From: an uncultured Collinsella sp. | Lineage (GTDB): Bacteria > Actinomycetota > Coriobacteriia > Coriobacteriales > Coriobacteriaceae | DNA length: 64,000 bases | Assembly (NCBI GenBank): GCA_902466075.1 | Contig: CABQQA010000001.1 | Location: 365,403-429,402, forward strand | Direction: 5' to 3' | Shown here: piece after piece, positions 1 to 64,000 of the stretch | Layout: each line of letters starts with the position of its first letter | How positions within the stretch are numbered: position 1 is the stretch's first letter | Translations under genes and position numbers: made by a program | Notes under the pieces: model-generated | What the model was told of the DNA's origin: nothing | Databases searched by the model: none | The model's input: only the letters and a program-made list of their open reading frames with translations

Positions 1-10
1 TGCGCTCGGC

Positions 11-988
11 TTGCCGTTGCATACATTGGTTGGGACGAGAAATAAGCGGACTTGTCCTGCCAGCGTTAGGCAACGGCTGTTCCTTGGTGAGCTTCCCAGG
101 GAATCCGTGCTGGAAACGGAACATGGGTTTTTGGTCACATCTCCTTTGCTGACGGCATTCATCATGTCGCGGCATCTGACGGATCTCCAGCTGCTTTTGG
201 TATTGGCGGAGATGTGCGGCTTGTTTACGGTTTGTGCCTTGCCAGCAGCACTCGAGGCAGAGCTTTCGCGTGCAATTGAGTCGGGCGCGATTCCGGCAAC
301 CTTTGGTTGGGCACGTTGCCCGTCCGAGGACGGTGCCGCCTCAAATTTGTGGCGGCGCGACGCTTTGGTTTTGGACGGAGATCTTGACCGTTTTTGTTCA
401 GATGTTTGTGGGATGCGTTACGGCAAGCGATTTGTCGCGGTATCGCATCTCGTTCCACTGGGTGCCGCATCGCCTTTTGAGGTTGAGACGTATTTGTTGC
501 TTGGGTTGCCACGATCATTGGGAGGCGAAGGTTTTTGCGGCATAGAGCTCAATGTCGAAGTGGCGCTAAGCGCAAGTGCTCGGGCGATTGTAGGCAAGTC
601 CCGCGTATACATTGACCTACTTCTGTCTTCGCCGGACGGAGAGCGACAGGTGGCCATTGAATGCCAAGGAAAGGGCTCACACGGGCGAGCCGGGGATGGT
701 TTGCGTGACGCCGACCGCATGACGGCGCTTCAGGCCATGGGCTACGATGTATTTCTCCTGACACACGGACAGATATCCGATGATGATAGATTCCACGCGA
801 TTGTTAAGGCCGTATGCAGGTTGCTCGATGTTGAATATCGCGATAAAAGCTTGGAGGAGCAAGGGGCCGAGGCATTACTTCGGTCTGAGCTATTCGTTGA
901 CTGGTCAAAACTGGGAGAAATCGACAAAAAGATGCCCGTTAGACACAAAAAGGCCCGATCATGGACGGTTGCAAATCTAAGTGAGTAG
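11..988 (+). CDS. hypothetical protein with C-terminal DUF559/Vsr-like endonuclease-fold motif; may be 5'-partial (ORF opens with TTG at window edge)
   Basis: 325-codon ORF. C-terminal segment VAIECQGKGSHG...DADRMTALQAMGYDVFLLTHGQI resembles the DUF559 pattern (hhIE.DG..H...D..R...L...G..V.R). The last four codons and the stop lie inside repeat copy A. Confidence 0.4.
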   Translation: MPLHTLVGTRNKRTCPASVRQRLFLGELPRESVLETEHGFLVTSPLLTAFIMSRHLTDLQLLLVLAEMCGLFTVCALPAALEAELSRAIESGAIPATFGWARCPSEDGAASNLWRRDALVLDGDLDRFCSDVCGMRYGKRFVAVSHLVPLGAASPFEVETYLLLGLPRSLGGEGFCGIELNVEVALSASARAIVGKSRVYIDLLLSSPDGERQVAIECQGKGSHGRAGDGLRDADRMTALQAMGYDVFLLTHGQISDDDRFHAIVKAVCRLLDVEYRDKSLEEQGAEALLRSELFVDWSKLGEIDKKMPVRHKKARSWTVANLSE

Positions 989-1099
989 ACTTTTAGCGTG
1001 ATGGCGACCAGATTGTTTTGCGGCAAGCTATCTACCTGCGGTTTTATAAAGCAATACGGGTGGTCTGCTCGACAAGTTCCCAAAAGGCTACTCACTTAG
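977..1099 (+). repeat. copy A of a ~122-bp element with 17-18 bp terminal inverted repeats (CTAAGTGAGTAGACTTTT ... AAAAGGCTACTCACTTAG) and a conserved core ATCTACCTGCGGTTTTAT
   Basis: Direct comparison with 10490-10611. The termini and the 18-bp core are near-identical. The internal spacers differ in sequence but are similar in length. Confidence 0.7.
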
Positions 1100-1230
1100 T
1101 TTTTGACGCGAAGCCGATGTCAAAGGTGGTCCTATTTTTGGGACGTTAACTGGTTTGCAAGACACGAAAAAGGCCCGAACCATGCGGTCCGGGCCTTATC
1201 GAGCTAGAGATTATCTCTTAGGCGGCTGGC

Positions 1231-1791
1231 TTAGCCAAAGTAGCGCTTGAGCAGGCCGGCGAAAGCCTTGCCGTGGCGAGCCTCGTCGCGAGCCATCTCG
1301 TGCACGGTGTCGTGGATGGCATCGAGGCCAGCGGCCTTGGCGCGCTTGGCAAGATCGGTCTTGCCGGCGGTGGCGCCGTTCTCGGCCTCAACGCGCATCT
1401 CGAGGTTCTTCTTGGTGGAGTCGGTCACGACTTCGCCCAGGAGCTCGGCGAACTTGGCGGCATGCTCGGCCTCCTCGTGCGCAGCCTTCTCCCAGTACAG
1501 GCCGATCTCGGGATAGCCCTCGCGATGAGCGACGCGAGCCATGGCCAGGTACATACCGACTTCGGAGCACTCGCCCTCAAAGTTGGCGCGCAGGTCGGCA
1601 ACGATATCCTCGGAGACGCCCTCCATCTTGGCGACGCCCACGACGTGCTCAGCAGCCCACTCGAGCTGACCCTCCTCCTGCTTCAGGAAGCGTGAACCGG
1701 GAACGCCGCACTGGGGGCACTTGAAGTCCTCGGGCAGCTGGTCGCCGTCGAACTCTTCCACATAACCGCAAACGGGGCAAACAAACTTCAT
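1231..1791 (-). CDS. rbr: reverse rubrerythrin (N-terminal rubredoxin-like CxxC...CxxC domain plus ferritin-like diiron domain)
   Basis: Starts [10 protein letters not shown]...CPQCG, then a four-helix ferritin-like region with the E..H pairs typical of rubrerythrin. The internal ATG at 1791 is preceded by AAAGGA. The upstream part of the ORF (to 1884) has no RBS. Confidence 0.85.
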
Positions 1792-2047
1792 GATTCGATC
1801 CTTTCGATCGATGGCGATGGAGCGCTCGTCCGGTCCCGTAAGGGCCCTCTCCGGACGCGCGTCTTGACGAGTTCTATTATCCATAAATGCAACCGAATGT
1901 GAAGCCTATTAGGAATGATTTTTAATAAAACAATTTTGAGATATGAAGATGTTGACTGATTAACGATTGGTAGGCCGTCTTTGACCGCCGCTGAGTACAA
2001 TCGAGCGAGCAAATGTTGACCTATCAACAAATGAAGGAGTTTCCTTT

Positions 2048-3268
2048 ATGCATCTAGCCCGTCGTGCCTGGTGCCGAACATATCAGACGGTTTTTCGCAT
2101 TGCATTGCCAATCCTGCCCTATACCGAGCCGCGCATTTTAGAGCATGCCGAGGATGTGCCCGCGGTGCTTCAAAAGCGCTCGATCCAGAAGGTCCTTATC
2201 GTGACGGATCCCGGCATTGCCCGTCTGGGGCTCACGGCATCACTCGAGCGTGCGCTTACGGCTCAGGGGATTGGCGTTACGGTCTATGCCGAAACGCGTA
2301 TGAACCCCACGGTCTCAAACGTGGAGGAAGCGGCGTCCCTGTATCGAGAGAGCGCCTGCCAGGCTATTATCGGCTTTGGCGGTGGCTCGGCCATGGACTG
2401 CGCCAAGGGCGTGGGCGCACGCATTGCGCAGCCAAGCAAGCCCATCAACAAGATGCGCGGCCTGCTGCGGATTCATCGTCGCCTGCCGCTTCTCATCGCC
2501 GTTCCCACCACGGCAGGCACGGGAAGCGAAGTCACGCTCGCGGCGGTAATTACCGATGACGAGACGCACTACAAGTACCCCATTAACGACTTTGTGCTTA
2601 TCCCGCGCTTTGCGGTGCACGACCCCGAGTTTACGCGCGGCCTGCCCGCCTCCATTACGGGGCAGACGGGTATGGATGCCCTGACGCATGCCGTCGAGGC
2701 CTTTATCGGGCGAAGCACTACGCCCTATACGCGCAAGATGGCGCGACAGGCGGTGCAGCTCATCCATGACAATTTGCTCGAGGCCTATGAGCATGGTGAC
2801 GACATGCGCGCTCGTCGCAATATGCTTTCGGCGGCGTATAAGGCGGGCGTTGCGTTTACCCGCTCCTATGTCGGATATGTGCATGCCATCGCGCACAGTC
2901 TGGGCGGCCGATACGGAATTCCGCACGGTTTGGCCAACGCGATCATCCTGCCGCACATGCTTCGCGCTTATGGTGACGCCGCCGCCCCCAAGCTTGCCGA
3001 TCTTGCTCGCATGGCGGGCATTGCGCCGGCTACCGCGCAGGACAGCCTGGCGGCCGAGGCCTTTATCGATTGGGTTGACCGCATGAACGAGGCCCTGGGA
3101 ATCCCCAAATATGTCTCGGGTATTCGCCGCTCCGATATTCCGCAAATGGCGGCCCATGCCGATGCCGAGGCCAATCCGCTATACCCCGTTCCACTTTTGA
3201 TGGACCGTTTGGAGCTCGAGCATATGTACGAGGTCGTTGCGGGTGGTATGTTTGAGGACGAGAACTAG
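2048..3268 (+). CDS. iron-containing (group III) alcohol dehydrogenase
   Basis: GGGSAMDCAKG, the AVPTTAGTGSEVT NAD-binding loop, and HAVEAF / HAIAHSLGGRYGIPHG metal-site histidines. AAGGAG lies 11 nt upstream of the ATG. Confidence 0.85.
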   Translation: MHLARRAWCRTYQTVFRIALPILPYTEPRILEHAEDVPAVLQKRSIQKVLIVTDPGIARLGLTASLERALTAQGIGVTVYAETRMNPTVSNVEEAASLYRESACQAIIGFGGGSAMDCAKGVGARIAQPSKPINKMRGLLRIHRRLPLLIAVPTTAGTGSEVTLAAVITDDETHYKYPINDFVLIPRFAVHDPEFTRGLPASITGQTGMDALTHAVEAFIGRSTTPYTRKMARQAVQLIHDNLLEAYEHGDDMRARRNMLSAAYKAGVAFTRSYVGYVHAIAHSLGGRYGIPHGLANAIILPHMLRAYGDAAAPKLADLARMAGIAPATAQDSLAAEAFIDWVDRMNEALGIPKYVSGIRRSDIPQMAAHADAEANPLYPVPLLMDRLELEHMYEVVAGGMFEDEN

Positions 3269-3276
3269 GAGGGTCC

Positions 3277-4656
3277 ATGAACACCGAGGAAATTGCGCGC
3301 ATCGTCGGCGACCAGCGCGCCTACTTTAAGACGAACGCCACGTTTGATGTCGATGCTCGGCGTCGTGCGCTCGTGAGTTTACGCGATGCGGTACGGGCCC
3401 ACGAGGCCGATATTGCCCATGCGCTCAAGACCGATTTGGGAAAGTCACATGACGAGGCGTATATGTGCGAGATCGGCACCTCGCTTTCCGAGATTCGACA
3501 TCAGATTGCGCATGTGGCTCGATGGAGTCGCCCGCGTCTGCGTCCGTGTGACCTCGCCAACGCCGTGAGTGTGTGCAAGACGCAGGCCGTGCCCTATGGC
3601 GTCACACTCATCATGGCTCCGTGGAACTACCCGTTTTTGCTGACGCTCGAGCCGCTCGCCGGCGCCCTTGCCGCGGGCAATACTGTGGTCATCAAGCCGA
3701 GTGCCTATGCTCCGGCATCGAGCGCGGTGCTCAAGCAAATCTGTGAAGAGGCATTTGATCCGCGCCTGGTGACGGTTGTCGAGGGCGGGCGCGCCGAAAA
3801 TGAAGCGCTGCTCGACGAGTGCTGGGACAAGATTTTCTTTACCGGTAGCGTTCCGGTCGGCAAACTCGTTATGGAGCGCGCAAGTAAAAACCTTACGCCC
3901 GTGACGCTTGAGCTGGGCGGAAAGAGTCCCTGCATCGTGGATGCGACGGCAAACCTGAAGGTCGCGGCGCGGCGTATCGCCTTTGGTAAATGGCTCAACG
4001 TGGGGCAGACCTGCGTGGCGCCCGACTACCTGCTGGTCGATACGCGCGTGCATGACGAGCTGCTGAGCCTCATCAAGGAGGAGGTCCGCCGTATGTTTGG
4101 CGACCACCCACTCGATAACGAGGATTACGGACATATCGTCAACGCCAAGCATTTTGCGCGCGTGCGCGGGCTGATCGACCCCGATAAGGTTGTGCTTGGA
4201 GGCACGGCGCGCGAGTCGTCGCTCAAGATCGAGCCGACGATTTTGGACGGCGTGGCCCCCGATGACGCCGTGATGCAGGAGGAGATTTTCGGCCCCATTT
4301 TGCCGGTGCTGACGTTTGAGAGCCTAGACGAGGCCGAGACGTTTATTACGGATCGTCCGACGCCGCTGGCCCTGTATATCTTTAGCCAGGATCGTGCGGC
4401 TCAGCAGCGCTTTGTGCGCTACGTGCCCTTTGGTGGTGGCTGCGTCAACGACACCATCATGCATCTGGCTACGAGCCATATGGGCTTTGGCGGCATGGGA
4501 GCGAGCGGTATGGGGCAGTACCATGGACGCGAGAGCTTCGACACGTTTAGCCACAAGAAGAGCATCGTGAACAAGGCAACGTGGTTGGACGTGCCATTCC
4601 GCTATGCTCCTTACGCAGACTGGAAGCACAAATTCGTGCGCATGTTTGTGCATTAG
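3277..4656 (+). CDS. aldehyde dehydrogenase family protein (ALDH3-like)
   Basis: PWNYPF, the ELGGKSPCIVD catalytic Glu/Cys region, and FGPIL. GGAGGG RBS. Lies 9 nt after the Fe-ADH stop. Confidence 0.85.
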   Translation: MNTEEIARIVGDQRAYFKTNATFDVDARRRALVSLRDAVRAHEADIAHALKTDLGKSHDEAYMCEIGTSLSEIRHQIAHVARWSRPRLRPCDLANAVSVCKTQAVPYGVTLIMAPWNYPFLLTLEPLAGALAAGNTVVIKPSAYAPASSAVLKQICEEAFDPRLVTVVEGGRAENEALLDECWDKIFFTGSVPVGKLVMERASKNLTPVTLELGGKSPCIVDATANLKVAARRIAFGKWLNVGQTCVAPDYLLVDTRVHDELLSLIKEEVRRMFGDHPLDNEDYGHIVNAKHFARVRGLIDPDKVVLGGTARESSLKIEPTILDGVAPDDAVMQEEIFGPILPVLTFESLDEAETFITDRPTPLALYIFSQDRAAQQRFVRYVPFGGGCVNDTIMHLATSHMGFGGMGASGMGQYHGRESFDTFSHKKSIVNKATWLDVPFRYAPYADWKHKFVRMFVH

Positions 4657-4908
4657 AATCAGATGACATAGGGATAAACAAAGTGGCCGCCCCCGCGTAA
4701 GCGAAGACGGCCATTTCTCACGATGAAAACGTGTATCGGAGTTGGCAAGACCCGCTGCCACGGGTGCCATCCGTGTTCCCATCTTATCTGCAAGCGTTCC
4801 GTTGCGCAAGCGTTGCGGCAAACGATTGAAAGACGCAGACAGGATGAATTTGTGTCCGCACGGGCCCGTAGACTTCTCAACTACGTTGTGGATGCTCGCT
4901 AATCGGTA

Positions 4909-5100
4909 ATGGAGGCGCACGTGTTTGATGACGATGACCTGTTCGATCTGACAGACGATCCGTTTGAGTGGGATATGCTACTCGATGACGATGAGTTGGA
5001 GCAGGACCGTAAGAAGCGGCAGGGCAAGAAGACGCGGGATGACGCTTCGAAAAAGCAGGACAAGCGTCGCCGAGGTCTGTTCGGCGGGCTCTTTGGGTGA
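4909..5100 (+). CDS. small hypothetical protein with a strongly acidic N-terminal half, a basic middle and a GLFGGLFG C-terminus
   Basis: 63 codons, composition only. GGAGG precedes an alternative GTG start at 4921. No family recognised. Confidence 0.25.
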   Translation: MEAHVFDDDDLFDLTDDPFEWDMLLDDDELEQDRKKRQGKKTRDDASKKQDKRRRGLFGGLFG

Positions 5101-5166
5101 CTGTCTCATCGCCGCGTCTGTATACTAAACAGGTCTTATACGCGTTGCGAAATGAGGACAGAGACG

Positions 5167-5712
5167 ATGATGTGGTTTACCGCCGACCTGCACCTGGGCG
5201 ATACGAATATCTTGCACGACATGGATCGACCGTTTGATTCGGTCGAGGAGATGAACCGCAAGGTCATCGATGCCATCAATGAGTGCGTGGCTGTGGACGA
5301 CCGCCTCTATATCTTGGGAGACTTTACCTATCGTTTGCCCCTGGCGGAGGCGGTGCGCCTGCGCGAGCGCATCGAATGTCAGAACGTAACGCTCATCCGC
5401 GGTAACCATGACGGCGACTGGGAAGATCCAGACGCGCCGCACATTTGGGATGAGGTGCGCGATTATCTGGAGGTTGCCCCCGGTTACGCGAAGGGCCATC
5501 GCCTGGTAATGAGCCATTACCCCATGCTCAGCTGGAACGGCAAGGCGCGTGGCGCCATCATGCTACACGGGCATATCCACAGCAGAGGAGACCGCACCAA
5601 CGCTCGCAACCGCGATCGCGAGCGCCCCATTTACCGCTACGATGTGGGCCTCGACGCCAACAACTACAAGCCCGTAAGCCGAGACCAGATCCTGAATTTC
5701 TTTGGACTGTAG
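5167..5712 (+). CDS. metallophosphoesterase (calcineurin-like phosphatase fold)
   Basis: Motifs DLHLGD, LGDFTYR, GNHD and HGHIHS. Internal ATG at 5167 is preceded by GAGGA. The ORF opens at 5152. Confidence 0.75.
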   Translation: MMWFTADLHLGDTNILHDMDRPFDSVEEMNRKVIDAINECVAVDDRLYILGDFTYRLPLAEAVRLRERIECQNVTLIRGNHDGDWEDPDAPHIWDEVRDYLEVAPGYAKGHRLVMSHYPMLSWNGKARGAIMLHGHIHSRGDRTNARNRDRERPIYRYDVGLDANNYKPVSRDQILNFFGL

Positions 5713-5850
5713 CTCGCAAACCGCCACGAAGGGGACAGGCACCTTTGTGGTGGTTCTGGCGCCGTAGTCATTCTGGTAGCGGCGACTTATTTGTCCGCGC
5801 GGCGCGGTAGAGTGAAGGCGGTTGAAGTTTGCGTCCATCGAGGAGCTGCT

Positions 5851-7608
5851 ATGAACGAGATTAAGTGCCCGCATTGCGGCGAAGTTTTTAAGGTCGATGC
5901 GTCCGGCTATGCGGATATCGTCAAACAAGTGCGCAACGCCGAGTTTTCGCGCGATCTGGATGAGCGTGTGAGGGCAGTCCAGCGCGAGGGCGAGCAGGCG
6001 CTGGAGCTTGAGCGCTCGCGTTCGACGGCTGCCTTGCAAGAGGCAGAGTCTCAGCGCAACGCTCAGCTTGCCGAGCAGAAGAACACTGCGGAGCAGAAGC
6101 TGGCACAAGAGGTTGCCAAGCGCGACGCTGAGCTTGCCGAGCTGCGCGCCAAGCTCGAAGGCGCTGCCGCAGAGCGCGAGAGTGCAAGTCACCGCGCGGC
6201 GGTTGAGGCCCGCGCCGATGCTCAAAAGGAGAATGCCGAGCTTCAGCGCGAGATCGACAATTTGCGTGCGCAGCTGGAGCGCAAAGATGACGAAGCCAAG
6301 CTCGTCGAGTCGGCGACGCGCAATGCCGCTCAAAACGATTTAGCTGCACGTGATGCTCAGATTGCTGAGCTGCAGGCCAGACTTGCCGCGGCGGACAAGG
6401 CCCAGGAGATGGCGCTTGCCGCCGCTGCGGCCGAGTCGCAGCGTGAGCTCGATGCCGCTCGCAGCGAGGCCGAGCGCGCGCTTGCTGACTATCGCGTGAA
6501 GGTGCAAGAGAAGTTTTCTGCCGCAAAGGCACAGTCCGAGCAAGAGGCCGAGGGTCTGCGTGCCCAGTTGCGCGAGCAGGAACTGATGGCAAAAATGAAC
6601 CTGTCAGAGGCGGTCGCCGCGGCGGAGCGAGAGCGCGATGAGGCACGTGCCAAGCTGACGAGCGAGCTGGCGGTGCGCGATTCTCGCGAGGAGCAAGCCA
6701 AGGCGGCACACGAGCTCGAGCTTGCGCAGGCCAAGCGCGCGAGCGATGACCTGATTCGCTACAAGGATGAAGAGATTGAGCGCCTTAAGGACATGAAGGT
6801 CCGCCTGTCCACCAAGATGGTGGGCGAGTCGCTCGAGCAGCACTGCGAGACCGAGTTCAACCGTCTGCGCATGACGGCGTTTCCCAACGCGTACTTCGAG
6901 AAAGATAACGATGCGTCCGAGGGTACCAAGGGCGACTTTATCTTCCGCGAGTGCGACGCGAGCGGCAACGAGATCATTTCGATCATGTTCGAGATGAAAA
7001 ACGAGAACGACGAGACCGCGACCAAACACAAGAACGAGGATTTCTTTAAGAAACTCGATCACGATCGCCGCCAGAAAGGCTGCGAGTATGCGGTGCTCTG
7101 CACGTTGCTCGAGCCCGAGAGCGAGCTTTATAACGCAGGAATCGTGGACGTGAGCTATCGCTACGAGAAGATGTACGTGATCCGCCCACAGTTTTTCATT
7201 CCCATGATTACGCTGCTGCGCAACGCCGCCATGGGTTCGCTTCGCTATAAGCAGGAACTGGCGGAGTACAAACAGCAAAATATCGATGTCACGAACTTCG
7301 AAGCCAAGATGGAGAAGTTCAAGGATGGCTTCTCGCGCAACTACAACTTGGCGAGTAAGCAATTCGAGTCGGCAATCAAGGAGATCGATGCCGCCATTAA
7401 GCAGCTCGAGAAGACCAAGGACGACCTGCGCCGCAGCACCGAGAACCTGCGTCTTGCCCACAACAAGGCCGATGAGCTTACCATCCGCAAGCTCACATGG
7501 GGCAACAAGACCATGAAGGCAGCGTTTGACGAGGCGCATGAGGCTACACCAGAGACAAACGATGAGCCAGCCGAGGCAGATTCGTATGAGGTCGAGGATG
7601 CCGAGTAA
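5851..7608 (+). CDS. DUF2130-like protein: N-terminal CPHCG zinc-ribbon-like motif, a long Ala/Glu/Arg-rich coiled coil, and a conserved C-terminal domain
   Basis: The C-terminal region (KDMKVRLSTKMVGESLEQHCETEFN...FIFRECD...) matches my recollection of DUF2130. The start at MNEIKCPHCG follows a GGAGC RBS. The ORF opens earlier, at 5791. Confidence 0.55.
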   Translation: MNEIKCPHCGEVFKVDASGYADIVKQVRNAEFSRDLDERVRAVQREGEQALELERSRSTAALQEAESQRNAQLAEQKNTAEQKLAQEVAKRDAELAELRAKLEGAAAERESASHRAAVEARADAQKENAELQREIDNLRAQLERKDDEAKLVESATRNAAQNDLAARDAQIAELQARLAAADKAQEMALAAAAAESQRELDAARSEAERALADYRVKVQEKFSAAKAQSEQEAEGLRAQLREQELMAKMNLSEAVAAAERERDEARAKLTSELAVRDSREEQAKAAHELELAQAKRASDDLIRYKDEEIERLKDMKVRLSTKMVGESLEQHCETEFNRLRMTAFPNAYFEKDNDASEGTKGDFIFRECDASGNEIISIMFEMKNENDETATKHKNEDFFKKLDHDRRQKGCEYAVLCTLLEPESELYNAGIVDVSYRYEKMYVIRPQFFIPMITLLRNAAMGSLRYKQELAEYKQQNIDVTNFEAKMEKFKDGFSRNYNLASKQFESAIKEIDAAIKQLEKTKDDLRRSTENLRLAHNKADELTIRKLTWGNKTMKAAFDEAHEATPETNDEPAEADSYEVEDAE

Positions 7609-7628
7609 GGCATAGCGGATAGTGCAAG

Positions 7629-7664
7629 AGCGGGGCCGCTGGCGATGTTGCCAGCGGCCCCGCT
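7629..7664. terminator. bidirectional rho-independent terminator between convergent genes
   Basis: AGCGGGGCCGCTGGC-gatgtt-GCCAGCGGCCCCGCT perfect 15-bp stem followed by TCGTTTCGTT. Confidence 0.55.
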
Positions 7665-7686
7665 TCGTTTCGTTCCATTATGTTGG

Positions 7687-10371
7687 CTAGTCTTCGAGCA
7701 AGTCCTCGATAAAGCCGACGCGGTAGTTCTTGAAGATGACCTCGCCACCGTCTTGCGTGGCGTCCAGATCGACATCGCCCATGATGCCAAAGTCGTGGTC
7801 GCCGTCCTCGTCGGCAAAAATCTGGTGCACGTGCCACACGTGGAGCGCCTTCTCGTCGGACTCGTCGATCGAGAACATAGCAGAGGAGCGCGCGTCGCCG
7901 TCGGTGAGAATCTCCTCGTGCTGCTCGTGGTAAGCGTCGAGTGCTTTTTGCCAGCGGATCTCGCTCATGCCCCAGTCGTCGTCGAGTTCGCCCAGGTCGC
8001 GCACATGCTCGCGGGCGGCAAGAGTCACGCGGCGGAAGAGCGCGTTGCGCACCAACAGCGTGCAGCCGCGACGGTCCGCCACGACCTCGTCGATGCCCTG
8101 CGGCGGCGCGGCGTCGAGGGCTGCCGGGTTGCCAGCGTTTTCCCACTCGTCTACCAAGCTCGAGTCGACCGAGCGCACCACAAAGCCCAGCCACGAGATA
8201 ATGTCGCGCAGGCGCTCGTCGCGCTTCTCGATGGGTACGGTGCGGTCGAGCGAACGGTAAGCCTCTGCCAGGTAGCGCAGCAAAATGCCCTCGGAGCGGG
8301 CGATGCCGAGCTTTTGAATGTAGCCCTTAAAATCGCTCGCGCTTTCCAGCATATCGCGCAGGACGCTCTTGGGAGAGAGCTGGTAGTCGTTTGCCCAGGG
8401 TACTTCCTGGCAGTACTTGTCAAAAGCGGCGTCGAGCAAATCCTCGAGCGGCTTTTCGTACGTGACGTCTTGAATGCGCTCCAGACGCTCCTCATACTCG
8501 ATGCCGTCGGCCTTCATCTCGGCCATAGCTCGATCGCGTGCGGCACGCTCCTGCGCACGCAGCACTTGCTTGGGATCTTCGAGCGTCGCCTCGACCATTG
8601 AGATTAAATCCATGGTATAGGTCTCACTCTCGGGGTCGAGCAGCTCCAGCGCGGCAAGCAAAAACGGCGAGAGCGGCTGGTCGAGCGCAAAGTCCTCGGG
8701 CAGGTCGACCGTCAGCGCGTAGTCGATATCCGGCGCGGCGTCAGTCGGGGCGTCGGGTGCGGGCGGCACCTCGGTGCGCACGACGACGCCGGAATCGATG
8801 AGCGTGGCGAAGATTTCGTCGGCGCGAACCTCGAGCTTTTCCTTTTCCTCGGGCGTTTGCAGGCTTGTCTCGATGAGGTCGTGCACGCGGGCGCGAGCGT
8901 TGCCGCCCCGCTCGACCACGCTAATCACCATGGAGTGCGTGATGCGCAGGCGCGGCTTGAGCGTTTCGGGCTGCGTCTCGATCAGGCGCTCGAACGTCTG
9001 CTTGTTCCAGGTGACAAAGCCCTCGGGGGCCTTCTTCTTTTTAATCTTGCGGAGCTTTTTGGGGTCGTCGCCCGCCTTGGCCATAAGCTTGGCATTCTCG
9101 ATCTCGTGCTCGGGTGCCTCGGCGATGACCATGCCCTCGGTATCGAAGCCCGAGCGACCGGCGCGACCGGCAATCTGATGGAACTCACGGGCGCGCAGGC
9201 GACGCATCTTGTAGCCGTCGAATTTGGTGAGCGCGGTGAGCACCACGGTATGGATGGGCACGTTGATGCCGACGCCGAGCGTATCGGTGCCGCAGATGAC
9301 GGGCAACAGGCCCTGCTGCGCCAAGCGCTCGACCAGCAGGCGATAGCGCGGCAGCATACCGGCGTGGTGCACGCCGACGCCGCAGCCGAGCAAGCGCTTG
9401 AGGATCTTGCCAAAAGCCGTGGAGAAGCTCGTGCCTTTGGCGGCTTCCTTAATAGCCTTGCGCTGCTCCTTGCTGGCAATGCCAAAGTTGGCGAGGGATT
9501 GCGCCGTTGCAAGGGCGGCATCCTGGCTAAAGTGTACGATATAGAGCGGGGCCTCGCCGCGGCGCATGGCGAGCTCGACGGTGCCCTCGAGCGAGGTCGT
9601 CACATAGTCGTAGCTCAGCGGAACAGGACGCGGGGCATCGACGACCAAGTCGCAGGTAGCGCCGGTGTGTTCCTCGAGCGAAGCGGCGATCGCGGTGACA
9701 TCGCCGAGCGTGGCGCTCATGAGCATGAATTGCGTGTGAGGCAGGGTGAGCAGCGGCACCTGCCAGGCCCAACCGCGATCGGGGTCGGCAAAGTAGTGGA
9801 ACTCGTCCATGGCCACGCAGCCTACGTCGGCGCCCTCGCCCTCGCGGAGTGCATCGTTGGCAAGGATTTCGGCCGTGCAGCAGATGACGGGCGCCTTGGT
9901 GTTGATATGCGTGTCGCCGGTGATCATGCCGACGTTATCGCGGCCGAGCACCTGTACCAGATCGAAGAACTTCTCGCTGACCAGAGCCTTGATAGGAGCC
10001 GTGTAATAGCAACGTTTGCCCTGCGCCATGCCCATAAAGAGCATGCCCAGCGCGACAAGCGACTTGCCCGATCCGGTCGGTGTTCCCAAAATGACGTGAT
10101 CGCCGGCAGCCAGGTCCATGAGGGCCTCTTCTTGGTGGTCCCACAGCTCAATACCGCGATTGCTCGTCCATTCAAAGAATCGCTCGAAGGCCTGGTCGGG
10201 CGTGAGCCATGGCTCGGGCTCGCTGCCGTCTTCGGGTTCCCACCAGGTGGGGGAGAGCGCGCCGAGCGAACCGAACTCTGCCTCGGTTCCCGTGCCGCCC
10301 GAGAATGAACTGGCAGCGCCGGCGCCGGAAACGGTGTTGGCAGCGGTATCTGTCGTGGTCTGTACCATATG
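7687..10371 (-). CDS. Ski2-like DEAD/DEAH-box helicase (HelY-like, DUF3516-type C-terminal region)
   Basis: GTPTGSGKS Walker A, MDEFHY (DExH), SATLGD, and HHAGMLP...GTDTLGVGINVP motifs followed by a long C-terminal domain. The start is placed at the internal ATG (MVQTTT...) at 10371. The ORF runs on to 10539 through repeat copy B. Confidence 0.8.
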   Translation of the reverse strand, partial: HMVQTTTDTAANTVSGAGAASSFSGGTGTEAEFGSLGALSPTWWEPEDGSEPEPWLTPDQAFERFFEWTSNRGIELWDHQEEALMDLAAGDHVILGTPTGSGKSLVALGMLFMGMAQGKRCYYTAPIKALVSEKFFDLVQVLGRDNVGMITGDTHINTKAPVICCTAEILANDALREGEGADVGCVAMDEFHYFADPDRGWAWQVPLLTLPHTQFMLMSATLGDVTAIAASLEEHTGATCDLVVDAPRPVPLSYDYVTTSLEGTVELAMRRGEAPLYIVHFSQDAALATAQSLANFGIASKEQRKAIKEAAKGTSFSTAFGKILKRLLGCGVGVHHAGMLPRYRLLVERLAQQGLLPVICGTDTLGVGINVPIHTVVLTALTKFDGYKMRRLRAREFHQIAGRAGRSGFDTEGMVIAEAPEHEIENAKLMAKAGDDPKKLRKIKKKKAPEGFVTWNKQTFERLIETQPETLKPRLRITHSMVISVVERGGNARARVHDLIETSLQTPEEKEKLEVRADEIFATLIDSGVVVRTEVPPAPDAPTDAAPDIDYALTVDLPEDFALDQPLSPFLLAALELLDPESETYTMDLISMVEATLEDPKQVLRAQERAARDRAMAEMKADGIEYEERLERIQDVTYEKPLEDLLDAAFDKYCQEVPWANDYQLSPKSVLRDMLESASDFKGYIQKLGIARSEGILLRYLAEAYRSLDRTVPIEKRDERLRDIISWLGFVVRSVDSSLVDEWENAGNPAALDAAPPQGIDEVVADRRGCTLLVRNALFRRVTLAAREHVRDLGELDDDWGMSEIRWQKALDAYHEQHEEILTDGDARSSAMFSIDESDEKALHVWHVHQIFADEDGDHDFGIMGDVDLDATQDGGEVIFKNYRVGFIEDLLED

Positions 10372-10489
10372 GTTGCTTTCTCTCGCGATTGTCCGCCATC
10401 CATTATGGCGTAGCGTTGCATCGATGCGTTCGCAGGCAAGAAAATGCAGGAAATGGGCGTTCTGCCCGGCCGTTTGGTGCAGCTGCCAG

Positions 10490-10611
10490 CTAAGTGAGTA
10501 GACTTTTTGCAATATCGCGAGCACATGGCTTTTGCACAAGGGATCTACCTGCGGTTTTATTTTTGCTATGCGGATTGTGCTTGGCTATTGCAAAAAAGTC
10601 TACTCACTTAG
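10490..10611 (+). repeat. copy B of the ~122-bp terminal-inverted-repeat element
   Basis: CTAAGTGAGTAGACTTTTT ... GATCTACCTGCGGTTTTAT ... AAAAGTCTACTCACTTAG. Same orientation as copy A. Lies in the gap between the helicase start and the trmB stop. Confidence 0.7.
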
Positions 10612-10634
10612 GTTTGAGGGTCGTTCGCTGGCGC

Positions 10635-11516
10635 CTATTTGCGCTTGTTTGCCGACGCCGCGGCCATCAGAAGCCCCTGGGACTCCTGCGGTAAGCGCTT
10701 CTTGCCTTTCCGGGCGCGGTTTCTAAAGTTCTCGACGGCCTCTTCCATGCCCAGAGGTACATAGGTGAGCTCATCAAGGTTTTCGGGCAGGTAGCACGCA
10801 AGGCTTTGCTCCTGCATGCGGCCCGCCGTGAGCGCATCGTCACTGGGGTGCGCGCCGGGCGTGGCACAAATGCCGTAGACGGCGGCGCCCATCTCGCGCG
10901 TACGGCACTCATATTCGGTCTCAGGATGCTCGGGATGGTCGCGGCGGACATCGTCACTGACCCAACGCGTGTCGTAGCCGGCCGCGGCAAACTGCCCCAG
11001 GGCGTAGTCGCGCAATGGCTTGCTGTCGGTGCGCAGCGTGACGGTGGCGTCGGCTGCAAAGAGCGGGCGATAGAGCATTAGACGGTCGACATGGACGAGT
11101 CGTTTTTTGGCGTACTTGGCCTTGGGCTGCGGCGTGGGGAAGTTGATGGTGATGGCATCGAGCTCGCCTGCGGCAAACAGCTGTGGAAGCGATGCAGCGC
11201 CTCGGGGCAGGACGAGTGCGTTGGATAGCTCCTGCTCGCAGATTTTCTGTGCGGCATAGGCGATGCAGATGGGCTCCTGGTCCATGCCGATAAAGAGGGT
11301 GCTTGGCTCGCGCGCCGCGCGCTCTACAAGGTACGTTCCCTTGCCGCAGCCAAGATCCAGGTGAAGGTGTTCGAAGGTCTCGCCGCCTGCGGACGCACAA
11401 GCCTCGCGCCAATCTCCGGCATAGGCCTCGGGGTTCGTCTCGATCGCATCGGCGTAGCGCTCCAGGCGCTCCTCGAGCACAAAGTTCTTAGGCGTGCGAA
11501 CGTGGACGGCTCCCAT
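10635..11516 (-). CDS. trmB: tRNA (guanine-N7)-methyltransferase
   Basis: The LDLGCGKG SAM motif and INFPTPQPK (the TrmB FPDPWxK-type motif). Has a basic C-terminal tail. Confidence 0.8.
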   Translation of the reverse strand: MGAVHVRTPKNFVLEERLERYADAIETNPEAYAGDWREACASAGGETFEHLHLDLGCGKGTYLVERAAREPSTLFIGMDQEPICIAYAAQKICEQELSNALVLPRGAASLPQLFAAGELDAITINFPTPQPKAKYAKKRLVHVDRLMLYRPLFAADATVTLRTDSKPLRDYALGQFAAAGYDTRWVSDDVRRDHPEHPETEYECRTREMGAAVYGICATPGAHPSDDALTAGRMQEQSLACYLPENLDELTYVPLGMEEAVENFRNRARKGKKRLPQESQGLLMAAASANKRK

Positions 11517-11635
11517 GAGGCTCCTTGGTCATACGTATGGAACACATTGCAGGCGCGTTCCGTCAATGGGTTGAAAAAGGGTGGGCATGGTTTGCCCGAA
11601 AGATGCGGTGCGGCTCGGCGGCGAGTCGCCGATAC

Positions 11636-12556
11636 CTACAGGCGCTTGAGAATCACATAGCGGTTGAGCTCGCCGCTGCGACCGTCGGCATGGAAACGCT
11701 CAAGCTCGCGCACGGGGACCTCGCCGCTCTTGTAGAACGTGCGGACACCGCGCACCAGGTCGGTGATCTGCTGATCGTCAAAGTGATGGCAATAGCGGTA
11801 GGCGTGGCGGTCGTTTTGCCAGCCAATGAGGTGGTCACCGGCTTCAAACTGCGTGGAATCGTAACCCTCAAACGGCGGGGTGAGCTCGGCGCGTGCCTCG
11901 GCTCGAACGGCCTTGCGCGCCATGCGCTCGTCATTCATAAACTCCCAAAAGCTGATGGCGATGATGCCGCCCGGGTGCGTCTGGCGCACCAGGGCGTCGA
12001 GCACGCGTACGCGGTACTCGCATGACGGCACGTGGTGCATAAAACCAAAGCAGACCGAGATGTCGGCGAGCGGGGCGTCGAAAAGCACGTCGGGTGTTTC
12101 GGCGGGGTTGAGCTTCATGAGGGCGTCGAGCACGTCGAGTTCCTGGAAGTGCAGGTTGGGAATGCGCAGGGCGTGGCCGCGCGCATCGATAGCCAAATCT
12201 TGGCACGAGTCGACGCCGTAGAATTCAAACGGGCAGCTGGCATCCGCCGAGGGGCTCGTGCCATCTACGCCTTTGGCGGCAAGTGCGCCGCCGGCGGCAA
12301 AGTTCTCAAAGCGCATATTTCCGCAGGCAAGATCGAAGACGCGGACGGGATGCTCGATCGTGGCCACATCGAGCTGCTCGAGCGCGATGTCCATGGTGCG
12401 CACCCAGCCGGGCCACGGGGCCTGGCGCGTATCGGAAAAGGAGGCGGAGTGCTCGCGATAGAACGTATTGTTGAGCTGGATGAGCGATGAGGCGAAATCG
12501 CGGTTCACGGCGCGGAACTCCCTCCGTTGGCGGTGCGGAATAAACAGTACGACCAT
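11636..12556 (-). CDS. class I SAM-dependent methyltransferase
   Basis: VFDLACGNMRF (motif I) and GGIIAISFW (post-II). The start is placed at the internal ATG (MVVLF...). The ORF opens at 12643. Confidence 0.55.
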   Translation of the reverse strand: MVVLFIPHRQRREFRAVNRDFASSLIQLNNTFYREHSASFSDTRQAPWPGWVRTMDIALEQLDVATIEHPVRVFDLACGNMRFENFAAGGALAAKGVDGTSPSADASCPFEFYGVDSCQDLAIDARGHALRIPNLHFQELDVLDALMKLNPAETPDVLFDAPLADISVCFGFMHHVPSCEYRVRVLDALVRQTHPGGIIAISFWEFMNDERMARKAVRAEARAELTPPFEGYDSTQFEAGDHLIGWQNDRHAYRYCHHFDDQQITDLVRGVRTFYKSGEVPVRELERFHADGRSGELNRYVILKRL

Positions 12557-12775
12557 ACTACCGTTAACGCCGCAACGGGGACAACCGAGCCGTGGGTCAT
12601 TGCTTTGTTTGGACACATTTCCGCAGCTCATATGCACCCGCAACCGCCGGTTGTCAAAAATCTCACTAGAATAGGTGGCATGATTTTGGCGGTGGCGGAT
12701 AGATTTTTAACTGTGCAAGGCGCCTTAAGAACAAAAACGGTCCGGCGGCACGGCTGGCATCGCATAGGAGGAACC

Positions 12776-13498
12776 ATGAATGTAGAAACTGCGCAGCGGC
12801 TCGCCGACCTTCGCCGCAGCAAGGGTTTTAGCCAAGAAGGGCTGGCGCGAAAGCTGGGACTGTCGCGCCAGGCGGTCAGTAAATGGGAGCGCGCGGAGAG
12901 CTCGCCCGATACCGAGAACCTGATCTCGCTCGCCAAGCTCTATGGTGTGAGTCTGGACGAGCTGCTCAATCCGAGCGACGAGATCGAGGACGATATCGAG
13001 TTTGAGAATGAGGACCGCGCCCGCCAGCGCGAGGCCGAGGCGGCGGAGCGAGCCCGTACCCACGAGGCGGCGGCACGCGCTACCGAGGCCGCAACGCAGG
13101 CGAGTGATGCCGCGGCTAAGGCGGCGCAGGCTGCAAGCTGGAGCGCGCAGGTGGCTAACGCCGCGACGGCGCAAGCGACGAACGCCGGTGCGGTCAATCC
13201 GACTCCGGTGAAAGGTCCGTTCCAGTCGTTTCCGTATTGGGTCGTGTGCTGGCTGCTGTTCTTTTTGCTGATGTTCCTGTTTGGTGCCGGCCCCTTTGCC
13301 GCACTGATCTTCTTTACGATTCCTATCTATCACTGGGTGGCGCGTGCGCTCGATGGTGATTGGGCACGCGGGGATATTCAGGTTGGTTCGGCGTCGGTGG
13401 CGGTCAAGGCCCAGGGGAAGGATACTTCTGCGGAACCTGATGCTGACGTGGCTACCGCGGTCACCGCTGAGCCATGTGCCAAAGAGGGTGACGAATGA
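12776..13498 (+). CDS. XRE-family HTH protein with C-terminal transmembrane segments
   Basis: N-terminal LADLRRSKGFSQEGLARKLGLSRQAVSKWERAESSPDTENLISLAKLYGVSLDELL is a Cro/C1 HTH. An Ala-rich linker is followed by hydrophobic helices (FPYWVVCWLLFFLLMFLFG...). AGGAGG RBS before the ATG at 12776. Confidence 0.7.
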   Translation: MNVETAQRLADLRRSKGFSQEGLARKLGLSRQAVSKWERAESSPDTENLISLAKLYGVSLDELLNPSDEIEDDIEFENEDRARQREAEAAERARTHEAAARATEAATQASDAAAKAAQAASWSAQVANAATAQATNAGAVNPTPVKGPFQSFPYWVVCWLLFFLLMFLFGAGPFAALIFFTIPIYHWVARALDGDWARGDIQVGSASVAVKAQGKDTSAEPDADVATAVTAEPCAKEGDE

Positions 13499-14394
13499 TG
13501 AAGCTTTCGCATGAATCCAAGCTGCGCCTGGGCGTCGGCATCGGAGCGTTTGTGCTCATCATCGGGCTTGTCTTCGGCATTTCGCGGACATTGATTCCCT
13601 TCGATGGACTGTGGGACCTCGACGATATTGCATCTGGCTTGTCTGGTATGGGCGATGTGGATGACGAGGATGATCTTTTGGATGGCGGTAACTATTCTGC
13701 TCGGCCTCAGCAGCTTTCGAGCGAAACCTTTGATGCCGACGCGTTCACATCGCTCGACTTGGACGTGACGTCGGGCACGGTCAAGGTCAAACTCGTCTCC
13801 GGCGGGCCAGCGCGCGTAATTGAAAGCGGTCGCGTGGCAACGGGGACTGTTGCCTTCGATGCGGCAACCCAGAACCTGGCCGAAATCAAGGGCTCTACGC
13901 TCAAGATTCGCCAGTTCGATTGCGATGACGAGCGCGCCATTGACCGAACGGTTACCGTCGAACTGCCGCGCGAAGTTGCCGATAACATGGTGGGCATTAC
14001 AGCGAATGTAGGATCGGGTGATCTGACGGTCGCGGGCATTGCGTGTCATGACCTCAACCTGACTCTGGACTCGGGAGACGTTGAGTTTGCGGGCACCGTA
14101 ACCGACACCTTGGATGCCGAGGTCGGTTCGGGCGATGTGGCGTTCGAGCTCTACCAGGCCCCCGCGAAGTCGATGGACGTAAGCGTGGGCTCGGGCGATG
14201 TGGAGATATCGGTTCCGAGCTCTACGGGCTTTAAGGCGAGCCTCACCGTGGGCAGCGGTGACTTTGAGAGCGATTTCCTTCCGCTTGGCTACGATGGCGA
14301 GACCATATTGAATGCTGAATTCGACAACGGTGACAAGTCTGCAACATATCGTTTTAAGGTCGGTTCGGGCGACATGTCGTTCGAATCGGTGTGA
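13495..14394 (+). CDS. DUF4097-like (putative adhesin / beta-strand repeat) membrane-anchored protein
   Basis: N-terminal TM segment then repeated GSGD[VL] beta-strand motifs (VGSGDVAFE, VGSGDVEIS, VGSGDFESD, VGSGDMSFE). The ATG overlaps the upstream stop (ATGA). Confidence 0.6.
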   Translation: MMKLSHESKLRLGVGIGAFVLIIGLVFGISRTLIPFDGLWDLDDIASGLSGMGDVDDEDDLLDGGNYSARPQQLSSETFDADAFTSLDLDVTSGTVKVKLVSGGPARVIESGRVATGTVAFDAATQNLAEIKGSTLKIRQFDCDDERAIDRTVTVELPREVADNMVGITANVGSGDLTVAGIACHDLNLTLDSGDVEFAGTVTDTLDAEVGSGDVAFELYQAPAKSMDVSVGSGDVEISVPSSTGFKASLTVGSGDFESDFLPLGYDGETILNAEFDNGDKSATYRFKVGSGDMSFESV

Positions 14395-14491
14395 CATGCG
14401 GTTTTCGGAGATCGGTGCATATAGGCATGCTCTTTGATGGAGGCGTCGGGGCCGTGACGGGCTCCGGCGCCTTTGCCTTTACAATGGGGGC

Positions 14492-16399
14492 ATGGAACAG
14501 ATTATTTTGAACATACTCGAGGCTCTGCGTCGCGGCGAGACCGTGGACGACAAGGCACTCGTCAAGCTGATACATGCCGAGGCGCGCCGTGAGGGCGCCG
14601 ACAAACGCGATTTGGCCAAGCGCCGCCTGCTGCCGTTCTACCAGCGGGTAAAACGTGAGGAGCCGGCTCGTTGGGCTGGGTGGAATGTCGATGCCGAGCT
14701 GGAACGTCGACTGCTGCAGGCGCTGCGCATGAAGCCGCGCCGAACGGCCTCAGGCGTGGCGACCATTACCGTCATCACCAAGCCGTGGCCGTGCTCGGGC
14801 GATTGCCTGTTTTGTCCCAATGATCTGCGCATGCCCAAGAGCTATCTGCACGCCGAGCCGGCATGCGCCCGTGCGGAGCAAAACTGCTTCGATCCGTATC
14901 TGCAGGTGAGCGCCCGTTTGACCGCGCTTTCGCAGATGGGGCATGCGACCGACAAGATAGAGCTCATCGTACTCGGCGGTACCTGGAGCGACTATCCGCA
15001 AGGGTATCAGACATGGTTTATGTCGGAGCTCTTCCGTGCGCTCAATGACGATGCCGTCGCCGGCGTGGCGGCTAATCCCATGTTGGCGCGCCCGGGCATC
15101 AGCCGTGCCGAGGCGGGGCGCCTGCTCGATGACGCTCCCGCCGATGCCCTGCCGCCGGTGGTAGCAGAGCGCCGCGAGCGCTATCGGGCCGCCGGCATTG
15201 CGACCGATGAGGCCGAGCTTGCCGCCGGCGTTGCCGGCGAGCAAGGGCGTGTGGATGCTGCCGTGGGCGGCTATAACCGCGCGGTTCATCGCCTGTACGG
15301 CTCTGGTACACCCTGGGGCACGGTTGCCGAGTGGCAGACGGCGACGATGGAGGAGCTTGAGCGCCAGCAGCGCATCAACGAGACGGCGAAGCATCGCGTG
15401 GTGGGACTCGTTATCGAGACGCGCCCCGATGCCGTAACGCCGCAGGCGCTCACGCTCATCCGCCGTCTGGGCTGCACCAAGATTCAGATGGGCATCCAGA
15501 GTCTCGACCAGCACCTGCTCGATATCAACGAGCGCCGCATTTCGGTGGCTCAGGTCGAGCGGGCGTTTTCGCTTGCGCGCCTGTTTGGCTTTAAGATCCA
15601 CGCGCATTTTATGCTCAACCTGTTGGGCGCCACGCCCGAGGGGGACAAGCGCGACTACGAGCGCTTTATGACCGAAGGGGCCTTTATGCCCGACGAGGTC
15701 AAGGTTTACCCGTGTGCGCTCATCGATGGCTCGCGTCTGGTGGGCTGCTATGAGCGTGGCGAGTGGCGCCCCTATACCGAGGACGAGTTGCTCGATGTGC
15801 TTGCCGACGACATCGTGGTGACGCCGGCGTTCTGCCGCATCAGCCGCATGATTCGCGACTTTAGCTCCGATGACATCATGGTGGGCAACAAGAAGCCCAA
15901 CCTGCGTCAGCTCGTCGAAAACCGCTTGGCGGCTCGTGGGGAAGGCGCGACGGTGCGCGAGATCCGCTATCGCGAGATCAGCACAGCGGGTGCCGACCTG
16001 AACGAGTTGGCCCTTGACGAGGAAGTGGCGTACGAGACGCCGGTGACGCACGAGCGCTTTTTGCAGTGGGTAACGCCGCAGGGCAAGATCGCGGGCTTTT
16101 TGCGCTTGTCGCTGCCCGACCGCGCCTTTGTCACCGCACATGCGGACGAGTTGCCGACCAGGCCGGAGGAAGCGATGATTCGCGAGGTGCACGTCTATGG
16201 TATGGCGGCACGTGTGGGCGATCAGGGCCAGGCGGCTCAGCATCATGGACTGGGGCGCTCGCTGGTGGAGCGTGCGTGCCAGATTGCTCGGGACGCGGGC
16301 TATGCGCGCATCAACGTGATCAGCGCGATTGGCACGCGCGAGTACTATCGCCATCTTGGATTTTATGACCATGGCCTCTATCTGCAAAAGGAGCTCTAG
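14492..16399 (+). CDS. Elp3-like radical-SAM plus GNAT acetyltransferase
   Basis: CSGDCLFCPN (Cx3Cx2C radical-SAM cluster motif), a long radical-SAM core, and a C-terminal GNAT signature (HHGLGRSLVERACQIARDAGY...). Confidence 0.8.
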   Translation: MEQIILNILEALRRGETVDDKALVKLIHAEARREGADKRDLAKRRLLPFYQRVKREEPARWAGWNVDAELERRLLQALRMKPRRTASGVATITVITKPWPCSGDCLFCPNDLRMPKSYLHAEPACARAEQNCFDPYLQVSARLTALSQMGHATDKIELIVLGGTWSDYPQGYQTWFMSELFRALNDDAVAGVAANPMLARPGISRAEAGRLLDDAPADALPPVVAERRERYRAAGIATDEAELAAGVAGEQGRVDAAVGGYNRAVHRLYGSGTPWGTVAEWQTATMEELERQQRINETAKHRVVGLVIETRPDAVTPQALTLIRRLGCTKIQMGIQSLDQHLLDINERRISVAQVERAFSLARLFGFKIHAHFMLNLLGATPEGDKRDYERFMTEGAFMPDEVKVYPCALIDGSRLVGCYERGEWRPYTEDELLDVLADDIVVTPAFCRISRMIRDFSSDDIMVGNKKPNLRQLVENRLAARGEGATVREIRYREISTAGADLNELALDEEVAYETPVTHERFLQWVTPQGKIAGFLRLSLPDRAFVTAHADELPTRPEEAMIREVHVYGMAARVGDQGQAAQHHGLGRSLVERACQIARDAGYARINVISAIGTREYYRHLGFYDHGLYLQKEL

Positions 16400-17278
16400 A
16401 TGAACAAGCCGAGTGTTTCTGCTGGCGTCGTTGCCGGCGTTGCTCTGGGAGCCGCGGCGCTTGGTGCGGCCGCTGTCGCTGTTCGTGCTGCCTGTCTGCA
16501 GGTTGCGCGAACCCGTAATGGGTTGGCGCGTGTGAAACGCGTGCACGATGAGAGCGGTGAGGAAGTCCGCGTGTTGGTGCAAGGCGGCGTGTACCAAAGC
16601 GCGACCTACGTTGGCGAGCGTTGGGCAGAGCCCGTCTTTGCATACTATCGTGCGTTTGACGATGTGTTTGAGGCCGAGGACGCAATGCGTGGCGCCTATG
16701 GTCACGGTATCGACTGCATGCTTATGCTGGGCGGCGGCGGGTTTGCATATCCCAAGTTCGCTCTGATGTCACACGAGGGCCTGCGCATGGACGTTATCGA
16801 GTATGACGGAGAGGTAACACGCTTGGCGCGGCGCTGGTTCTACCTGGATGAGCTGGAGCACGCGGTGGGCGATCGCCTGCGAGTGATTACCGCTGAGGCT
16901 CGCTCGTATCTGGGTGTGACGAGCGTGGGCCATCGTCGCTACGACGTGGTCGTGAGCGATTGCTTTGGCGGTACCGAGCCCGTGCGCGAGCTGGCAACGG
17001 TTGCGGCTCTGCGTTTGGTGCGAGGCAGCCTGAACCCCGGGGGTATCTACGTGGCCAATAGCGTGAGCGCAAACGAGGGGAGCGATGTGACGTTCCTGCG
17101 CGACTGCGCTGCCACGGCACTCGAGGTATTCGCCCACGCCTGGGTGGTCCCATGTGGCGATGCGGAGTTCGGCGGCGAGGAGAACTACCTGCTCGTCGCC
17201 AGCGACGGCGACTACGCTTTTGCCGAAGCCGTGCCCTTCGACGCCGACTTCCTCGGCATCGTCCTTCACGACAAATAA
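16400..17278 (+). CDS. spermidine-synthase-like (aminopropyltransferase-fold) protein with N-terminal hydrophobic segment
   Basis: MLMLGGGGFAYP glycine-rich motif and VVSDCFGG. The ATG sits immediately after the Elp3 stop (TAGATG). Confidence 0.55.
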   Translation: MNKPSVSAGVVAGVALGAAALGAAAVAVRAACLQVARTRNGLARVKRVHDESGEEVRVLVQGGVYQSATYVGERWAEPVFAYYRAFDDVFEAEDAMRGAYGHGIDCMLMLGGGGFAYPKFALMSHEGLRMDVIEYDGEVTRLARRWFYLDELEHAVGDRLRVITAEARSYLGVTSVGHRRYDVVVSDCFGGTEPVRELATVAALRLVRGSLNPGGIYVANSVSANEGSDVTFLRDCAATALEVFAHAWVVPCGDAEFGGEENYLLVASDGDYAFAEAVPFDADFLGIVLHDK

Positions 17279-17304
17279 GTTTCCCCGTCCCAAAAAGACT
17301 GGTC

Positions 17305-19749
17305 TTAGGCGTGGTCGCGCCAGCTGAGAACGCGCTGCTTCATACCCTCGATGTCGAGCACGCCTTCGGCAAAGCCCTTGCGCACGAGCTCTTCGGGAAC
17401 GAACTCATCGTAACGATCAAAGAAAGGCACCTCGCCGGGATAGACGAGCTCGATGGGATCGAAGTCCTTCTCGGCTTCGGCGGCGAGCACCTCAAAGAAC
17501 ATCTCTTCGTCGGCCTTCATCTTAAATTGCATAAAGTACGGGCGTGACGGGTCGAGTCCGCGAAGGCCCAGCTCAGCGGCGCATTTGATTTTAAGCATGC
17601 GCTCGAGTGCTAGGAAGGCGTAGCTGCCCAACCAGGGGAAGAGCACCCAGGTGTCGCCACCCAGATTGATGAGCGGCTTAGTTCCCGCGCCCGAAATCTC
17701 GGCGGTATGACGAGCCTGCGCCAAGCGAGCCCGTGCGTTACCCATAAGGTACGGATATGCTGCGTGCTCAGTGAGCGCTTGGCGCATACGCTCGAGCACA
17801 TGCGTGTTAATGTCGCCGGGGCAGTCGCCAAAGTAGGCCGGCACCCGGCCCTTGACCTGCGTGGCAAAGACAGTGTGGCGCTTCCAGTCCACTTCCTCGA
17901 CAATCCAGCAGTGTCCGGCGATGGCGATGCGCTCACCGGGCGGGGGCGGATTAACGATCGTGCCCAGCTCGGCCGATTCGCTCCGGACGGTAAACTCCTC
18001 GTTTTCCTGGAACACGGCGTAGAACTTAAAGTTGTTGATGATGCGCTCGCCCGCGAGACCCACGATGAGCCCGCCACCTTCGGTGACCTGGATATGGTCG
18101 ATCTTAATGAGGTGACGTAGCAGCACACGGTAATCGTCTGCCGAGACACGGTGGAAATAGCTGAGCGTGAGCACGCGCTGGGCAAGTTCGGCCGGCGTGA
18201 GCTCGCCGGTGCTGGCGAGGGTCGACATAGTCTGGTGATAGAGCAGGCTGTAGGGGAGACGATCGAGCTCGGGTGGCTCGACCCACTTTTCCTCGCGATA
18301 GAGTTGTACGAGCGCGATACCCTGCAGGAGCTTCCAGGGAATGGTTTCGGGCATCATCGTGCGCGGCTCGGGCTCTTCCTCGCGCATGACAAACCACATC
18401 TCGGGCGGAAGATCGCGACGGCCTGTGCGCCCCATGCGTTGCAAAAAGGAGCTGACGGTAAACGGCGCGTCAATCTGGAAGGCGCGCTCCAGGCGGCCGA
18501 TATCGATACCGAGCTCCAGCGTAGAGGTGGTGACGGTCGTCTGTGCCTGTTCCTCGTCGCGCATGAGCTCTTCTGCCGTCTCGCGCAGCGATGCCGAAAG
18601 ATTGCCGTGGTGGATGAGAAAGCGGTCGGGCTCGTGCCGGCTCTCGCAGTAGCTACGCAGCATGGAGCATACGGCCTCTGCCTCCTCGCGCGAGTTGGCA
18701 AAGACCAGGCATTTGCGGCCGCGGGTGTGTTCGAAGATATAGCCCATGCCGGGGTCGGCGTTGTCGGGCGCCGTGTCGGTGGGGTTGAGAAGCGCCTGCT
18801 CGGTCGCTCGTGGGATGTCGACTTCGCCCTCGGGGGCCGAGGAAGTTTGGCGGTCCTTGGGAGCGGCCTTGCCCCGTGCCCGCTCACGACGTTGATGGCG
18901 CTCCTCTTGTGTGAGCTGTCCGCTGTGACGCATATCTTGGGCGCCGGCGGGCAGCGCCGCGGATACCGCTGCCTCGATGCGCTCGCACGCGAGTACTTCG
19001 GCCTCTTGAGGACCTGTGCCCATGAATCCCCGCTGCTGAGCCTGGGGGCCCGAGTTGTAGAAGTGCTCCATGGAGATGCGCCACACGCGGCGCGGTTCCT
19101 CAAAGCGGGGGATAACGCAGTCGCGCCCCGTTCCCTGCGAGAGAAAGGCGCCCGTGCGCTCGGGGTCGCCGATGGTGGCCGAAAGGCCAATGCGGCGGGG
19201 CTGCACGCCTGCCATGCGCGAGAGGCGCTCGATAAGACAGAGCGTCTGCCCGCCGCGGTCGCCGCGCATGAGCGAATGGACTTCGTCGATAACCACATAG
19301 CGCAGGTCGCAAAACATGCGCGGGATCGCCATGTGCTTATGGATCAGGAGTGCCTCGAGCGACTCGGGCGTAATCTGTAGGATGCCGCTCGGTTTTTTGA
19401 TGAGTTTGGCCTTGTGTGATTGCGAGACATCGCCATGCCAGTGCCAGACGGGGATATCGGCTTCTTCGCACAGGTCGTTGAGGCGGAAGAATTGGTCGTT
19501 GATGAGCGCCTTGAGGGGGCCAATGTAGAGGGCGCCCACGCTTGCGGGCGGGTTCTCCCAAAACTCGGTCAGGATGGGAAAGAAGGCTGCCTCGGTTTTG
19601 CCGGAAGCCGTGGATGCCGTCAGGAGCACATTGTCCTGTGTGTTGAAGATGGCATCTGCCGCCGCAACCTGGATAGAGCGCAAGCTCTCCCAATCGTGGG
19701 AGTAGATGAAGTCTTGGATAAACGGGGCGTAGCGGTCAAAGGCGTTCAC
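17305..19749 (-). CDS. Lhr-like SF2 DEAD/DEAH helicase (BrxHI-like)
   Basis: STASGKTEAAF (motif I), VVIDEVHSL (DEVH), SATIGDPE (III), and HHGNLSASLRE...TTSTLELGIDIG...QRMGRTGRR (IV-VI), which closely follow E. coli Lhr. The start is placed at GTG 19749, 5 nt after a perfect AAGGAGG. The ORF's Arg-rich N-terminal run up to 19998 is judged read-through. Confidence 0.75.
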   Translation of the reverse strand: MNAFDRYAPFIQDFIYSHDWESLRSIQVAAADAIFNTQDNVLLTASTASGKTEAAFFPILTEFWENPPASVGALYIGPLKALINDQFFRLNDLCEEADIPVWHWHGDVSQSHKAKLIKKPSGILQITPESLEALLIHKHMAIPRMFCDLRYVVIDEVHSLMRGDRGGQTLCLIERLSRMAGVQPRRIGLSATIGDPERTGAFLSQGTGRDCVIPRFEEPRRVWRISMEHFYNSGPQAQQRGFMGTGPQEAEVLACERIEAAVSAALPAGAQDMRHSGQLTQEERHQRRERARGKAAPKDRQTSSAPEGEVDIPRATEQALLNPTDTAPDNADPGMGYIFEHTRGRKCLVFANSREEAEAVCSMLRSYCESRHEPDRFLIHHGNLSASLRETAEELMRDEEQAQTTVTTSTLELGIDIGRLERAFQIDAPFTVSSFLQRMGRTGRRDLPPEMWFVMREEEPEPRTMMPETIPWKLLQGIALVQLYREEKWVEPPELDRLPYSLLYHQTMSTLASTGELTPAELAQRVLTLSYFHRVSADDYRVLLRHLIKIDHIQVTEGGGLIVGLAGERIINNFKFYAVFQENEEFTVRSESAELGTIVNPPPPGERIAIAGHCWIVEEVDWKRHTVFATQVKGRVPAYFGDCPGDINTHVLERMRQALTEHAAYPYLMGNARARLAQARHTAEISGAGTKPLINLGGDTWVLFPWLGSYAFLALERMLKIKCAAELGLRGLDPSRPYFMQFKMKADEEMFFEVLAAEAEKDFDPIELVYPGEVPFFDRYDEFVPEELVRKGFAEGVLDIEGMKQRVLSWRDHA

Positions 19750-19865
19750 GGGGCCTCCTTTCAACAACGAATCTCTCAACGCGGCTGGCAACGGCTTGCT
19801 GCATTGCTGCTTCAACGTTTGCCCAGATAAAACCTGCCAAAATAAACCTGTCCCTTTTTGGTGGG

Positions 19866-21170
19866 TTAGATGGTGAACTCGGCGAAGTTGCGGTCGCCGC
19901 CTGCGGTGCCGGTGTCGCCTGTTGCGGTTGCCGGCGCCAACGCGTCGCCGCCGACGCTTTGCAGCAGCTCGGCCACGTTGGCGTCGGGGTTTTGGCATAG
20001 GATGTCGAGCAGCTCGATAAAGTCACGAATGACTTCACGCGGCGTCAGATGCGTGTCGGCTCCCACGCGACCGAACTCGATCTTGAGGAAGTCCACCAAG
20101 TCGTTCTCGGTAAGCGTGGGCGTCCAGCCAAAGTAGCCGGCGTGAATTTGCATGAGTTTTTCGATCAGCACCAGCAGCTCCTCGTAGGTGAGTGGCTGCA
20201 GGCGGATGATGGGCGCGAGCATGTCCTTAAGGTCTTCGCGCGCAAAGCGGCCCTGAGCGAGTCGGCTGCGCAGGGCCTCGTAGGAGAACACGCCGCGGCG
20301 GCGGTCTTCGATGGAGGTTGGCGTGCCGCCCATGATCATGCCTAGGTACTGCGCCTTGCCCTGGAGCGTGTCGTTGTACATGGTCAGGATCTTCTCGTAG
20401 TTGTATTGGCGCGTGATGGCGTTGGGAATCTTATACAGATTCACGAGCTCGTCGATGAGCACCAGCATGCCCTTGTAGCCACTGCAGACCAAAAAACGCG
20501 CGATGAGTTTGACGTAGTCGTACCAGTCGTCATCGCTGATGATGGTTGAGGAGCCCAGCTCGGCGCGTGCCTCGCTCTTGGTGCGGTATTCGCCGCGAAT
20601 CCATTTGGTCACGCGGCTCATGGTCTCTTCGTCGCCCCCGGATGCGGCCATGCGATAGCGGCGGAGCATGCGGGTGAAGTCGAAGCCGTGGACCATCTCC
20701 TCGAGCGGGGCCAGTTGGGCATTGACGACCGACTCGTCGACGTCGGCACACGAGGCGACCCAGCGATCCAGAATAAGGTTGAGCGCACCGCCCTCGGGGC
20801 GCGTCTTGGTCGATATATTGCGGATGAGCTCGCGGTAGGTGGCAAGGCCCTGTCCCTGACCGCCTTGCAGGCGGCGCTCGGGCGACAGGTCGGCATCAGC
20901 GACGACGAATCCCTCGCCCATGGCGTGCGTGCGGATAGTCTGGAGCAAAAAGCTCTTGCCGGCGCCGTAACGACCGACCAGAAAGCGGAAGCTCGCGCCA
21001 CCGTCGGCGATGAGACTCAGATCGGTGAGCAGGGCGCGGATCTCGACCTCGCGCCCTACGGTGATGTAAGGAAGGCCGATGCGCGGGACCACGCCGCCCT
21101 TGAGCGAGTTGAGAATGACGGCAGCGACGCGCTTGGGCACGCGAGGTGCTGCGGATGCGGTATCACTCAT
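19866..21170 (-). CDS. DUF2791-family P-loop ATPase (BrxD-like)
   Basis: GRYGAGKS Walker A, MLVLIDEL Walker B, about 430 aa. Length and motif layout match my recollection of BREX BrxD (PF10923). Overlaps the upstream gene by 8 nt. Confidence 0.65.
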   Translation of the reverse strand: MSDTASAAPRVPKRVAAVILNSLKGGVVPRIGLPYITVGREVEIRALLTDLSLIADGGASFRFLVGRYGAGKSFLLQTIRTHAMGEGFVVADADLSPERRLQGGQGQGLATYRELIRNISTKTRPEGGALNLILDRWVASCADVDESVVNAQLAPLEEMVHGFDFTRMLRRYRMAASGGDEETMSRVTKWIRGEYRTKSEARAELGSSTIISDDDWYDYVKLIARFLVCSGYKGMLVLIDELVNLYKIPNAITRQYNYEKILTMYNDTLQGKAQYLGMIMGGTPTSIEDRRRGVFSYEALRSRLAQGRFAREDLKDMLAPIIRLQPLTYEELLVLIEKLMQIHAGYFGWTPTLTENDLVDFLKIEFGRVGADTHLTPREVIRDFIELLDILCQNPDANVAELLQSVGGDALAPATATGDTGTAGGDRNFAEFTI

Positions 21171-22917
21171 GGTCTAGGTATCCTCTCACGTCTGCTTCGT
21201 AGTCCTCGATAATCTGCGGCCCTGCTGCGTTAAATTCAATTACGGTGTCGCCCACCAGGTCAAAGAGCGCCTCGTTGATGGTATCGACGAGCATGTCCTC
21301 GCTCTGCTCCGATTGCACTACCGCCGATTCCGCCTGTACTGCGTTGTGCTCGAGCAGCGCGCGGAGATAGGCGTCTGCGGCGGGCGCGAGTTCGTTTGTG
21401 GCGTCAGCGGGCGTAGCAGCTGCGAACGCGGGCGTCGGCGCGAGAAGCGGTGCCACGACACCAAACTGTTCGGTGGATATGGTCGGCTCGTCGGACTCGT
21501 CCTGCCCTGCAGCCGCCGCGACCGCCTCGACCATCGCGTCGGCTACGGGCTCGGCTTCCGGTTGCCCTGAGTCCGCTGCCTCGGCTTCTGCGGACGCGCC
21601 GTCCTCGCGTTCCTCGTCAATCAAAAGCGCCTCGCGCGTTTGTGCGGCGGCGCTCCGAATATGCCCCAGCTGACTCAGATCGATATCGATCTTGACGGGC
21701 TGGTGCGCGGCGTCCCACGAAAGCCATGCCACAATCTCGTCATCGATAATCTTGGCCAGATATTTGGGGACCTTTTCTTCCTTAAGGGGATGGGCAGGGT
21801 CCAGCGCCAGGCGCAGGCGTTGGTCGCAGGCGCGCATCATTTCACCGAGCTTGCTGCTCTTTTGCCTACTACCGTGGATACGCATGCATTCCCAAAAGCC
21901 GTTTTGGCAACGGTAGATATGGATGGGGTCCAGACGGTATTCGCAGTCCTCGTGGCGCTCGGGCGCAAAGAATACGGCCGAGGCAAACATGGTGTAGGGC
22001 ATGGCCGTCTCCTCCCCAAATAAACTTGCCACGATGCCGGTCTTTCGGTGCGTGTCATAGTAGCGCACCATGCGGACATACACGGCGCACGCCACGTGGC
22101 GCAGATCACGGTGGTGGCTGCGGTCGAGCCGCGAGCTACTTAGGTTGTACGTGGAGAGGGCGTTGATGGCGGCCATGAGTCGCTCCTCGCGCACCTCATC
22201 GGGCGGAAGGGGGAGCGTGGGCTCGGAGGTTTTGCGACGCTTAGGGGTCTGGCCGGACGGTGCCGGTACAAGGTCTCGTGCCGCGCGCCGCAGTTCGATA
22301 AGGGCGTTATCGAACATGACGGTTTTAGAGTCGCGAAGCAGCTTGGGGTCGAGCCCGTGGAACACGGCGTAATCTTGCAGCCACACGCGCGCAAACCGGT
22401 CGATGCCGGGCTCGAAGGCGCGATAGACATCCCAAAAAGCCTTGATCTTGTTAAAACCATCGAGTGGATTATCTACGCCAATGCCGCAGATCAGCTCATA
22501 GAGATACAGAAAGGCAAAGGACGTAGACGTTTCCTCGACGGTTCCGCGGCGCACTTGGGCACGCCAGGTAAAGTAGCCGCGCAGTTGCCGGTCGCTCATG
22601 GCGTTGTAGGTGGGAAAGTACGACTTAAAGGTGCCGTTGTAGGGACAGTCGTCCTCAAAGTCGGCCATCAGCAGGCCCTGGCGGTAAAAAAGCTCGGCTT
22701 CCGAAAGCCAGCGGCCTGCACCGCCCTTGGGGTCATCCTGCCAGCGCGATATCTCGCGCATTTTACGGTACTGGTCGGGGAGGAAATTCTGCATCTGTCG
22801 GCCGGTTTTGAGAATCGGCTCGTCTGCGTAGGTTTCGTTTGAGAAGCGGGCGGACTGATGGGTCCGGGCCTCGGCCATAATGCGCTCGATGAGCATCTTG
22901 ATGTCCTGGTCGGCCAC
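21163..22917 (-). CDS. TerB-N/TerB-C-like protein (uncharacterised; N-terminal Y..M...QLRGYFTWR motif)
   Basis: 584 aa. The N-terminal region has the Y-x-x-M-x-x-x-QLR-x-YF-x-WR signature I associate with the TerB-N domain. Has an acidic, Ala-rich C-terminal half. Co-oriented and overlapping with the DUF2791 gene. Confidence 0.45.
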   Translation of the reverse strand: MADQDIKMLIERIMAEARTHQSARFSNETYADEPILKTGRQMQNFLPDQYRKMREISRWQDDPKGGAGRWLSEAELFYRQGLLMADFEDDCPYNGTFKSYFPTYNAMSDRQLRGYFTWRAQVRRGTVEETSTSFAFLYLYELICGIGVDNPLDGFNKIKAFWDVYRAFEPGIDRFARVWLQDYAVFHGLDPKLLRDSKTVMFDNALIELRRAARDLVPAPSGQTPKRRKTSEPTLPLPPDEVREERLMAAINALSTYNLSSSRLDRSHHRDLRHVACAVYVRMVRYYDTHRKTGIVASLFGEETAMPYTMFASAVFFAPERHEDCEYRLDPIHIYRCQNGFWECMRIHGSRQKSSKLGEMMRACDQRLRLALDPAHPLKEEKVPKYLAKIIDDEIVAWLSWDAAHQPVKIDIDLSQLGHIRSAAAQTREALLIDEEREDGASAEAEAADSGQPEAEPVADAMVEAVAAAAGQDESDEPTISTEQFGVVAPLLAPTPAFAAATPADATNELAPAADAYLRALLEHNAVQAESAVVQSEQSEDMLVDTINEALFDLVGDTVIEFNAAGPQIIEDYEADVRGYLDHE

Positions 22918-23004
22918 CGCTCCTCCTCTCGAACGCAGCTACGGTGACCTCATATCATAGCACAGCATCAAACAGATGTTCGAGATACCGCTGCGTTGAT
23001 AGAT

Positions 23005-23721
23005 TTAGAACAGGAGGGCGTATATGACGGCGATGACGACGGAGGGAAGCATATTGGCCGTGCGGAAGGTCTGAGGACGGATGAGGTTGACGCCGACGCA
23101 GAAGATGAGCATGGAGCCTACGAGCGAAAGGCTGTTGAGGGCTGTTGTGGTTATGATGGGGGAGAGCGCGCCGGCAAACAACGTGATCGTCCCCTGGAAC
23201 ACGGCGACGGGCAGGGCGGAGAAGATGCAGCCGCGGCCAAGCGAGGCCGTCATGGTGCAGACGATGATGCAGTCCAGTGCGCCCTTGAGGGCAAGCGTTG
23301 ACCAGTCGCCGAGCAGGCCGTCCTGGATCGATCCCACAATGGCCATGGCGCCGATGCACACGGTGAGTGAAGTCGAGACAAAAGCGTTGGTGAACTCGTT
23401 ATCGCCCTCACTGCCAGTCTTGCGCTTGAGCCATTCGCCAAGGTTCTCGATGGCGGCCTCCAAGTTGATGGCCTCGCCGATGAGCGAACCGAGCGCAAAT
23501 GAGACGATGAGCATGGTGGTACCGGTGGTCGCTAGCGCCTTTCCATCGATGATGAGCATCTTTTGCATGGTGCCGCCCAGGCCGATAAACAGGACGCACA
23601 GCCCCGATGCTTTCATGAGCGTGTCTTGGATGCGCGGTGTAATGAAGCGGCCGCCCGCTAATCCCAAAAGACCGCCCGCAACTAAAAGCGCAACGTTGAT
23701 GATTGTTCCCAAGCCCGGCAT
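23005..23721 (-). CDS. DUF554 (YqgA-like) membrane protein
   Basis: MPGLGTIINVALLVAGGLLGL...RIQDTLMKASGLCVLFIGLGG matches the YqgA N-terminal pattern and is multi-TM. The ORF opens at 23790. Confidence 0.7.
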   Translation of the reverse strand: MPGLGTIINVALLVAGGLLGLAGGRFITPRIQDTLMKASGLCVLFIGLGGTMQKMLIIDGKALATTGTTMLIVSFALGSLIGEAINLEAAIENLGEWLKRKTGSEGDNEFTNAFVSTSLTVCIGAMAIVGSIQDGLLGDWSTLALKGALDCIIVCTMTASLGRGCIFSALPVAVFQGTITLFAGALSPIITTTALNSLSLVGSMLIFCVGVNLIRPQTFRTANMLPSVVIAVIYALLF

Positions 23722-23839
23722 GAGCCCTCCTGTATTGATGCCAACGTGGCAATCGTAGCAGAACGAAATGCGAGGCACATCGCGACTCATCTAATACGTT
23801 ATATAAGTGGTATTAGGAATGATGCGCAGCATTTAAGCC

Positions 23840-25270
23840 TCAGGTGGTTGTCGGGACATAGGGATAGTAGTCAAAGCGCAGTGTCATAAGCCGCTGTGGG
23901 GATTCAATAGCCGCGGCGATGATATTGGCATCGCGGGCACGATCAAACCCTTCGAGTTCGATCTGATACGAGACGTCTTGCATAATGTCCAGACGTCGCC
24001 AGGCTAGAAGTGTGTCGCCATCGAATTCCAAGGTCTTGCCTCCGTCTGGGGCAACGGCGTATAGACGCAGTTTAGCGGTGGTTGCAGGGTCGACAACCGT
24101 GACCTTTTTAATTTCGTTTCGAGTATTCTTGGCGCCCAACAAGGTGAGCAGTGTTGGGGCCACGACCTCGCCTGATGGCAAAAAGACGACTTCGATGGAT
24201 TCGGGAAATGCGATGATGGCCGACTTGCGGACGGGCTGATTGGCGGCGGCAACTTCGATGTTTGCAGCATCGATGACCTCTGTGTGGTCGAGGGCGGCAA
24301 GCACGCAGCAGTTACCTTCATCGATCTCCTGAGGATCAGCAAGCCCCAGACTGTCCGCGAGCTCGGGATCGTTTGGACCGGTAGCGGGCTCATTCGGTGC
24401 TTCGAAAGAAGCTGGGACGCTGTTTGTCGGCGACAGCGTGTCGCCCGCACCTGCTTCTTTGTCCGTGCTCTCTTCTTGTATGGTTGCGTTGATGGGTTCG
24501 TCGTTTGAGGGGAGCGTCTTGGCGTCAAGCGCGGAGGGGAGAATTCTGATGGCTCCGGATCCGTTCCACTCCATTTCGAGAAGCGCCGGGTCGGCAAGAA
24601 TGCGTTGCCTGCTTTGCGCGTGGGCATCGATTTCAATAGGGCCTGCCTCTGTCCCTCGTGTAAGGCTGAGTGATCCGGCTGACTTCTCGAAATGAGCGTC
24701 TGTGTCTTTGGTGCTGACGGCGTAGAACAGCAGGGATGCTTCTCCCGCCGCGATGGCATCGGTGTCGGCTTTGGTCAGCCGCAACGATGCTGTGAATGAG
24801 AGGGTGGGCTGCACATCGTCTGCATTCGCGGCGGCGCAGCCCAGACATATACCGCCTCCTTTCTCGAAAAACGCACCGTCGAAGGCGACCTTCGCTCCGT
24901 TCGCCGAGTCATCGACCGAAGCGATGTCGATGCGCAGCTCTAAATTGCATGGATCGCCATCTGCATCGAGCACAACCGAGCGCCATGTGCAGACGGCGCA
25001 CCCCGCCTGGGAGCCGTTTGCCTTGTTCGAACGATTGATATCCACGACTATCGAGCCGTCCGTATTACGACGAAGGCATCCCGAGGTTGAGATTGCGGCC
25101 TGTGCGATCGAAAAACGCTTGCACGCAATGGCGCTCGACGGATTTGGTGCAGAGCTTAGGGCTGCTGGTAAGGAGTCCGCCATGACGGGAGTCGCCCAAG
25201 CGGCGACAGGCGTTCCGGTTGCGAGCGCGCCGCAGAGTGCGACGACGGGCAAAAGGTTCTTCGATGCCAT
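23840..25270 (-). CDS. secreted protein of unknown function (signal peptide)
   Basis: N-terminal MASKNLLPVVALCGALATGTPVAAWA signal-like segment. Ser/Ala/Asp-rich, no recognised domain. Confidence 0.45.
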   Translation of the reverse strand: MASKNLLPVVALCGALATGTPVAAWATPVMADSLPAALSSAPNPSSAIACKRFSIAQAAISTSGCLRRNTDGSIVVDINRSNKANGSQAGCAVCTWRSVVLDADGDPCNLELRIDIASVDDSANGAKVAFDGAFFEKGGGICLGCAAANADDVQPTLSFTASLRLTKADTDAIAAGEASLLFYAVSTKDTDAHFEKSAGSLSLTRGTEAGPIEIDAHAQSRQRILADPALLEMEWNGSGAIRILPSALDAKTLPSNDEPINATIQEESTDKEAGAGDTLSPTNSVPASFEAPNEPATGPNDPELADSLGLADPQEIDEGNCCVLAALDHTEVIDAANIEVAAANQPVRKSAIIAFPESIEVVFLPSGEVVAPTLLTLLGAKNTRNEIKKVTVVDPATTAKLRLYAVAPDGGKTLEFDGDTLLAWRRLDIMQDVSYQIELEGFDRARDANIIAAAIESPQRLMTLRFDYYPYVPTTT

Positions 25271-25288
25271 GGGGCCTCCTTAGCTAAT

Positions 25289-25600
25289 TTAGTGCGGCCT
25301 GTCCGTGTTTCGTTTCTGGCTGCGTTTGATGTGCAGACCGAGGCCGGCGGTTCCCGCACCTGCTGCCGTGGCGCCTGCTGCCAAGAGCCATCGTCTGTCG
25401 TCTGTCTGTGCCAACGGTTCCTTGCAGTTGCCGCGGTCGAGCTCCGAGAGGTCGACCGTCACTTGCGTGGCGGCCTGCGCCTGTTCTTGCTGGGCAAAGG
25501 CCATGGCTGGCCCAAACGCTAGGATACTGACGGCGGCGGCCAGGGCGACGGCCTTATGCCGTGTGCGCACCGGGCTCGACCGTCCAGGTGATCGTTGCAA
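25289..25600 (-). CDS. small secreted protein with a sortase-signal-like C-terminus (LAQTD, then a hydrophobic stretch, then KRSQKRN)
   Basis: Signal peptide ...AFGPAMAFA-QQ. The C-terminus LAQTDDRRWLLAAGATAAGAGTAGLGLHIKRSQKRNTDRPH has the tripartite motif / hydrophobic / basic layout. Confidence 0.4.
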   Translation of the reverse strand: MQRSPGRSSPVRTRHKAVALAAAVSILAFGPAMAFAQQEQAQAATQVTVDLSELDRGNCKEPLAQTDDRRWLLAAGATAAGAGTAGLGLHIKRSQKRNTDRPH

Positions 25601-26153
25601 CCTGATCGCCTTCGCCGGTTACGCGGAAGATGTCGCGCGTGACGCGGGCGACGTTTCCGCTTGTCTTGAGCTTAATTTTGTCCGTGCCGCCGGCAATGCC
25701 CTGGTAGCCCATGTCGAAGGCTGCATTCTTGGAAAGATCGAGGCCCGTCTCCTGCATTGCGGCGCTGGCGTTTTGGAGTGCGCCGTCGGGGCCGACCTTA
25801 AAGTCGATGGAATTCTGCGCGGTTCCGGCCTTGGCGTCGGCGGCAATGGTCCAGGTGTTCATGGCGTCGATCTTCATGTTGGTGACATGGATGCCGTAGG
25901 CCGAATGATTGTCGATGGTGGTCGCGTCTTCTGAGGGGCCCTGAAGCGTGCCGTCGGCCTTGGCGACGAAGGGAATAACCGTCGGAACTTTGAACTCTAC
26001 GTTGTCGATCTCGGTCCTGACCATTACTTTCGTGGTTCCAACGCGCCCGGCTGCCAGAGCTGGCGTCGGGGCGGCGCCCATTGCGAGCGCGAGCGCGAGC
26101 CCTGCGCCCACGACGAGCGCTCTGGCTCCGTTCATGTTCCTGGTGATGTCCAT
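25554..26153 (-). CDS. secreted beta-rich protein of unknown function
   Basis: MNGARALVVGAGLALALAMGAAPTPALA signal peptide. Its 3' end overlaps the next gene by 47 nt in a different frame. Confidence 0.45.
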   Translation of the reverse strand: MDITRNMNGARALVVGAGLALALAMGAAPTPALAAGRVGTTKVMVRTEIDNVEFKVPTVIPFVAKADGTLQGPSEDATTIDNHSAYGIHVTNMKIDAMNTWTIAADAKAGTAQNSIDFKVGPDGALQNASAAMQETGLDLSKNAAFDMGYQGIAGGTDKIKLKTSGNVARVTRDIFRVTGEGDQVATITWTVEPGAHTA

Positions 26154-26243
26154 GGTCGTTCCTTTCTATTCGCCGCGGGCCGTCCCCGCGATGATTGGAC
26201 GAATGCTGGTGAATTGCGTGCGGTGCCGCGTCGGCCGAAAAAG

Positions 26244-26753
26244 CTAGTTCTCGGCTTGCTCAACCCGTACCTTGACACGTGTCGGATTGCCGTGGCTGTC
26301 GAGGGTCTTGGCATCGAGTGCCTGGATCTCGATGTATGCCTCGCCTTCTTTGATGTCGCCGGCGGGGCACGTCTCGATTGTCTTGCCGGTCTCGACCACA
26401 CCGGATTCGTACATGGTCTCGTCGTTTTGGATGACGCGGAATCGCTGGGGAAATTTATTGTCTTGGACGTTTTGCACGTTGACGCGCAGCTTGCCGTCCT
26501 CCTGTAGCTGAGCGACCGGCGCGACCGAAATCGTCATCATGTTGTCGCGGACGATGGCATCGAGCTCATCTTGGATTTCTTGTCGCGATTTACCCTCTGC
26601 CGTCGTGACTGAGGCGCCCGCTTCGGGCACGGGCTGCGACTGCCAGGCGTATAGCCCTACGGCGATGAGGGCGCAGACGATAGCCAGACAGACAACGACG
26701 AGTTTCTTGCGATGCCCCAGTCCTGCGAGGCGGGGCGGCTTCTTTGCACTCAT
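26244..26753 (-). CDS. membrane-anchored (N-terminal signal-anchor) protein of unknown function
   Basis: KKPPRLAGLGHRKKLVVVCLAIVCALIAVGLYAW then a soluble domain. 4-nt overlap with the upstream gene. Confidence 0.45.
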   Translation of the reverse strand: MSAKKPPRLAGLGHRKKLVVVCLAIVCALIAVGLYAWQSQPVPEAGASVTTAEGKSRQEIQDELDAIVRDNMMTISVAPVAQLQEDGKLRVNVQNVQDNKFPQRFRVIQNDETMYESGVVETGKTIETCPAGDIKEGEAYIEIQALDAKTLDSHGNPTRVKVRVEQAEN

Positions 26754-27046
26754 GCGGCGTCCTTGGTGGTGTAGACACGTGCGAACGTGGACGGGTCCGC
26801 TCCAAAGAGCATGTGAAGCATCAGGCGGCGCGAGTAGATGAGCTCGTCAAAGTCGTGAGGGAGCTCGATGTCGTGGATACGCGCGATGTGGTGGGCGAGC
26901 GCCGAGAACGACTCGGGGTCGCAGATAACATCGGTGGTGACGTGGTAGACCGCCGTATCGGGGAACGCCTCTTCGTCGAAAGGCAGGAGATAGGGATCGT
27001 CGTCGACCTCGATGGCGACGCCGTACTGGGGCCAGTAATATGCCAT
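26750..27046 (-). CDS. small acidic cytoplasmic protein (first gene of the secreted-protein operon)
   Basis: 98 codons. The VAIEVDDD segment is reminiscent of DUF559-like proteins. Weak call. Confidence 0.35.
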   Translation of the reverse strand: MAYYWPQYGVAIEVDDDPYLLPFDEEAFPDTAVYHVTTDVICDPESFSALAHHIARIHDIELPHDFDELIYSRRLMLHMLFGADPSTFARVYTTKDAA

Positions 27047-27392
27047 GGGAACCTCCCTGCTTCTGGGGCCAAAACTTCTATCGGTTTTGGCTGTCGACGC
27101 CGACCGTATCAGCCGCTACTTGACCAATTTCTGACCAAATGCTTGACGGATTGACATCTCCGCAGGTAAAAGGTGGAAAAAATTACTTCAACTTTTTTCG
27201 AGCGACAATCGAGCGGTCGGCGACGGCGGGGCGATATGTGTCAAAAGCATCGTCTGCCGAGGAAGCCTTGCCGTTCGCCGAATTGCACAAACGTAAAAAT
27301 CGCCAATTATGGAGACGGTCTCGAACACGTCGACGAAACGATGCGGTAACATCTCCCTGCAAACACTGTAGTTAGCTAAAGGGGGAGTTCGC

Positions 27393-28994
27393 GTGTCTGC
27401 AACCATTAAACCCTTCACCGATGAGTTCGAAGAGTATGGCCGCGATGAATCTCGTGCATCGGGCGAAGCATCGAGCATCTCGTTTCCGACAACGGAAGAC
27501 GAGGTCCGTGCCATTTTGGAAACGCTTCATGCCGAGCGTGTCCTGGTAACGGTTCAGGGCGCCCGAACCGGCCTTGCCGCCGGTGCCGTGCCCCACGGTG
27601 GGCATATCCTCAATACTTCCCGTATGAATCGCTACTTGGGCCTTCGCCGCGATGAACAAGGCCAATTTCTGCTGCGCGTGGAGCCGGGCGTTGTGCTCTC
27701 GGAGCTGCGTAAGCAGCTGAGCAAGAAGGTACTGCCGACCGCTGGTTGGGACCAGGCATCGCTTGAGGCCTACGAGGAGTTCCAAGAGTCCCCCGAGCAG
27801 TTCTTTCTCACCGATCCCACCGAGGCATCTGCCTGTCTGGGTGGCATGGCGGCATGCAACGCCTCCGGCGCCCGCAGCTACGCTTACGGCTCCATGCGCC
27901 CGCATATCACGGGACTCCACGTCGCGCTGGCTGATGGCGATTTGCTTGAGCTTCAGCGCGGCGAGGCTTTTGCCCAGGGCCGCCACCTGTCGCTCGTGAC
28001 GGCAGAGGGCCGTACGCTCGAGCTCGATCTTCCCGGCTATACCATGCCCGAGACAAAAAATGCCTCAGGCTATTTCGTTGCGGACGATATGGACGCCATC
28101 GACCTCTTTATCGGCGCGTGCGGCACGCTCGGCGTTATCACCGAGCTCGAGATTGCCCTGCAGGCGGCGCCTGCGGTCGTTTGGGGTGTGAGTTGCTTTT
28201 TCGATAGCGAGGACAAGGCGGTGTCCTTTACCGATTCCGTGCGCCCTGTCCTGTCCCATGCGGCTGCCATCGAGTACTTCGATGCTGGCGCCCTGGATAT
28301 TCTACGTCGCCAGCGCGAGCAGTCGACGGCGTTTGCCTCGCTGCCGGCGCTCGACAAAGAGGCCAAGGTATGTGTCTACGTGGAGCTCGATTGCGATGAC
28401 GAGGCGCAGGCGACCGAGGAGCTGTACCACTTGGGATGGGTGCTGGAGCTTGCGGGCGGCCGCGACGATGCGACATGGGTCGCCCGCACCGAAGTCGATC
28501 GCGAGTGCCAGCGGTTCTTCCGCCACGCGGTGCCCGAGAGCGTCAACATGCTCATCGACGAGCGTCGCCGCACCGACCCCACCATTACCAAGCTGGGATC
28601 GGATATGTCGGTGCCCAATGCACGCCTTGCCGATGTCGTGGCCCTCTATCGCCGCACGCTGGCCGAAAGCGGGCTTGAGTCTGCTGCCTGGGGACACATC
28701 GGGAACAACCATCTGCATGTGAACATCCTGCCGCGCGATGCGCAAGACTACCGTCGTGGTGGAGAGCTCTTTGCCCAGTGGGCTTCCGAGGTCACGGCCA
28801 TGGGCGGTGCCGTTTCTGCCGAACACGGCGTCGGCAAGATCAAGGCGGGCTTCTTGGAGACGATGTACGGCCACGAGGCTATGGTCGAGTCGGCGCGCCT
28901 CAAACTCCAGCTCGATCCTGCCGGCCAGCTGGGTCGCGGCAACCTGTTTACGGAGAAGCTCTTGGATGAACTCGTCCAGAAAGGGGGCGCGTGA
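27393..28994 (+). CDS. FAD-binding oxidoreductase (GlcD/LctD-like; FAD-linked oxidase N- and C-terminal domains)
   Basis: VTVQGARTGLAAGAVP FAD-binding PCMH-type motif and ACLGGMAACNASGARSYAYGSMR. GTG start with AAAGGGGGAG RBS. Confidence 0.8.
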   Translation: MSATIKPFTDEFEEYGRDESRASGEASSISFPTTEDEVRAILETLHAERVLVTVQGARTGLAAGAVPHGGHILNTSRMNRYLGLRRDEQGQFLLRVEPGVVLSELRKQLSKKVLPTAGWDQASLEAYEEFQESPEQFFLTDPTEASACLGGMAACNASGARSYAYGSMRPHITGLHVALADGDLLELQRGEAFAQGRHLSLVTAEGRTLELDLPGYTMPETKNASGYFVADDMDAIDLFIGACGTLGVITELEIALQAAPAVVWGVSCFFDSEDKAVSFTDSVRPVLSHAAAIEYFDAGALDILRRQREQSTAFASLPALDKEAKVCVYVELDCDDEAQATEELYHLGWVLELAGGRDDATWVARTEVDRECQRFFRHAVPESVNMLIDERRRTDPTITKLGSDMSVPNARLADVVALYRRTLAESGLESAAWGHIGNNHLHVNILPRDAQDYRRGGELFAQWASEVTAMGGAVSAEHGVGKIKAGFLETMYGHEAMVESARLKLQLDPAGQLGRGNLFTEKLLDELVQKGGA

Positions 28995-29812
28995 AGATGA
29001 GTGATTTCCATATGGTGGTGTGCGTCAAGGCGGTGCCCGGAAGCACCGAGGTCAAGATGGACCCCAAGACCAATACTATCGTGCGTGATGGCAAGCAGGC
29101 GGTCATTAATCCCTTCGATGCAAGTGCTCTCGAATGTGCGCTAGCGCTGAAGGACGACTTTATCGGCTTTGGCATGGACGTGCGTGTGACGGTGGTGTCG
29201 ATGGGCATTCCCGCGACCGAATCGCTGCTGCGCGACTGCATCGCCCGCGGTGCCGACGACGCGCTGCTGCTGACCGACCGAGCCTTTGCGGGCGCCGATA
29301 CCCTAGCCACCACCTATGCCCTCAAATGCGGCATCGAGGCACTCGATGAGGACTTTGACCTGCTCATCTGCGGCAAGATGGCAGTGGACGGCGATACGGC
29401 CCAGATCGGCCCCGAGCTGGCCGGCGCCTTTGGGGTCCCCTGCGTGACCGACGTGAGCTGTGTGCAGAGCGCGGGATTTACGACGTGTGGCTCGCTGGCG
29501 CTCGTCCACGGCTGCGATGCCGGCGAGGAGACGGTGTACCTGGAGATGCCGTGTGCGATGACGACCGCCAAGGAGATTGGCCAGCTGCGCATGCCGAGTA
29601 TTGCCGGTATTCGCGCGGCCGAGGATGCAGACGTGCGCGTGGCCAGCGCTGCCGACGTAAACGCCGATCCCTCGCGTTGCGGCCTTGCCGGATCACCGAC
29701 GCAGGTCGTGCGCTCGTTTGTGCCCGACCGTGACCAAACGTGCGAGGCCGTTGAGGGAACGGCGTCCGAGCAGGCGGTAAAACTTGCCAAGATTATCGAG
29801 GGGATGGCATAG
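28991..29812 (+). CDS. etfB: electron transfer flavoprotein beta subunit
   Basis: MVVCVKAVPGST...VINPFDASALECALAL matches the EtfB N-terminus. GTG start overlaps the upstream stop. Confidence 0.85.
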   Translation: MKMSDFHMVVCVKAVPGSTEVKMDPKTNTIVRDGKQAVINPFDASALECALALKDDFIGFGMDVRVTVVSMGIPATESLLRDCIARGADDALLLTDRAFAGADTLATTYALKCGIEALDEDFDLLICGKMAVDGDTAQIGPELAGAFGVPCVTDVSCVQSAGFTTCGSLALVHGCDAGEETVYLEMPCAMTTAKEIGQLRMPSIAGIRAAEDADVRVASAADVNADPSRCGLAGSPTQVVRSFVPDRDQTCEAVEGTASEQAVKLAKIIEGMA

Positions 29813-31018
29813 ATGAGCGGGCTGATTATCGATGGCGAAGCCTGTATCGGCTGCGGTCGCTGCGTTCGCGCCTGCGCCTCGGGCGGCATTGTGGTGGAGG
29901 GTGAGCGCCCCAATCGCTGTGCCCGCGTAACCGACGGCTGTATCCTGTGCGGTGGGTGCGTCGACGCCTGCCCCGTCAACGCCATCTCGATTGAGCGCGA
30001 CGAGGCCGCCGGCGCGGCAGACCTTGACGCATATCGAGACATCTGGATCTTCGTGCAGACTGACGAGCACGATGCCGTTGCATCCGTGGCCTTCGAGCTC
30101 ATGGGCAAGGGGCGCGAGCTTGCCGATGCCCGCGGCTGCCGTCTGGTGGCACTGGTCGGCATGAGCCCCGAGGGCTCACTCGGGGACCTGGAGCATCTGA
30201 TTTGCGCCGGTGCGGACGAAGTTCTGGTCTGTCGTGACGAGCGCCTGCGTCAGAACGACGCGGAGGTCTACGCCCGCTTGATCTGCGATTTGGTAGCCGA
30301 GCGCAAGCCCGAGGCCATTCTGTACGGCGCGACCGCCTTTGGTCGCGAGCTGGCGCCCGGTGTGGCCGTGCGCTTGCAGACGGGCCTTACGGCCGATTGC
30401 ACGGTGCTTTCGATGGATACGGAGACGGGTCTGCTGCAGCAGACGCGCCCGGCGTTTGGCGGCAACCTGATGGCCACCATTATCTGCCCCAACCACCGTC
30501 CTCAGATGGCAACGGTGCGCCCCGGCATCATTAAGGCGCCCGAGTTTGACTATAGCCGCTCCGGCACGATTGCCCAGGTAGTGCTAGCGGATGACGTTAA
30601 GGCCCGTGTCGAGATCTCGATTCCCGCCGAGGAGTGGGGACAGCAGGCCTCAATTGCCGATGCCGAGCGTCTAGTCGTGGTGGGCCGCGGCATCGGCTCC
30701 AAGAAAAACCTACCGCTGATGCGAAAGCTTGCCGAGGCTCTGGGTGCCGAGCTTGGCTGCACGCGCCCCGTGGTGGAGGCCGGCTGGCTGGAGTATCGCC
30801 ACCAAATTGGCCAGACGGGTGTATCGGTCTCGCCCAAGCTCCTCGTGAGCATCGGTGTCTCGGGCGCTATCCAGCATCTCGCCGGCATCGGTGGGGCGGA
30901 GTGCATTGTCGCCATCAATGAGGACCCGGATGCCCCCATCTTCGGTGCCGCCCAGTACAAGGTCGTCGGCGATGCCGTTGAGATCGTTGAGGAACTGCTG
31001 GCTCAGCTCGAGTGCTAA
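29813..31018 (+). CDS. etfA: electron transfer flavoprotein alpha subunit with N-terminal 2x[4Fe-4S] ferredoxin domain
   Basis: CIGCGRCVRAC and CILCGGCVDACP cluster motifs, followed by the EtfA FAD-binding region (VSIGVSGAIQHLAGI...). The ATG directly abuts the etfB stop. Confidence 0.85.
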   Translation: MSGLIIDGEACIGCGRCVRACASGGIVVEGERPNRCARVTDGCILCGGCVDACPVNAISIERDEAAGAADLDAYRDIWIFVQTDEHDAVASVAFELMGKGRELADARGCRLVALVGMSPEGSLGDLEHLICAGADEVLVCRDERLRQNDAEVYARLICDLVAERKPEAILYGATAFGRELAPGVAVRLQTGLTADCTVLSMDTETGLLQQTRPAFGGNLMATIICPNHRPQMATVRPGIIKAPEFDYSRSGTIAQVVLADDVKARVEISIPAEEWGQQASIADAERLVVVGRGIGSKKNLPLMRKLAEALGAELGCTRPVVEAGWLEYRHQIGQTGVSVSPKLLVSIGVSGAIQHLAGIGGAECIVAINEDPDAPIFGAAQYKVVGDAVEIVEELLAQLEC

Positions 31019-31827
31019 GCGCTTGCCAGCCAGCGGCGCAGCTCGTCCTTAAGGCGGCTCCAGGTTGCCTGCGCGGCGGGGTCGGTAAAGGGTCGCGTAA
31101 TGCCAAAGGGCGCGTCGAGCAGGCGATAGATATCGCCTTGCTCGCGCGCCAGTGCACGGCTTGCCGGATGGACGAGCTCAAACATAAAGCAGATGAGCCC
31201 CACCAGGTAGTCCGCCGGCTCGTTGCGCTCGTCACGCGCGACGCAGCGATGCTCGTCAAAGGCGGTAAGCGCCGGTGTCGAGAAGTGGCTGGCGAGAAAC
31301 GTGTCCTCATCCACCTTGAGGATGGTGTCGACGGTGCTGTCGGCGATGGTGCGCATAATGTCGATCTTGTCACCATCGCGCACGATATCGCAGAAGCTCC
31401 GCGTGCGCTCGTCGAGCTGCGAGGGTAGACGGAAATCGCTGTGATAGGCAATGCTCGCTCGGATGAGCTCATCTTCTGCCGGGTCATCGATAAAGTCGCG
31501 GATGCTCGTTACGGCGGGTGCATCGGCGGGATTCTCGCCAAAGAGGACCTCGATGCCCAGCGCCGCATGGCTCATGCTCTCGGCGTCCTTAAAGGTGTCC
31601 CAGCGCCGCAGCTGCTCAAAGCGGCCCATATCGTGTAGCAGGCCGCAAAGCCATGCCAGGTCAATATCTTCTGACGACCAGCCCTGCTCGCGCGCTACGG
31701 CATCGCATGCCTCGGCCACGTGGTACGTATGCTCGATTTTGAGCGCGATGCGTGGATTGGTGGCGTCGTAGGCATCGGTGTAGCTTTTGAAGGCCGCGCG
31801 CGCCCGGTCTCGATCGATAGCTGTCAT
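31015..31827 (-). CDS. HD-domain phosphohydrolase
   Basis: HTYHVAEAC...LCGLLHDMGRF, with the H..HD metal-binding pattern. Confidence 0.7.
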   Translation of the reverse strand: MTAIDRDRARAAFKSYTDAYDATNPRIALKIEHTYHVAEACDAVAREQGWSSEDIDLAWLCGLLHDMGRFEQLRRWDTFKDAESMSHAALGIEVLFGENPADAPAVTSIRDFIDDPAEDELIRASIAYHSDFRLPSQLDERTRSFCDIVRDGDKIDIMRTIADSTVDTILKVDEDTFLASHFSTPALTAFDEHRCVARDERNEPADYLVGLICFMFELVHPASRALAREQGDIYRLLDAPFGITRPFTDPAAQATWSRLKDELRRWLASA

Positions 31828-31953
31828 AATGACTTCCTAAAAAGTTGTGTCTTTCGATCCGGTGGCAATTGTAGGTGAACTCGGTTGCTGTCGGATGATG
31901 ATTCTGCCGTGTCGCTACATGCGGCTCGGAGACCTTGTCAGGATGAGAAGCGT

Positions 31954-32646
31954 ATGGTGCTCAAAATCGTTAGAACCGTCTGGCCGGTGATGCTTACCTA
32001 TGTTGCGATAGGCGCGCCGTGCGGAATGATCATGGGGCAGACGGGAATGGAGCCCTGGATGGTCTTTGCTCTGAGCAGCACGTTTGTGACGGGCAGCGGC
32101 CAGTTTATGATCTGCAATCTTTGGCTGGCGGGCGTACCGGCACCTTCGATTATCGCGAGCGTCGCCGCCATCTCATCGCGCTTTGCACTTTATTCGGCAT
32201 CGATCGCACCCCATCTGGCGGGCGCCTCGAAGCGTCAGACGCTGGCTGTTGCCGCGACGCTCACCGAGGAGGCATACGGCATCTCGCTTGCCAAGCTGGT
32301 TGAGGGGGAGGATTGGGGCCCGCGCGAATCCTTCGTGCTCAACGTGATCCTCATCGCGACATGGGGCGCTTCGTGCACGATGGGTGCCATCGCCGGTGCC
32401 GTTGCCGATGTTCCCACCGCTATTGCGAGTTTCGTCTGCACCTTGCTCTTTATCTGCCTGCTCTTTTCGCAGCGGCTGTCGCGCGGCAACGTTGTCGCGG
32501 CGGTTTCGGGCGCGGTGTCCGTCGCCGTATGCAAGTTCTTGGGCCTCGTGAATATTGCCGTGCCGGCAAGCGTCGTGGTCGGCATTACCATTGCGCTGGC
32601 GTGCGATGCTGTATTTGACGGAAGAGGTGCCCGCGATGCCCGTTAA
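31954..32646 (+). CDS. azlC: AzlC-family branched-chain amino acid exporter subunit
   Basis: Multi-TM protein with GAPCGM...TGSGQFM. Paired with a small downstream AzlD-like gene. The ORF opens at 31885. Confidence 0.7.
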   Translation: MVLKIVRTVWPVMLTYVAIGAPCGMIMGQTGMEPWMVFALSSTFVTGSGQFMICNLWLAGVPAPSIIASVAAISSRFALYSASIAPHLAGASKRQTLAVAATLTEEAYGISLAKLVEGEDWGPRESFVLNVILIATWGASCTMGAIAGAVADVPTAIASFVCTLLFICLLFSQRLSRGNVVAAVSGAVSVAVCKFLGLVNIAVPASVVVGITIALACDAVFDGRGARDAR

Positions 32647-32959
32647 CGAGTTCTTGGTTCTGTGGCTGTCGTCGTGGGCTGCTATCGCGTTCTTTCGCAT
32701 CGCGCCGGCGTTCGCCTTGCGCGGGCGGACCCTGTCGCCCCGCATTACCGAGGCCCTGGGCTATATCCCGCCCGCCGCCTTTGCCGCGCTGGTCGCCAAC
32801 GACTTGGTGAGTCCCGGCGCGTTCGACGCGGGGCTCTGGCCTGCCTTGGTTCCCTGGATTGCGGCCGCCGGTGTCGTGGTCGTGGCGGTCAAGACAAAAT
32901 CGATGCTGTGGTGCTGCGTCTCGGGCATCGTACTCTATATCGTCTTGAGCCTTATATAG
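32636..32959 (+). CDS. azlD: AzlD-family small membrane protein
   Basis: 107 aa, 3-4 TM. The ATG overlaps the azlC stop (ATGCCCGTTAA). Confidence 0.65.
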   Translation: MPVNEFLVLWLSSWAAIAFFRIAPAFALRGRTLSPRITEALGYIPPAAFAALVANDLVSPGAFDAGLWPALVPWIAAAGVVVVAVKTKSMLWCCVSGIVLYIVLSLI

Positions 32960-33109
32960 GGGTGGCGTCGCGGGCGCCGAATCTCGTTCCATCCCAACTT
33001 GTCGAATTTTTCACCGAGCTGGTCTATTTCTTCTGGTACCATGGTCAAACTTTACTGTAGCAAAGCGTGACGTGGGCTTTTGTACCCCGTCAGCGGAAAT
33101 GGGGGTTTC

Positions 33110-34132
33110 ATGGCACAGGAAGCGAACGCCAACGAGCAAAAGAAATTCAAGGTCCCGCGCATCCCGGGCGACATCATGATCTATCCGATGATCGTCGGTC
33201 TTTTGCTCAACACCTTCTGCCCGCAGGTTTTTGAGATCGGCGGCTTCTTTACGGCTGCCTGCCGCGGTGGCTCCAATACCATCGTCGCCGCGATCCTGCT
33301 GTTTGTGGGCGCCGGCATCAGCTTTAAGTCCACGCCGGGTGCCATCAAGACCGGCATCGTCGTGCTGATCCCCAAGCTGGTCGTCGCAGCGGCTCTCGGC
33401 CTGGGCGTGGCATATTTCTTTAACGACAACTTCCTGGGTCTGAGTTCCGTGTCTATCATCGGCGGCATCACGTTTTGCAACATGGCGCTCTATACGGGCA
33501 TCATGGGCGAGTTTGGCGATGAGTCCGAGCAGGGCGCCGTCGGTATCCTGTTCTTTACGGCCGGCCCTGCCGTCACGATGATCATCCTCGGTGTTTCCGG
33601 CCTCGCCAACATTCCCATTGGCACCATTATCGGCTCCATCTTGCCACTCGTTATTGGCATGGTTCTGGGCAACCTGTTCCCGTTTATCAAGAACCTGCTG
33701 GTCCCCGGCGCCAATCCCGCGATCGCTGTCATCGGTTTTCAGCTCGGTGCGTCCATGAGCCTATCGAGCTTTATCACCGGCGGTATTTCCGGCATCTTGC
33801 TGGGCCTTGTCACGCTGTTTGTCGTCGGTCCCATCACCTTTGCGTTTGAGCGTCTGTGCGGCGGCAATGGCAAGGCCGCTGTGGCTTGCTCCACCATTGC
33901 CGGCACGGCTATGACCACACCGGTTGCCCTCGCCGAGGTCGCACCGCGCTACGCCGAGCTTGCGCCCACCGCGTACGCTCAGATCGCCACCGCCGTTATC
34001 ATCACGGCGATCATGGCTCCGATTCTGACTGGCTGGGTCGACAAGAAGTTCTGCCAAGGCAAGGAGGATCTGTCGCCTGTCGGTGTCGAGGCCATCGAGG
34101 AGGCTGTCGCGACTGACATCGATGGCGAGTAG
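33110..34132 (+). CDS. KdgT-family (2-keto-3-deoxygluconate permease-like) transporter
   Basis: MIYPMIVGLLLNTFCP matches the N-terminus. About 10 TM, Gly-rich helices. Confidence 0.7.
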   Translation: MAQEANANEQKKFKVPRIPGDIMIYPMIVGLLLNTFCPQVFEIGGFFTAACRGGSNTIVAAILLFVGAGISFKSTPGAIKTGIVVLIPKLVVAAALGLGVAYFFNDNFLGLSSVSIIGGITFCNMALYTGIMGEFGDESEQGAVGILFFTAGPAVTMIILGVSGLANIPIGTIIGSILPLVIGMVLGNLFPFIKNLLVPGANPAIAVIGFQLGASMSLSSFITGGISGILLGLVTLFVVGPITFAFERLCGGNGKAAVACSTIAGTAMTTPVALAEVAPRYAELAPTAYAQIATAVIITAIMAPILTGWVDKKFCQGKEDLSPVGVEAIEEAVATDIDGE

Positions 34133-34181
34133 CAATCGATACCCATCAATGATGCCGGCGTGTGCAATTCGCGCCGTATGG

Positions 34182-34259
34182 GCGCCCGAACAGAAACTGT
34201 TTTGCAGTGATGTTCGGGCGCTCTGCTATTATCCCCTTTACCCCTGCGGAGTAAAGGGG
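34182..34259 (+). terminator. two tandem hairpins downstream of the KdgT-like gene
   Basis: GCGCCCGAACA-18 nt-TGTTCGGGCGC, and CCCCTTTAC-ccctgcgga-GTAAAGGGG followed by TGTTTATT. Confidence 0.5.
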
Positions 34260-34280
34260 TGTTTATTGCCCTGATTCGAA

Positions 34281-35465
34281 TTGGGCGATTCTGACCACTT
34301 GGATATTGAAGGGATGGCGCTAGTGGTTAAGGCACTCAAGATTGAGATATTCGTGCTATGCATGATTGTTCTTATCGGGCTTGCCGTACGAAGCCGTCGC
34401 TCCCTGTTCTCGAGCACCCAGCAGCTTTTGTTTAGCATGCTGGGCTACACGTCTGCTGCGTACATATTATTCGATATGATCTGGACGCTTTCGGACGGTA
34501 TGGACGGCACGTTGGGCATTGCTGCCAACTGGATTTCCAACGCGGTTTCGTTTTCGCTCTTTGCTATCGCGTGTCTCATTTGGTTTATCTATTCCGAGAC
34601 GGTGCAGGGTTCTCGCCTTTTGACCTCGCGCTATAAGGTGGTGCTTGTAGCGTTGCCTACGGCTCTGGTGGTCGTGCTGGCGTTTACCAGTTACTGGACG
34701 CACGCCCTGTTCTATATCGATTCGCAGGGCGTGTATCGTCGCGGCTTTGCCTATATGATCCAGCCCATCGTCAGCTACTGTTACGTTATACATACGTCCC
34801 TACATGCGTTTGTGCAATCTCGCAGGGTCGAGAGCCTGCAGACGAAGGCCATCTATCGAACCTTGGCATTTTTCGCCATTCCGGCCCTGGTGGGCGGTAC
34901 CTTTCAGGTCGTATACTCGGTGCCCGGCCTTTGTGTCGGCATAATGATTAGCATGTTGCTGCTCTACATCATCTACCAGGAGCAGCTCATCTCGACCGAC
35001 CCGTTGACTGGACTTAACAATCGCAACCGTTTTGAGACCTATATGCTGTCGCTCTTCTCAAATGTGGATCAGGCCGAAGATGTATATCTGCTTATGATGG
35101 ACGCTGATGGCTTTAAGCAGATTAACGATCGCTATGGACATGTGGAGGGCGACCATGCTCTTCAGGTTGTTGCGACGGCGCTCAAGGATGTCTGTTCGCC
35201 GGCTGGTGGTTTTATCGCACGTTATGGTGGTGATGAGTTCGTGGTGCTCCAAAAGGCAGCGGCGGAACAGGACATCATGCGTCTGTGCGCGGCAATCAAC
35301 GATGAACTCGCACGCGCCGAGGTGCCGTATCTGTTGCGGATGTCCATCGGCTATGCACGGGTCGGTGATGGTGTCGATACCTGGCAAGATTTGCTTCGCG
35401 CCGCCGACGCGGAGCTCTACCGCGTAAAGTACGAGAAGAAGAAAGCTGGCGTCCAGATACGCTAG
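34281..35465 (+). CDS. GGDEF-domain diguanylate cyclase with N-terminal multi-TM sensor region
   Basis: DPLTGLNNRNRFE and RYGGDEFVV catalytic motifs, preceded by about 7 hydrophobic helices. Confidence 0.8.
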   Translation: MGDSDHLDIEGMALVVKALKIEIFVLCMIVLIGLAVRSRRSLFSSTQQLLFSMLGYTSAAYILFDMIWTLSDGMDGTLGIAANWISNAVSFSLFAIACLIWFIYSETVQGSRLLTSRYKVVLVALPTALVVVLAFTSYWTHALFYIDSQGVYRRGFAYMIQPIVSYCYVIHTSLHAFVQSRRVESLQTKAIYRTLAFFAIPALVGGTFQVVYSVPGLCVGIMISMLLLYIIYQEQLISTDPLTGLNNRNRFETYMLSLFSNVDQAEDVYLLMMDADGFKQINDRYGHVEGDHALQVVATALKDVCSPAGGFIARYGGDEFVVLQKAAAEQDIMRLCAAINDELARAEVPYLLRMSIGYARVGDGVDTWQDLLRAADAELYRVKYEKKKAGVQIR

Positions 35466-35566
35466 AAATAGGGGCGCACGCTTGCGTGCATGGTGGCCCT
35501 CGGCTCTCCGATGTATTCCATTAAACTAAAGTATGTGAATCCCCTCTGCTAAATAAGGGCAGTTCG

Positions 35567-36502
35567 CTAGGCCTTTTTAGGCCTGTTGACGATGATGATG
35601 CCGCCGCAGACCAACAGCAGGGCAACTATAACGGTAACGGGGCTCGTGCCGGCGCCCTCGCCGAGCAGCAGCGCACTCAACAGCACACCAAAGACGGGGT
35701 TCATAAACCCAAAGACCGAGACGCGGCTGACGGGGTTGACGGCAAGCAGGCGCGACCATAGCGAGTACGCGATGGCGGAGATGAGTGCCATATAGATAAT
35801 GAGCGCGATGGCGGGGATGATCGCGGTGGGGGAGAGCGCGCCGCCCATCAAAAACCCGATGGCGGTGAGGACCAGGCCGCCGACCAAGAACTGCCACCCG
35901 GCAAGCAAGACACCGTCGTGCTCGCGCGAGAAGATGCCGATCAGACAGGTCGACAGGGCACCCGCGACGGTGGAGGCCAGGATAAAGCCCTCGCCGTCGA
36001 GCGTAAAGCCAAAGGTGCCGTCCGCGCCCGAAAGGTTGACGAGCGCGACGCCGGCAAAGCCCAGTACACAGCCGAGCACCTTGGCCGCATCGAGCTTTTC
36101 GGTGCGAAACGCCAGGGCGGCAAAGAGGATTGCGAGGAAGTTGGCGCTGGCCTCGATGATGGAGCTCGACATGGCACTGGCGCGCGAGAGTCCCAGGTAG
36201 AAAAAGAAGTACTGCCCGATAGTCTGGAAGAGTGACAGGATGCAGATGGGCTTGATATCGCGTACCTGTGGGACGAGCGGGCGGCGCTGAGCTGTGCTCA
36301 TACCGACGATAACCAGGATGCCGGCAAGCGTGAAGCGCAAACCTGCAAAGAGTAGCTGCGAGGCGCTATCGTGCGCCGGGATCCCAAAGAGTGCGTAGCC
36401 GATCTTGATGCAGGGAAAGGCCGATCCCCAGAGTGCACAGCAAACAAGACAGCCCAGGATGAGTCCGGGCAGGGTGGCGAGATACGGCTTGCGGCTTTCC
36501 AT
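35567..36502 (-). CDS. EamA/DMT-family transporter
   Basis: 10-TM pattern with two EamA-like halves. The start at MESRKPY is internal; the ORF opens at 36544. Confidence 0.7.
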   Translation of the reverse strand: MESRKPYLATLPGLILGCLVCCALWGSAFPCIKIGYALFGIPAHDSASQLLFAGLRFTLAGILVIVGMSTAQRRPLVPQVRDIKPICILSLFQTIGQYFFFYLGLSRASAMSSSIIEASANFLAILFAALAFRTEKLDAAKVLGCVLGFAGVALVNLSGADGTFGFTLDGEGFILASTVAGALSTCLIGIFSREHDGVLLAGWQFLVGGLVLTAIGFLMGGALSPTAIIPAIALIIYMALISAIAYSLWSRLLAVNPVSRVSVFGFMNPVFGVLLSALLLGEGAGTSPVTVIVALLLVCGGIIIVNRPKKA

Positions 36503-36525
36503 GATGTCCTTCCTACATGCGCGAA

Positions 36526-36563
36526 GCAAAAAAGAACCCGCCACCGGATGTGTCGGTGGCGGG
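36526..36563 (-). terminator. rho-independent terminator downstream of purL
   Basis: CCCGCCACCG-gatgtgt-CGGTGGCGGG with a T-tract on the minus strand (plus-strand AAAAAAG). Confidence 0.55.
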
Positions 36564-36601
36564 TGTTGTTACCCGAGGGGATTGTACCCGATGGGAAAGG
36601 C

Positions 36602-39600
36602 TTAGGCGAAGTAGGCTACGCCGCTCTCAAAGATCGGCATGAACTTGTCGCCGGGGACATGCTCGGGCACGTTGCGGTACAGGTTGTCGCCGCGACGCTC
36701 GGCATGGCCCATCTTGCCCAGGACGCGGCCGTCGGGGCTCGTGATGCCCTCGATGGCGAGTGCGGAGCCGTTGGGGTTGACGGAAAGGTCCATGCTGGGC
36801 TTGCCGTCCTCGCCCACGTACTGCGTGGCGACCTGGCCGTTGGCGATCAGCTGGGCGAGCACCTCGTCGTTGGCGACAAAGCGGCCCTCGCCGTGGCTGA
36901 TGGCGACGGTGTGGGGGTCGTCGAGGCTGCACTGCGACAGCCACGGGGACAGGTTGGACGAGATGCGGGTGCGCACCAGGCGGCTCTGATGGCGACCGAT
37001 GGTGTTGAACGTCAGCGTGGGCGCATCGGGCGTGGCGTCGACGATGTCGCCGTAGGGTACCAGGCCGAGCTTGATCAGGGCCTGGAAGCCGTTGCAGATG
37101 CCCAGCATCAGGCCGTCGCGGGCCTTGAGCAGGTCGCGAACTGCCTCGGTGACCTCGGGAGCGCGGAAGAACGCCGTGATGAACTTGGCGGAGCCGTCGG
37201 GCTCGTCACCGCCCGAGAAGCCGCCGGGGATCATGACGATCTGGCTTTGGCGGATGCGACGGGCAAGCTCGTGGGTGCTCTCGGCGACGGCCTCGGGCGT
37301 GAGGTTGTTGATCACGAAGGTGTCGGCCTCGGCACCGGCGGCGCGGAAGGCGCGGGCGCTGTCGTACTCGCAGTTGTTGCCGGGGAACACCGGGATAATC
37401 ACGCGCGGGCGGGCGATCTTGGCGCCGCCGTACACGTGGATATCCTTGGCGCGGAAGTCGATGGTCTCGACCTCGGGTTGCTCGCCGGTGCTGCGGTAGG
37501 CAAAGACGCCCTCGATGCCGCTCTCCCAGGCTTCCTGGAGCTCGGAGAGATCGATGACCTCGGAGCCGGTGTCGATGACATAGCCCTCGACGGTGGTGCC
37601 CAAGGGCTCGACGACAACGCCGTCGGCGACCTCGGGCAGCTCGGCATCCTCGGCGAGCTCGACGATAAAGCTGCCGTAGAGCGGGGTGAAGAGGCTCTCC
37701 ACATCCACATCCTCGGCAAGCTCGATGCCGATCTGGTTGCCGACGCACATCTTAAAAAGGCTCTCGGCGCCGCAGCCGTAGCCGGGCGTGGAGACGGCCA
37801 GGGCATCGCCGGTAGCGGTGAGCGCCTCGACGGCGTCAAACGCGGCGAGCAGCTGCTGGGCATCGGGGCGGTAGTCCTCGCCATAGGTGGCGGGGGCGAT
37901 GCGGACGACGCGGTGCGTCAGGCCCTTGAACTCGGGCGAGGTGGCACGGGCTGCGCGGCCTACGGCCACGGCGAAGCTGATGAGGGTCGGCGGAACGTTG
38001 AGCTCTCCGGCCTCGTCCTCAAACGAGCCGCTCATGGAGTCCTTGCCGCCGATGGCGCCGGCGCCCAGGTCGACCTGGGCCATAAGGGCACCCAGAACGG
38101 CTGCCATGGGCTTGCCCCAACGCTCGGCCTCGGTACGCAGGCGCTCGAAGTACTCCTGGAAGGAGAGGTAGGCGCGCTTGTGTTCAAAGCCGGCGGCGAC
38201 GAGCTTGGCGATGGACTCGACTACGGACAGGTAGGCGCCCGCAAACTGGTCTGCCTCCATCAGGTAGGGGTTGAAGCCCCATGCCATGGCGCTCGCCGTG
38301 GTGGTCTCGCCGTCCACGGGGAACTTGGCGACCATGGCAGAGCTCGGGGTGAGCTGCGTCTTGCCGCCAAAGGGCATGAGCACGGTGGCGGCGCCGATGG
38401 TGGAGTCGAAGCGCTCGGAAAGGCCCTTGTTGGAGGCGACGTTAAGATCGGTGACGAGCGAGGTCATGCGCTCGGCAAGCGTGGTGCCGGCCCAGCTGGG
38501 CTGCCACACGCTGCGGGCGCAGACGTGGGCGACCTGGTGCTTGGGCGCGCCGTTGGAGTTGAGGAACTCGCGGGACAGGTCGACGATGGCCACACCATTC
38601 CAGGCCATGCGCATGCGCGGCTCGGCGGTAACCTCGGCGATTACGGTCGCCTCCAGGTTCTCCTCGGCGGCGTAGCCCATGAACTCCTCGACGTCACCGT
38701 CGGCGACGGCGCAGGCCATACGCTCCTGGGACTCGGAGATGGCGAGCTCGGTGCCGTCTAGGCCGTCGTACTTCTTGGTCACGGTGTCCAGGTCCACGTA
38801 CAGGCCGTCGGCAAGCTCGCCCACGGCGACCGAGACGCCGCCGGCGCCAAAGTCATTGCAGCGCTTGATCAGGCGGCAGGCGTCGCCGCGGCGGAAGAGG
38901 CGCTGCAGCTTGCGCTCGACCGGGGCATTGCCCTTCTGGACCTCGGCGCCCGAGGTCTCGATGGACTCGGTGTTCTGGGTCTTGGAGGAGCCGGTGGCGC
39001 CGCCGATGCCGTCACGGCCGGTGCGGCCGCCCAGCAGAATGATCTTGTCGGTGGGGGCGGGGCACTCGCGGCGCACGTGGTTTGCCGGGGTAGCGCCCAC
39101 GACCGCGCCAACCTCCATGCGCTTGGCCACGTAACCGGGGTGATAGAGCTCGTTGACTTGACCGGTGGCAAGGCCGATCTGGTTGCCGTAGCTGGAGTAG
39201 CCGGCAGCGGCGGTGGTCACGAGCTTGCGCTGCGGCAGCTTGCCCTCGAGCGTCTCGGACACGGGGACGGTGGGGTCGCCGGCACCGGTGACGCGCATGG
39301 CCTGATACACATAGCTGCGGCCCGAGAGCGGGTCGCGGATAGCGCCGCCCACGCAGGTGGCGGCACCGCCGAAGGGCTCGATCTCGGTCGGGTGGTTGTG
39401 GGTCTCGTTCTTAAAGAGGAACAGCCAGTCCTGGTCCTCGCCATCGACATCGACCTTCACCTTGACGGTACAGGCGTTGATCTCCTCGGACTCATCGACA
39501 TCGGTCATGACGCCGGTCTTCTTAAGGTACTTGGCGCCGATGGTGCCCATGTCCATGAGGCAGACGGGCTTGGCGTCGCGACCGAGTTCGTGGCGCATCT

Positions 39601-40348
39601 CCATGTAGCGGTCGAAGGCCTGCTGCACCACGGCGTCATCGATCGTCACATCATCCAGGACGGTGCCGAAGGTGGTGTGGCGGCAGTGGTCGGACCAATA
39701 GGTGTCGATTACGCGGATCTCGGTGATGGTGGGGTCGCGATCTTCATCGCGGAAGTACTGCTGGCAGAAGGCGATGTCCGCCTCGTCCATGGCAAGACCG
39801 CGCTCGGAGATAAAGGCGGCAAGGCCGGCCTCGTCGAGCTCGCGGAAGCCGTCAAGCACCTCGACAGGCGCAGGCTCTGGGGTCTCCATGTGCAGCGTCT
39901 CGGGTAGGTCGAGCGAGGCGATGCGCGCCTCGACGGGGTTCACCACGTAGTGCTTGATGGCATCGATGGCGGCCTCGTCCAGGGCGCCCGAGATCATATA
40001 GACCTTGGCGGAGCGCACGGCGGGGCGCTCGCCCTGGCTGATGAGCTGCACGCACTCGCTGGCGGAGTCGGCGCGCTGGTCAAACTGGCCAGGCAGGAAT
40101 TCGACGGCAAAGACGACGCCATCGCTTGCGGGGAGCTCGTCGTAGGTCACATCGACCTGGGGCTCGCTAAAGACGGTCGGCACGCAGGAGCGGAACAGCT
40201 CCTCATCGATGCCCTCGACGTCGTAGCGGTTGATGATCCTCAGGGCCTCGATGCCCTTGATGCCGAGAATCTCGGTCAGCTCGCCCTTGAGCTGCTGAGC
40301 CTCGACGTCGAACCCGGGTTTCTTCTCCACGTAGATACGAGAGACCAT
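36602..40348 (-). CDS. purL: phosphoribosylformylglycinamidine (FGAM) synthase, large single-chain form
   Basis: 1248 aa. N-terminal domain, two AIR-synthase-related repeats and a C-terminal triad glutaminase (GICNGFQALIKLGL). The internal ATG at 40348 has an AGGAAGG RBS. Confidence 0.9.
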   Translation of the reverse strand: MVSRIYVEKKPGFDVEAQQLKGELTEILGIKGIEALRIINRYDVEGIDEELFRSCVPTVFSEPQVDVTYDELPASDGVVFAVEFLPGQFDQRADSASECVQLISQGERPAVRSAKVYMISGALDEAAIDAIKHYVVNPVEARIASLDLPETLHMETPEPAPVEVLDGFRELDEAGLAAFISERGLAMDEADIAFCQQYFRDEDRDPTITEIRVIDTYWSDHCRHTTFGTVLDDVTIDDAVVQQAFDRYMEMRHELGRDAKPVCLMDMGTIGAKYLKKTGVMTDVDESEEINACTVKVKVDVDGEDQDWLFLFKNETHNHPTEIEPFGGAATCVGGAIRDPLSGRSYVYQAMRVTGAGDPTVPVSETLEGKLPQRKLVTTAAAGYSSYGNQIGLATGQVNELYHPGYVAKRMEVGAVVGATPANHVRRECPAPTDKIILLGGRTGRDGIGGATGSSKTQNTESIETSGAEVQKGNAPVERKLQRLFRRGDACRLIKRCNDFGAGGVSVAVGELADGLYVDLDTVTKKYDGLDGTELAISESQERMACAVADGDVEEFMGYAAEENLEATVIAEVTAEPRMRMAWNGVAIVDLSREFLNSNGAPKHQVAHVCARSVWQPSWAGTTLAERMTSLVTDLNVASNKGLSERFDSTIGAATVLMPFGGKTQLTPSSAMVAKFPVDGETTTASAMAWGFNPYLMEADQFAGAYLSVVESIAKLVAAGFEHKRAYLSFQEYFERLRTEAERWGKPMAAVLGALMAQVDLGAGAIGGKDSMSGSFEDEAGELNVPPTLISFAVAVGRAARATSPEFKGLTHRVVRIAPATYGEDYRPDAQQLLAAFDAVEALTATGDALAVSTPGYGCGAESLFKMCVGNQIGIELAEDVDVESLFTPLYGSFIVELAEDAELPEVADGVVVEPLGTTVEGYVIDTGSEVIDLSELQEAWESGIEGVFAYRSTGEQPEVETIDFRAKDIHVYGGAKIARPRVIIPVFPGNNCEYDSARAFRAAGAEADTFVINNLTPEAVAESTHELARRIRQSQIVMIPGGFSGGDEPDGSAKFITAFFRAPEVTEAVRDLLKARDGLMLGICNGFQALIKLGLVPYGDIVDATPDAPTLTFNTIGRHQSRLVRTRISSNLSPWLSQCSLDDPHTVAISHGEGRFVANDEVLAQLIANGQVATQYVGEDGKPSMDLSVNPNGSALAIEGITSPDGRVLGKMGHAERRGDNLYRNVPEHVPGDKFMPIFESGVAYFA

Positions 40349-40532
40349 TGGTTCCTGCCTTCCTGATCGGTTGGGCGTACGGTGCGGTATGCGGCAGCGG
40401 TCGGTTTGCGGGGCAAGCCTCGCGGTCGCCTTGAGCCACATACTTTTAAACCTCACTATGATACGACAGCTCGTGGCGCGTTGAGGACGGCGAGGGTGCT
40501 ACAGTGGAGCGCAAACAAGAGAAAGGCATCAC

Positions 40533-42095
40533 ATGGCATTTGTTTCGCTCGCCATCATCGCACTCGTGGCCTTTGCAAGCCCCTTCATCGCCTCGGCGAT
40601 TCCCGGAAAACCCGTTCCCGAGACGGTCTTTTTGCTCGTGTTTGGCGCGGTGCTGGGACCTCATATGCTCGGCATTATCCATGTGGATGCCGAGGTCTCG
40701 CTCGTGTCCGAGCTCGGCCTGGCCTTTTTGTTCCTGCTTGCCGGCTTTGAGATCGATCCCAAGAACATCACGGGCATCGAGGGGCGTTACGGCATGGCGA
40801 CGTGGGTCGTTACGTTTGGCATCGCCTGGCTTGCCGTGCGCTTTACCCCGTGGTTTTCGGTCAGTCATTTTGATGGCATCGCCGTGACGCTGGCGTTGAC
40901 CTCGACGGCGCTTGGGGCGCTCATGCCCATCTTGCGCGAGCGGTCGCTTGCTGGGACGCGCGTCGGCGATTCGATTCTTGCCTATGGTACGTGGGGCGAG
41001 CTCGGGCCCGTGCTCGCCATGTCGGTGCTGCTGTCTGCCCGTACGGGTGTCGAGACGCTGTTGATCTTGGGGCTGTTCGCCGTGGTGTGCGTGCTGCTTG
41101 CCGTGGTCCCCAGTCGCTCCAAGCGTATTGGCAGCCGCTTCTTTGCCTTTATTCAGGAGCGCGCCGATACGACTTCTCAGACGTTCGTGCGCCTCACAGT
41201 GCTCATCCTGGTCACGCTCGTGGCGTTTTCCGCCATTTTTAGCCTCGATATCGTGTTGGGCGCTTTTGCCGCGGGCTTTGTCCTGCGCTATATCATCCCC
41301 GAGGGCAACCATACGCTCGAGCTTAAACTCGATGGCCTTGCCTATGGCTTTTTGATCCCGGTGTTCTTTACCGTGTCGGGTGCCAAGATCGACCTGACTG
41401 CTGTAGCATCGCGCCCCGGCTTGCTCGTGGGCTTTATCGTGGCGTTGCTGGTTATCCGCGCCGTGCCCATTCTTATTTCCATGAGCATTTGTCCTGCGAC
41501 GCGCGATGTGTCGGCGTATGGCCGCATTACCGTGGCCCTGTACTGCACCACGGCGCTGCCGATTATCGTCGCCGTGACGAGCGTCGCTGTCAACGCCGGC
41601 GCATTATCACAGGGCGTCGCTTCGGTTATGGTGGCGGCCGGCGCCATCACGGTGTTCCTGATGCCACTGCTCGCGCAGCTCTTCTACCGCGTGGTCGATG
41701 CCGCGCCGGTTGCCGCCGTGGCAGAGGTTGCCGAGCATCCATCCGATGCGCTCGACATCCTGCGCGCCCACCACGACCTAGCGAGCCTGCTCGCACGCGA
41801 GCACGAGCTGCTGACATCGCATGGCCATGGTCGCGTATTCGAGGGCCTGCCTACGCTCGATACGATTGCCGAGCGTCTTTCCGCCGAGGCAGCGAGCGGC
41901 CACATCGATGCCCGCATCGTGGACGCGGCGCATCTTCTTGCCGATAAGACCTATGGTGATGAGGTTGACCCGTCCGAGCTGACTCCGCGCGAGCGTCGCC
42001 GCCTGGAGCGCGCCAAGCTCGCCGTGCATGAGTATCGCCGTCGCATGCTGGAGCTTTATGCGCATGAAGAAGCCGACGAGGACGACGGCAAATAG
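40533..42095 (+). CDS. cation:proton antiporter (CPA family, Na+/H+ exchanger-like)
   Basis: About 12 TM. The LFLLAGFEID motif is typical of Na+/H+ exchanger cores. Soluble C-terminal tail. Confidence 0.75.
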   Translation: MAFVSLAIIALVAFASPFIASAIPGKPVPETVFLLVFGAVLGPHMLGIIHVDAEVSLVSELGLAFLFLLAGFEIDPKNITGIEGRYGMATWVVTFGIAWLAVRFTPWFSVSHFDGIAVTLALTSTALGALMPILRERSLAGTRVGDSILAYGTWGELGPVLAMSVLLSARTGVETLLILGLFAVVCVLLAVVPSRSKRIGSRFFAFIQERADTTSQTFVRLTVLILVTLVAFSAIFSLDIVLGAFAAGFVLRYIIPEGNHTLELKLDGLAYGFLIPVFFTVSGAKIDLTAVASRPGLLVGFIVALLVIRAVPILISMSICPATRDVSAYGRITVALYCTTALPIIVAVTSVAVNAGALSQGVASVMVAAGAITVFLMPLLAQLFYRVVDAAPVAAVAEVAEHPSDALDILRAHHDLASLLAREHELLTSHGHGRVFEGLPTLDTIAERLSAEAASGHIDARIVDAAHLLADKTYGDEVDPSELTPRERRRLERAKLAVHEYRRRMLELYAHEEADEDDGK

Positions 42096-42175
42096 CCGAC
42101 GCTGGTGCGGAGGTGACATTCCCGTTTGAGGACGGACGCGAAACGGGACGCAGTTTCCCTTCAAACAGAAGAAGA

Positions 42176-42215
42176 CGCGCTGCCCGCAGTTGATGCGGGC
42201 AGCGCGCCTTTTTTG
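42176..42215 (+). terminator. rho-independent terminator
   Basis: GCGCGCTGCCCGC-agttgat-GCGGGCAGCGCGC followed by CTTTTTTGG. Confidence 0.7.
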
Positions 42216-42256
42216 GTTGAGCTATGTTGGGGCCAGGGGCCAAAGCTTGTGGCCTC

Positions 42257-43006
42257 TTAGGAGCGGGCGGCTCCGTCGACGGGGAGCACGGCACCCGTAA
42301 CATAGGAGGACATGTCGCTCGCCAAGAAAACAAAGGCGTTGGCGACATCCTCGGGCTCGCCCATGCGACCCAGCGGAATGGTGGCGATGATGGGCTTGAT
42401 GACCTCTTCGGGCAGGTTGGCGACCATATCGGTCTTGGTTACGCCAGGTGCGACGGCGTTGACGCGAATGCCCATGGGGGCGAGCTCGCGCGAGAGCGAC
42501 TGGACCATGCCGTTGACGGCGAACTTGGACGTGGGATAGCCGACGCCGGAGGGCTGACCGTACTTGGCGACCATCGAGCTCGTGGTGGTGATGGTGCCGC
42601 CGTGGCCGGCCTCGGTCATGATCTTGGCGGCAGCCTGGTGGCCATTAAAGACGGCGACGACGTTGAGGTCCATGACCTTTGCAAACTCCTCGGCCGTGTA
42701 GTCCAAAAGGGGCGAGCGCTGGGAGATGCCGGCATTGTTGACGACCGTGTCCAGGCCGCCCATATCGGTGGCAGCTTGGGTAAAGGCCTCGGTTACGGCC
42801 TCGAGCGAGGTGAGGTCGCAGGAGCGGCCCCAGACCTTGGCCTCGGGATAGGCGGCCGCCAGCTTCTCAACGGCTGCGTCGGCAGTTTCCTGGCGCGAGC
42901 CAAAGACGGTGACGGCGGCGCCCTCCTCGATAAAACGGCAGGCGATGGCATAGCCGATACCGCGCGTGCCTCCGGTGATGATTGCTTTCTTGCCCTCGAG
43001 CAACAT
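42257..43006 (-). CDS. SDR-family oxidoreductase (FabG-like)
   Basis: TGGTRGIG, NNAG and the Y...K catalytic pair. The internal ATG at 43006 has a GAGAGGAAG RBS. The ORF opens at 43078. Confidence 0.8.
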   Translation of the reverse strand: MLLEGKKAIITGGTRGIGYAIACRFIEEGAAVTVFGSRQETADAAVEKLAAAYPEAKVWGRSCDLTSLEAVTEAFTQAATDMGGLDTVVNNAGISQRSPLLDYTAEEFAKVMDLNVVAVFNGHQAAAKIMTEAGHGGTITTTSSMVAKYGQPSGVGYPTSKFAVNGMVQSLSRELAPMGIRVNAVAPGVTKTDMVANLPEEVIKPIIATIPLGRMGEPEDVANAFVFLASDMSSYVTGAVLPVDGAARS

Positions 43007-43151
43007 AGTGCTTCCTCTCATCGCGGGCGGACATTCGCAGCACAGCGTAGCGGTAGCCGGAATCGGCCGCGTTTGCATATCGGTGAACGGTAGCCCGCGT
43101 TACCGATGAACGGCTCGTGCAAATGCCGCTTTGCCGCTGTGCTTAGAAGCC

Positions 43152-43191
43152 GGATAGAAAAGGGCTCCCGTCCCACATAGGACGGGAGCCC
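43152..43191 (-). terminator. rho-independent terminator downstream of hom
   Basis: GGGCTCCCGTCC-cacatag-GGACGGGAGCCC with a minus-strand T-tract (plus-strand GGATAGAAAA). Confidence 0.6.
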
Positions 43192-43223
43192 CCCGAGGCG
43201 CGTATTGTTAAGCGGGTGTTGGA

Positions 43224-44567
43224 CTAGTTGGCCATAACGCCTTCGGTCCAGGCCTCGACGTCCTCGATACGCAGGACGTTGGCGACCTCGGCCACGCAGT
43301 CGACGCTGGCAAGCTCGGCGGCGGCAGCCTGGACGTCCTTCTCGAGCGCGCGGTGCGTCAGGAAGATGACCGAGCAGGCATCGCTGACGCCCGACTTGCC
43401 GTCCTCGACCTGGTTGATGAGCGAGATCGAGATGTTGTGCTTGGCAAAGATGTCGACCGTCTCGGACAGGGCGCCCACGCGGTCGGCGACCTTCAGGCGC
43501 ACATAGTACTTGGTCTGGAGCTCGTCCATGGGCTTAAAGGCGAGGTTGTGGCCATAGGGCTCAATCTCGGGCAGCGGAGCCACGCCGCGGCTGATCTGCT
43601 CGGAGAGCGACAGGATATCGCCCACGACGGCGCTCGCGGTGGGGAAGGAGCCTGCGCCGGCACCGTAGAACATGGTCTCGCCCACGGCGTCGCCTACCAC
43701 GTAGACAGCGTTCATGGCGCCGTTGACCTTGGCAAGCATGTGGTCGGCGGGGATCAGCGTGGGATGCACGCGGACGTCGACGCCGGCGTCGGTGTTGCGG
43801 GCGATGCCCAGCAGCTTAATGGTGTAGCCGAGCTCGCGGGCCTGAGTGATGTCCTCGGCGCCGATGGTGCGGATACCCTGCTGGTACACATCGTCGGTGG
43901 TCACGCGGGTGCCAAAGCCGATGGAGGCAAGGATGGCCGTCTTGCTGGCGGCGTCGAAGCCGTCGACGTCTGCGGACGGGTCGGCCTCGGCATAGCCCTT
44001 GGCCTGCGCGTCGGCAAGCACGTCGGCGTAATCGGCGCCCTCGGCGTCCATGCGCGACAGGATATAGTTGGTGGTACCGTTGAGAATGCCGGCGATGGTC
44101 AGGATCTTGTTGCCCACTAGGTCGTGCTCGAGCGTGCTGACAATGGGGATGCCACCGCCGCAGCTGGCCTCGCACTTAATCTGCACGCCGCACGCGCGCG
44201 CCTTTTCGGCGAGCGTCTCGACGTGACGGCCCAGCAGGGCCTTGTTGGCAGAGACGACGTGCTTGCCGTTCTCGAAGGCGGTGGTGAAGATCTCGGTTGC
44301 GGGATGCTCGCCGCCGATCAGCTCGACGACGATGTCGACGGCGGGGTCGGTGACGACGTCGTGCCAGTCACTCGTGAAGGCCTCGCGCTCAATGCCTGCC
44401 GCCTCGGCCTGCTCCCAGGCAAGCGCGCAGGCGCGGGTCAGCTTAAGGTCGATGCCGTAGGCTGCCAGGTACTCATCGTGGTGGCTCTTGATCAGACGGG
44501 CCACGCCGCCGCCGACGGTTCCCAGGCCGATCAGACCGACGTTCACGGTGCGCAGGGGTTCGCTCAT
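43224..44567 (-). CDS. hom: homoserine dehydrogenase with C-terminal ACT domain
   Basis: VGLIGLGTVGGGV NAD site, catalytic domain and an ACT-like C-terminus. GAAGGAGC RBS before the ATG at 44567. Confidence 0.85.
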   Translation of the reverse strand: MSEPLRTVNVGLIGLGTVGGGVARLIKSHHDEYLAAYGIDLKLTRACALAWEQAEAAGIEREAFTSDWHDVVTDPAVDIVVELIGGEHPATEIFTTAFENGKHVVSANKALLGRHVETLAEKARACGVQIKCEASCGGGIPIVSTLEHDLVGNKILTIAGILNGTTNYILSRMDAEGADYADVLADAQAKGYAEADPSADVDGFDAASKTAILASIGFGTRVTTDDVYQQGIRTIGAEDITQARELGYTIKLLGIARNTDAGVDVRVHPTLIPADHMLAKVNGAMNAVYVVGDAVGETMFYGAGAGSFPTASAVVGDILSLSEQISRGVAPLPEIEPYGHNLAFKPMDELQTKYYVRLKVADRVGALSETVDIFAKHNISISLINQVEDGKSGVSDACSVIFLTHRALEKDVQAAAAELASVDCVAEVANVLRIEDVEAWTEGVMAN

Positions 44568-45061
44568 AGATAGCTCCTTCGTGCATCTCATGGATGGATT
44601 AACCGCTTAAAGGTTGAGTGCATTCTAGCGTGAACAGAGGGCGCGTGCTCGCCAGGCAACAGGAGTCGCACAAAACGGCACCCCCGAAACGCTGCGGAAA
44701 CATTGGAAACATGCTCGCTACAAACGGAACTCCGTAACAAACTGTCAACGTTTGCACCATAAGGTTTGCCCTGTACCGCAAGACGGCCGCATCGCGGCTA
44801 GCGAAAAGGGGGACACCATGTTTATTAAGAGCGGGAACGCTTGTAACAGAATGGAAACATTACTTTTACACAATAAAGTGGCATTACTGCATAAAAAAAT
44901 AGAAATACGCAGAAATATAGATAAATGAACAAATCCAAAGAAAAGTTGAAATATTCGCCACTTTTCCTAACTAAAGCGTCTACTATTTTGCGAACGCCGA
45001 ACACGGCGAAGGATGGCCTGTCGGGTAACCGAAACCCGACGAGATTTGAGAGGAGAGCCGC

Positions 45062-46249
45062 ATGTCGAGCCTCACCGGTAAGTCATTGAACCCTGTTATG
45101 AATCGCAGGAGCGTTATCGCGAGCGCAGCAGGTCTGGGGGCGATGTCCATTCTAGCTGGCTGCTCCTCCAACGGCGGCGACAGCGGTTCCGCGTCGGGCG
45201 ACGCTTCGTTTAAGATCGGCACCATCGGCCCGCTGACCGGCGCCAACGCGTCCTACGGCAAGTCCGTTACACAGGCTGTCGAGCTTGGCTGCAAGGATTT
45301 CTCGACTAAGGAGCTGCCGCTTGTCAGCAAGGCCGAGGACGACCAGGCTGACGGTGAGAAGGCCGTCAACGCCTTCAACACCCTGCTCGACTGGGGCATG
45401 CAGGCCCTCGTCGGTCCGACCACCACGGGTGCGTCGGTCGCCGTTGCCGCCGAGTGCGGCAACGACCCCGAGACGTTCATGATCACCCCGTCTGCGTCCT
45501 CCGAGGACGTTACCAAGGGCAAGGATTGCGTCTTCCAGGTTTGCTTTACCGACCCCAACCAAGGTGTCAACGCTGCCAAGTTCCTGGCAGAGAAGTATGC
45601 GAACGAGAAGTTCGTGCTGTTCTATAACTCCGGCGACGCCTATTCTTCGGGCATCGCAGATTCCTTTAAGGCCCAGGCCGCTAAGTCTAAGCTTGAGATT
45701 GTCGACGAGGAGACCTTTAAGGACGACTCCGCCACGAGCTTTACCAACCAGCTGACCAAGGCCAAGCAGGCAGGCGCCACCATGATCTTTGCGCCGATCT
45801 ACTACACGCCGGCGTCCGTCCTGCTCAAGAACGCCAAGGACATGGGCTACGACGTCAAGATGATGGGCTGCGACGGCATGGACGGCATCCTGGGCGTTGA
45901 GGGCTTCGACACCTCTCTTGCCGAGGGTCTGCTGCTCATGACCCCGTTCTCCGCCGACGACGAGAAGAACGCCGACTTCGTCAACGCTTACAAGGATAAG
46001 TACGGCGATACCCCCGACCAGTTTGCCGCCGACGCCTACGACGGCGTGCATGCTGTGGTCGAGGCTCTCAAGGAGGCCGGCCTGGGCGTCGACGCCGACC
46101 CCACCGAGGTTGCCGAGAAGCTTCCCGAGGCTATGCTCAAGATTACCGTTGACGGTCTGACTGGCAAGCTCTCCTGGAACGACAAGGGTCAGGTCCAGAA
46201 GGACCCGACGGCGTACGTCATTACCGACGGCAAGTACGTACAGGCCTAA
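45062..46249 (+). CDS. branched-chain amino acid ABC transporter substrate-binding lipoprotein (LivJ/K-like)
   Basis: Lipobox LAGCSS, and a type I periplasmic-binding fold pattern. Confidence 0.8.
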   Translation: MSSLTGKSLNPVMNRRSVIASAAGLGAMSILAGCSSNGGDSGSASGDASFKIGTIGPLTGANASYGKSVTQAVELGCKDFSTKELPLVSKAEDDQADGEKAVNAFNTLLDWGMQALVGPTTTGASVAVAAECGNDPETFMITPSASSEDVTKGKDCVFQVCFTDPNQGVNAAKFLAEKYANEKFVLFYNSGDAYSSGIADSFKAQAAKSKLEIVDEETFKDDSATSFTNQLTKAKQAGATMIFAPIYYTPASVLLKNAKDMGYDVKMMGCDGMDGILGVEGFDTSLAEGLLLMTPFSADDEKNADFVNAYKDKYGDTPDQFAADAYDGVHAVVEALKEAGLGVDADPTEVAEKLPEAMLKITVDGLTGKLSWNDKGQVQKDPTAYVITDGKYVQA

Positions 46250-46379
46250 TAGGCCGCCTTATATAGAGCGGTTTTGATCCCAAGCAGGGGAGGTTTTGGC
46301 CTTCCCTGCTTGCTTGGTATCTAGGGACGATGTAACGTCCCTGTTTCATACATCAACTGGAAACCTATTCGAAAGGGGG

Positions 46380-47270
46380 ATGTGGAACATGACGGTCTTT
46401 ATCCAATACTTGGTCAACGGCCTGTCCATGGGCAGCGTCTACGCCATCATCGCGTTGGGCTACACCATGGTCTACGGTATCGCCAAGATGCTCAACTTCG
46501 CTCACGGCGACGTCATCATGGTCGGTGCCTATGTCTCGTTCTGCGCCACGTCGTATCTCGGCCTCCCGGGCTGGGCATCTGTAATTCTCTCTTGTGTGGT
46601 CTGCACGGTTCTCGGTGTTCTCATCGAGGGTCTGGCATACAAGCCGCTGCGCCAAGCAGGCCCTCTGGCCGTTCTGATCACGGCCATCGGCGTGTCTTAC
46701 TTCCTGCAGAACGCCGCGCAGCTTCTGTGGGGCGCCACGCCCAAGAACTTCACTTCGCTCGTCACCTTCCCGGTGCCGGAGTTCTTGGCCAAGTTCAACG
46801 TAAGCGCCGTTTCGCTCGTCACCATCGTCGCCTGCCTGGTTATCATGGCCGGTCTGATGTTCTTTACAGGTAAGACCAAGATGGGCAAGGCCATGCGCGC
46901 CGTGTCCGAGGACAAGTCCGCCGCTCAGCTCATGGGCATCAACGTCAACCGCACTATTTCGATGACCTTTGCCATCGGCTCCGCCCTTGCCGCCATCGCC
47001 GGCGTGCTCCTGTGCTCCTACTCGCCGGTCCTGCAGCCCACCACGGGCGCCATGCCTGGCATTAAGGCCTTCGACGCCGCCGTCTTCGGCGGCATCGGCT
47101 CCATCCCCGGTGCCTTTGTCGGTGGCATTCTCATCGGCATCATCGAAGCGATGGCGCAGGCTTACATTTCCACGAGCCTTGCCAACTCCATCGTCTTTGG
47201 TGTTTTGATCATCGTCCTGCTCGTCAAGCCTGCCGGCCTCTTGGGCAAGTACGTCCCCGAGAAGGTGTAG
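46380..47270 (+). CDS. livH: branched-chain amino acid ABC transporter permease
   Basis: LivH-like, 8-TM. GAAAGGGGGA RBS before the ATG at 46380. Confidence 0.8.
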   Translation: MWNMTVFIQYLVNGLSMGSVYAIIALGYTMVYGIAKMLNFAHGDVIMVGAYVSFCATSYLGLPGWASVILSCVVCTVLGVLIEGLAYKPLRQAGPLAVLITAIGVSYFLQNAAQLLWGATPKNFTSLVTFPVPEFLAKFNVSAVSLVTIVACLVIMAGLMFFTGKTKMGKAMRAVSEDKSAAQLMGINVNRTISMTFAIGSALAAIAGVLLCSYSPVLQPTTGAMPGIKAFDAAVFGGIGSIPGAFVGGILIGIIEAMAQAYISTSLANSIVFGVLIIVLLVKPAGLLGKYVPEKV

Positions 47271-48359
47271 GTGAGCGTTATGAAGTTCCTTAAAGACAAG
47301 CAGACGCGTCACGACTTTGTCACGTACGCCATGTGCATCGTGGCATTCGCCATCGTGTTCTTTATGCAGTCCAACCATATGATCCCGCGCATGATCGCCG
47401 GCCAGTTGGTTCCCATCACGGCCTACATCGTTATGGCCATCTCGCTCAACCTCGTTGTCGGCATCGCGGGCGACTTGTCGCTGGGCCACGCGGGCTTTAT
47501 GAGCGTCGGCGCCTATACGGGCATCGTTACCGCGGTTGCCCTCGAGAGCGCCGTCCCCTCCGATCCAATACGTCTTGTCATCAGCATTGTGGTCGGCGCT
47601 ATCGCCGCTGCCATCTTGGGCTTCTTGATCGGTATCCCGGTCCTGCGCCTGAGCGGCGACTATCTGGCCATCGTGACCCTGGCTTTTGGCGAGATCATCA
47701 AAGAGATCGTCACCTGCCTCATTGTGGGTGTCGACTCCCGCGGCCTGCATGTGATCTTTAACATCACGGGCAACTCCACGATCGACGACCTGCACCTGCT
47801 CGAGGACGGCACCGCCATCATCAAGGGCGCCCAGGGTGCCTCGGGCGTGTCGACGTACTCGACCTTCCTCGCCGGTGCCATCCTGGTCATGGTCGCGCTC
47901 GTGATTGTACTCAACCTGGTGCGCAGCCGTACCGGCCGTGCCATCATGGCCGTGCGCGATAACAAGATTGCAGCCGAGTCCGTAGGCATCTCCGTCACCG
48001 AGTACCGCATGATCGCCTTCGTGGTTTCCGCTGCCCTCGCCGGTGCTGCCGGAGCTCTCTTCGGCGGTAACTTCTCGCAGCTCTCCGCCACCAAGTTCGA
48101 CTTCAACACGTCGATCCTCATCCTGGTGTTCGTGGTCCTGGGCGGTCTGGGCAACATGCGCGGCTCCGTCATCGCGGCGGCGTTGCTCACGGTGCTTCCT
48201 GAGCTGCTCCGTCAGTTCTCGGACTACCGCATGCTCATCTACGCCATCGTGCTGATCCTGGTCATGATCTTTACCAACAACCCGCAGCTCAAGGCGTTCT
48301 TCGGTCGCGTCAAGGACCGTTTTGCTTCCAAGAAGGAGGTGGCAGCCGATGCCCAGTAA
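47271..48359 (+). CDS. livM: branched-chain amino acid ABC transporter permease
   Basis: LivM-like. Starts 1 nt after the livH stop. Confidence 0.8.
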   Translation: MSVMKFLKDKQTRHDFVTYAMCIVAFAIVFFMQSNHMIPRMIAGQLVPITAYIVMAISLNLVVGIAGDLSLGHAGFMSVGAYTGIVTAVALESAVPSDPIRLVISIVVGAIAAAILGFLIGIPVLRLSGDYLAIVTLAFGEIIKEIVTCLIVGVDSRGLHVIFNITGNSTIDDLHLLEDGTAIIKGAQGASGVSTYSTFLAGAILVMVALVIVLNLVRSRTGRAIMAVRDNKIAAESVGISVTEYRMIAFVVSAALAGAAGALFGGNFSQLSATKFDFNTSILILVFVVLGGLGNMRGSVIAAALLTVLPELLRQFSDYRMLIYAIVLILVMIFTNNPQLKAFFGRVKDRFASKKEVAADAQ

Positions 48360-49209
48360 ATTTGAGTTCAACAAGGGCAAGATGGTCCCGTATCCTTCTG
48401 GCGCCATCGTTCCCGATCGCGACCTGGGCCAGCGCCCGGCGCTCGAGTGCATCCACCTGGGCATTGAGTTCGGTGGCCTTAAGGCAGTCGACGACTTTAG
48501 CCTGACTATCGGCAAGACCGAGATCGCCGGCCTGATCGGCCCCAATGGTGCCGGTAAGACCACGGTCTTCAACCTGCTCACCAAGGTGTACCAGCCCACG
48601 CACGGCACCATCCTGCTCGACGGTGAGGACACCTCGGGCAAGTCGGTCTACCAGATCAACCGCATGGGTATTGCCCGCACCTTCCAAAACATCCGCCTGT
48701 TTAACACCATGACGGTGGAGGATAACGTTAAGGTCGGCCTGCATAACCAGGAGCGTTACTCCGGCTTTGAGGGCGTGCTGCGCCTGCCGACGTATTGGAA
48801 GCACGAGAAGGCCGCCCACGAGCGCGCCATGGAGCTGCTGTCCATCTTTGATATGGAGCATCTGGCAAATGAGCAGGCCGGCTCGCTGCCTTACGGCGCT
48901 CAGCGTCGTCTGGAGATCGTCCGTGCGCTTGCCACCAACCCCAAGCTGCTGCTGCTCGACGAGCCTGCCGCCGGCATGAACCCGTCCGAGACCGCCGAGC
49001 TCATGGAGAACATCGTCAAGATTCGTGACACCTTCGGCATCGCCATCATGCTTATCGAGCACGACATGTCGCTCGTTATGAACATCTGTGAGGGCATCTG
49101 CGTGCTCAACTTTGGTAAGGTCATCGCCAAGGGCACGGCCGAGGAAATCCAGAACAACGACGCCGTTATCGAGGCGTATCTGGGCAAGCAGGATAAGGGG
49201 GAGAACTAA
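48349..49209 (+). CDS. livG: ABC transporter ATP-binding protein (LivG-like)
   Basis: GPNGAGKTT, LSGGQ-like (LPYGAQRRLE) and LLLDEPAAG motifs. AAGGAGG RBS. Overlaps the livM end. Confidence 0.85.
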   Translation: MPSKFEFNKGKMVPYPSGAIVPDRDLGQRPALECIHLGIEFGGLKAVDDFSLTIGKTEIAGLIGPNGAGKTTVFNLLTKVYQPTHGTILLDGEDTSGKSVYQINRMGIARTFQNIRLFNTMTVEDNVKVGLHNQERYSGFEGVLRLPTYWKHEKAAHERAMELLSIFDMEHLANEQAGSLPYGAQRRLEIVRALATNPKLLLLDEPAAGMNPSETAELMENIVKIRDTFGIAIMLIEHDMSLVMNICEGICVLNFGKVIAKGTAEEIQNNDAVIEAYLGKQDKGEN

Positions 49210-49923
49210 ATGGCAGAGCCGATGCTTTCCGTCTACAACATCAACGTCTGGTACGGTGCCATCCACGCCATCAAGGACATCTCCTTTAACGTCAACGAGG
49301 GCGAGATCGTGGCTCTGATCGGTGCGAACGGTGCCGGCAAGTCCACAACGCTCAAGACCGTCTCGGGCCTGCTGCGCTCCAAGACCGGCTCCATCAAGTT
49401 TATGGGCGAGGACATTACTCATACGCCCGCCGATAAGCTGGTTGGTAAGGGCCTGGCCCAGGTGCCCGAGGGCCGTCGCGCCTTTTTGCAGATGACGGTC
49501 GAGGAGAACCTGGAGATGGGCGCCTACACGCAGCCCAAGTCCACGGTTGCTCCGGGCCTTGAGCGCGTCTACGAGCAGTTCCCGCGCCTGAAGGAGCGCC
49601 GTCGCCAGGTCGCCGGCACCCTTTCGGGTGGCGAGCAGCAGATGCTCGTTATGGGCCGCGCCCTTATGAGTAACCCCAAACTGCTTATGCTCGACGAACC
49701 TTCCATGGGTCTGGCGCCGATTCTGATTGAGCAGATCTTCCAGATTGTCGAGGACCTGCACAAGGCCGGCACCACGGTGCTTCTGGTCGAGCAGAACGCG
49801 CAGATGGCGCTCTCGATCGCCACACGCGGCTACGTGCTCGAGACCGGCAAGATCACCATGACCGGCACCGGCCAAGAGCTCCTGCACGACGATAACGTCC
49901 GCAAGGCCTATCTCGGTGGCTAG
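49210..49923 (+). CDS. livF: ABC transporter ATP-binding protein (LivF-like)
   Basis: GANGAGKST, LSGGEQQML and LMLDEPSMGLAP motifs. Confidence 0.85.
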   Translation: MAEPMLSVYNINVWYGAIHAIKDISFNVNEGEIVALIGANGAGKSTTLKTVSGLLRSKTGSIKFMGEDITHTPADKLVGKGLAQVPEGRRAFLQMTVEENLEMGAYTQPKSTVAPGLERVYEQFPRLKERRRQVAGTLSGGEQQMLVMGRALMSNPKLLMLDEPSMGLAPILIEQIFQIVEDLHKAGTTVLLVEQNAQMALSIATRGYVLETGKITMTGTGQELLHDDNVRKAYLGG

Positions 49924-49997
49924 GAGGTTCCGCCGTTCTACCGAACGGCGGACCGGCCGACGCTGCGCGGGCACCAGAGCGACAACTTGTCATTCAA

Positions 49998-50038
49998 AGA
50001 GGGCGGCATGACCAGAAGGTCTATGCCGCCCTCTTTTC
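49998..50038 (+). terminator. rho-independent terminator after the liv operon
   Basis: AGAGGGCGGCAT-13 nt-ATGCCGCCCTCT followed by TTTCAT. A second small hairpin (CCGCCGTTC-tac-CGAACGGCGG) lies at 49930-49951. Confidence 0.6.
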
Positions 50039-50116
50039 ATGCCAATTTGTTCGCTCTGGCGCCCGCTCGCTGTCCGTCCTCTGCCTGCGGCGTTGCTTTG
50101 GTTCTGACATTTGGGG

Positions 50117-50173
50117 TAGTCGCTGGGGACGTTCTTGAATGACTAGTCGTTTAAGAACGTCCCCAACGACTAG
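50117..50173. repeat. copy 1 of a ~57-bp GC-rich palindromic element (TAGTCGcTGGGGACGTTCTTGAAtgacTAGTCGTTTAAGAACGTCCCCAACGACTAG)
   Basis: Near-identical to 51696-51751. Folds into a stem of about 24 bp. The spurious ORFs starting in the two copies translate to the same peptide (M[TN]SRLRTSPTT). Confidence 0.75.
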
Positions 50174-50248
50174 GTCAAAAGGCTCCGAGCGCGGCGTGCT
50201 CACGCCCGTCGTGGTGTGCCCGAAGGGGGATGGCCGCTACGAGCTCGA

Positions 50249-50512
50249 TCATTTGCGAGGAGAAGACGAACCAGCCGTTGCAGATCCAATATGGATCTCG
50301 CCGACCTCGGCAAGCTGCTCGATGAGCGGAAGCCCTGTCGGGTCGTCTATTTCAACACCACCCAGAATGATGGTGTCATCGCGCAGGTCGATCTGTGTGT
50401 TGAACACAGCGAGGTTAAAGCCGGAGGCCACAAATCCGATAGCAGCCAGGACGAGCCCCGTGGCAACAAGCCCACCCGCTACGGCAAGGTAAATCTTTTT
50501 TACGCTGGACAT
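50249..50512 (-). CDS. small membrane protein; possibly the 5' remnant of a DUF4097-type third gene
   Basis: 87 codons with an N-terminal TM (IYLAVAGGLVATGLVLAAIGFV). Ends 76 nt before palindrome copy 1. Confidence 0.4.
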   Translation of the reverse strand: MSSVKKIYLAVAGGLVATGLVLAAIGFVASGFNLAVFNTQIDLRDDTIILGGVEIDDPTGLPLIEQLAEVGEIHIGSATAGSSSPRK

Positions 50513-50526
50513 GTTTGCACTCCTTC

Positions 50527-51159
50527 CTATGCCGTAAGCGGCGCCGCTTCAGCGCCCCTGCGGCTCTTATTGCCTCGATCTTTCCAGAAGGGCGAAACGG
50601 CTTTCTTCGCCCAAAGGGCAGAGAGGCACGCGATCTGCTTGGACGCCGTCCAGGCACCGGCTCCCGCGAGGAGCGCCACACCGATGGAAACGAATCCCAT
50701 TCCCATCGAGGTTAAAACGTACGGAACATGCCCGATAATGATGCCGTCCGCGGTGAACAGGAGCCCCACCACGCCCGCGCCCCCGAATGCCGCGGCCACG
50801 ATCCACACGCAGAGCGCAAGAACCCAAATGCAGATGTAGACTGTAGCGGCAACGGCGACGAACGCGAGCAGCAGCGGAATCCATACCGGAGAGCCCACGA
50901 TGGCGAGCGCCCATAGAAGCGCCGTGCTCTTGCGCTTGGTCCTCGCAATTGCGCGCGGCACGGCGGGCAGTTCGTCGAGCGTTGCCTCGGCGACCTCACC
51001 GAGCGTGCCCATGGCGGCCACAGCCTCGGCCTCCGTCATGCCGTCCTCCATACGGTCGGCGATGGCCTCCGCGTAGAACTCCTGCGTTTCCCTTACCTGA
51101 TCTGCCGGCAGGCAGGCCAGAAGCTCGCCCAGCCGGTTCAAGAACTCATCGCGCGTCAT
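50527..51159 (-). CDS. DUF1700-family membrane protein
   Basis: N-terminal MTRDEFLNRLGELLACLPADQVRETQEFYAEAIADRMEDGMTEAEAVAAMG is the DUF1700 signature. C-terminal TM helices. Confidence 0.75.
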   Translation of the reverse strand: MTRDEFLNRLGELLACLPADQVRETQEFYAEAIADRMEDGMTEAEAVAAMGTLGEVAEATLDELPAVPRAIARTKRKSTALLWALAIVGSPVWIPLLLAFVAVAATVYICIWVLALCVWIVAAAFGGAGVVGLLFTADGIIIGHVPYVLTSMGMGFVSIGVALLAGAGAWTASKQIACLSALWAKKAVSPFWKDRGNKSRRGAEAAPLTA

Positions 51160-51466
51160 GGTGCGCTCCCTTCACGTAACGGTAGATTTCCTGCACGGAT
51201 GGCCATTCGGCGAGGAACTCGGCGATACGCTCATGCCCGGTTTCCGTGATGCGGTAGTACCTTCGCAGCCGCCCGTTGTGCTCGGCGGAGCGCGCCGTGA
51301 TGCACCCCGCTTTCTCCAGGCGCTTGAGCAACGGATAGAGCGTGGACTCCGTGAGCCCCATGCTCGCGGGCACGTCCTTCACGATCTGATAGCCGTAGGA
51401 TTCCTCGCCCGAGACGGCCACGAGCACGCAGGCCTCGAGGAAGCCGCGCTTCATCTGTGCCTCCAT
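51146..51466 (-). CDS. PadR-family transcriptional regulator
   Basis: GFLEACVLVAVSGEESYGYQIVKDV...LYPLLKRLEKAGCI winged-helix. AAGGAGG RBS before the internal ATG at 51466. 14-nt overlap with the DUF1700 gene. Confidence 0.8.
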   Translation of the reverse strand: MEAQMKRGFLEACVLVAVSGEESYGYQIVKDVPASMGLTESTLYPLLKRLEKAGCITARSAEHNGRLRRYYRITETGHERIAEFLAEWPSVQEIYRYVKGAHHDAR

Positions 51467-51695
51467 CCGCACACCTCCTTTCGTAGTATACTGTGCAACA
51501 CCTACTATATGACACATAGTATATGATGTCAACAGTTGTCGTATAGGGAGTCCGGTCTGTCTGTCCCCGGTATAGCGACGAGTGTCGGTTGACGCATCGC
51601 GCGAAACACCAACCAGTGCTCCTTTGATGCAACTCTCATTCGACCACATTTCTGAGCAGCTACCTTCCCGCACCAAAGCGTGCCTCATCCCGGGA

Positions 51696-51751
51696 TAGTC
51701 GTTGGGGACGTTCTTGAATGAATAGTCGTTTAAGAACGTCCCCAACGACTA
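51696..51751. repeat. copy 2 of the ~57-bp GC-rich palindromic element
   Basis: TAGTCGTTGGGGACGTTCTTGAATGAATAGTCGTTTAAGAACGTCCCCAACGACTAC. Differs from copy 1 at 2-3 positions. Confidence 0.75.
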
Positions 51752-51763
51752 CTTCTATACAGC

Positions 51764-51869
51764 AAAAAGGGGTGCTGACCATTTCGGTCAGCACCCCTTT
51801 AAGTTGCGGTGAAATAGGGACTGAATACGGGCTCCAGAGGCCAAAACAGTCCCTATTCCACCGCAACTT
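51764..51869. other. two further strong hairpins between palindrome copy 2 and cutC
   Basis: AAAAAGGGGTGCTGACC-atttc-GGTCAGCACCCCTTT (a bidirectional terminator-like structure), then AAGTTGCGGTGAAATAGGGACTG-23 nt-CAGTCCCTATTCCACCGCAACTT (23-bp stem). Confidence 0.6.
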
Positions 51870-51927
51870 CATGGGGATGTGTGACAATGCCCGTCGGAAA
51901 ACATCTGCTGTCTTTGGGGGTCTATCT

Positions 51928-52605
51928 ATGCTGTACGAGTTTTGTGCCGAGAACTTTGAGCGGGTGCCGGCGGCTATCGATGCCGGTGCAAGGCGTATTG
52001 AACTGTGCGACAACCTTGCCGTCGGTGGCACTACACCCTCGGCCGGTGTTATCAGCGCTACAGTCAGCTATGCTCACGAGCATGACGCGCGAGTGATGTG
52101 CATGATTCGCCCGCGTGGCGGTGACTTTCATTACAACCAAGACGAGCTGCGCATGATGGAGATGGACCTGGGCCTTGCCGTAAGCGCCGGCGTTGACGGC
52201 TTGGTCTTTGGCTGCTGCAAGCCCTGTGCCGGCGGCTGGGCGCTCGACGAGCTCACCCTTGGCGCCCTCGTTATGGCTACGGGTTGCGCGACCGAGGAGT
52301 GCAAGCGCGAGTCCCTTGACATCACCTTCCACATGGCATTTGACCAGCTTTCGCCCGAGGCTCAGCTCGATGCGATTGATACACTTGCCGACTGCGGCGT
52401 TACGCGCATCCTCACGCATGGCGGCGCGGCCGGTACGTCGATCGAGGATAATTTCGATCACCTGGCTCGTTTAATCGAGTATGCGGGCGATCGTTTGACC
52501 ATCCTTCCCGGCGGCGGCATCACTACGGCAAATCGCGACGCGGTCGCAGCGGCGCTAGGCGTCTCCGAGCTCCATGGCACCAAGATCGTGCCGTTGGAGG
52601 TATAA
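51928..52605 (+). CDS. cutC: copper homeostasis protein CutC family
   Basis: MLYEFCAENFERVPAAIDAGARRIELCDNLAVGGTTPSAGVI matches the CutC N-terminus (TIM-barrel). The internal ATG is at 51928; the ORF opens at 51718, inside palindrome copy 2. Confidence 0.75.
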   Translation: MLYEFCAENFERVPAAIDAGARRIELCDNLAVGGTTPSAGVISATVSYAHEHDARVMCMIRPRGGDFHYNQDELRMMEMDLGLAVSAGVDGLVFGCCKPCAGGWALDELTLGALVMATGCATEECKRESLDITFHMAFDQLSPEAQLDAIDTLADCGVTRILTHGGAAGTSIEDNFDHLARLIEYAGDRLTILPGGGITTANRDAVAAALGVSELHGTKIVPLEV

Positions 52606-52608
52606 CCC

Positions 52609-53406
52609 GTGGCGCTGGTATTTGACGTTCAGCAGGCGAACGGTAAGCCCGACGATAATCGTCGCCCTGGCACCGCGTGCCCCTTTTGCGACACGGAGGG
52701 GCTCGCCAACATCATCGAGCGCGATGGTGACTGCATCTGGCTCGAGAATAAGTTCAAGACCTTGCGGGCCACCCGTCAGACCGTATTGATCGAGTCGGCC
52801 AATCACGACGCCGACCTGGCGACCTATGAACCGGATGAGCTGCATCATGTGATGCGGTTTGCCCTGGGCTGTTGGCAGCAGATGATCGATTCCCAACAGT
52901 ACCTCAGCGTGCTCATGTACAAGAACAAAGGCCCGCTTTCGGGCGGCAGCCTCGTCCATCCTCACATGCAGATTGTGGGTTTGGAGCAGGAAGACGGCTA
53001 CACTTCGCTGACTTCTGCCAATTTCGAAGGCATCAATGTCTGGCAACAGGGGAGAATCTCGGTCAATATCTCAACCGAACCGATCATGGGGTTCTTTGAG
53101 ATCAACGTTTCAGCCCCGCAGGGAATCGCCGCCAGCGATGACGCACGAGACCAAGCCGAGGCGGATCTCTTTGCCGATGCGATCCAGGTAGCTCTGCGCT
53201 ATATCCTAAACGAGCACCACGGTGGTCGCGCAGAGTCGTACAACTTGTTCTTCTATCACCTGGGCGGTCGGACCATTGCCAAGGCGCTGCCGCGTTGGGT
53301 GGTTTCGCCCTACTTTGTCGGCTATCGTTTGGCCCAAGTCAATGCCGAGACGACGCTCGATATCGATGCTGAGCGTCTGCGTGCGCATCTGGAAACGCTC
53401 GTATAG
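52609..53406 (+). CDS. GalT-like HIT-family nucleotidyltransferase (half-size galactose-1-phosphate uridylyltransferase-like)
   Basis: CPFC zinc-site-like motif and VHPHMQIV (the HPH-Q nucleotidyl-transfer motif of GalT/HIT). Starts 4 nt after the cutC stop. Confidence 0.5.
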   Translation: MALVFDVQQANGKPDDNRRPGTACPFCDTEGLANIIERDGDCIWLENKFKTLRATRQTVLIESANHDADLATYEPDELHHVMRFALGCWQQMIDSQQYLSVLMYKNKGPLSGGSLVHPHMQIVGLEQEDGYTSLTSANFEGINVWQQGRISVNISTEPIMGFFEINVSAPQGIAASDDARDQAEADLFADAIQVALRYILNEHHGGRAESYNLFFYHLGGRTIAKALPRWVVSPYFVGYRLAQVNAETTLDIDAERLRAHLETLV

Positions 53407-53436
53407 CAAGACTAACACCCGCGTAATGCGGACAGC

Positions 53437-54435
53437 CTAGCGCGCCATGGCGTCGCGGCCGGCTTCGACCCGCTTGCGCTGTTTGGTGCGCTCCTCGCAG
53501 GTTAGGCACTCAAAGAGATGCCCGATAATCGAGGCCAGCACCTGCTGAAACAGCGTGCCGCACATGACGGGGAACACGACCTCGCCCGGAAAGTACTGCG
53601 TGGCGATGACGGCACCCGAAGAGATGTTGCGCATGCCGCAGGTAAAGCACATGGTAGTCGTCTCGCTATATGGCAGATGCAGCGCACGTGCGACCAGAAA
53701 ACCGACGACAAAGCCGCTGATGGCGAAGACCAAAATAAAGAGGGCGACTTCCAGGCGCACCGCGTTTATGTGCAGCACGTACTCGCTCATAGCGGTGGAG
53801 TTGGACGCGATGACGCCCATCATCATGAACTTGCAGGCGGGCGAGAGCACGGGAGAGAGTTTCTCGTGGCCCCAGCCGCGCGTGAGTTCATTGATGGCAA
53901 TACCGAGCACAGCGGGGATGGTGATCATAAAGGCCATGTTCTGCATCATGCTCGGCACGTCGATCGAGACGGTGGCGCCCAGCAGGAGCTTGAGCGTAAG
54001 CGGAATCGTCACAGGTGAGATAACCGAGGACGTCAGGATGATGGTGAGCGCGAGCGGGCCGTTGCCGCCGAACATGCTGATCCACATAAAAGCGGTGACG
54101 GCCACGGGCACGCTGTATTCGAGCACAATGCCGCAGACAAGGTTGGGGTTGGAGCCAAAGAAGAGTGACCCCATGGCATACGCCGCGATGGGAATAAGCA
54201 CCGCCGAGACGAGCAGCGCCAAGACTAGGTGCAACGGACGGCGGAACATCTCGGTTACCTGGTGAAAGGTGTTGCTGAGCGCACCCTGAAACGTCATAAA
54301 GGCAAACAAGGTGGGAACGATGGGCTTGAGTACGCCAATCTGTTGGGGAAAGAGCACGCCGAGTGCCACGCAAATCGGAACGATGACCTGCATGTGCCCC
54401 GCGAGAAACTTGCCCAGTCCAACCCATTGCTTCAT
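53437..54435 (-). CDS. BASS/SBF-family (bile acid:sodium symporter-like) transporter
   Basis: About 10 TM. Overall resemblance to SBF-type permeases. Assignment from general pattern only. Confidence 0.55.
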   Translation of the reverse strand: MKQWVGLGKFLAGHMQVIVPICVALGVLFPQQIGVLKPIVPTLFAFMTFQGALSNTFHQVTEMFRRPLHLVLALLVSAVLIPIAAYAMGSLFFGSNPNLVCGIVLEYSVPVAVTAFMWISMFGGNGPLALTIILTSSVISPVTIPLTLKLLLGATVSIDVPSMMQNMAFMITIPAVLGIAINELTRGWGHEKLSPVLSPACKFMMMGVIASNSTAMSEYVLHINAVRLEVALFILVFAISGFVVGFLVARALHLPYSETTTMCFTCGMRNISSGAVIATQYFPGEVVFPVMCGTLFQQVLASIIGHLFECLTCEERTKQRKRVEAGRDAMAR

Positions 54436-54711
54436 ATGCGCTTGTGACTCCCTTTGCCCGTGAACCCGTTTTGAATGGATATGCTAGACGCTCGCATGCG
54501 TCCGTGCGTCAGAAACGCTCGAATATTTCGAGGCTATTACCGGCATCGTTTACCGAAACCGCGGCGTGCTGCGGCGATTTGCGTCTGCTCTGCACGGTAT
54601 AATAAATCCGTTCAACAGATCTGCCTGCCGAAGCGGGCATACACAGAGGACTCATCGCTATGAACCGTGAGAGGTATCGCGGCGACCTGCCCCTATCGGG
54701 GGTGGGCGCCT

Positions 54712-57700
54712 ATGTCATCGCTTAAGACGACGCATCGCTGGGCGGTCGCTCAGCAAAACCCCGAGCTCGAAAAGGAGCTTTCGGCTGGCCTGGGCATTCC
54801 CGGGCTGGTGGCGCGTATTATGGTCGCGCACGGCATTACATCCATCGAAGAAGGTCAGCTGTTTTTGACGCCTTCGCTCGATCGCGACTGGGCCGACCCA
54901 CTCATTATCCCGGGCATGTCGGTCGTTGCCGACCGCGTCGAGCGTGCTATTTGCAACCACGAGCACATTGCGGTCTTTGGCGATTTTGACGTTGACGGTA
55001 TTACGTCGACCTGCCTGTTGACCGAGGCACTGCGCACGTTTGGCGCCGATGTCACGCCGTTTATTCCGCATCGCTTTGACGAGGGCTACGGTCTTTCGCG
55101 CGCGGCGCTCGACCGCGTTAACGAGCTCGCTCGCCCTCAGCTGATCGTGACCGTCGATAACGGTATTGCCGCCAAGGAAGAAGTCTCCTATCTGGAGAGC
55201 CTGGGGATCGATTTGGTGGTCACGGACCATCACGAGCCCTCCGACCAGGTGCCGCAGGGCGTGCCCCTGACCGACCCCAAGCTCGAGGACGAGGGCCCCT
55301 CGCGCGAGCTTGCCGGTGCCGGCGTGGCACTCAAGCTGGTGCAGGTCCTGGGCGAGCGTTTGGGCAAGCCGTCGTATTGGCGTTCGCTGATCGAGGTCGC
55401 GGCGCTGGGCACCGTGTCCGACATGATGCCGCTCACGCCCGAGAATCGCGCACTGGTCGCCGAGGGTATCCAGCAGATGCGCGTGACGGCCCGTCCCGGC
55501 TATATCGCGCTTGCCGCACTTGCCAAGGCCGACCTTTCTACCATTACGGCCGACGGCCTGTCGTTTTCGCTCATCCCTCGTCTGAATGCTGCCGGCCGCA
55601 TGGCTGATCCCAAGCTGGCGCTCGACCTGCTGCTTGCCCGTGATCCTATCGAAGCAAGTGCACTGGCAGCCGAGCTCGAGGAAATCAATCGCCAACGCCG
55701 TGAGATCGAGGCGGAGCTCACGCGCGATGCCATGGCGAAGGTCGAGGAGACTTATGACGGCGGGCGCGCAATCGTCGTGGGCGGCGAGGGCTGGCACGAG
55801 GGCGTCAAAGGCATCGTGGCGAGCCGCTTGACCAATCGCTATCACGTGCCGGCGCTGCTGTTCTCGATCGAGGACGGTATCGCGCGCGGCTCTGGTCGCT
55901 CGGTGGGCAAAGTTAACCTGTTTGACGCCGTCGAGCGTTGTTCCGACCTGCTGATTCGTCGCGGCGGACATGCCGGTGCGGTGGGTGTGACCATCGAGGC
56001 ATCCAAGCTCGATGAGTTCCGCCGCCGCCTTTCCGCCGTGCTATCGGAGCTTTCCGCCGAGGACTTTGAAGACACCGACGAGGTCGCCGCCACCGTCGAC
56101 CTTTCCGAGCTGAATATCGAGACCATCGAGCAGATCTCCCGTCTTGAGCCGTTTGGCCAGGGCAACAAGGTGCCGCTGCTGGCTGCCGAGGGCGTGACGA
56201 TGTGCGACCGCGCCGTGGTGGGCAAAACCGGCGAGCACATGCGCTTTGTGGCGACCGATGGCGCCGCGAGTGTGCCGGCCATTATGTTCCGCGTGCCGCA
56301 AATCGATAAGCTCATCAACTGCGATAGCGCTGTCGACTTGGTGTTCGAGGCCGTTGCCGAGCATTGGCAGGGGCGTGTGAAGCCCAAGCTCATGATCAAG
56401 GATGTTCTGGTTCGCGATACCACGCTGCCCAGCGTCGATGATCCGGCATGCGAGCTTCGTCGTGGCGTGCAGCCGGCGGATTCCGGCCTGCGCCTGGAGT
56501 CGCGTAAGCGCGAGACGCTCGCCCAGCTTTCCTATACCGAGCTCACGCGCTCGCTTATCCATAGCTTTATCGGATCGAACCAGCCGCACCGCGCGCAGGT
56601 TGAGGCGCTCGATGCCTTGGCCGACCACCAGAGCGTCTTGGCCGTTATGGGAACGGGCCGCGGCAAGTCTCTCATCTTCCATGTACATGCTGCGCGCGAG
56701 GCTGTCCTTCGCGGACGTGCGAGCATCTTTGTCTATCCGCTGCGCGCGCTTGTTGCCGACCAGGCCTATCACCTCTCGTCGACGATGGCAGCGCTTGGCA
56801 TTGGCGTTGGCGTGCTGACCGGCGAGACCGTGGAGGCCGCACGCGATGATGTGTTCGCCGGCCTAGCTTCGGGCCGCACCGGTATCGTGCTCACGACGCC
56901 CGAGTTCCTATCTATCCACCGTGACCGCTTCGCGCGTTCGGGCCGCATCGGCTTTGTCGTTATCGATGAGGCGCACCACGCCGGCCTTGCCAAGGGCGGC
57001 GACCGCAGCGCCTATCTCGACATGCCCGATATCCTCAAAGCCCTGGGCGACCCGGTTGTTATGGCTGCGACGGCCACCGCGACGGCTCCGGTCGTGGCCG
57101 AGCTTGCCCGCATGCTGCCGATTACTCGCACGGTGGTCGACGAGACGGTGCGCGAGAACCTGCAGCTCGAGGACGACCGCGACCTTGCGAGCCGCGAGAA
57201 CCGTTTGGTGTCGATCGTGGCGACGGGGGAGAAGACCGTCATTTACGTCAATTCGCGCGACCAGTCCGTGGCGCTCGCCAAGACGTTGCGCAAGCGTGTG
57301 CCCGATTGCGCAACCCATATCGCGTTCTATAACGCGGGGCTTGCGCGCTCCGATCGCCGCCGCGTGGAGGAAGCATTCCGAGACGGAAGCCTCAGCTGCA
57401 TCGTCTCGACCTCTGCCTTTGGCGAGGGTGTCAATCTGCCCGATATCCGCCATGTCGTGCTGTACCACATGCCGTTTGGCGCCATTGAGTTCAACCAGAT
57501 GAGCGGGCGTGCCGGTCGTGACGGACAGCCCGCCGTGATCCACCTGCTCTATTCGTCGCGCGACGCCCGCATCAACGAGCGCCTGCTCGACTGCTACGCA
57601 CCCGAGCGCGACGAACTCGTCACACTCTATCGTGCGTTGCAGACCATGTGGCGCTCCAACCGCGGTAAGACCGGGGATGATTCATTCTGCGCAAGCGATA

Positions 57701-57999
57701 TCGACATCGCGCAGATGTGCCTTGCCATCGATGCTCGCACGCCGGTCGACGAGCGCTCGGTGGAAAGTGGCCTGGGAATCTTCGAAGAGCTTGGTTTCTG
57801 TCGCGTTTCGGGGTTTGACGACACCCGTCGCATCGCGATGGCCGAAAACCCCGGCCGTGTGCAATTGAGCAGGTCAATTCGCTATTTGGAGGGCTTGCGC
57901 TCGCGCATGGAGTTCTCGGCTTTCCGGAGTTGGGCGCTCGATTCGTGCGCTTCTGATATGCTAGCCAAAGTTAACCGCCCGATCGTACCGCGGGCCTAG
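54712..57999 (+). CDS. recJ: fusion protein: N-terminal RecJ 5'-3' ssDNA exonuclease (DHH/DHHA1 plus OB) and C-terminal RecQ-like SF2 helicase core
   Basis: RecJ motifs are FGDFDVDGITST (I), VTDHHEP (III) and RRGGHAGAVG (GGH). The C-terminal half carries GTGRGKS (helicase I), VIDEAHHAG (DEAH), ATATATAP (III), IYVNSRDQ (IV) and STSAFGEGVNLPDIRHVVLYHMP...SGRAGRDG (V-VI), which are RecQ-type. One uninterrupted 1110-codon frame. Confidence 0.8.
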   Translation: MSSLKTTHRWAVAQQNPELEKELSAGLGIPGLVARIMVAHGITSIEEGQLFLTPSLDRDWADPLIIPGMSVVADRVERAICNHEHIAVFGDFDVDGITSTCLLTEALRTFGADVTPFIPHRFDEGYGLSRAALDRVNELARPQLIVTVDNGIAAKEEVSYLESLGIDLVVTDHHEPSDQVPQGVPLTDPKLEDEGPSRELAGAGVALKLVQVLGERLGKPSYWRSLIEVAALGTVSDMMPLTPENRALVAEGIQQMRVTARPGYIALAALAKADLSTITADGLSFSLIPRLNAAGRMADPKLALDLLLARDPIEASALAAELEEINRQRREIEAELTRDAMAKVEETYDGGRAIVVGGEGWHEGVKGIVASRLTNRYHVPALLFSIEDGIARGSGRSVGKVNLFDAVERCSDLLIRRGGHAGAVGVTIEASKLDEFRRRLSAVLSELSAEDFEDTDEVAATVDLSELNIETIEQISRLEPFGQGNKVPLLAAEGVTMCDRAVVGKTGEHMRFVATDGAASVPAIMFRVPQIDKLINCDSAVDLVFEAVAEHWQGRVKPKLMIKDVLVRDTTLPSVDDPACELRRGVQPADSGLRLESRKRETLAQLSYTELTRSLIHSFIGSNQPHRAQVEALDALADHQSVLAVMGTGRGKSLIFHVHAAREAVLRGRASIFVYPLRALVADQAYHLSSTMAALGIGVGVLTGETVEAARDDVFAGLASGRTGIVLTTPEFLSIHRDRFARSGRIGFVVIDEAHHAGLAKGGDRSAYLDMPDILKALGDPVVMAATATATAPVVAELARMLPITRTVVDETVRENLQLEDDRDLASRENRLVSIVATGEKTVIYVNSRDQSVALAKTLRKRVPDCATHIAFYNAGLARSDRRRVEEAFRDGSLSCIVSTSAFGEGVNLPDIRHVVLYHMPFGAIEFNQMSGRAGRDGQPAVIHLLYSSRDARINERLLDCYAPERDELVTLYRALQTMWRSNRGKTGDDSFCASDIDIAQMCLAIDARTPVDERSVESGLGIFEELGFCRVSGFDDTRRIAMAENPGRVQLSRSIRYLEGLRSRMEFSAFRSWALDSCASDMLAKVNRPIVPRA

Positions 58000-58014
58000 G
58001 GGAAGGGGACCTCG

Positions 58015-60375
58015 ATGGATGCCGCAGCCCGTACCGCCCATGATTCCACCCTCCAGCCGTTCTCGGAGATGGAGCACTATAAGCATGCCGATGAGCTGCC
58101 GCCCGAGATTATGGCGGACAGCTACGACAAACTGGAGCGCCTGTGCCTCAAATATATGAATGAGGACGACTTTTCTAAGGTGGAGCAGGCCTATTGCTTT
58201 GCTGCCGAGAAGCACTGCAACCAAAAGCGCCGCTCGGGTGAGATGTACATCAACCATCCCGTCGAGGTGGCCATCATTTTGGCCGATCTCAAGATGGACT
58301 GCGATGTAGTGTGCGCCGCGCTGCTGCACGATACCGTCGAGGATACCGAGACCTCGCTTGCCGATGTTTCCGGCCTGTTTGGCGATACGGTGGCCGAGCT
58401 CGTCGATGGCGTGACCAAGCTCACCAACATCGAAGTCGACAGTATGGACGAGAAACAGGCGCTCACGCTGCGAAAGATGTTCCTCGCCATGTCCAAGGAC
58501 ATCCGCGTCATCATCGTTAAGCTTGCCGACCGTCTGCACAACATGCGCACCCTTGCAGCCCTGCGTGAGGACCGTCGCCTGTTTAAGGCTCGCGAGACCA
58601 TGGACGTGTATGCGCCCCTGGCCGACCGTCTGGGCATGAGCTCCATTAAATGGGAGCTCGAGGACCTGTCCTTCTTCTACCTGGAGCCCGATGCCTACCA
58701 GCGCATCGCACGCATGGTGGCGGAGTCGCGCGAGGTCCGTGAGCGCTATCTGGCCGAGACCATCAAGACGCTCACCGACGAGCTCAACCGCATTGGCCTG
58801 GAAGACTTCCAGATCAACGGCCGTTCCAAGCACTATTGGTCCATCTACCAAAAGATGAAGCGCAAGGGCAAGGAATTCTCCGAGATCTACGACCTGGTGG
58901 CACTGCGCGTCATCACGCATTCGGTGCGCGATTGCTACTCCACGCTCGGCGCGGTGCACACGCTGTGGCACCCCATGCCCGGCCGCTTTAAAGACTATAT
59001 CGCCATGCCCAAGGTCAATAACTATCAGTCGCTCCACACGACGGTCATCGGCCCCACGGCTCGCCCGCTCGAGATTCAGATTCGAACCTATGAGATGCAT
59101 GAGCAGGCCGAGTACGGCATTGCCGCCCACTGGCTCTATAAGAAGTCGGGCGGATCGTCTGCGTCTAAGACCAATGATGCCCAGCGCTTGGACGACCAGA
59201 TTAACTGGCTCAAACATTCGCTCGATTGGGCTGCGTCTGATGAGATCACCGATGCCAAGGAATACCTGCATTCGCTGAAGGTCGACCTCTTCGATCAAGA
59301 GATCTTCGTCTTTACGCCCAAGGGCGAGGTCATGGCGCTTCGTGCCGGCTCCACGCCGCTCGATTTTGCCTACGCCGTTCACACCGAGGTGGGAAACCAC
59401 TGCGTCGGCGCCAAGATTAACGGTGCGGTGGCCCCGCTCACACACGAGATCAAGACGGGCGACCGCGTTGAAATCCTGACCAATAAGAGTTCCAAGCCGT
59501 CGCGCGATTGGCTCAAGATCGTTAAGACACCTTCCGCCAAGTCAAAGATCCGCCGCTATTTTGCCGCCGCGACCAAGGACGACGACGCTGCCGCCGGCCG
59601 CGATATACTGGCCAAGGACCTGCGCAAGCGCGGGTATGGCATCTCTACGCCGCGATCCACGCGTGCGCTCAACGTCGTGGCGGAGCAGTTTAACTACAAG
59701 CAGCTCGAGGACTTGTTTGCCGCCGTCGGCGCCGGCAAGGTTGCCCCGCGCGCTGTGGGTAACAAGGTCGAGCAAATCTTGGACCCCAAGCCCGAGGAGC
59801 GGCTCTCCAAGGCCGAGGCTATTGCCGAGGTCGTCAAGCAGCCTGCCCGCGGTTCCAACCGCAAGCCGCAAAAGCGCGGCAAGAGCGCCAGCAACGGCAT
59901 TATCGTCAAGGGCGAGAGCAACAGCGGCCTGCTGGTCCGTCTGGCGCATTGCTGCAATCCGGTGACGGGCGACGACATCGTCGGCTTCATCACGCGCGGT
60001 CGTGGCGTTTCGGTGCATCGCGCCAATTGCCCCAACGTCAAGGGTCTTATGGAGCATCCCGAGCGCATGATCGAAGTGGAGTGGGACGGCGCTGCCGACA
60101 CCCTCTTCCAGGTCGAGATCGTGGTCGAGTGCCTGGACCGCATGGGCCTTCTCAAGGATGTCACCATTGCCATTGGCGATGCGGGTGGCAATATCCTTTC
60201 TGCCGCCACGTCGACCAACCGCGAGGGTATTGCAACCCTGCGCTTTATGGTCGAGATCTCGGACGCGAGTGGTCTGGATCCGCTGCTGGCCTCCATCAGC
60301 AGCGTTGACTCGGTCTACGACGCGCGTCGCTTGATGCCCGGCGAGGGTGGAGCCCAGCTTAAGCGCCGCGTTTAG
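58015..60375 (+). CDS. relA: bifunctional (p)ppGpp synthetase/hydrolase RelA/SpoT (Rsh)
   Basis: HD hydrolase motifs (HPVEVA...LLHDTVEDT), a synthetase domain (RVITHSVRDCY...GRFKDYIAMPK), TGS and a C-terminal ACT. 786 aa. Confidence 0.9.
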   Translation: MDAAARTAHDSTLQPFSEMEHYKHADELPPEIMADSYDKLERLCLKYMNEDDFSKVEQAYCFAAEKHCNQKRRSGEMYINHPVEVAIILADLKMDCDVVCAALLHDTVEDTETSLADVSGLFGDTVAELVDGVTKLTNIEVDSMDEKQALTLRKMFLAMSKDIRVIIVKLADRLHNMRTLAALREDRRLFKARETMDVYAPLADRLGMSSIKWELEDLSFFYLEPDAYQRIARMVAESREVRERYLAETIKTLTDELNRIGLEDFQINGRSKHYWSIYQKMKRKGKEFSEIYDLVALRVITHSVRDCYSTLGAVHTLWHPMPGRFKDYIAMPKVNNYQSLHTTVIGPTARPLEIQIRTYEMHEQAEYGIAAHWLYKKSGGSSASKTNDAQRLDDQINWLKHSLDWAASDEITDAKEYLHSLKVDLFDQEIFVFTPKGEVMALRAGSTPLDFAYAVHTEVGNHCVGAKINGAVAPLTHEIKTGDRVEILTNKSSKPSRDWLKIVKTPSAKSKIRRYFAAATKDDDAAAGRDILAKDLRKRGYGISTPRSTRALNVVAEQFNYKQLEDLFAAVGAGKVAPRAVGNKVEQILDPKPEERLSKAEAIAEVVKQPARGSNRKPQKRGKSASNGIIVKGESNSGLLVRLAHCCNPVTGDDIVGFITRGRGVSVHRANCPNVKGLMEHPERMIEVEWDGAADTLFQVEIVVECLDRMGLLKDVTIAIGDAGGNILSAATSTNREGIATLRFMVEISDASGLDPLLASISSVDSVYDARRLMPGEGGAQLKRRV

Positions 60376-60459
60376 TCGCGACGAACGTGCCACATTATCG
60401 ATATTCGCTACACTCGAGGCATCGTTTGATGCCTCGAGTTCTATAGAGAGGAGAGGGGC

Positions 60460-61140
60460 ATGAGTGCTGTGTCCTTGGATTTAACTCCCAAGGGATCGGT
60501 CGAGATTGAGACGCTCGTAAACGGTCCCATTCAGACCAATAGCTATGCTGTTATTTCGGACAATGAGTGCGTGATTATCGACCCCGCATGGGAAGGTGAG
60601 CGTTTGGTGGAACATATTCGAGCCGAGCATCCCGATGTGCAGGTGCTCGGCGCCATTTGCACGCACGGTCACGCCGACCATGTTGGCGGTGTCGCTGGAG
60701 TTCGGGCCGCCGTTGGCGCCGACGCCCTGTACGAGCTGTGTGGCAAGGACGCAGCAGTGCCGCATGCGAATATCGAGGAGCAGCGAGCGATGTGGGGCAT
60801 CGAGACGCCCGATCCAGGTGAGCCGACGCGGCTGCTTGCCGAGGGCGACACCATTGAGCTGGGCGACATTTGCCTGCAGGTAATTGAGGTGCCCGGGCAC
60901 ACACCGGGCGGCATCGTTCTGTTCGCCGCCACCGAGCAGGGGAACATTGCCTTTGTGGGCGACACCCTATTCCCGGGCAGCCACGGCCGCACCGATCTTG
61001 CCGGTGGCGACGAGGCAGCGATTCTGCGTTCGCTCTCCAAGCTCGCCCACATGCTTCCACCCGATACCGTTTGTTTGACTGGCCACGGTCCCTCGACCAC
61101 TATGGCGCGTGAACTCATGTGCAACCCGTTCATGCGCTAG
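60460..61140 (+). CDS. MBL-fold metallo-hydrolase (glyoxalase II-like)
   Basis: THGHADHVGG metal-binding motif and PGHTPG. Confidence 0.8.
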   Translation: MSAVSLDLTPKGSVEIETLVNGPIQTNSYAVISDNECVIIDPAWEGERLVEHIRAEHPDVQVLGAICTHGHADHVGGVAGVRAAVGADALYELCGKDAAVPHANIEEQRAMWGIETPDPGEPTRLLAEGDTIELGDICLQVIEVPGHTPGGIVLFAATEQGNIAFVGDTLFPGSHGRTDLAGGDEAAILRSLSKLAHMLPPDTVCLTGHGPSTTMARELMCNPFMR

Positions 61141-61256
61141 ACAGTTTCCGTTTCCACCCAAGAGACTTCCGACTTCTGGGGAAATCGGGATTGTGGAACA
61201 CCTTTCATAAACCTTGTATCTTTCTAATTGTCGGATAGATACGGGGAGGTGAAACG

Positions 61257-63188
61257 TTGGTGTTAGATTCACAGGTTCAAAAAGTACTTGACTACATAGA
61301 GGCTAATCACGATGTTTCGCCCGCTCGTCTTTGCGAAGAGTTTGGCGTGAGCGATCGCACGATTCGTACTTATGTCAAGAAGCTCAACGCTGTCCTCGAG
61401 CCTCAGGCCCATATCCATAAACACCGTGGCGGGGGTTATACCCTCAATATCAGCGATTGCGACGCATACCGCTCGATCAAGGACGATGCATCCAATGGGG
61501 GTCTCAAGTCAATTCCCTCTACGAGCGAGGGGCGCGTTGAGTACTTGCTGAACGACCTGTTGAGTCGCGTCGACTGGATCACCCTGGACGATCTTTCGGA
61601 GATCCTCTATGTATCCCGCAATGCTATTTCAGGCGATCTCAAGCGGGTTGAGGCACAGCTGGCCAAGTTCGATCTCAAGCTTGAACGGCGTCCTCATTAC
61701 GGGATTCGCGTGAGCGGCTCGGAGATGTCGCGTCGCCTCTGCTTGGCAAGCATTACGCTCGACAAGCTTGCAGAGCATCGTGAGAGCGATTCTCAGAACC
61801 AGGTGACCCTCGACACGATTGCCACCTGTGTGAATGAGGTCATTGCCGAGGAAGGCTTCCAAATCAACTCAGCGGCCTATCAAAACTTGCTGGTTCATAT
61901 CGCGGTCGCCATTTGGCGAATCCGCGAGCAGTGCTACGTCCCGCTCGAAGCCGAACATATTGAGAAGCTGCGTACAGCGCGCGAGTTTGCGGTGGCCGGT
62001 TGTGTGGCTTTGCGTATCGAGAAAGCTTTCGACATTCGGCTCCCAGAGGAGGAGGTTGCCTACATCGCCATTCACCTTGCGGGAAAGCAATCTCTGTATG
62101 CTAGTTCCGACGGTGCAGATGAAGGTCTCGTAATTTCCGACGAGGTTTGGGATGTGGTCACTGAGATGCTCGAGTGCATCTGGGATTCCTATCACTTTGA
62201 TTTTCGCGGCGATCTTGAGCTCCGCATGAACCTCGCGCGTCATATCGTTCCGCTTGCCGTGCGTCTCAAATATCGCATGCATATCGATAATCCGCTGCTT
62301 GCCGATATCAAGGAGAGATTCGCGCTCGCGTATTCGATGGCACTCGATTCGTCGGTCATCCTTGCCGAGCACTACGGTAGTCGTCTTTCGGATGACGAGA
62401 TCGGCTATATCGCACTCGCCTTCGCCTTGGCGCTTGAGCGCCAGAAGAGCGAGGTCCCGCGTAAGAATATCCTCGTAGTGTGCGCGAGCGGACAGGGAAG
62501 CGCCAAGCTCCTTGAGTACCGATACCGCCAAGAGTTCGGTGCTCTCGTGGACAAGATTGTGACCTGCGATGCCTCCCATGTCGACAGTATTGATATGACG
62601 GGTATCGATTACGTTTTTACCACGGTGCCCCTGCATCGAGCGCTTCCGGTGCCCGTGCGCGAGGTGAGCTTCTTTCTCGATGCCGATGATATGCACGATG
62701 TTCGTGAGATTCTTGCCGGTGCAAATGTTACCGGTGACCTTGCACCTTATTTTTCGGCTGACCTTTTTGTCTCCGATATGGTCGCTGCAGACAAGAACGA
62801 GGTCATCTCAATTCTATGCGAGCAGGTCGCCGCCATGCGTAACGTGCCTGACGAGTTTAAGCAGCTGGTCATGCGTCGCGAGGAACTCGCGCAGACGAGT
62901 TTTGGCAATCAGGTCGCCATGCCCCATTCGGTCAAGGCCGTGACGGACGAGACGTTTGTTTGCGTTGGACTGCTGCGCGAGCCGGTCGAATGGAACGGGC
63001 AAGCGGTGCGGGCGGTCTTTCTAGTATCAGTCTCAAAGGCTAAGGACAAGAAGCTTGACCGTTTCTACCGCAGTATGGCCAAGATGCTTACCAGCAAAGA
63101 GGCTATCCAGGGGCTTGTCGACAACCAACGATGGGAGACCGTCGTCAAGCTTTTGAATATGTATGGAAAAACAGACAACAACGAGTAG
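61257..63188 (+). CDS. LicR/BglG-family PRD-containing transcriptional regulator with C-terminal PTS EIIB-like and EIIA (mannitol/fructose-type) domains
   Basis: N-terminal HTH, two PRD-like segments (...VHIAVAIWRI..., ...ARHIVPLAVRL...), an EIIB-like VVCASGQGSAKLLE and a C-terminal EIIA-like domain. TTG start with GGGGAGGTG RBS. Confidence 0.7.
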   Translation: MVLDSQVQKVLDYIEANHDVSPARLCEEFGVSDRTIRTYVKKLNAVLEPQAHIHKHRGGGYTLNISDCDAYRSIKDDASNGGLKSIPSTSEGRVEYLLNDLLSRVDWITLDDLSEILYVSRNAISGDLKRVEAQLAKFDLKLERRPHYGIRVSGSEMSRRLCLASITLDKLAEHRESDSQNQVTLDTIATCVNEVIAEEGFQINSAAYQNLLVHIAVAIWRIREQCYVPLEAEHIEKLRTAREFAVAGCVALRIEKAFDIRLPEEEVAYIAIHLAGKQSLYASSDGADEGLVISDEVWDVVTEMLECIWDSYHFDFRGDLELRMNLARHIVPLAVRLKYRMHIDNPLLADIKERFALAYSMALDSSVILAEHYGSRLSDDEIGYIALAFALALERQKSEVPRKNILVVCASGQGSAKLLEYRYRQEFGALVDKIVTCDASHVDSIDMTGIDYVFTTVPLHRALPVPVREVSFFLDADDMHDVREILAGANVTGDLAPYFSADLFVSDMVAADKNEVISILCEQVAAMRNVPDEFKQLVMRREELAQTSFGNQVAMPHSVKAVTDETFVCVGLLREPVEWNGQAVRAVFLVSVSKAKDKKLDRFYRSMAKMLTSKEAIQGLVDNQRWETVVKLLNMYGKTDNNE

Positions 63189-63200
63189 AAGGAGACACCG

Positions 63201-63521
63201 ATGGACGAGAGCAAATATGAAAATGCCCTTCAAATCATCCTGCATGCGGGCAACGCCAAGTCCGCCGCGCTCATGGCAATCGACGCCGCCCATGATGGCG
63301 ATTTCGAAGAGGCCGAGAAACAGCTCGCCGAGGCGCAGTCCGAGATGAGCGCTGCCCACAAGATGCAGTTCGAGCTCACTCAGGCTGAAGCGAACGGCAA
63401 TACCGTCGATATCAACATCATCTTGATCCATGCCGAAGACCATCTGACGATGGCCATCATGGCGAGTGATTTTGCCGAGCGCTTTATCGAGCTTTATCGC
63501 GATAAGTACGAGGGCAAGTAA
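63201..63521 (+). CDS. PTS lactose/cellobiose-family EIIA component
   Basis: 106 aa three-helix EIIA(Lac/Cel) pattern (ALQIILHAGNAKS...HAEDHLTMA). GAAGGAGA RBS. Confidence 0.85.
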   Translation: MDESKYENALQIILHAGNAKSAALMAIDAAHDGDFEEAEKQLAEAQSEMSAAHKMQFELTQAEANGNTVDINIILIHAEDHLTMAIMASDFAERFIELYRDKYEGK

Positions 63522-63584
63522 CCCTAAAATACCGAGTTTGGTCAATCGGGCGCCCAAGATGAGCGCTTTTGAAAGGAGTCCGTT

Positions 63585-63893
63585 ATGAACATCATGTTGG
63601 CTTGCTGTGCTGGTATGAGCACCTCGCTCGTTGTGAGCAAGATGGAGGAGGCCGCTAAGGCCCAGGGCAAGGATGATTACAAGATTTGGGCCGTCGAGCA
63701 AGGCCAGGTTGCCGAGGAACTCGGAAACTTTGACGTTTTGCTGCTTGGCCCGCAGGTCCGCCATCTTCAGCGCAAGCTCACCAAAGTCGTTGACGGCAAA
63801 GCTCCCGTTGCCGTAATCGATCCGGTTGCCTACGGCAGCTGCGATGGCGCCAAGGTCCTCAAGCAGGCGGAGGACCTGGTCGCCAAGGCATAA
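63585..63893 (+). CDS. PTS lactose/cellobiose-family EIIB component
   Basis: MNIMLACCAGMSTSLVV has the active-site Cys in the CxxGxxTS loop typical of EIIB(Cel). 102 aa. Confidence 0.85.
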   Translation: MNIMLACCAGMSTSLVVSKMEEAAKAQGKDDYKIWAVEQGQVAEELGNFDVLLLGPQVRHLQRKLTKVVDGKAPVAVIDPVAYGSCDGAKVLKQAEDLVAKA

Positions 63894-64000
63894 GGGCTCA
63901 ATAGCCCAAAATCGCCGCTGTGCGACTAGCACTCGACAGCGGTCTACATCCGAAAGCACGTCATTAACTTTCGAAAGCAGGTACATCATATGGCTTTCTC

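What the first reader, a model, noticed from the sequence alone, without database searches (positions are those of the whole stretch)
17305..22917. Candidate DNA-processing/defence-type cluster: TerB-N/C-like protein + DUF2791 (BrxD-like) ATPase + Lhr-like (BrxHI-like) helicase, with no BREX core
Three co-oriented minus-strand genes overlap or nearly abut one another. Gene 1 (584 aa) has an N-terminal Y..M...QLRGYFTWR signature that I associate with the TerB-N domain, and an acidic C-terminal half. Gene 2 (434 aa) is a P-loop ATPase (GRYGAGKS / LVLIDEL) whose size and layout match DUF2791/BrxD. Gene 3 (814 aa) is an unmistakable Lhr-type SF2 helicase; motifs I-VI track E. coli Lhr. In type 2 BREX (Pgl), brxD and the Lhr-like brxHI are accessory neighbours. 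Here there is no PglX methyltransferase, PglZ phosphatase, PglW or PglY anywhere in the 64 kb. Comparative-genomics work on Ter-associated domains predicted, but did not test, a TerB-N/TerB-C + AAA-type ATPase + helicase DNA-processing system. This locus fits that description and would be an experimentally uncharacterised system. It is wedged tightly between housekeeping-type operons: a 26-nt gap to the convergent spermidine-synthase-like gene and an 87-nt gap to the DUF554 gene.
Basis: partly seen in the sequence, partly recalled or inferred. Interest (0 to 1): 0.85.

Follow-up and report, generated by a model that had tools for sequence, protein, structure and literature searches.

The report
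Core-genome Shango defence operon in Collinsella
The three genes are real, but they are the already described and phage-tested Shango defence system (SngA, SngB, SngC); here it is a conserved chromosomal operon of gut Collinsella with what looks like a DNA-damage (LexA/SOS) control site in its promoter.

Summary
Three co-oriented minus-strand genes encode a TerB_N+TerB_C protein (584 aa), a BrxC/BrxD-family P-loop ATPase (434 aa) and an Lhr/BrxHI-like SF2 helicase (814 aa). There is no BREX core in the 64 kb.

The claim that the system is uncharacterised is wrong. PADLOC models identify SngA, SngB and SngC (E 3e-75, 1e-168, 5e-275). This is Shango, shown to be anti-phage in E. coli (Millman 2022) and P. 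aeruginosa (Johnson 2023). Its mechanism is still unknown.

The locus is not an island. No empty site was found in 80 Collinsella species representatives. The trio also sits at the same site in contigs whose flanking proteins are only 52-80% identical. dS matches the flanks. Omega is 0.04 (SngB, SngC) and 0.12 (SngA). The HRGM2 preprint already noted Shango in Actinobacteriota core genomes.

Possibly new points:
- This SngA lacks the TerB core domain.
- A GAAC-N4-GTTY palindrome (the LexA box type of Actinobacteria and Firmicutes) next to an extended -10 is conserved in all eight lineages examined.
- Two lineages apparently lost sngAB but kept an intact sngC with the box.

Verdict: a member of a known kind, with a testable SOS-regulation lead.

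The parts
21163..22917 (-). sngA: 584-aa TerB_N + central alpha/beta domain + acidic disordered linker + TerB_C (C-terminal winged-helix-like end). It has no TerB core domain and no predicted TM helix.
19866..21170 (-). sngB: 434-aa P-loop ATPase of the BrxC/BrxD family. Walker A is GRYGAGKS (aa 66-73) and Walker B is LVLIDE (aa 236-241). It overlaps sngA by 8 nt.
   Evidence: Pfam PF10923 6e-149. PADLOC SngB 1.1e-168 against BrxD 1.2e-38. NCBIfam BrxD equivalog scores 132 bits, below the cut-off of 350. Motifs.
17305..19749 (-). sngC: 814-aa SF2 helicase of the SngC/BrxHI/Lhr-like clade, with a GTG start. It carries a lineage-variable insertion of about 90 aa between the two RecA lobes (about aa 225-325, window about 18777-19077).
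   Evidence: Start codon and RBS. PADLOC SngC 5.1e-275 and BrxHI 6e-123. Nearest solved relatives are Lhr core 5v9x/7lhl and MrfA 6znp. Motifs. The variable segment lies at aa 241-330.
22968..22983 (-). Putative LexA (SOS) operator TCGAACATCTGTTTGA, 50 nt upstream of the sngA start codon.
   Evidence: It is the only match with <=1 mismatch to TCGAAC-N4-GTTCGA in 64 kb (expected 0.22). The GAAC-N4-GTTY core is invariant in 8 diverged lineages. The consensus comes from the literature. Binding by LexA is inferred, not shown.
22954..22962 (-). Extended -10 promoter element TGcTATGAT, 5 nt downstream of the operator.
   Evidence: Read from the sequence. The T, G and first T of the TGnT start are invariant in alignment A5. 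The generic sigma-70 scan did not list it because there is no -35 hexamer.
22920..22930 (-). Ribosome-binding site GAGAGGAGGAG ahead of the sngA GTG.
   Evidence: Sequence.

Best explanation
The locus is a complete, intact Shango system (sngA-sngB-sngC), a known three-gene anti-phage system. It lies in the chromosome of a Collinsella (C. aerofaciens group) gut bacterium.

Shown here:
- All three proteins match the Shango models over nearly their full length.
- Gene order and overlaps match plasmid-borne Shango.
- The ATPase and helicase catalytic motifs are intact.
- The operon is vertically inherited at one chromosomal site under strong purifying selection.
- None of the three proteins has a recognisable nuclease domain or membrane segment.

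Inferred mechanism (about 40% confidence as a whole):
- SngA is a cytoplasmic sensor or adaptor that binds nucleic acid or a partner through its winged-helix-like TerB_C end. Its acidic disordered linker may act in autoinhibition.
- SngB is a BrxD-like ATP-driven switch or loader.
- SngC is the effector, an Lhr-like 3'-5' translocase that acts on phage replication or recombination intermediates rather than cutting DNA itself.

Inferred regulation (about 55-60%): the operon is transcribed from an extended -10 promoter whose -35 region is occupied by a GAAC-N4-GTTY LexA-type operator. It would then be repressed in undamaged cells and induced by the SOS response, for example on phage attack, prophage induction or DNA damage.
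For: Identity:
- PADLOC gives SngA 3.3e-75, SngB 1.1e-168 and SngC 5.1e-275, each far better than the BrxD or BrxHI models.
- These scores are comparable with a Klebsiella plasmid Shango (SngA 1e-104, SngC 5e-282).
- The same A-B-C order is found on K. pneumoniae, C. estertheticum and Phaeobacter plasmids.
- Shango is experimentally anti-phage.

Functionality:
- Motifs are intact.
- All non-truncated copies in about 90 loci are intact, apart from one stop codon and one frameshift.
- Omega is 0.039 (SngC), 0.043 (SngB) and 0.12 (SngA), against 0.06-0.10 for the flanking genes.

Vertical inheritance:
- 77 of 80 species representatives carry at least part of sngC next to the flank gene. The other three contigs end within about 400 nt of it.
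- The same site is used in contigs whose flank protein is 80, 73, 63, 56 and 52% identical.
- dS is similar to that of the flanks.
- There is no tRNA, flanking repeat or neighbouring defence gene.
- HRGM2 reports Shango in Actinobacteriota core genomes.

Regulation:
- The operator is unique in the window and conserved across 8 lineages, while its flanks have diverged.
- It matches the GAAC-N4-GTTC LexA motif of Actinobacteria and Firmicutes and the validated Streptomyces boxes.

SngA:
- The AF2 model is confident.
- The only structural similarity is to winged-helix DNA-binding domains.
- No TM helices are predicted.
Against: - Anti-phage activity has not been tested for any Collinsella or Gram-positive Shango.
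- This SngA lacks the TerB core domain found in the proteobacterial SngA proteins examined. Its pairwise similarity to Klebsiella SngA is barely detectable.
- Core-gene behaviour and stronger conservation than the housekeeping neighbours are unusual for a defence system.
- Two lineages keep sngC without sngAB, so the helicase has a selectable role on its own.
- LexA binding is unproven. I could not inspect Collinsella lexA or recA promoters.
- The SngB model failed (pLDDT 49).
Confidence: 0.8

Rival explanations
1. In Collinsella the trio is primarily a housekeeping, SOS-induced DNA-damage-response module and not an immune system. It would be a domesticated Shango. SngC would work like Lhr or MrfA on damaged or stalled DNA, and SngA/SngB would be dispensable regulators.
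For: - The locus shows core-genome behaviour and is more conserved than its neighbours.
- The promoter carries a LexA-type box that is retained even in front of lone sngC.
- There appear to be two independent losses of sngAB with intact sngC under purifying selection.
- The nearest solved relatives, Lhr and MrfA, are described as DNA-repair helicases (for the matches; their function is from my own knowledge).
- No nuclease effector is present.
Against: - The family is experimentally anti-phage and is mobile on hundreds of plasmids.
- SOS control is also compatible with defence.
- One related lineage lacks all three genes at the site, so the trio is not essential.
- SngA and SngB are themselves strongly conserved where present.
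Confidence: 0.25
2. The conserved palindrome is not a LexA site. It would be the operator of another dimeric regulator, or simply part of the promoter.
For: No Collinsella SOS gene promoter could be examined. The left half-site overlaps the position where a -35 element would lie. The motif was recognised post hoc.
Against: Both half-sites are conserved symmetrically. Three lineages carry perfect GAAC-N4-GTTC palindromes with different spacers. The site matches the consensus validated in Actinobacteria to within 1 of 12 positions. Only 7 other such sites occur in 231 kb.
Confidence: 0.35
3. The genes are a remnant or accessory pair of a type 2 BREX (Pgl) system (BrxD + BrxHI) that lost its core.
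For: SngB and SngC are homologous to BrxD and BrxHI. The ATPase-then-helicase order is the same as in a Streptomyces BREX-2 locus.
Against: - The Sng models score far higher than the Brx models.
- The NCBIfam BrxD equivalog scores 132 bits against a cut-off of 350.
- Identity to true BrxD is only 25% and to the BREX helicase 30%.
- No PglX or PglZ occurs in 64 kb or in any of the related 20-kb loci with listed gene calls.
- A TerB_N/TerB_C gene is translationally coupled to sngB.
Confidence: 0.02
4. It is a Ter-type (tellurite or membrane stress) or 'membrane surveillance' system, as has been proposed for TerB-containing defence proteins.
For: The TerB_N and TerB_C domains belong to the Ter-associated domain set. 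Reviews propose membrane surveillance for Shango.
Against: There is no TerB core domain, no TM or strongly hydrophobic segment in any of the three proteins, and no terC/terD/terZ neighbours. The partners are nucleic-acid enzymes.
Confidence: 0.03

Closest known systems
Shango (SngA/SngB/SngC) of E. coli and P. aeruginosa PA14 (Millman et al. 2022; Johnson et al. 2023)
   Same: Three genes in the order TerB_N/TerB_C protein, DUF2791-type ATPase, SF2 helicase. All three PADLOC models match at nearly full length. The genes are translationally coupled, as on plasmids.
   Different: - The validated systems sit in mobile defence hotspots or islands. This one is a fixed, vertically inherited chromosomal operon.
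- SngA here lacks the TerB core domain that the Klebsiella and Phaeobacter plasmid SngA proteins carry.
- SngC has an extra insertion of about 90 aa.
- A LexA-type box sits in the promoter and is absent from the plasmid versions examined.
BrxD + BrxHI of type 2 BREX (Pgl)
   Same: Homologous ATPase and helicase, adjacent and in the same order.
   Different: Identity is 25-30%. The hit is below the BrxD equivalog cut-off. There is no methyltransferase, PglZ, PglW or PglY. The partner is a TerB_N/TerB_C protein instead.
Lhr-core and MrfA (YprA) DNA-repair helicases (PDB 5v9x, 7lhl, 6znp)
   Same: These are the closest solved relatives of SngC. They share the SF2 DExH motifs and a similar overall length to Lhr-core.
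   Different: Only the first RecA lobe aligns significantly by sequence. DEAD_assoc is not detected. NCBIfam Lhr-type models score far below their cut-offs. SngC is operonic with SngA/SngB.
TerB-N/TerB-C + AAA-type ATPase + helicase 'DNA-processing' system predicted by Anantharaman, Iyer & Aravind 2012
   Same: The same domain triad. This prediction is the in-silico forerunner of Shango. It is cited as such; the paper itself could not be retrieved.
   Different: None in architecture. The prediction has since been tested as Shango.

Membership tests
Shango | SngA-family protein (TerB_N ... TerB_C) | tested here: met
   PADLOC PDLC03958 3.3e-75, aa 30-579 against profile positions 54-525 of 528. 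Pfam TerB_N 2.4e-32 and TerB_C 2.8e-15.
Shango | SngB-family P-loop ATPase (PF10923/DUF2791) with intact Walker A and B | tested here: met
   PADLOC PDLC03959 1.1e-168. Pfam 6e-149. GRYGAGKS and LVLIDE present.
Shango | SngC-family SF2 helicase with intact motifs I, II, III and VI | tested here: met
   PADLOC PDLC03960 5.1e-275. SGKT, DEVH, SAT and QRMGRTGR present.
Shango | Three genes contiguous, co-oriented, in the order A-B-C | tested here: met
   8-nt overlap between A and B, 116-nt gap between B and C. The same order is found on three plasmids.
Shango | TerB core domain (PF05099) in SngA, as the literature describes ('TerB domain') | tested here: not met
   No PF05099 hit at E<=0.01. Klebsiella and Phaeobacter SngA have it (2e-07, 1.8e-08). 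C. estertheticum SngA and a distant Collinsella-like SngA do not. The feature therefore varies within the family as PADLOC defines it.
Shango | Protects against phage when expressed | not testable with these tools
   Shown only for the E. coli and P. aeruginosa systems.
BREX type 2 (Pgl) | PglX methyltransferase and PglZ phosphatase (plus PglW and PglY) in the locus | tested here: not met
   The ten largest other proteins of the window are housekeeping. The neighbours have no specific defence hits. No such domains appear in the gene lists of related loci.
BREX type 2 (Pgl) | BrxD equivalog | tested here: not met
   NCBIfam NF033438 scores 132 bits against a cut-off of 350. Identity to an annotated BrxD is 25%.
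Lhr helicase | Lhr-type C-terminal module (DEAD_assoc, PF08494) and an equivalog-level match | tested here: not met
   No PF08494 hit. TIGR04121 scores 193 against 850 and PRK09751 scores 83.5 against 1496. Only RecA lobe 1 aligns to 5v9x.
LexA (SOS) regulon | GAAC-N4-GTTC-type operator overlapping the promoter | tested here: met
   TCGAACATCTGTTTGA at 22968-22983, the only such site in 64 kb. The core is invariant in 8 lineages. Consensus from the literature.
LexA (SOS) regulon | Same motif upstream of lexA and recA of the same organism; LexA binding; induction by DNA damage | not tested
Binding and induction need experiments.
Ter (tellurite resistance) cluster | TerB core domain with terC/terD/terZ-type neighbours | tested here: not met
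   No PF05099 hit. Neighbours are DUF554, a radical-SAM/GNAT protein, a spermidine-synthase-like protein and helicases.

The most novel reading that the evidence does not exclude
In Collinsella and its relatives, Shango has become a LexA-controlled, vertically inherited part of the DNA-damage response. SngC would be an Lhr/MrfA-like helicase that is useful on its own, and SngA/SngB would be add-on sensors. If so, the natural trigger of Shango in general would be damaged or aberrant DNA, such as phage replication intermediates, and not a membrane signal. The boundary between 'defence system' and 'repair system' would be crossed within one gene family.
Probability: 0.25. Interest if true: 0.65.

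Novelty: new member of a known kind. Interest (0 to 1): 0.38.

Why it matters
As a discovery of a new system it does not matter, because Shango is known and standard defence-finder models detect this locus.

It matters modestly for two reasons.

1. Shango's mechanism is still unknown. No solved structure of SngA or SngB exists, and reviews only speculate about membrane surveillance. A TerB-core-less, soluble SngA, an apparent SOS operator and lineages that keep only the helicase all point towards DNA-damage or DNA-structure sensing. They give direct experiments.

2. It is a clear, quantified example of a defence system behaving as a core gene, more conserved than its housekeeping neighbours, in a very abundant human gut genus.

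Tried and rejected
- BREX-2 remnant: rejected.
- Mobile island: rejected for this clade. No empty site was found in 80 species. There is no tRNA and there are no flanking repeats. No relatives occur in viral contigs and no neighbouring defence genes were found.
- Pseudogene or decay: rejected.
The shallow alignment gave pLDDT 49, which is unusable.
- Homologue searches: both remaining homologous-protein searches returned almost only sequences 97-100% identical, so they gave no diversity.
- PDB: sequence and profile searches for SngA and SngB found nothing meaningful. Foldseek of the SngA model found nothing with E<0.1.
- Promoter scan: the generic scan found nothing at sngA. The promoter was read by eye and by conservation.
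- Taxon names: these could be obtained for only one distant lineage (Collinsella sp.). The others are unnamed metagenome contigs.
- Literature: Anantharaman et al. 2012 could not be retrieved. Searches found no mechanistic Shango paper and no Shango-LexA link.

Full report
**1. Observation**

- The three minus-strand ORFs exist where stated.
- sngA-like gene 1 is 21163-22917 (584 aa, GTG start, RBS GAGGAGGAG).
- Gene 2 is 19866-21170 (434 aa) and overlaps gene 1 by 8 nt.
- Gene 3 ends at 17305. It starts at the GTG at 19749, 5 nt downstream of AAAGGAGG, which gives 814 aa. Public gene calls on identical contigs agree.
- Gaps of 26 nt (to the convergent 292-aa gene) and 87 nt (to DUF554) are correct.
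- Pfam confirms TerB_N plus TerB_C, BrxC_BrxD (PF10923, formerly DUF2791), and DEAD plus Helicase_C. DEAD_assoc is not detected.

**2. Identity**

- PADLOC models give SngA 3.3e-75, SngB 1.1e-168 and SngC 5.1e-275. Each match is nearly full length and far better than BrxD (1e-38) or BrxHI (6e-123).
- This is the Shango system. Millman et al. named it and reported anti-phage activity in E. coli. Johnson et al. found it independently in the P. aeruginosa PA14 cDHS1 hotspot and showed a 10-100-fold EOP reduction plus protection in liquid culture.
The 'uncharacterised' claim therefore fails.
- NCBIfam's BrxD equivalog is missed (132 bits against a cut-off of 350). All Lhr-type equivalogs are far below their cut-offs.
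- The ten largest other proteins of the window are housekeeping: PurL, a RecJ-helicase fusion, RelA/SpoT, homoserine dehydrogenase, dehydrogenases and an antiporter.
- The ten neighbours of the trio have no specific defence hits. There is neither a BREX core nor a defence island.

**3. Organism and population behaviour**

- The identical SngB occurs in 405 blocks of the collection, mostly human-gut metagenomes. NCBI names it 'ATP-binding protein [Collinsella aerofaciens]'.
- I scanned one genome per GTDB species with the flanking 292-aa gene. This found 536 relatives. The best 80 are all Collinsella-type species representatives with 92-98% identity.
- tblastn shows the trio at the same place in every locus with enough DNA. 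77 of 80 loci have at least part of sngC. The other three contigs end within about 400 nt of the flank gene.
- All non-truncated copies are intact apart from one stop codon (L070 sngA) and one frameshift (L082 sngC).
- Nei-Gojobori estimates against 58-79 species give omega 0.039 (sngC), 0.043 (sngB) and 0.12 (sngA). The flanks give 0.063, 0.10 and 0.079. dS is similar: 0.19-0.31 against 0.15-0.33.
- Variation is confined to the acidic linker of SngA and to an insertion in SngC.

**4. Deeper relatives**

- I looked at contigs whose flank protein is 80, 73, 63, 56 and 52% identical. All carry the trio beside the radical-SAM/GNAT plus 292-aa pair, although the far flank differs. One of these lineages is named Collinsella sp..
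- SngC (75-89% identity) and SngB (74-90%) are more conserved than the radical-SAM protein (64-86%) and the 292-aa protein (52-80%). SngA evolves fast (51-67%).
- One lineage (L099) lacks all three genes. It has RyR-, FHA- and TIR/beta-propeller-domain genes at the site.
- Two lineages (L100, L102) have only sngC. These are bona fide SngC (1e-272 and 6e-274) with intact motifs and omega of about 0.10-0.15.
- L100 is closest to the trio-bearing L101. L102 is closest to the trio-bearing L097 and shares its PGA_cap insertion. Two independent losses of sngAB are therefore the parsimonious reading.
- Elsewhere the system is mobile. SngB homologues of about 42% identity sit on 449 Klebsiella and 144 Salmonella plasmids, most of them conjugative, next to IS elements or relaxases.
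- The HRGM2 preprint already states that Shango in Actinobacteriota is an exception among defence systems because it lies in core genomes.

**5. Anatomy**

- The SngA family is large: 2479 clusters at 50% identity with E<=1e-3.
- An alignment of 64 homologues has 15 invariant residues. They lie in the TerB_N motif (Y104, Y115, R119, R123), the central domain (W342) and TerB_C (I420, R421, D557, Y573).
- AlphaFold2 gives a confident SngA model (pLDDT 85.9). It has an all-alpha TerB_N region, a central alpha/beta domain, a disordered acidic linker (447-506; residues 431-510 hold 19 D/E and 1 K/R) and a C-terminal three-helix, beta-hairpin, helix unit.
- I infer, but could not verify, that the C-terminal unit is the matched part.
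- This SngA lacks the TerB core domain that the Klebsiella and Phaeobacter SngA proteins carry. The C. estertheticum SngA also lacks it.
- None of the three proteins has a hydrophobic segment.
- No solved structure is related to SngA or SngB.
- The nearest solved relatives of SngC are Lhr-core and MrfA. A published phylogeny places SngC with BrxHI, DruE and DpdJ.
- No nuclease domain was found in any of the three proteins.

**6. Regulation (found in passing)**

- Fifty nt upstream of sngA lies TCGAACATCTGTTTGA (22968-22983). It is followed by an extended -10 element, TGcTATGAT.
- It is the only match with <=1 mismatch to TCGAAC-N4-GTTCGA in the window. The number expected by chance is 0.22.
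- The GAAC-N4-GTTY core and the -10 element are invariant across eight diverged lineages, while the surrounding sequence is not.
- This includes the promoters left in front of lone sngC in L100 and L102.
- Only 7 other such sites occur in 231 kb. None lies upstream of the plasmid Shango operons examined.
- GAAC-N4-GTTC is the LexA motif of Actinobacteria and Firmicutes. Validated Streptomyces boxes include TCGAACATCCATTC (recA) and TCGAACGTGTGTTT (lexA).
- No paper in the library links Shango with LexA.
- LexA binding here is an inference. I could not examine Collinsella SOS gene promoters.

**7. Interpretation**

- Best supported: an intact, selected Shango operon fixed in the Collinsella chromosome and probably under SOS control.
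- The mechanism of Shango is not known. I propose that SngA is a soluble nucleic-acid or partner-binding sensor, SngB is a BrxD-like ATP switch or loader, and SngC is an Lhr-like translocase acting as a non-nucleolytic effector.
- The main rival (25%) is that this lineage uses the module mainly for DNA-damage processing.
- The BREX-remnant, Ter/membrane and decay readings are rejected.

**8. Verdict**

- The finding is real but it belongs to a known kind.
- Residual interest lies in three points: the apparent SOS operator, the TerB-core-less SngA, and the sngC-only lineages. All three are leads to Shango's mechanism.

Noticed in passing
window 22954-22983 (and L091, L093, L095, L097, L100, L101, L102 promoters): A conserved GAAC-N4-GTTY palindrome (LexA/SOS-box type) lies next to an extended -10 element upstream of sngA. 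It is retained in front of lone sngC in two lineages and is absent from the plasmid Shango operons examined.
   Followed up: partly
L100:12301-14646 and L102:12143-14593: Two related lineages carry an intact sngC orthologue (77-78% identical, PADLOC 1e-272) without sngA or sngB. Each is closest to a lineage with the full trio, which implies independent sngAB losses.
   Followed up: partly
L099:10888-18711: In one related lineage the Shango site is occupied by genes with RyR, FHA and TIR_2/beta-propeller domains. There is a weak PADLOC SAVED_TIR hit (1.6e-07). This may be a different defence cassette at the same site.
   Followed up: partly
window 23840-25270 (-): A 476-aa protein with a signal-peptide-like N-terminus is hypervariable. 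Some species carry alleles only 57-60% identical even though their flanking genes are about 95% identical. Omega is 0.26, the highest in the neighbourhood. It is followed by small co-oriented genes (25289-27046) with no Pfam hits.
   Followed up: partly
window 54667-57999 (+): A 1110-aa fusion of a RecJ-type exonuclease (DHH, DHHA1, RecJ_OB) with an SF2 helicase (DEAD, Helicase_C).
   Followed up: no
window 5791-10539: A DUF2130 protein with a long N-terminal extension (605 aa) and a 950-aa DUF3516/Suv3-like helicase are syntenic with the Shango neighbourhood across all related lineages examined.
   Followed up: no
L045:11034-12233 and L089 (same position): A 399-aa multi-pass membrane protein gene is inserted between the 292-aa flank gene and sngC in two species. 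Other species have an extra stretch of about 150 nt there, so the gap is 185 nt instead of 26 nt.
   Followed up: partly
window ~18777-19077 (SngC aa ~225-325): A low-complexity insertion of about 90 aa lies between the two RecA lobes of SngC. It is absent from the PADLOC profile and from Klebsiella SngC. It is shorter in some relatives (780-aa proteins) and is the only variable part of the protein.
   Followed up: partly
L105:9461-13176: On a Phaeobacter plasmid the Shango operon is followed directly by a PD-(D/E)XK nuclease and a UvrD-type helicase gene, and it lies near an AbiEi antitoxin gene.
   Followed up: no
L100, between the remnant promoter (~15001) and sngC (14646): A 27-codon hydrophobic ORF (MRALALVLQALAIVMALAITLIVLLTF) and a GC-rich hairpin lie where sngA and sngB would be.
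   Followed up: no

Follow-up and report, generated by a model that had tools for sequence, protein, structure and literature searches.

Natural transformation and homologous recombination are established for Neisseria, in which the sites of minimal mobile elements (MMEs) are often associated with dRS3/Correia repeats. The term MME is used here as it is defined in PMC3082526. REP/BIME elements of Enterobacteria and REPIN–RAYT systems of Pseudomonas have REPs that bear a GTAG tag (Di Nocera et al. 2013, PMC3733652; Bertels & Rainey 2011, PMC3116915), in which an unpaired GTAG (or CGTC) lies at one end, and a stem of 6–9 bp encloses a loop of about 4–5 nt (PMC3733652). Repeats that lie at the joints of swapped blocks offer a handle on the gain and loss of accessory genes in Collinsella, an abundant and very strain-diverse human gut genus that is over-represented among 'palindromic' HGT breakpoints called from gut metagenomes (PMC7771070). 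Here, we describe a GGGGACGTTCTT-loop repeat of Collinsella, of which we found no description in the literature, and a locus at which two copies of it flank a padR cassette.

Two members of a Collinsella-wide palindromic repeat family

In the window, that is, the whole 64-kb stretch of DNA analysed, palindrome 1 (50117..50172) and palindrome 2 (51696..51751) are 56 bp each, share the ends TAGTC...GACTA and are identical at 54 of 56 positions, with mismatches at position 7 (C/T) and position 27 (C/A). The asymmetry of the centre indicates that the two are co-oriented, and their start-to-start spacing is 1579 bp. The window holds only these two copies, and chance is excluded for the repeat, as 18- and 21-nt sub-patterns gave four matches each in the window compared with 0.00–0.02 expected. 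The near-identical pair flanking the padR cassette is found where the earlier note placed it, although palindrome 1 ends one base sooner (56 bp rather than 57 bp), and the description as GC-rich does not hold, the GC contents being 48% and 45% as compared with 60.4% for the window. Palindrome 1 begins 76 nt beyond the stop of the 87-aa gene, as had been noted, and hence lies inside the 3' UTR of the padR operon. Palindrome 2 sits 217 nt, rather than about 230 nt, upstream of the PadR ATG (51478); it lies ~165 nt upstream of the padR –35 box and outside the padR mRNA. The spurious ORFs reported inside both copies are real (MTSRLRTSPTT... and MNSRLRTSPTT...); the peptide that they share is a trivial consequence of the repeat. 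RNA folding of the two palindromes gives a hairpin of 25–26 bp with dG values of –43 and –47 kcal/mol (z of –7.7 and –9.9), and DNA folding gives –22.5 and –26.7 kcal/mol. An Rfam scan of the window returned no match at gathering thresholds, and at E<=5 only sub-threshold eukaryotic miRNA/scaRNA hairpin look-alikes.

Our family scan, which applied the pattern GGGGACGTTCTT-N8-20-AAGAACGTCCCC to one genome per species, reveals that palindromes 1 and 2 are ordinary members of a modular extragenic palindromic repeat family found throughout Collinsella. The repeat is present in at least 120 loci and, among the 80 matches listed, all come from Collinsella/Coriobacteriaceae except one 'uncultured bacterium' bin; a search of 2.9 M viral contigs for a viral origin gave no match. 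The palindrome is neither absent elsewhere nor unique to this locus, occurring in at least 43 non-redundant intergenic contexts with sharp TAGTC...GACTA boundaries and differing flanks. Intergenic placement is observed for 28 of the 29 classifiable sites, and of these 28 sites nine are convergent, a slight excess over the 21% background, and six divergent, these gene-context counts being approximate because they rest on a GC3-based gene caller. Most copies adjoin ordinary housekeeping genes. The 113 neighbouring genes represent 152 Pfam families, and neither a transposase nor an integrase is found among the 25 most frequent families, which are those listed.

The basic unit of the family is a ~28-nt hairpin with a stem of 8–9 bp (for example, TAGTCRTT/AAYGACTA) and a conserved loop of 12–13 nt, GGGGACGTTCTT(A). 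Two such units placed head-to-head make up the 56-bp palindrome; palindrome 1 is accordingly a type-A dimer of the units 50117-50145 and 50144-50172. Subtypes A, B and C have a common loop and differ in their self-complementary stems, and this unusual design, in which a large loop is conserved while the stem varies, suggests a putative, specific binding partner. The 152 unit clusters counted in 850 kb include 97 '><' dimers, 25 single units and 22 '>><' or '><<' arrangements, and orthologous sites vary by +/-27 nt, which equals one unit. In addition, 38% of GGGGAC hexamers lie inside such a hairpin loop, as compared with 1–5% for control hexamers. The repeat density is estimated at ~1 cluster per 26–32 kb, given 32 additional clusters counted in 850 kb and the two copies of the 64-kb window. 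For 12.5% of palindromes, another unit cluster is located no more than 2 kb away, so that the pairing of palindromes alone is unremarkable. The repeat may be useful as a strain-typing marker, and it is a hazard for assembly.

Because it pairs two ~28-nt hairpin units head-to-head, each around the conserved GGGGACGTTCTT loop, the repeat is REP/BIME/REPIN-like, and the dispersed, modular and extragenic family bears out the REP/BIME-like behaviour suggested in the earlier note. Like REPs and REPINs, the Collinsella repeats are short imperfect palindromes in many copies, almost all extragenic, that occur as single units, as head-to-head dimers folding into one long hairpin and as mosaics with other motifs; they form subfamilies by complementary stem changes and contain G-T pairs in their stems. 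They are distinct from REPs in that the loop of 12–13 nt, as compared with 4–5 nt, is the most conserved part, the invariant TAG is paired with CTA within a stem of 8–9 bp, and the dimer partners overlap with zero spacer. Furthermore, the host is an actinobacterium (Coriobacteriia), a phylum that is not among the eight of PMC3733652. Flank matching in two locus sets revealed neither a target-site duplication nor a clean empty site, the differences being unit-number changes of +/-27 nt and replacement-type polymorphisms. At three polymorphic sites, the palindrome is always accompanied by replaced flanks, with neither a target-site duplication nor a clean filled-versus-empty pair, which does not fit a MITE.

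Alleles and breakpoints of the livF–cutC interval

The interval is bounded on the left by a conserved livF-like ABC ATPase gene (49210..49923, + strand) and on the right by a conserved cutC gene (51931..52605, + strand). We compared 80 of the 357 livF–cutC loci detected in metagenomes, in which cutC is 94–100% identical. A spacer of 165–179 bp (for example, 178 bp) separates the anchors in 27 loci, and most close relatives have this 'empty' form. A repeat mosaic of 206–457 bp occupies the interval in 10 loci, and a gene for a 530-aa secreted protein (~2.1 kb) in ~20. No more than ~7 loci (about 10%) hold the padR trio, which in L126 is accompanied by additional MFS and AraC genes. As different strains hold different cassettes, the interval is a hypervariable hotspot of the MME type. 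Here, a 1.84-kb block has been inserted, with the livF stop codon on its left and the original livF terminator on its right. An empty allele (L136) aligns with the window as far as 49913, and the alignment picks up once more at 51763. The deletion or insertion event suggested in the earlier note is supported to the extent that the padR block is indel-polymorphic and absent from most close relatives, and that alleles diverge exactly at the edge of palindrome 1.

The position of this divergence is sharply defined. The allele L144, which consists of livF, the 185-bp element, a single palindrome, the 83-nt hairpin and cutC, aligns with the window without a break up to 50172, where palindrome 1 ends. 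L163, which bears the 530-aa cassette, matches to 50176, and L126 breaks from the window at the same GGTC; the padR and 530-aa cassettes both start with GGTC directly after GACTA. Three unrelated contents (nothing, the padR trio and the 530-aa gene) therefore abut palindrome 1 at the same base within +/-4 nt, although a breakpoint at a repeat edge is partly expected by construction when two alleles share only that one repeat. The right-hand cassette junctions are heterogeneous. Palindrome 2 is kept in L121, L122, L124, L126 and L127, but many padR-bearing strains have, in its place, two single units belonging to other subtypes (L005, L053, L123, L125, L128, L158, L172, L190, L192 and L194), so that it is not a constant partner of the trio. 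In the spacer between the padR promoter and palindrome 2, the alternative allele diverges at ~51572, at a GGGGACAGAC motif. Cassettes also carry GGGGAC-type units or motifs at their opposite ends. One padR-bearing strain lacks palindrome 1. The exact deletion product of palindromes 1 and 2 (livF, 185-bp element, palindrome, CTTCTATACAGC, terminator) is found in none of the 80 loci, and L144 differs from it by 43 nt that hold the old terminator. In eight same-species contigs, no integrase and no tyrosine or serine recombinase is encoded within +/-4 kb of the hotspot. Comparable arrangements are seen in L110, where a 2.3-kb block with a ribbon-helix-helix (RHH) gene and a 428-aa ORF is flanked by direct palindrome copies, in L010, the single-copy empty form of L110, and in L022, where palindromes bracket a PTS EIIA gene and a DUF5105-like gene.

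Two further dispersed repeats and a displaced terminator adjoin the palindromes. A ~185-bp repeat (49926..50110) starts 3 nt past the livF stop and contains two hairpins, a small one at 49928-49952 and one of 100 nt at 49967-50066; the core of the latter, AAAGAGGGCGGCAT...ATGCCGCCCTCTTTT, resembles an intrinsic terminator that would work in both directions. In the window allele, this repeat probably ends transcription of both livF and the padR operon, and it adjoins type-A palindromes in roughly 13–15 non-orthologous matches. On the other side, the relict livF terminator (51765..51797, + strand; GGGGTGCTGACC-ATTTC-GGTCAGCACCCC followed by TTTAAGTT) stands directly after the livF stop in 'empty' alleles and is displaced here by 1.84 kb owing to the block. 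The third dispersed repeat is an 83-nt hairpin with 30-nt arms (51794..51876), which belongs to the leader of cutC in the majority of alleles and is present in duplicate around the 530-aa cassette.

We consider it fairly probable (roughly 0.6) that the palindromes serve as portable recombination joints in an MME-type hotspot, the dispersed repeats marking the joints of a truncated padR block. The near-identical 56-bp copies would act as portable crossover points, and homologous or hairpin-promoted recombination at them could allow cassettes to be gained, swapped or deleted. A direct palindrome pair may thereby lose the padR trio and leave one palindrome, much like L144. A side effect would be that the padR operon mRNA carries palindrome 1 in its 3' UTR, in the form of a very stable hairpin. 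The likeness to MMEs as defined in PMC3082526 lies in a conserved flank (livF and cutC) that encloses differing whole-gene cassettes or none, strain by strain; small repeats also lie at the cassette joints, but the repeat families are unrelated in sequence. The Collinsella family may account for the excess of this genus among 'palindromic' HGT breakpoints (PMC7771070).

Alternative readings of the palindromes

We hold it less likely that the repeat is a mobile element of the REPIN/RAYT or another non-autonomous type, in which a transposase encoded by a single gene copy and acting in trans would use the hairpin unit as its ssDNA substrate and actively copy the palindromes into intergenic DNA; the two palindromes would then be independent insertions with no role in moving the padR block. 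The architecture is REPIN-like in that small hairpins occur as head-to-head dimers, as single units and in arrays, near-consensus copies occupy 43 distinct extragenic contexts, and the conservation of the loop while the stems vary or compensate is suggestive of a protein that recognizes it. Both window copies are a single mutation away from a GAATGA sub-consensus, so that neither need be a copy of the other. There is also a partial GTAG/CTAC signature, with G before TAG at 21 of 43 sites and C after CTA at 20 of 43. However, a phmmer search of ORFs of at least 70 aa, with approximate IS608/IS200/RayT queries, found no gene resembling RAYT, the cognate single-copy Y1 (HUH) transposase gene that REPs usually flank, in ~1 Mb around more than 120 copies. 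The only Y1 transposase encountered belongs to an ordinary IS200 (in L066), the ends of which are unrelated to the repeat, and the 25 most frequent families near the repeat include no transposase. The base-paired TAG and the long loop also depart from the unpaired tag and short loop of tagged REPs, no clean insertion is seen at the three polymorphic sites, and Actinobacteria are absent from the eight phyla with tagged REPs (PMC3733652).

We regard as unlikely the reading that the palindromes are selected as stabilizers of mRNA 3' ends, transcription barriers or insulators, such that their placement reflects function. The 3' UTR between stop codon and terminator is the classical place for REPs of E. 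coli, and palindrome 1 occupies such a position, between the 87-aa stop codon and a terminator-like hairpin. The high stability of both hairpins and the slight over-representation of convergent sites agree with this reading, as does the strand asymmetry of the palindromes, in which the + strand centre pairs by G-U whereas the – strand has A-C mismatches, as might result if selection acted on RNA or ssDNA. This asymmetry is nevertheless missing from the commonest repeat variant, GTTTGACTAGTCGTTT. Furthermore, palindrome 2 lies in a divergent promoter region, ~165 nt upstream of the padR promoter, and hence not at the 3' end of either neighbour as annotated; divergent sites make up six of the 28. 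No T-tract follows either palindrome on either strand, the adjoining sequences being GGTCAAAA / CCCCAAAT and CTTCTATA / TCCCGGGA, and a terminator scan found nothing. The lack of a T/U-tract and a GC content of only 45–48% led us to reject an identity as intrinsic (rho-independent) terminators. Canonical-looking terminator hairpins, separate from the palindromes, stand beside both copies, and the proposal of insulating bidirectional terminators is not supported by the sequence.

An attC-like mechanism, in which a recombinase recognizes the folded palindrome and inserts or excises cassettes at its edge, with the padR block as a captured cassette, appears improbable. Its appeal lies in the imperfect palindrome of ~57 bp at a cassette 3' end and in the alternative cassettes that abut the same site within +/-4 nt and share the initial GGTC; the GGGGAC-type units at the other cassette ends and the L110/L010 pair point the same way. 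By comparison with integrons, the order of the core boxes is reversed, GTTGGGG...CCCCAAC on both strands instead of RYYYAAC...GTTRRRY, and the hotspot has no nearby integrase, attI or Pc. On the reversed boxes and the missing integrase, we rejected an attC identity of the palindromes. No integrase or recombinase occurs among the top families listed near 40 other sites either, the padR cassette brings a promoter with it, the majority of copies are situated between housekeeping genes rather than at cassette arrays, and the heterogeneity of the right-hand junctions also counts against this mechanism. A broader conjecture, which we hold at similarly long odds, is that GGGGACGTTCTT-loop units (A, B, C and related GGGGAC motifs at other cassette ends) might be the sites of a putative Coriobacteriia hairpin-binding recombinase or domesticated transposase that inserts, excises and exchanges cassettes at a fixed nucleotide of the palindrome edge. 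If true, this would constitute an integron- or REPIN-like cassette system in Actinomycetota, for which, to our knowledge, neither a REP/RAYT system nor an integron has been described.

A complete third gene in a 3'-truncated padR operon

PadR–DUF1700 (HAAS)–DUF4097 modules are known as three-gene modules of Firmicutes. The operon in the window is similar in that a PadR-family transcription regulator (PF03551; 110 aa from ATG 51478; 51146..51478, – strand) is followed by an overlapping HAAS-domain, DUF1700-like membrane protein (PF22564; 210 aa; 50527..51159, – strand), the stop and start of the two genes overlapping, and then by a further membrane protein of 87 aa with a single membrane pass (50249..50512, – strand), which is conserved over residues 1-72 but varies in its tail. 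It differs from the Firmicutes modules in that the third protein belongs to a distinct ~87-aa family, and in that the module precedes ABC-transporter genes in intact relatives.

The earlier note took the 87-aa gene for an N-terminal fragment of a DUF4097-type partner of 250–300 aa. Our comparison reveals instead that it is a complete member of a small conserved family, the 139 homologues being nearly all 80–96 aa long, down to 62% identity. A profile search of 1.84 billion proteins recovered only 66 relatives, nearly all of them short proteins aligned over their full length; in the three long relatives the match is to the C-terminus, and none matches at the N-terminus, and, judged from length and match position only, the long ones are apparently fusions to a HAAS protein. 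The 87-aa protein has no Pfam match and no DUF4097 signal even at E<=10. Although the operon did get cut 121 nt from palindrome 1, the notion that a repeat-mediated deletion removed most of a DUF4097-type gene and left an 87-aa stump is scarcely credible given the family length of 80–96 aa, the absence of any long N-terminal match or DUF4097 signal, and the intact operons, in which this same ~87-aa gene precedes ABC-transporter genes.

The cut supposed to lie beside palindrome 1 is thus real for the operon but not for the third gene. In relatives, the order is padR, HAAS and the ~87-aa gene, then ABC-transporter genes, with no DUF4097 gene. In the window, homology to this operon stops at about codon 73 of the 87-aa gene (~50294). 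The remaining 121 nt up to palindrome 1 (50173..50293, – strand), which comprise 76 nt of 3' UTR and the last 14 codons plus stop of the 87-aa gene, are lineage-specific, have no homology to the same operon in relatives and represent the 3' breakpoint region. As the last 14 codons and the downstream sequence are unrelated to other Collinsella, a rearrangement cut the operon 121 nt from palindrome 1, and the operon is 3'-truncated with its ABC-transporter genes lost. The padR–HAAS–87-aa copy is therefore an orphaned regulator/sensor trio cut from an ABC transporter, and not a broken DUF4097 system. A reading of the palindrome as a PadR operator was also rejected, since it occurs at more than 40 loci without padR, and the padR operons of relatives are without the palindrome. 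At the 5' end, the operon has a strong sigma-70-like promoter-like site, TTGACA-17-TATAGT (11/12; 51504..51532, – strand), and the homology with distant relatives begins at 51533, at this promoter; the spacer between the promoter and palindrome 2 (51534..51695) is allele-specific.

The palindrome pair and its repeat family

The padR trio is flanked by two 56-bp palindromes (TAGTC...GACTA), palindrome 1 at 50117–50172 and palindrome 2 at 51696–51751, which differ at only 2 positions, have asymmetric centres pointing the same way and are spaced 1579 bp apart. Sub-patterns of 18–21 nt from these palindromes have four matches in the window, versus 0.00–0.02 expected. Each palindrome can form a hairpin of 25–26 bp, with folding energies of –43 and –47 kcal/mol as RNA (z –7.7 and –9.9) and –22.5 and –26.7 kcal/mol as DNA. 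The pair is real and lies essentially where the earlier note placed it, whereas its description there as GC-rich was wrong (45–48% GC inside a window of 60.4%). Each copy is one substitution away from a 'GAATGA' sub-consensus present at many other loci, so their likeness needs no special relationship between the two.

Scanning one genome per bacterial species with the pattern GGGGACGTTCTT-N8-20-AAGAACGTCCCC revealed at least 120 matching loci, and among the 80 matches listed, all are from Collinsella or Coriobacteriaceae except one 'uncultured bacterium' bin. Among 2.9 million viral contigs, none matched this pattern, no Rfam family corresponds to the palindrome, and full-text literature searches turned up no description of the Collinsella repeat. 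The oriented copies have sharp edges, TAGTCRTT GGGGACGTTCTT ... AAGAACGTCCCC AAYGACTA, with unrelated flanks, and 43 different contexts are left once orthologous sites are removed. Gene calls based on GC3 place 28 of the 29 sites that could be classified between genes, in 13 tandem, 9 convergent and 6 divergent settings, near the background mix. Next to the copies lie 113 genes of an ordinary housekeeping kind, with 152 Pfam families, and the 25 most frequent families include no transposase or integrase. The window palindromes are members of a dispersed, extragenic repeat family with a modular hairpin unit, in line with the REP/BIME-like behaviour proposed earlier.

The 56-bp palindrome consists of two ~28-nt units in a head-to-head dimer; units also occur singly or in '>><' and '><<' arrays linked via GACTAGTC. 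We found 152 unit clusters in 850 kb (97 dimers, 25 singles and 22 trimers) versus 5 chance hits expected, and orthologous sites differ by exactly one unit of 27 nt. A single unit folds into a stem of 8–10 bp and a loop of 13 nt. The loop, TTGGGGACGT(T/A)C(T/C)TT, is common to three subtypes with unlike self-complementary stems, TAGTCRTT/AAYGACTA in subtype A, ACTCATT/AATGAGT in subtype B and GCCGGCAC/GTGCCGGC in subtype C. Conservation of the loop, while the stem varies with compensation, suggests that the folded strand is recognised by some partner. GGGGAC hexamers lie inside such a hairpin loop in 38% of all cases in the sample, a figure inflated by how the loci were collected, versus 1–5% for control hexamers.

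The commonest polymorphism across all copies, at stem position 6 and its partner, is CG<->CA/TG (TCGTT/TCATT, AACGA/AATGA). As G-T and A-C combinations are both frequent there, CpG-type transitions seem a better description than strict covariation. A unit-like match, TCGGGGACGTACTT, on the minus strand at 47247–47260 lies within coding sequence at the livH/livM gene boundary, is kept in orthologues and is probably a chance match. At many loci, type-A palindromes lie 7–10 nt from another palindromic repeat family of ~83 nt, 'GAGAGTGGATAATCTCCC' (ATGAGAGTGGATAATCTCCCGTTTTTGGCC...GCTCAAAGTGGGAGATTATCCACTCTCAT; for example, L002 273–340 and L084 1579–1646), which includes a DnaA-box-like TTATCCAC.

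The padR trio and its 87-aa gene

The minus strand between the palindromes encodes PadR (PF03551) and two membrane proteins, one HAAS/DUF1700-like (PF22564) and the other of 87 aa, for which Pfam gave no match. The earlier note took the 87-aa gene for the N-terminal stump of a DUF4097-type gene. This claim fails, since relatives carry it as a conserved full-length family: almost all of the 139 homologues are 80–96 aa long, at identities down to 62%, with residues 1–72 conserved and a variable Pro/Ala-rich tail. A profile search with 27 members against 1.84 billion representative proteins retrieved only 66 relatives, nearly all of 75–150 aa and aligned end to end, and the 87-aa protein gave no DUF4097 signal. 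In three long relatives (P0135, P0157 and P0169; 287–316 aa), the match is confined to the C-terminus; their length and match position suggest fusions of the preceding HAAS protein with the small protein, and such apparent fusions suggest that the two act together. The 87-aa gene is complete, and it is the operon that is incomplete.

In other Collinsella lineages, the trio occupies different neighbourhoods without GGGGAC units. It is followed by an ABC ATPase gene and two further genes at P0018 and P0031, and by an ABC gene shortened to 105 aa at P0068, and at P0020 the trio itself is reduced to the 87-aa gene and a HAAS remnant. Homology of the window to the relatives' padR operons starts at the padR –35 box (51533) and ends at about 50294, whereas the last 14 codons of the 87-aa gene and the 76-nt 3' UTR are unrelated to them. 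These C-terminal codons (50249–50293) encode a tail, IHIGSATAGSSSPRK, peculiar to the livF–cutC version, in place of the Pro/Ala-rich tail of relatives, and the nucleotide homology of the gene stops directly past GGCGAGATC. This end of homology indicates that a rearrangement cut the module about 121 nt from palindrome 1. The deletion or insertion event proposed earlier is therefore upheld in part, as a rearrangement near the palindrome, but what it took away was the transporter genes rather than the bulk of a third gene.

The livF–cutC hotspot and its repeat modules

We compared 80 metagenome loci with cutC 94–100% identical to that of the window. The livF–cutC spacer measures 165–179 bp (livF terminator plus 83-nt hairpin) in 27 of them and is a 206–457-bp mosaic of repeat modules in 10; about 20 carry a ~2.1-kb segment whose product is a secreted zinc-ribbon protein of 530 aa, and only about 7 carry the padR trio. 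Further alleles come from contigs of the same species whose 87-aa protein is identical: their cutC–padR spacer comes in three versions (285, 462 and 506 bp), and in one strain MFS and AraC genes stand where palindrome 1 would be.

Aligned with the empty allele, L136, the window agrees as far as 49913 and from 51763 onwards, so a 1.84-kb block separates its livF stop codon from the old livF terminator. This comparison identifies the terminator-like hairpin at 51765–51797, now in a divergent promoter region, as the original livF terminator, moved 1.84 kb by the inserted block. L144, arranged as livF, 185-bp element, one palindrome, 83-nt hairpin and cutC, matches the window without a break up to and including the final base of palindrome 1, 50172. 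In L163, which carries the 530-aa cassette, the match ends at 50176; the same GGTC is where L126 diverges. Three different contents thus adjoin one palindrome edge; such breaks, at the border of a repeat that the alleles share, are to some degree built into the comparison. As an accessory cassette, the padR block occupies a polymorphic hotspot with recurrent palindrome-edge breakpoints. A further allele (L185 and L196) has a 3.4-kb interval with the padR trio, a putative IstB-like ORF (IS21 helper; read by eye) and other repeat modules, another sign of repeated rearrangement at livF–cutC.

The livF-side spacer is repeated DNA almost throughout, only 50173–50248 being unique. A dispersed repeat of ~185 bp (49926–50110), whose 100-nt hairpin has a terminator-like core, adjoins type-A palindromes in roughly 13–15 non-orthologous matches and replaces the native livF terminator in some alleles. 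On the cutC side, a third dispersed repeat forms an 83-nt hairpin with 30-nt arms (51794–51876); it recurs at L052, L061, L070, L084 and L090, and is duplicated on both sides of the 530-aa cassette in L134, L139 and similar strains.

The palindrome pairing around the trio is not fixed. Palindrome 2 is swapped for single units of other subtypes in L005, L053, L123, L125, L128 and five metagenome loci, and 12.5% of palindromes have a second unit cluster within 2 kb. Palindromes also bracket other blocks: in L110, 2.3 kb that hold a 428-aa ORF and the gene of a ribbon-helix-helix (RHH) protein, with a single-copy 'empty' form in L010, and in L022, a PTS EIIA gene with a DUF5105-like gene. Comparison of L010 with L050, L088 and L110 outlines a second cassette hotspot, at which several species hold one palindrome and a terminator hairpin, and others hold 1.1–2.35 kb of extra genes (RHH gene, 428-aa ORF) between direct palindrome-plus-hairpin copies.

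Proposed cassette exchange and related systems

The near-identical 56-bp copies probably serve as portable crossover points for cassette gain, exchange and loss, through homologous or hairpin-promoted recombination, and the direct pair here could delete the padR trio. No clean filled-versus-empty site or target duplication was seen among the three polymorphic sites, which counts against this mechanism, and none of the 80 metagenome loci shows the exact product of recombination between palindromes 1 and 2. A less likely alternative is that the palindromes belong to an active REPIN-like element with an enzyme yet to be discovered, and attC-like site-specific recombination is less likely still; the conserved loop implies a partner for the hairpin unit, and no transposase or recombinase for the repeat was found in about 1 Mb of repeat-adjacent DNA or among the 25 most frequent neighbour Pfam families. 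A role as RNA stabiliser or terminator is another alternative of low probability. Palindrome 1 is probably transcribed as part of the padR operon 3' UTR, ahead of the terminator-like hairpin within the 185-bp element, and palindrome 2 probably lies outside the padR mRNA, about 165 nt upstream of the padR promoter. The terminator reading, including the bidirectional terminators of the earlier note, is weakened by the lack of T-tracts at the palindromes and by the separate terminator-like hairpins adjoining both.

The known systems closest to this one are the REP/BIME/REPIN elements and, in Neisseria, the minimal mobile elements with their many repeats. Tagged REPs, reported in 8 phyla with Actinobacteria not among them, have an unpaired GTAG or CGTC tag, a 6–9-bp stem and a 4–5-nt loop (PMC3733652). 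In the Collinsella unit, by comparison, the loop is large and conserved, the TAG is paired and the dimers have no spacer; unlike in REP/RAYT systems, no RAYT was seen with it. The livF–cutC interval fits the minimal mobile element definition, as quoted in PMC3082526. A palindromic pattern was reported at gut-metagenome HGT insertion sites, in a set with Collinsella among the most represented genera (PMC7771070); this pattern fits the Collinsella repeats, though they are unnamed there. The repeats are of moderate interest, mainly because they could help to trace how a major gut genus turns over its accessory genes, and the partner implied by the loop adds to this.

The window also holds two copies, 76–79% identical, of a ~127-bp MITE-like element (977–1103 and 10490–10615) with terminal inverted repeats CTAAGTGAGTAGACTTTT...AAAAGNCTACTCACTTAG, and a different Collinsella contig has a third copy next to an IS200 (L066 6735–6860).
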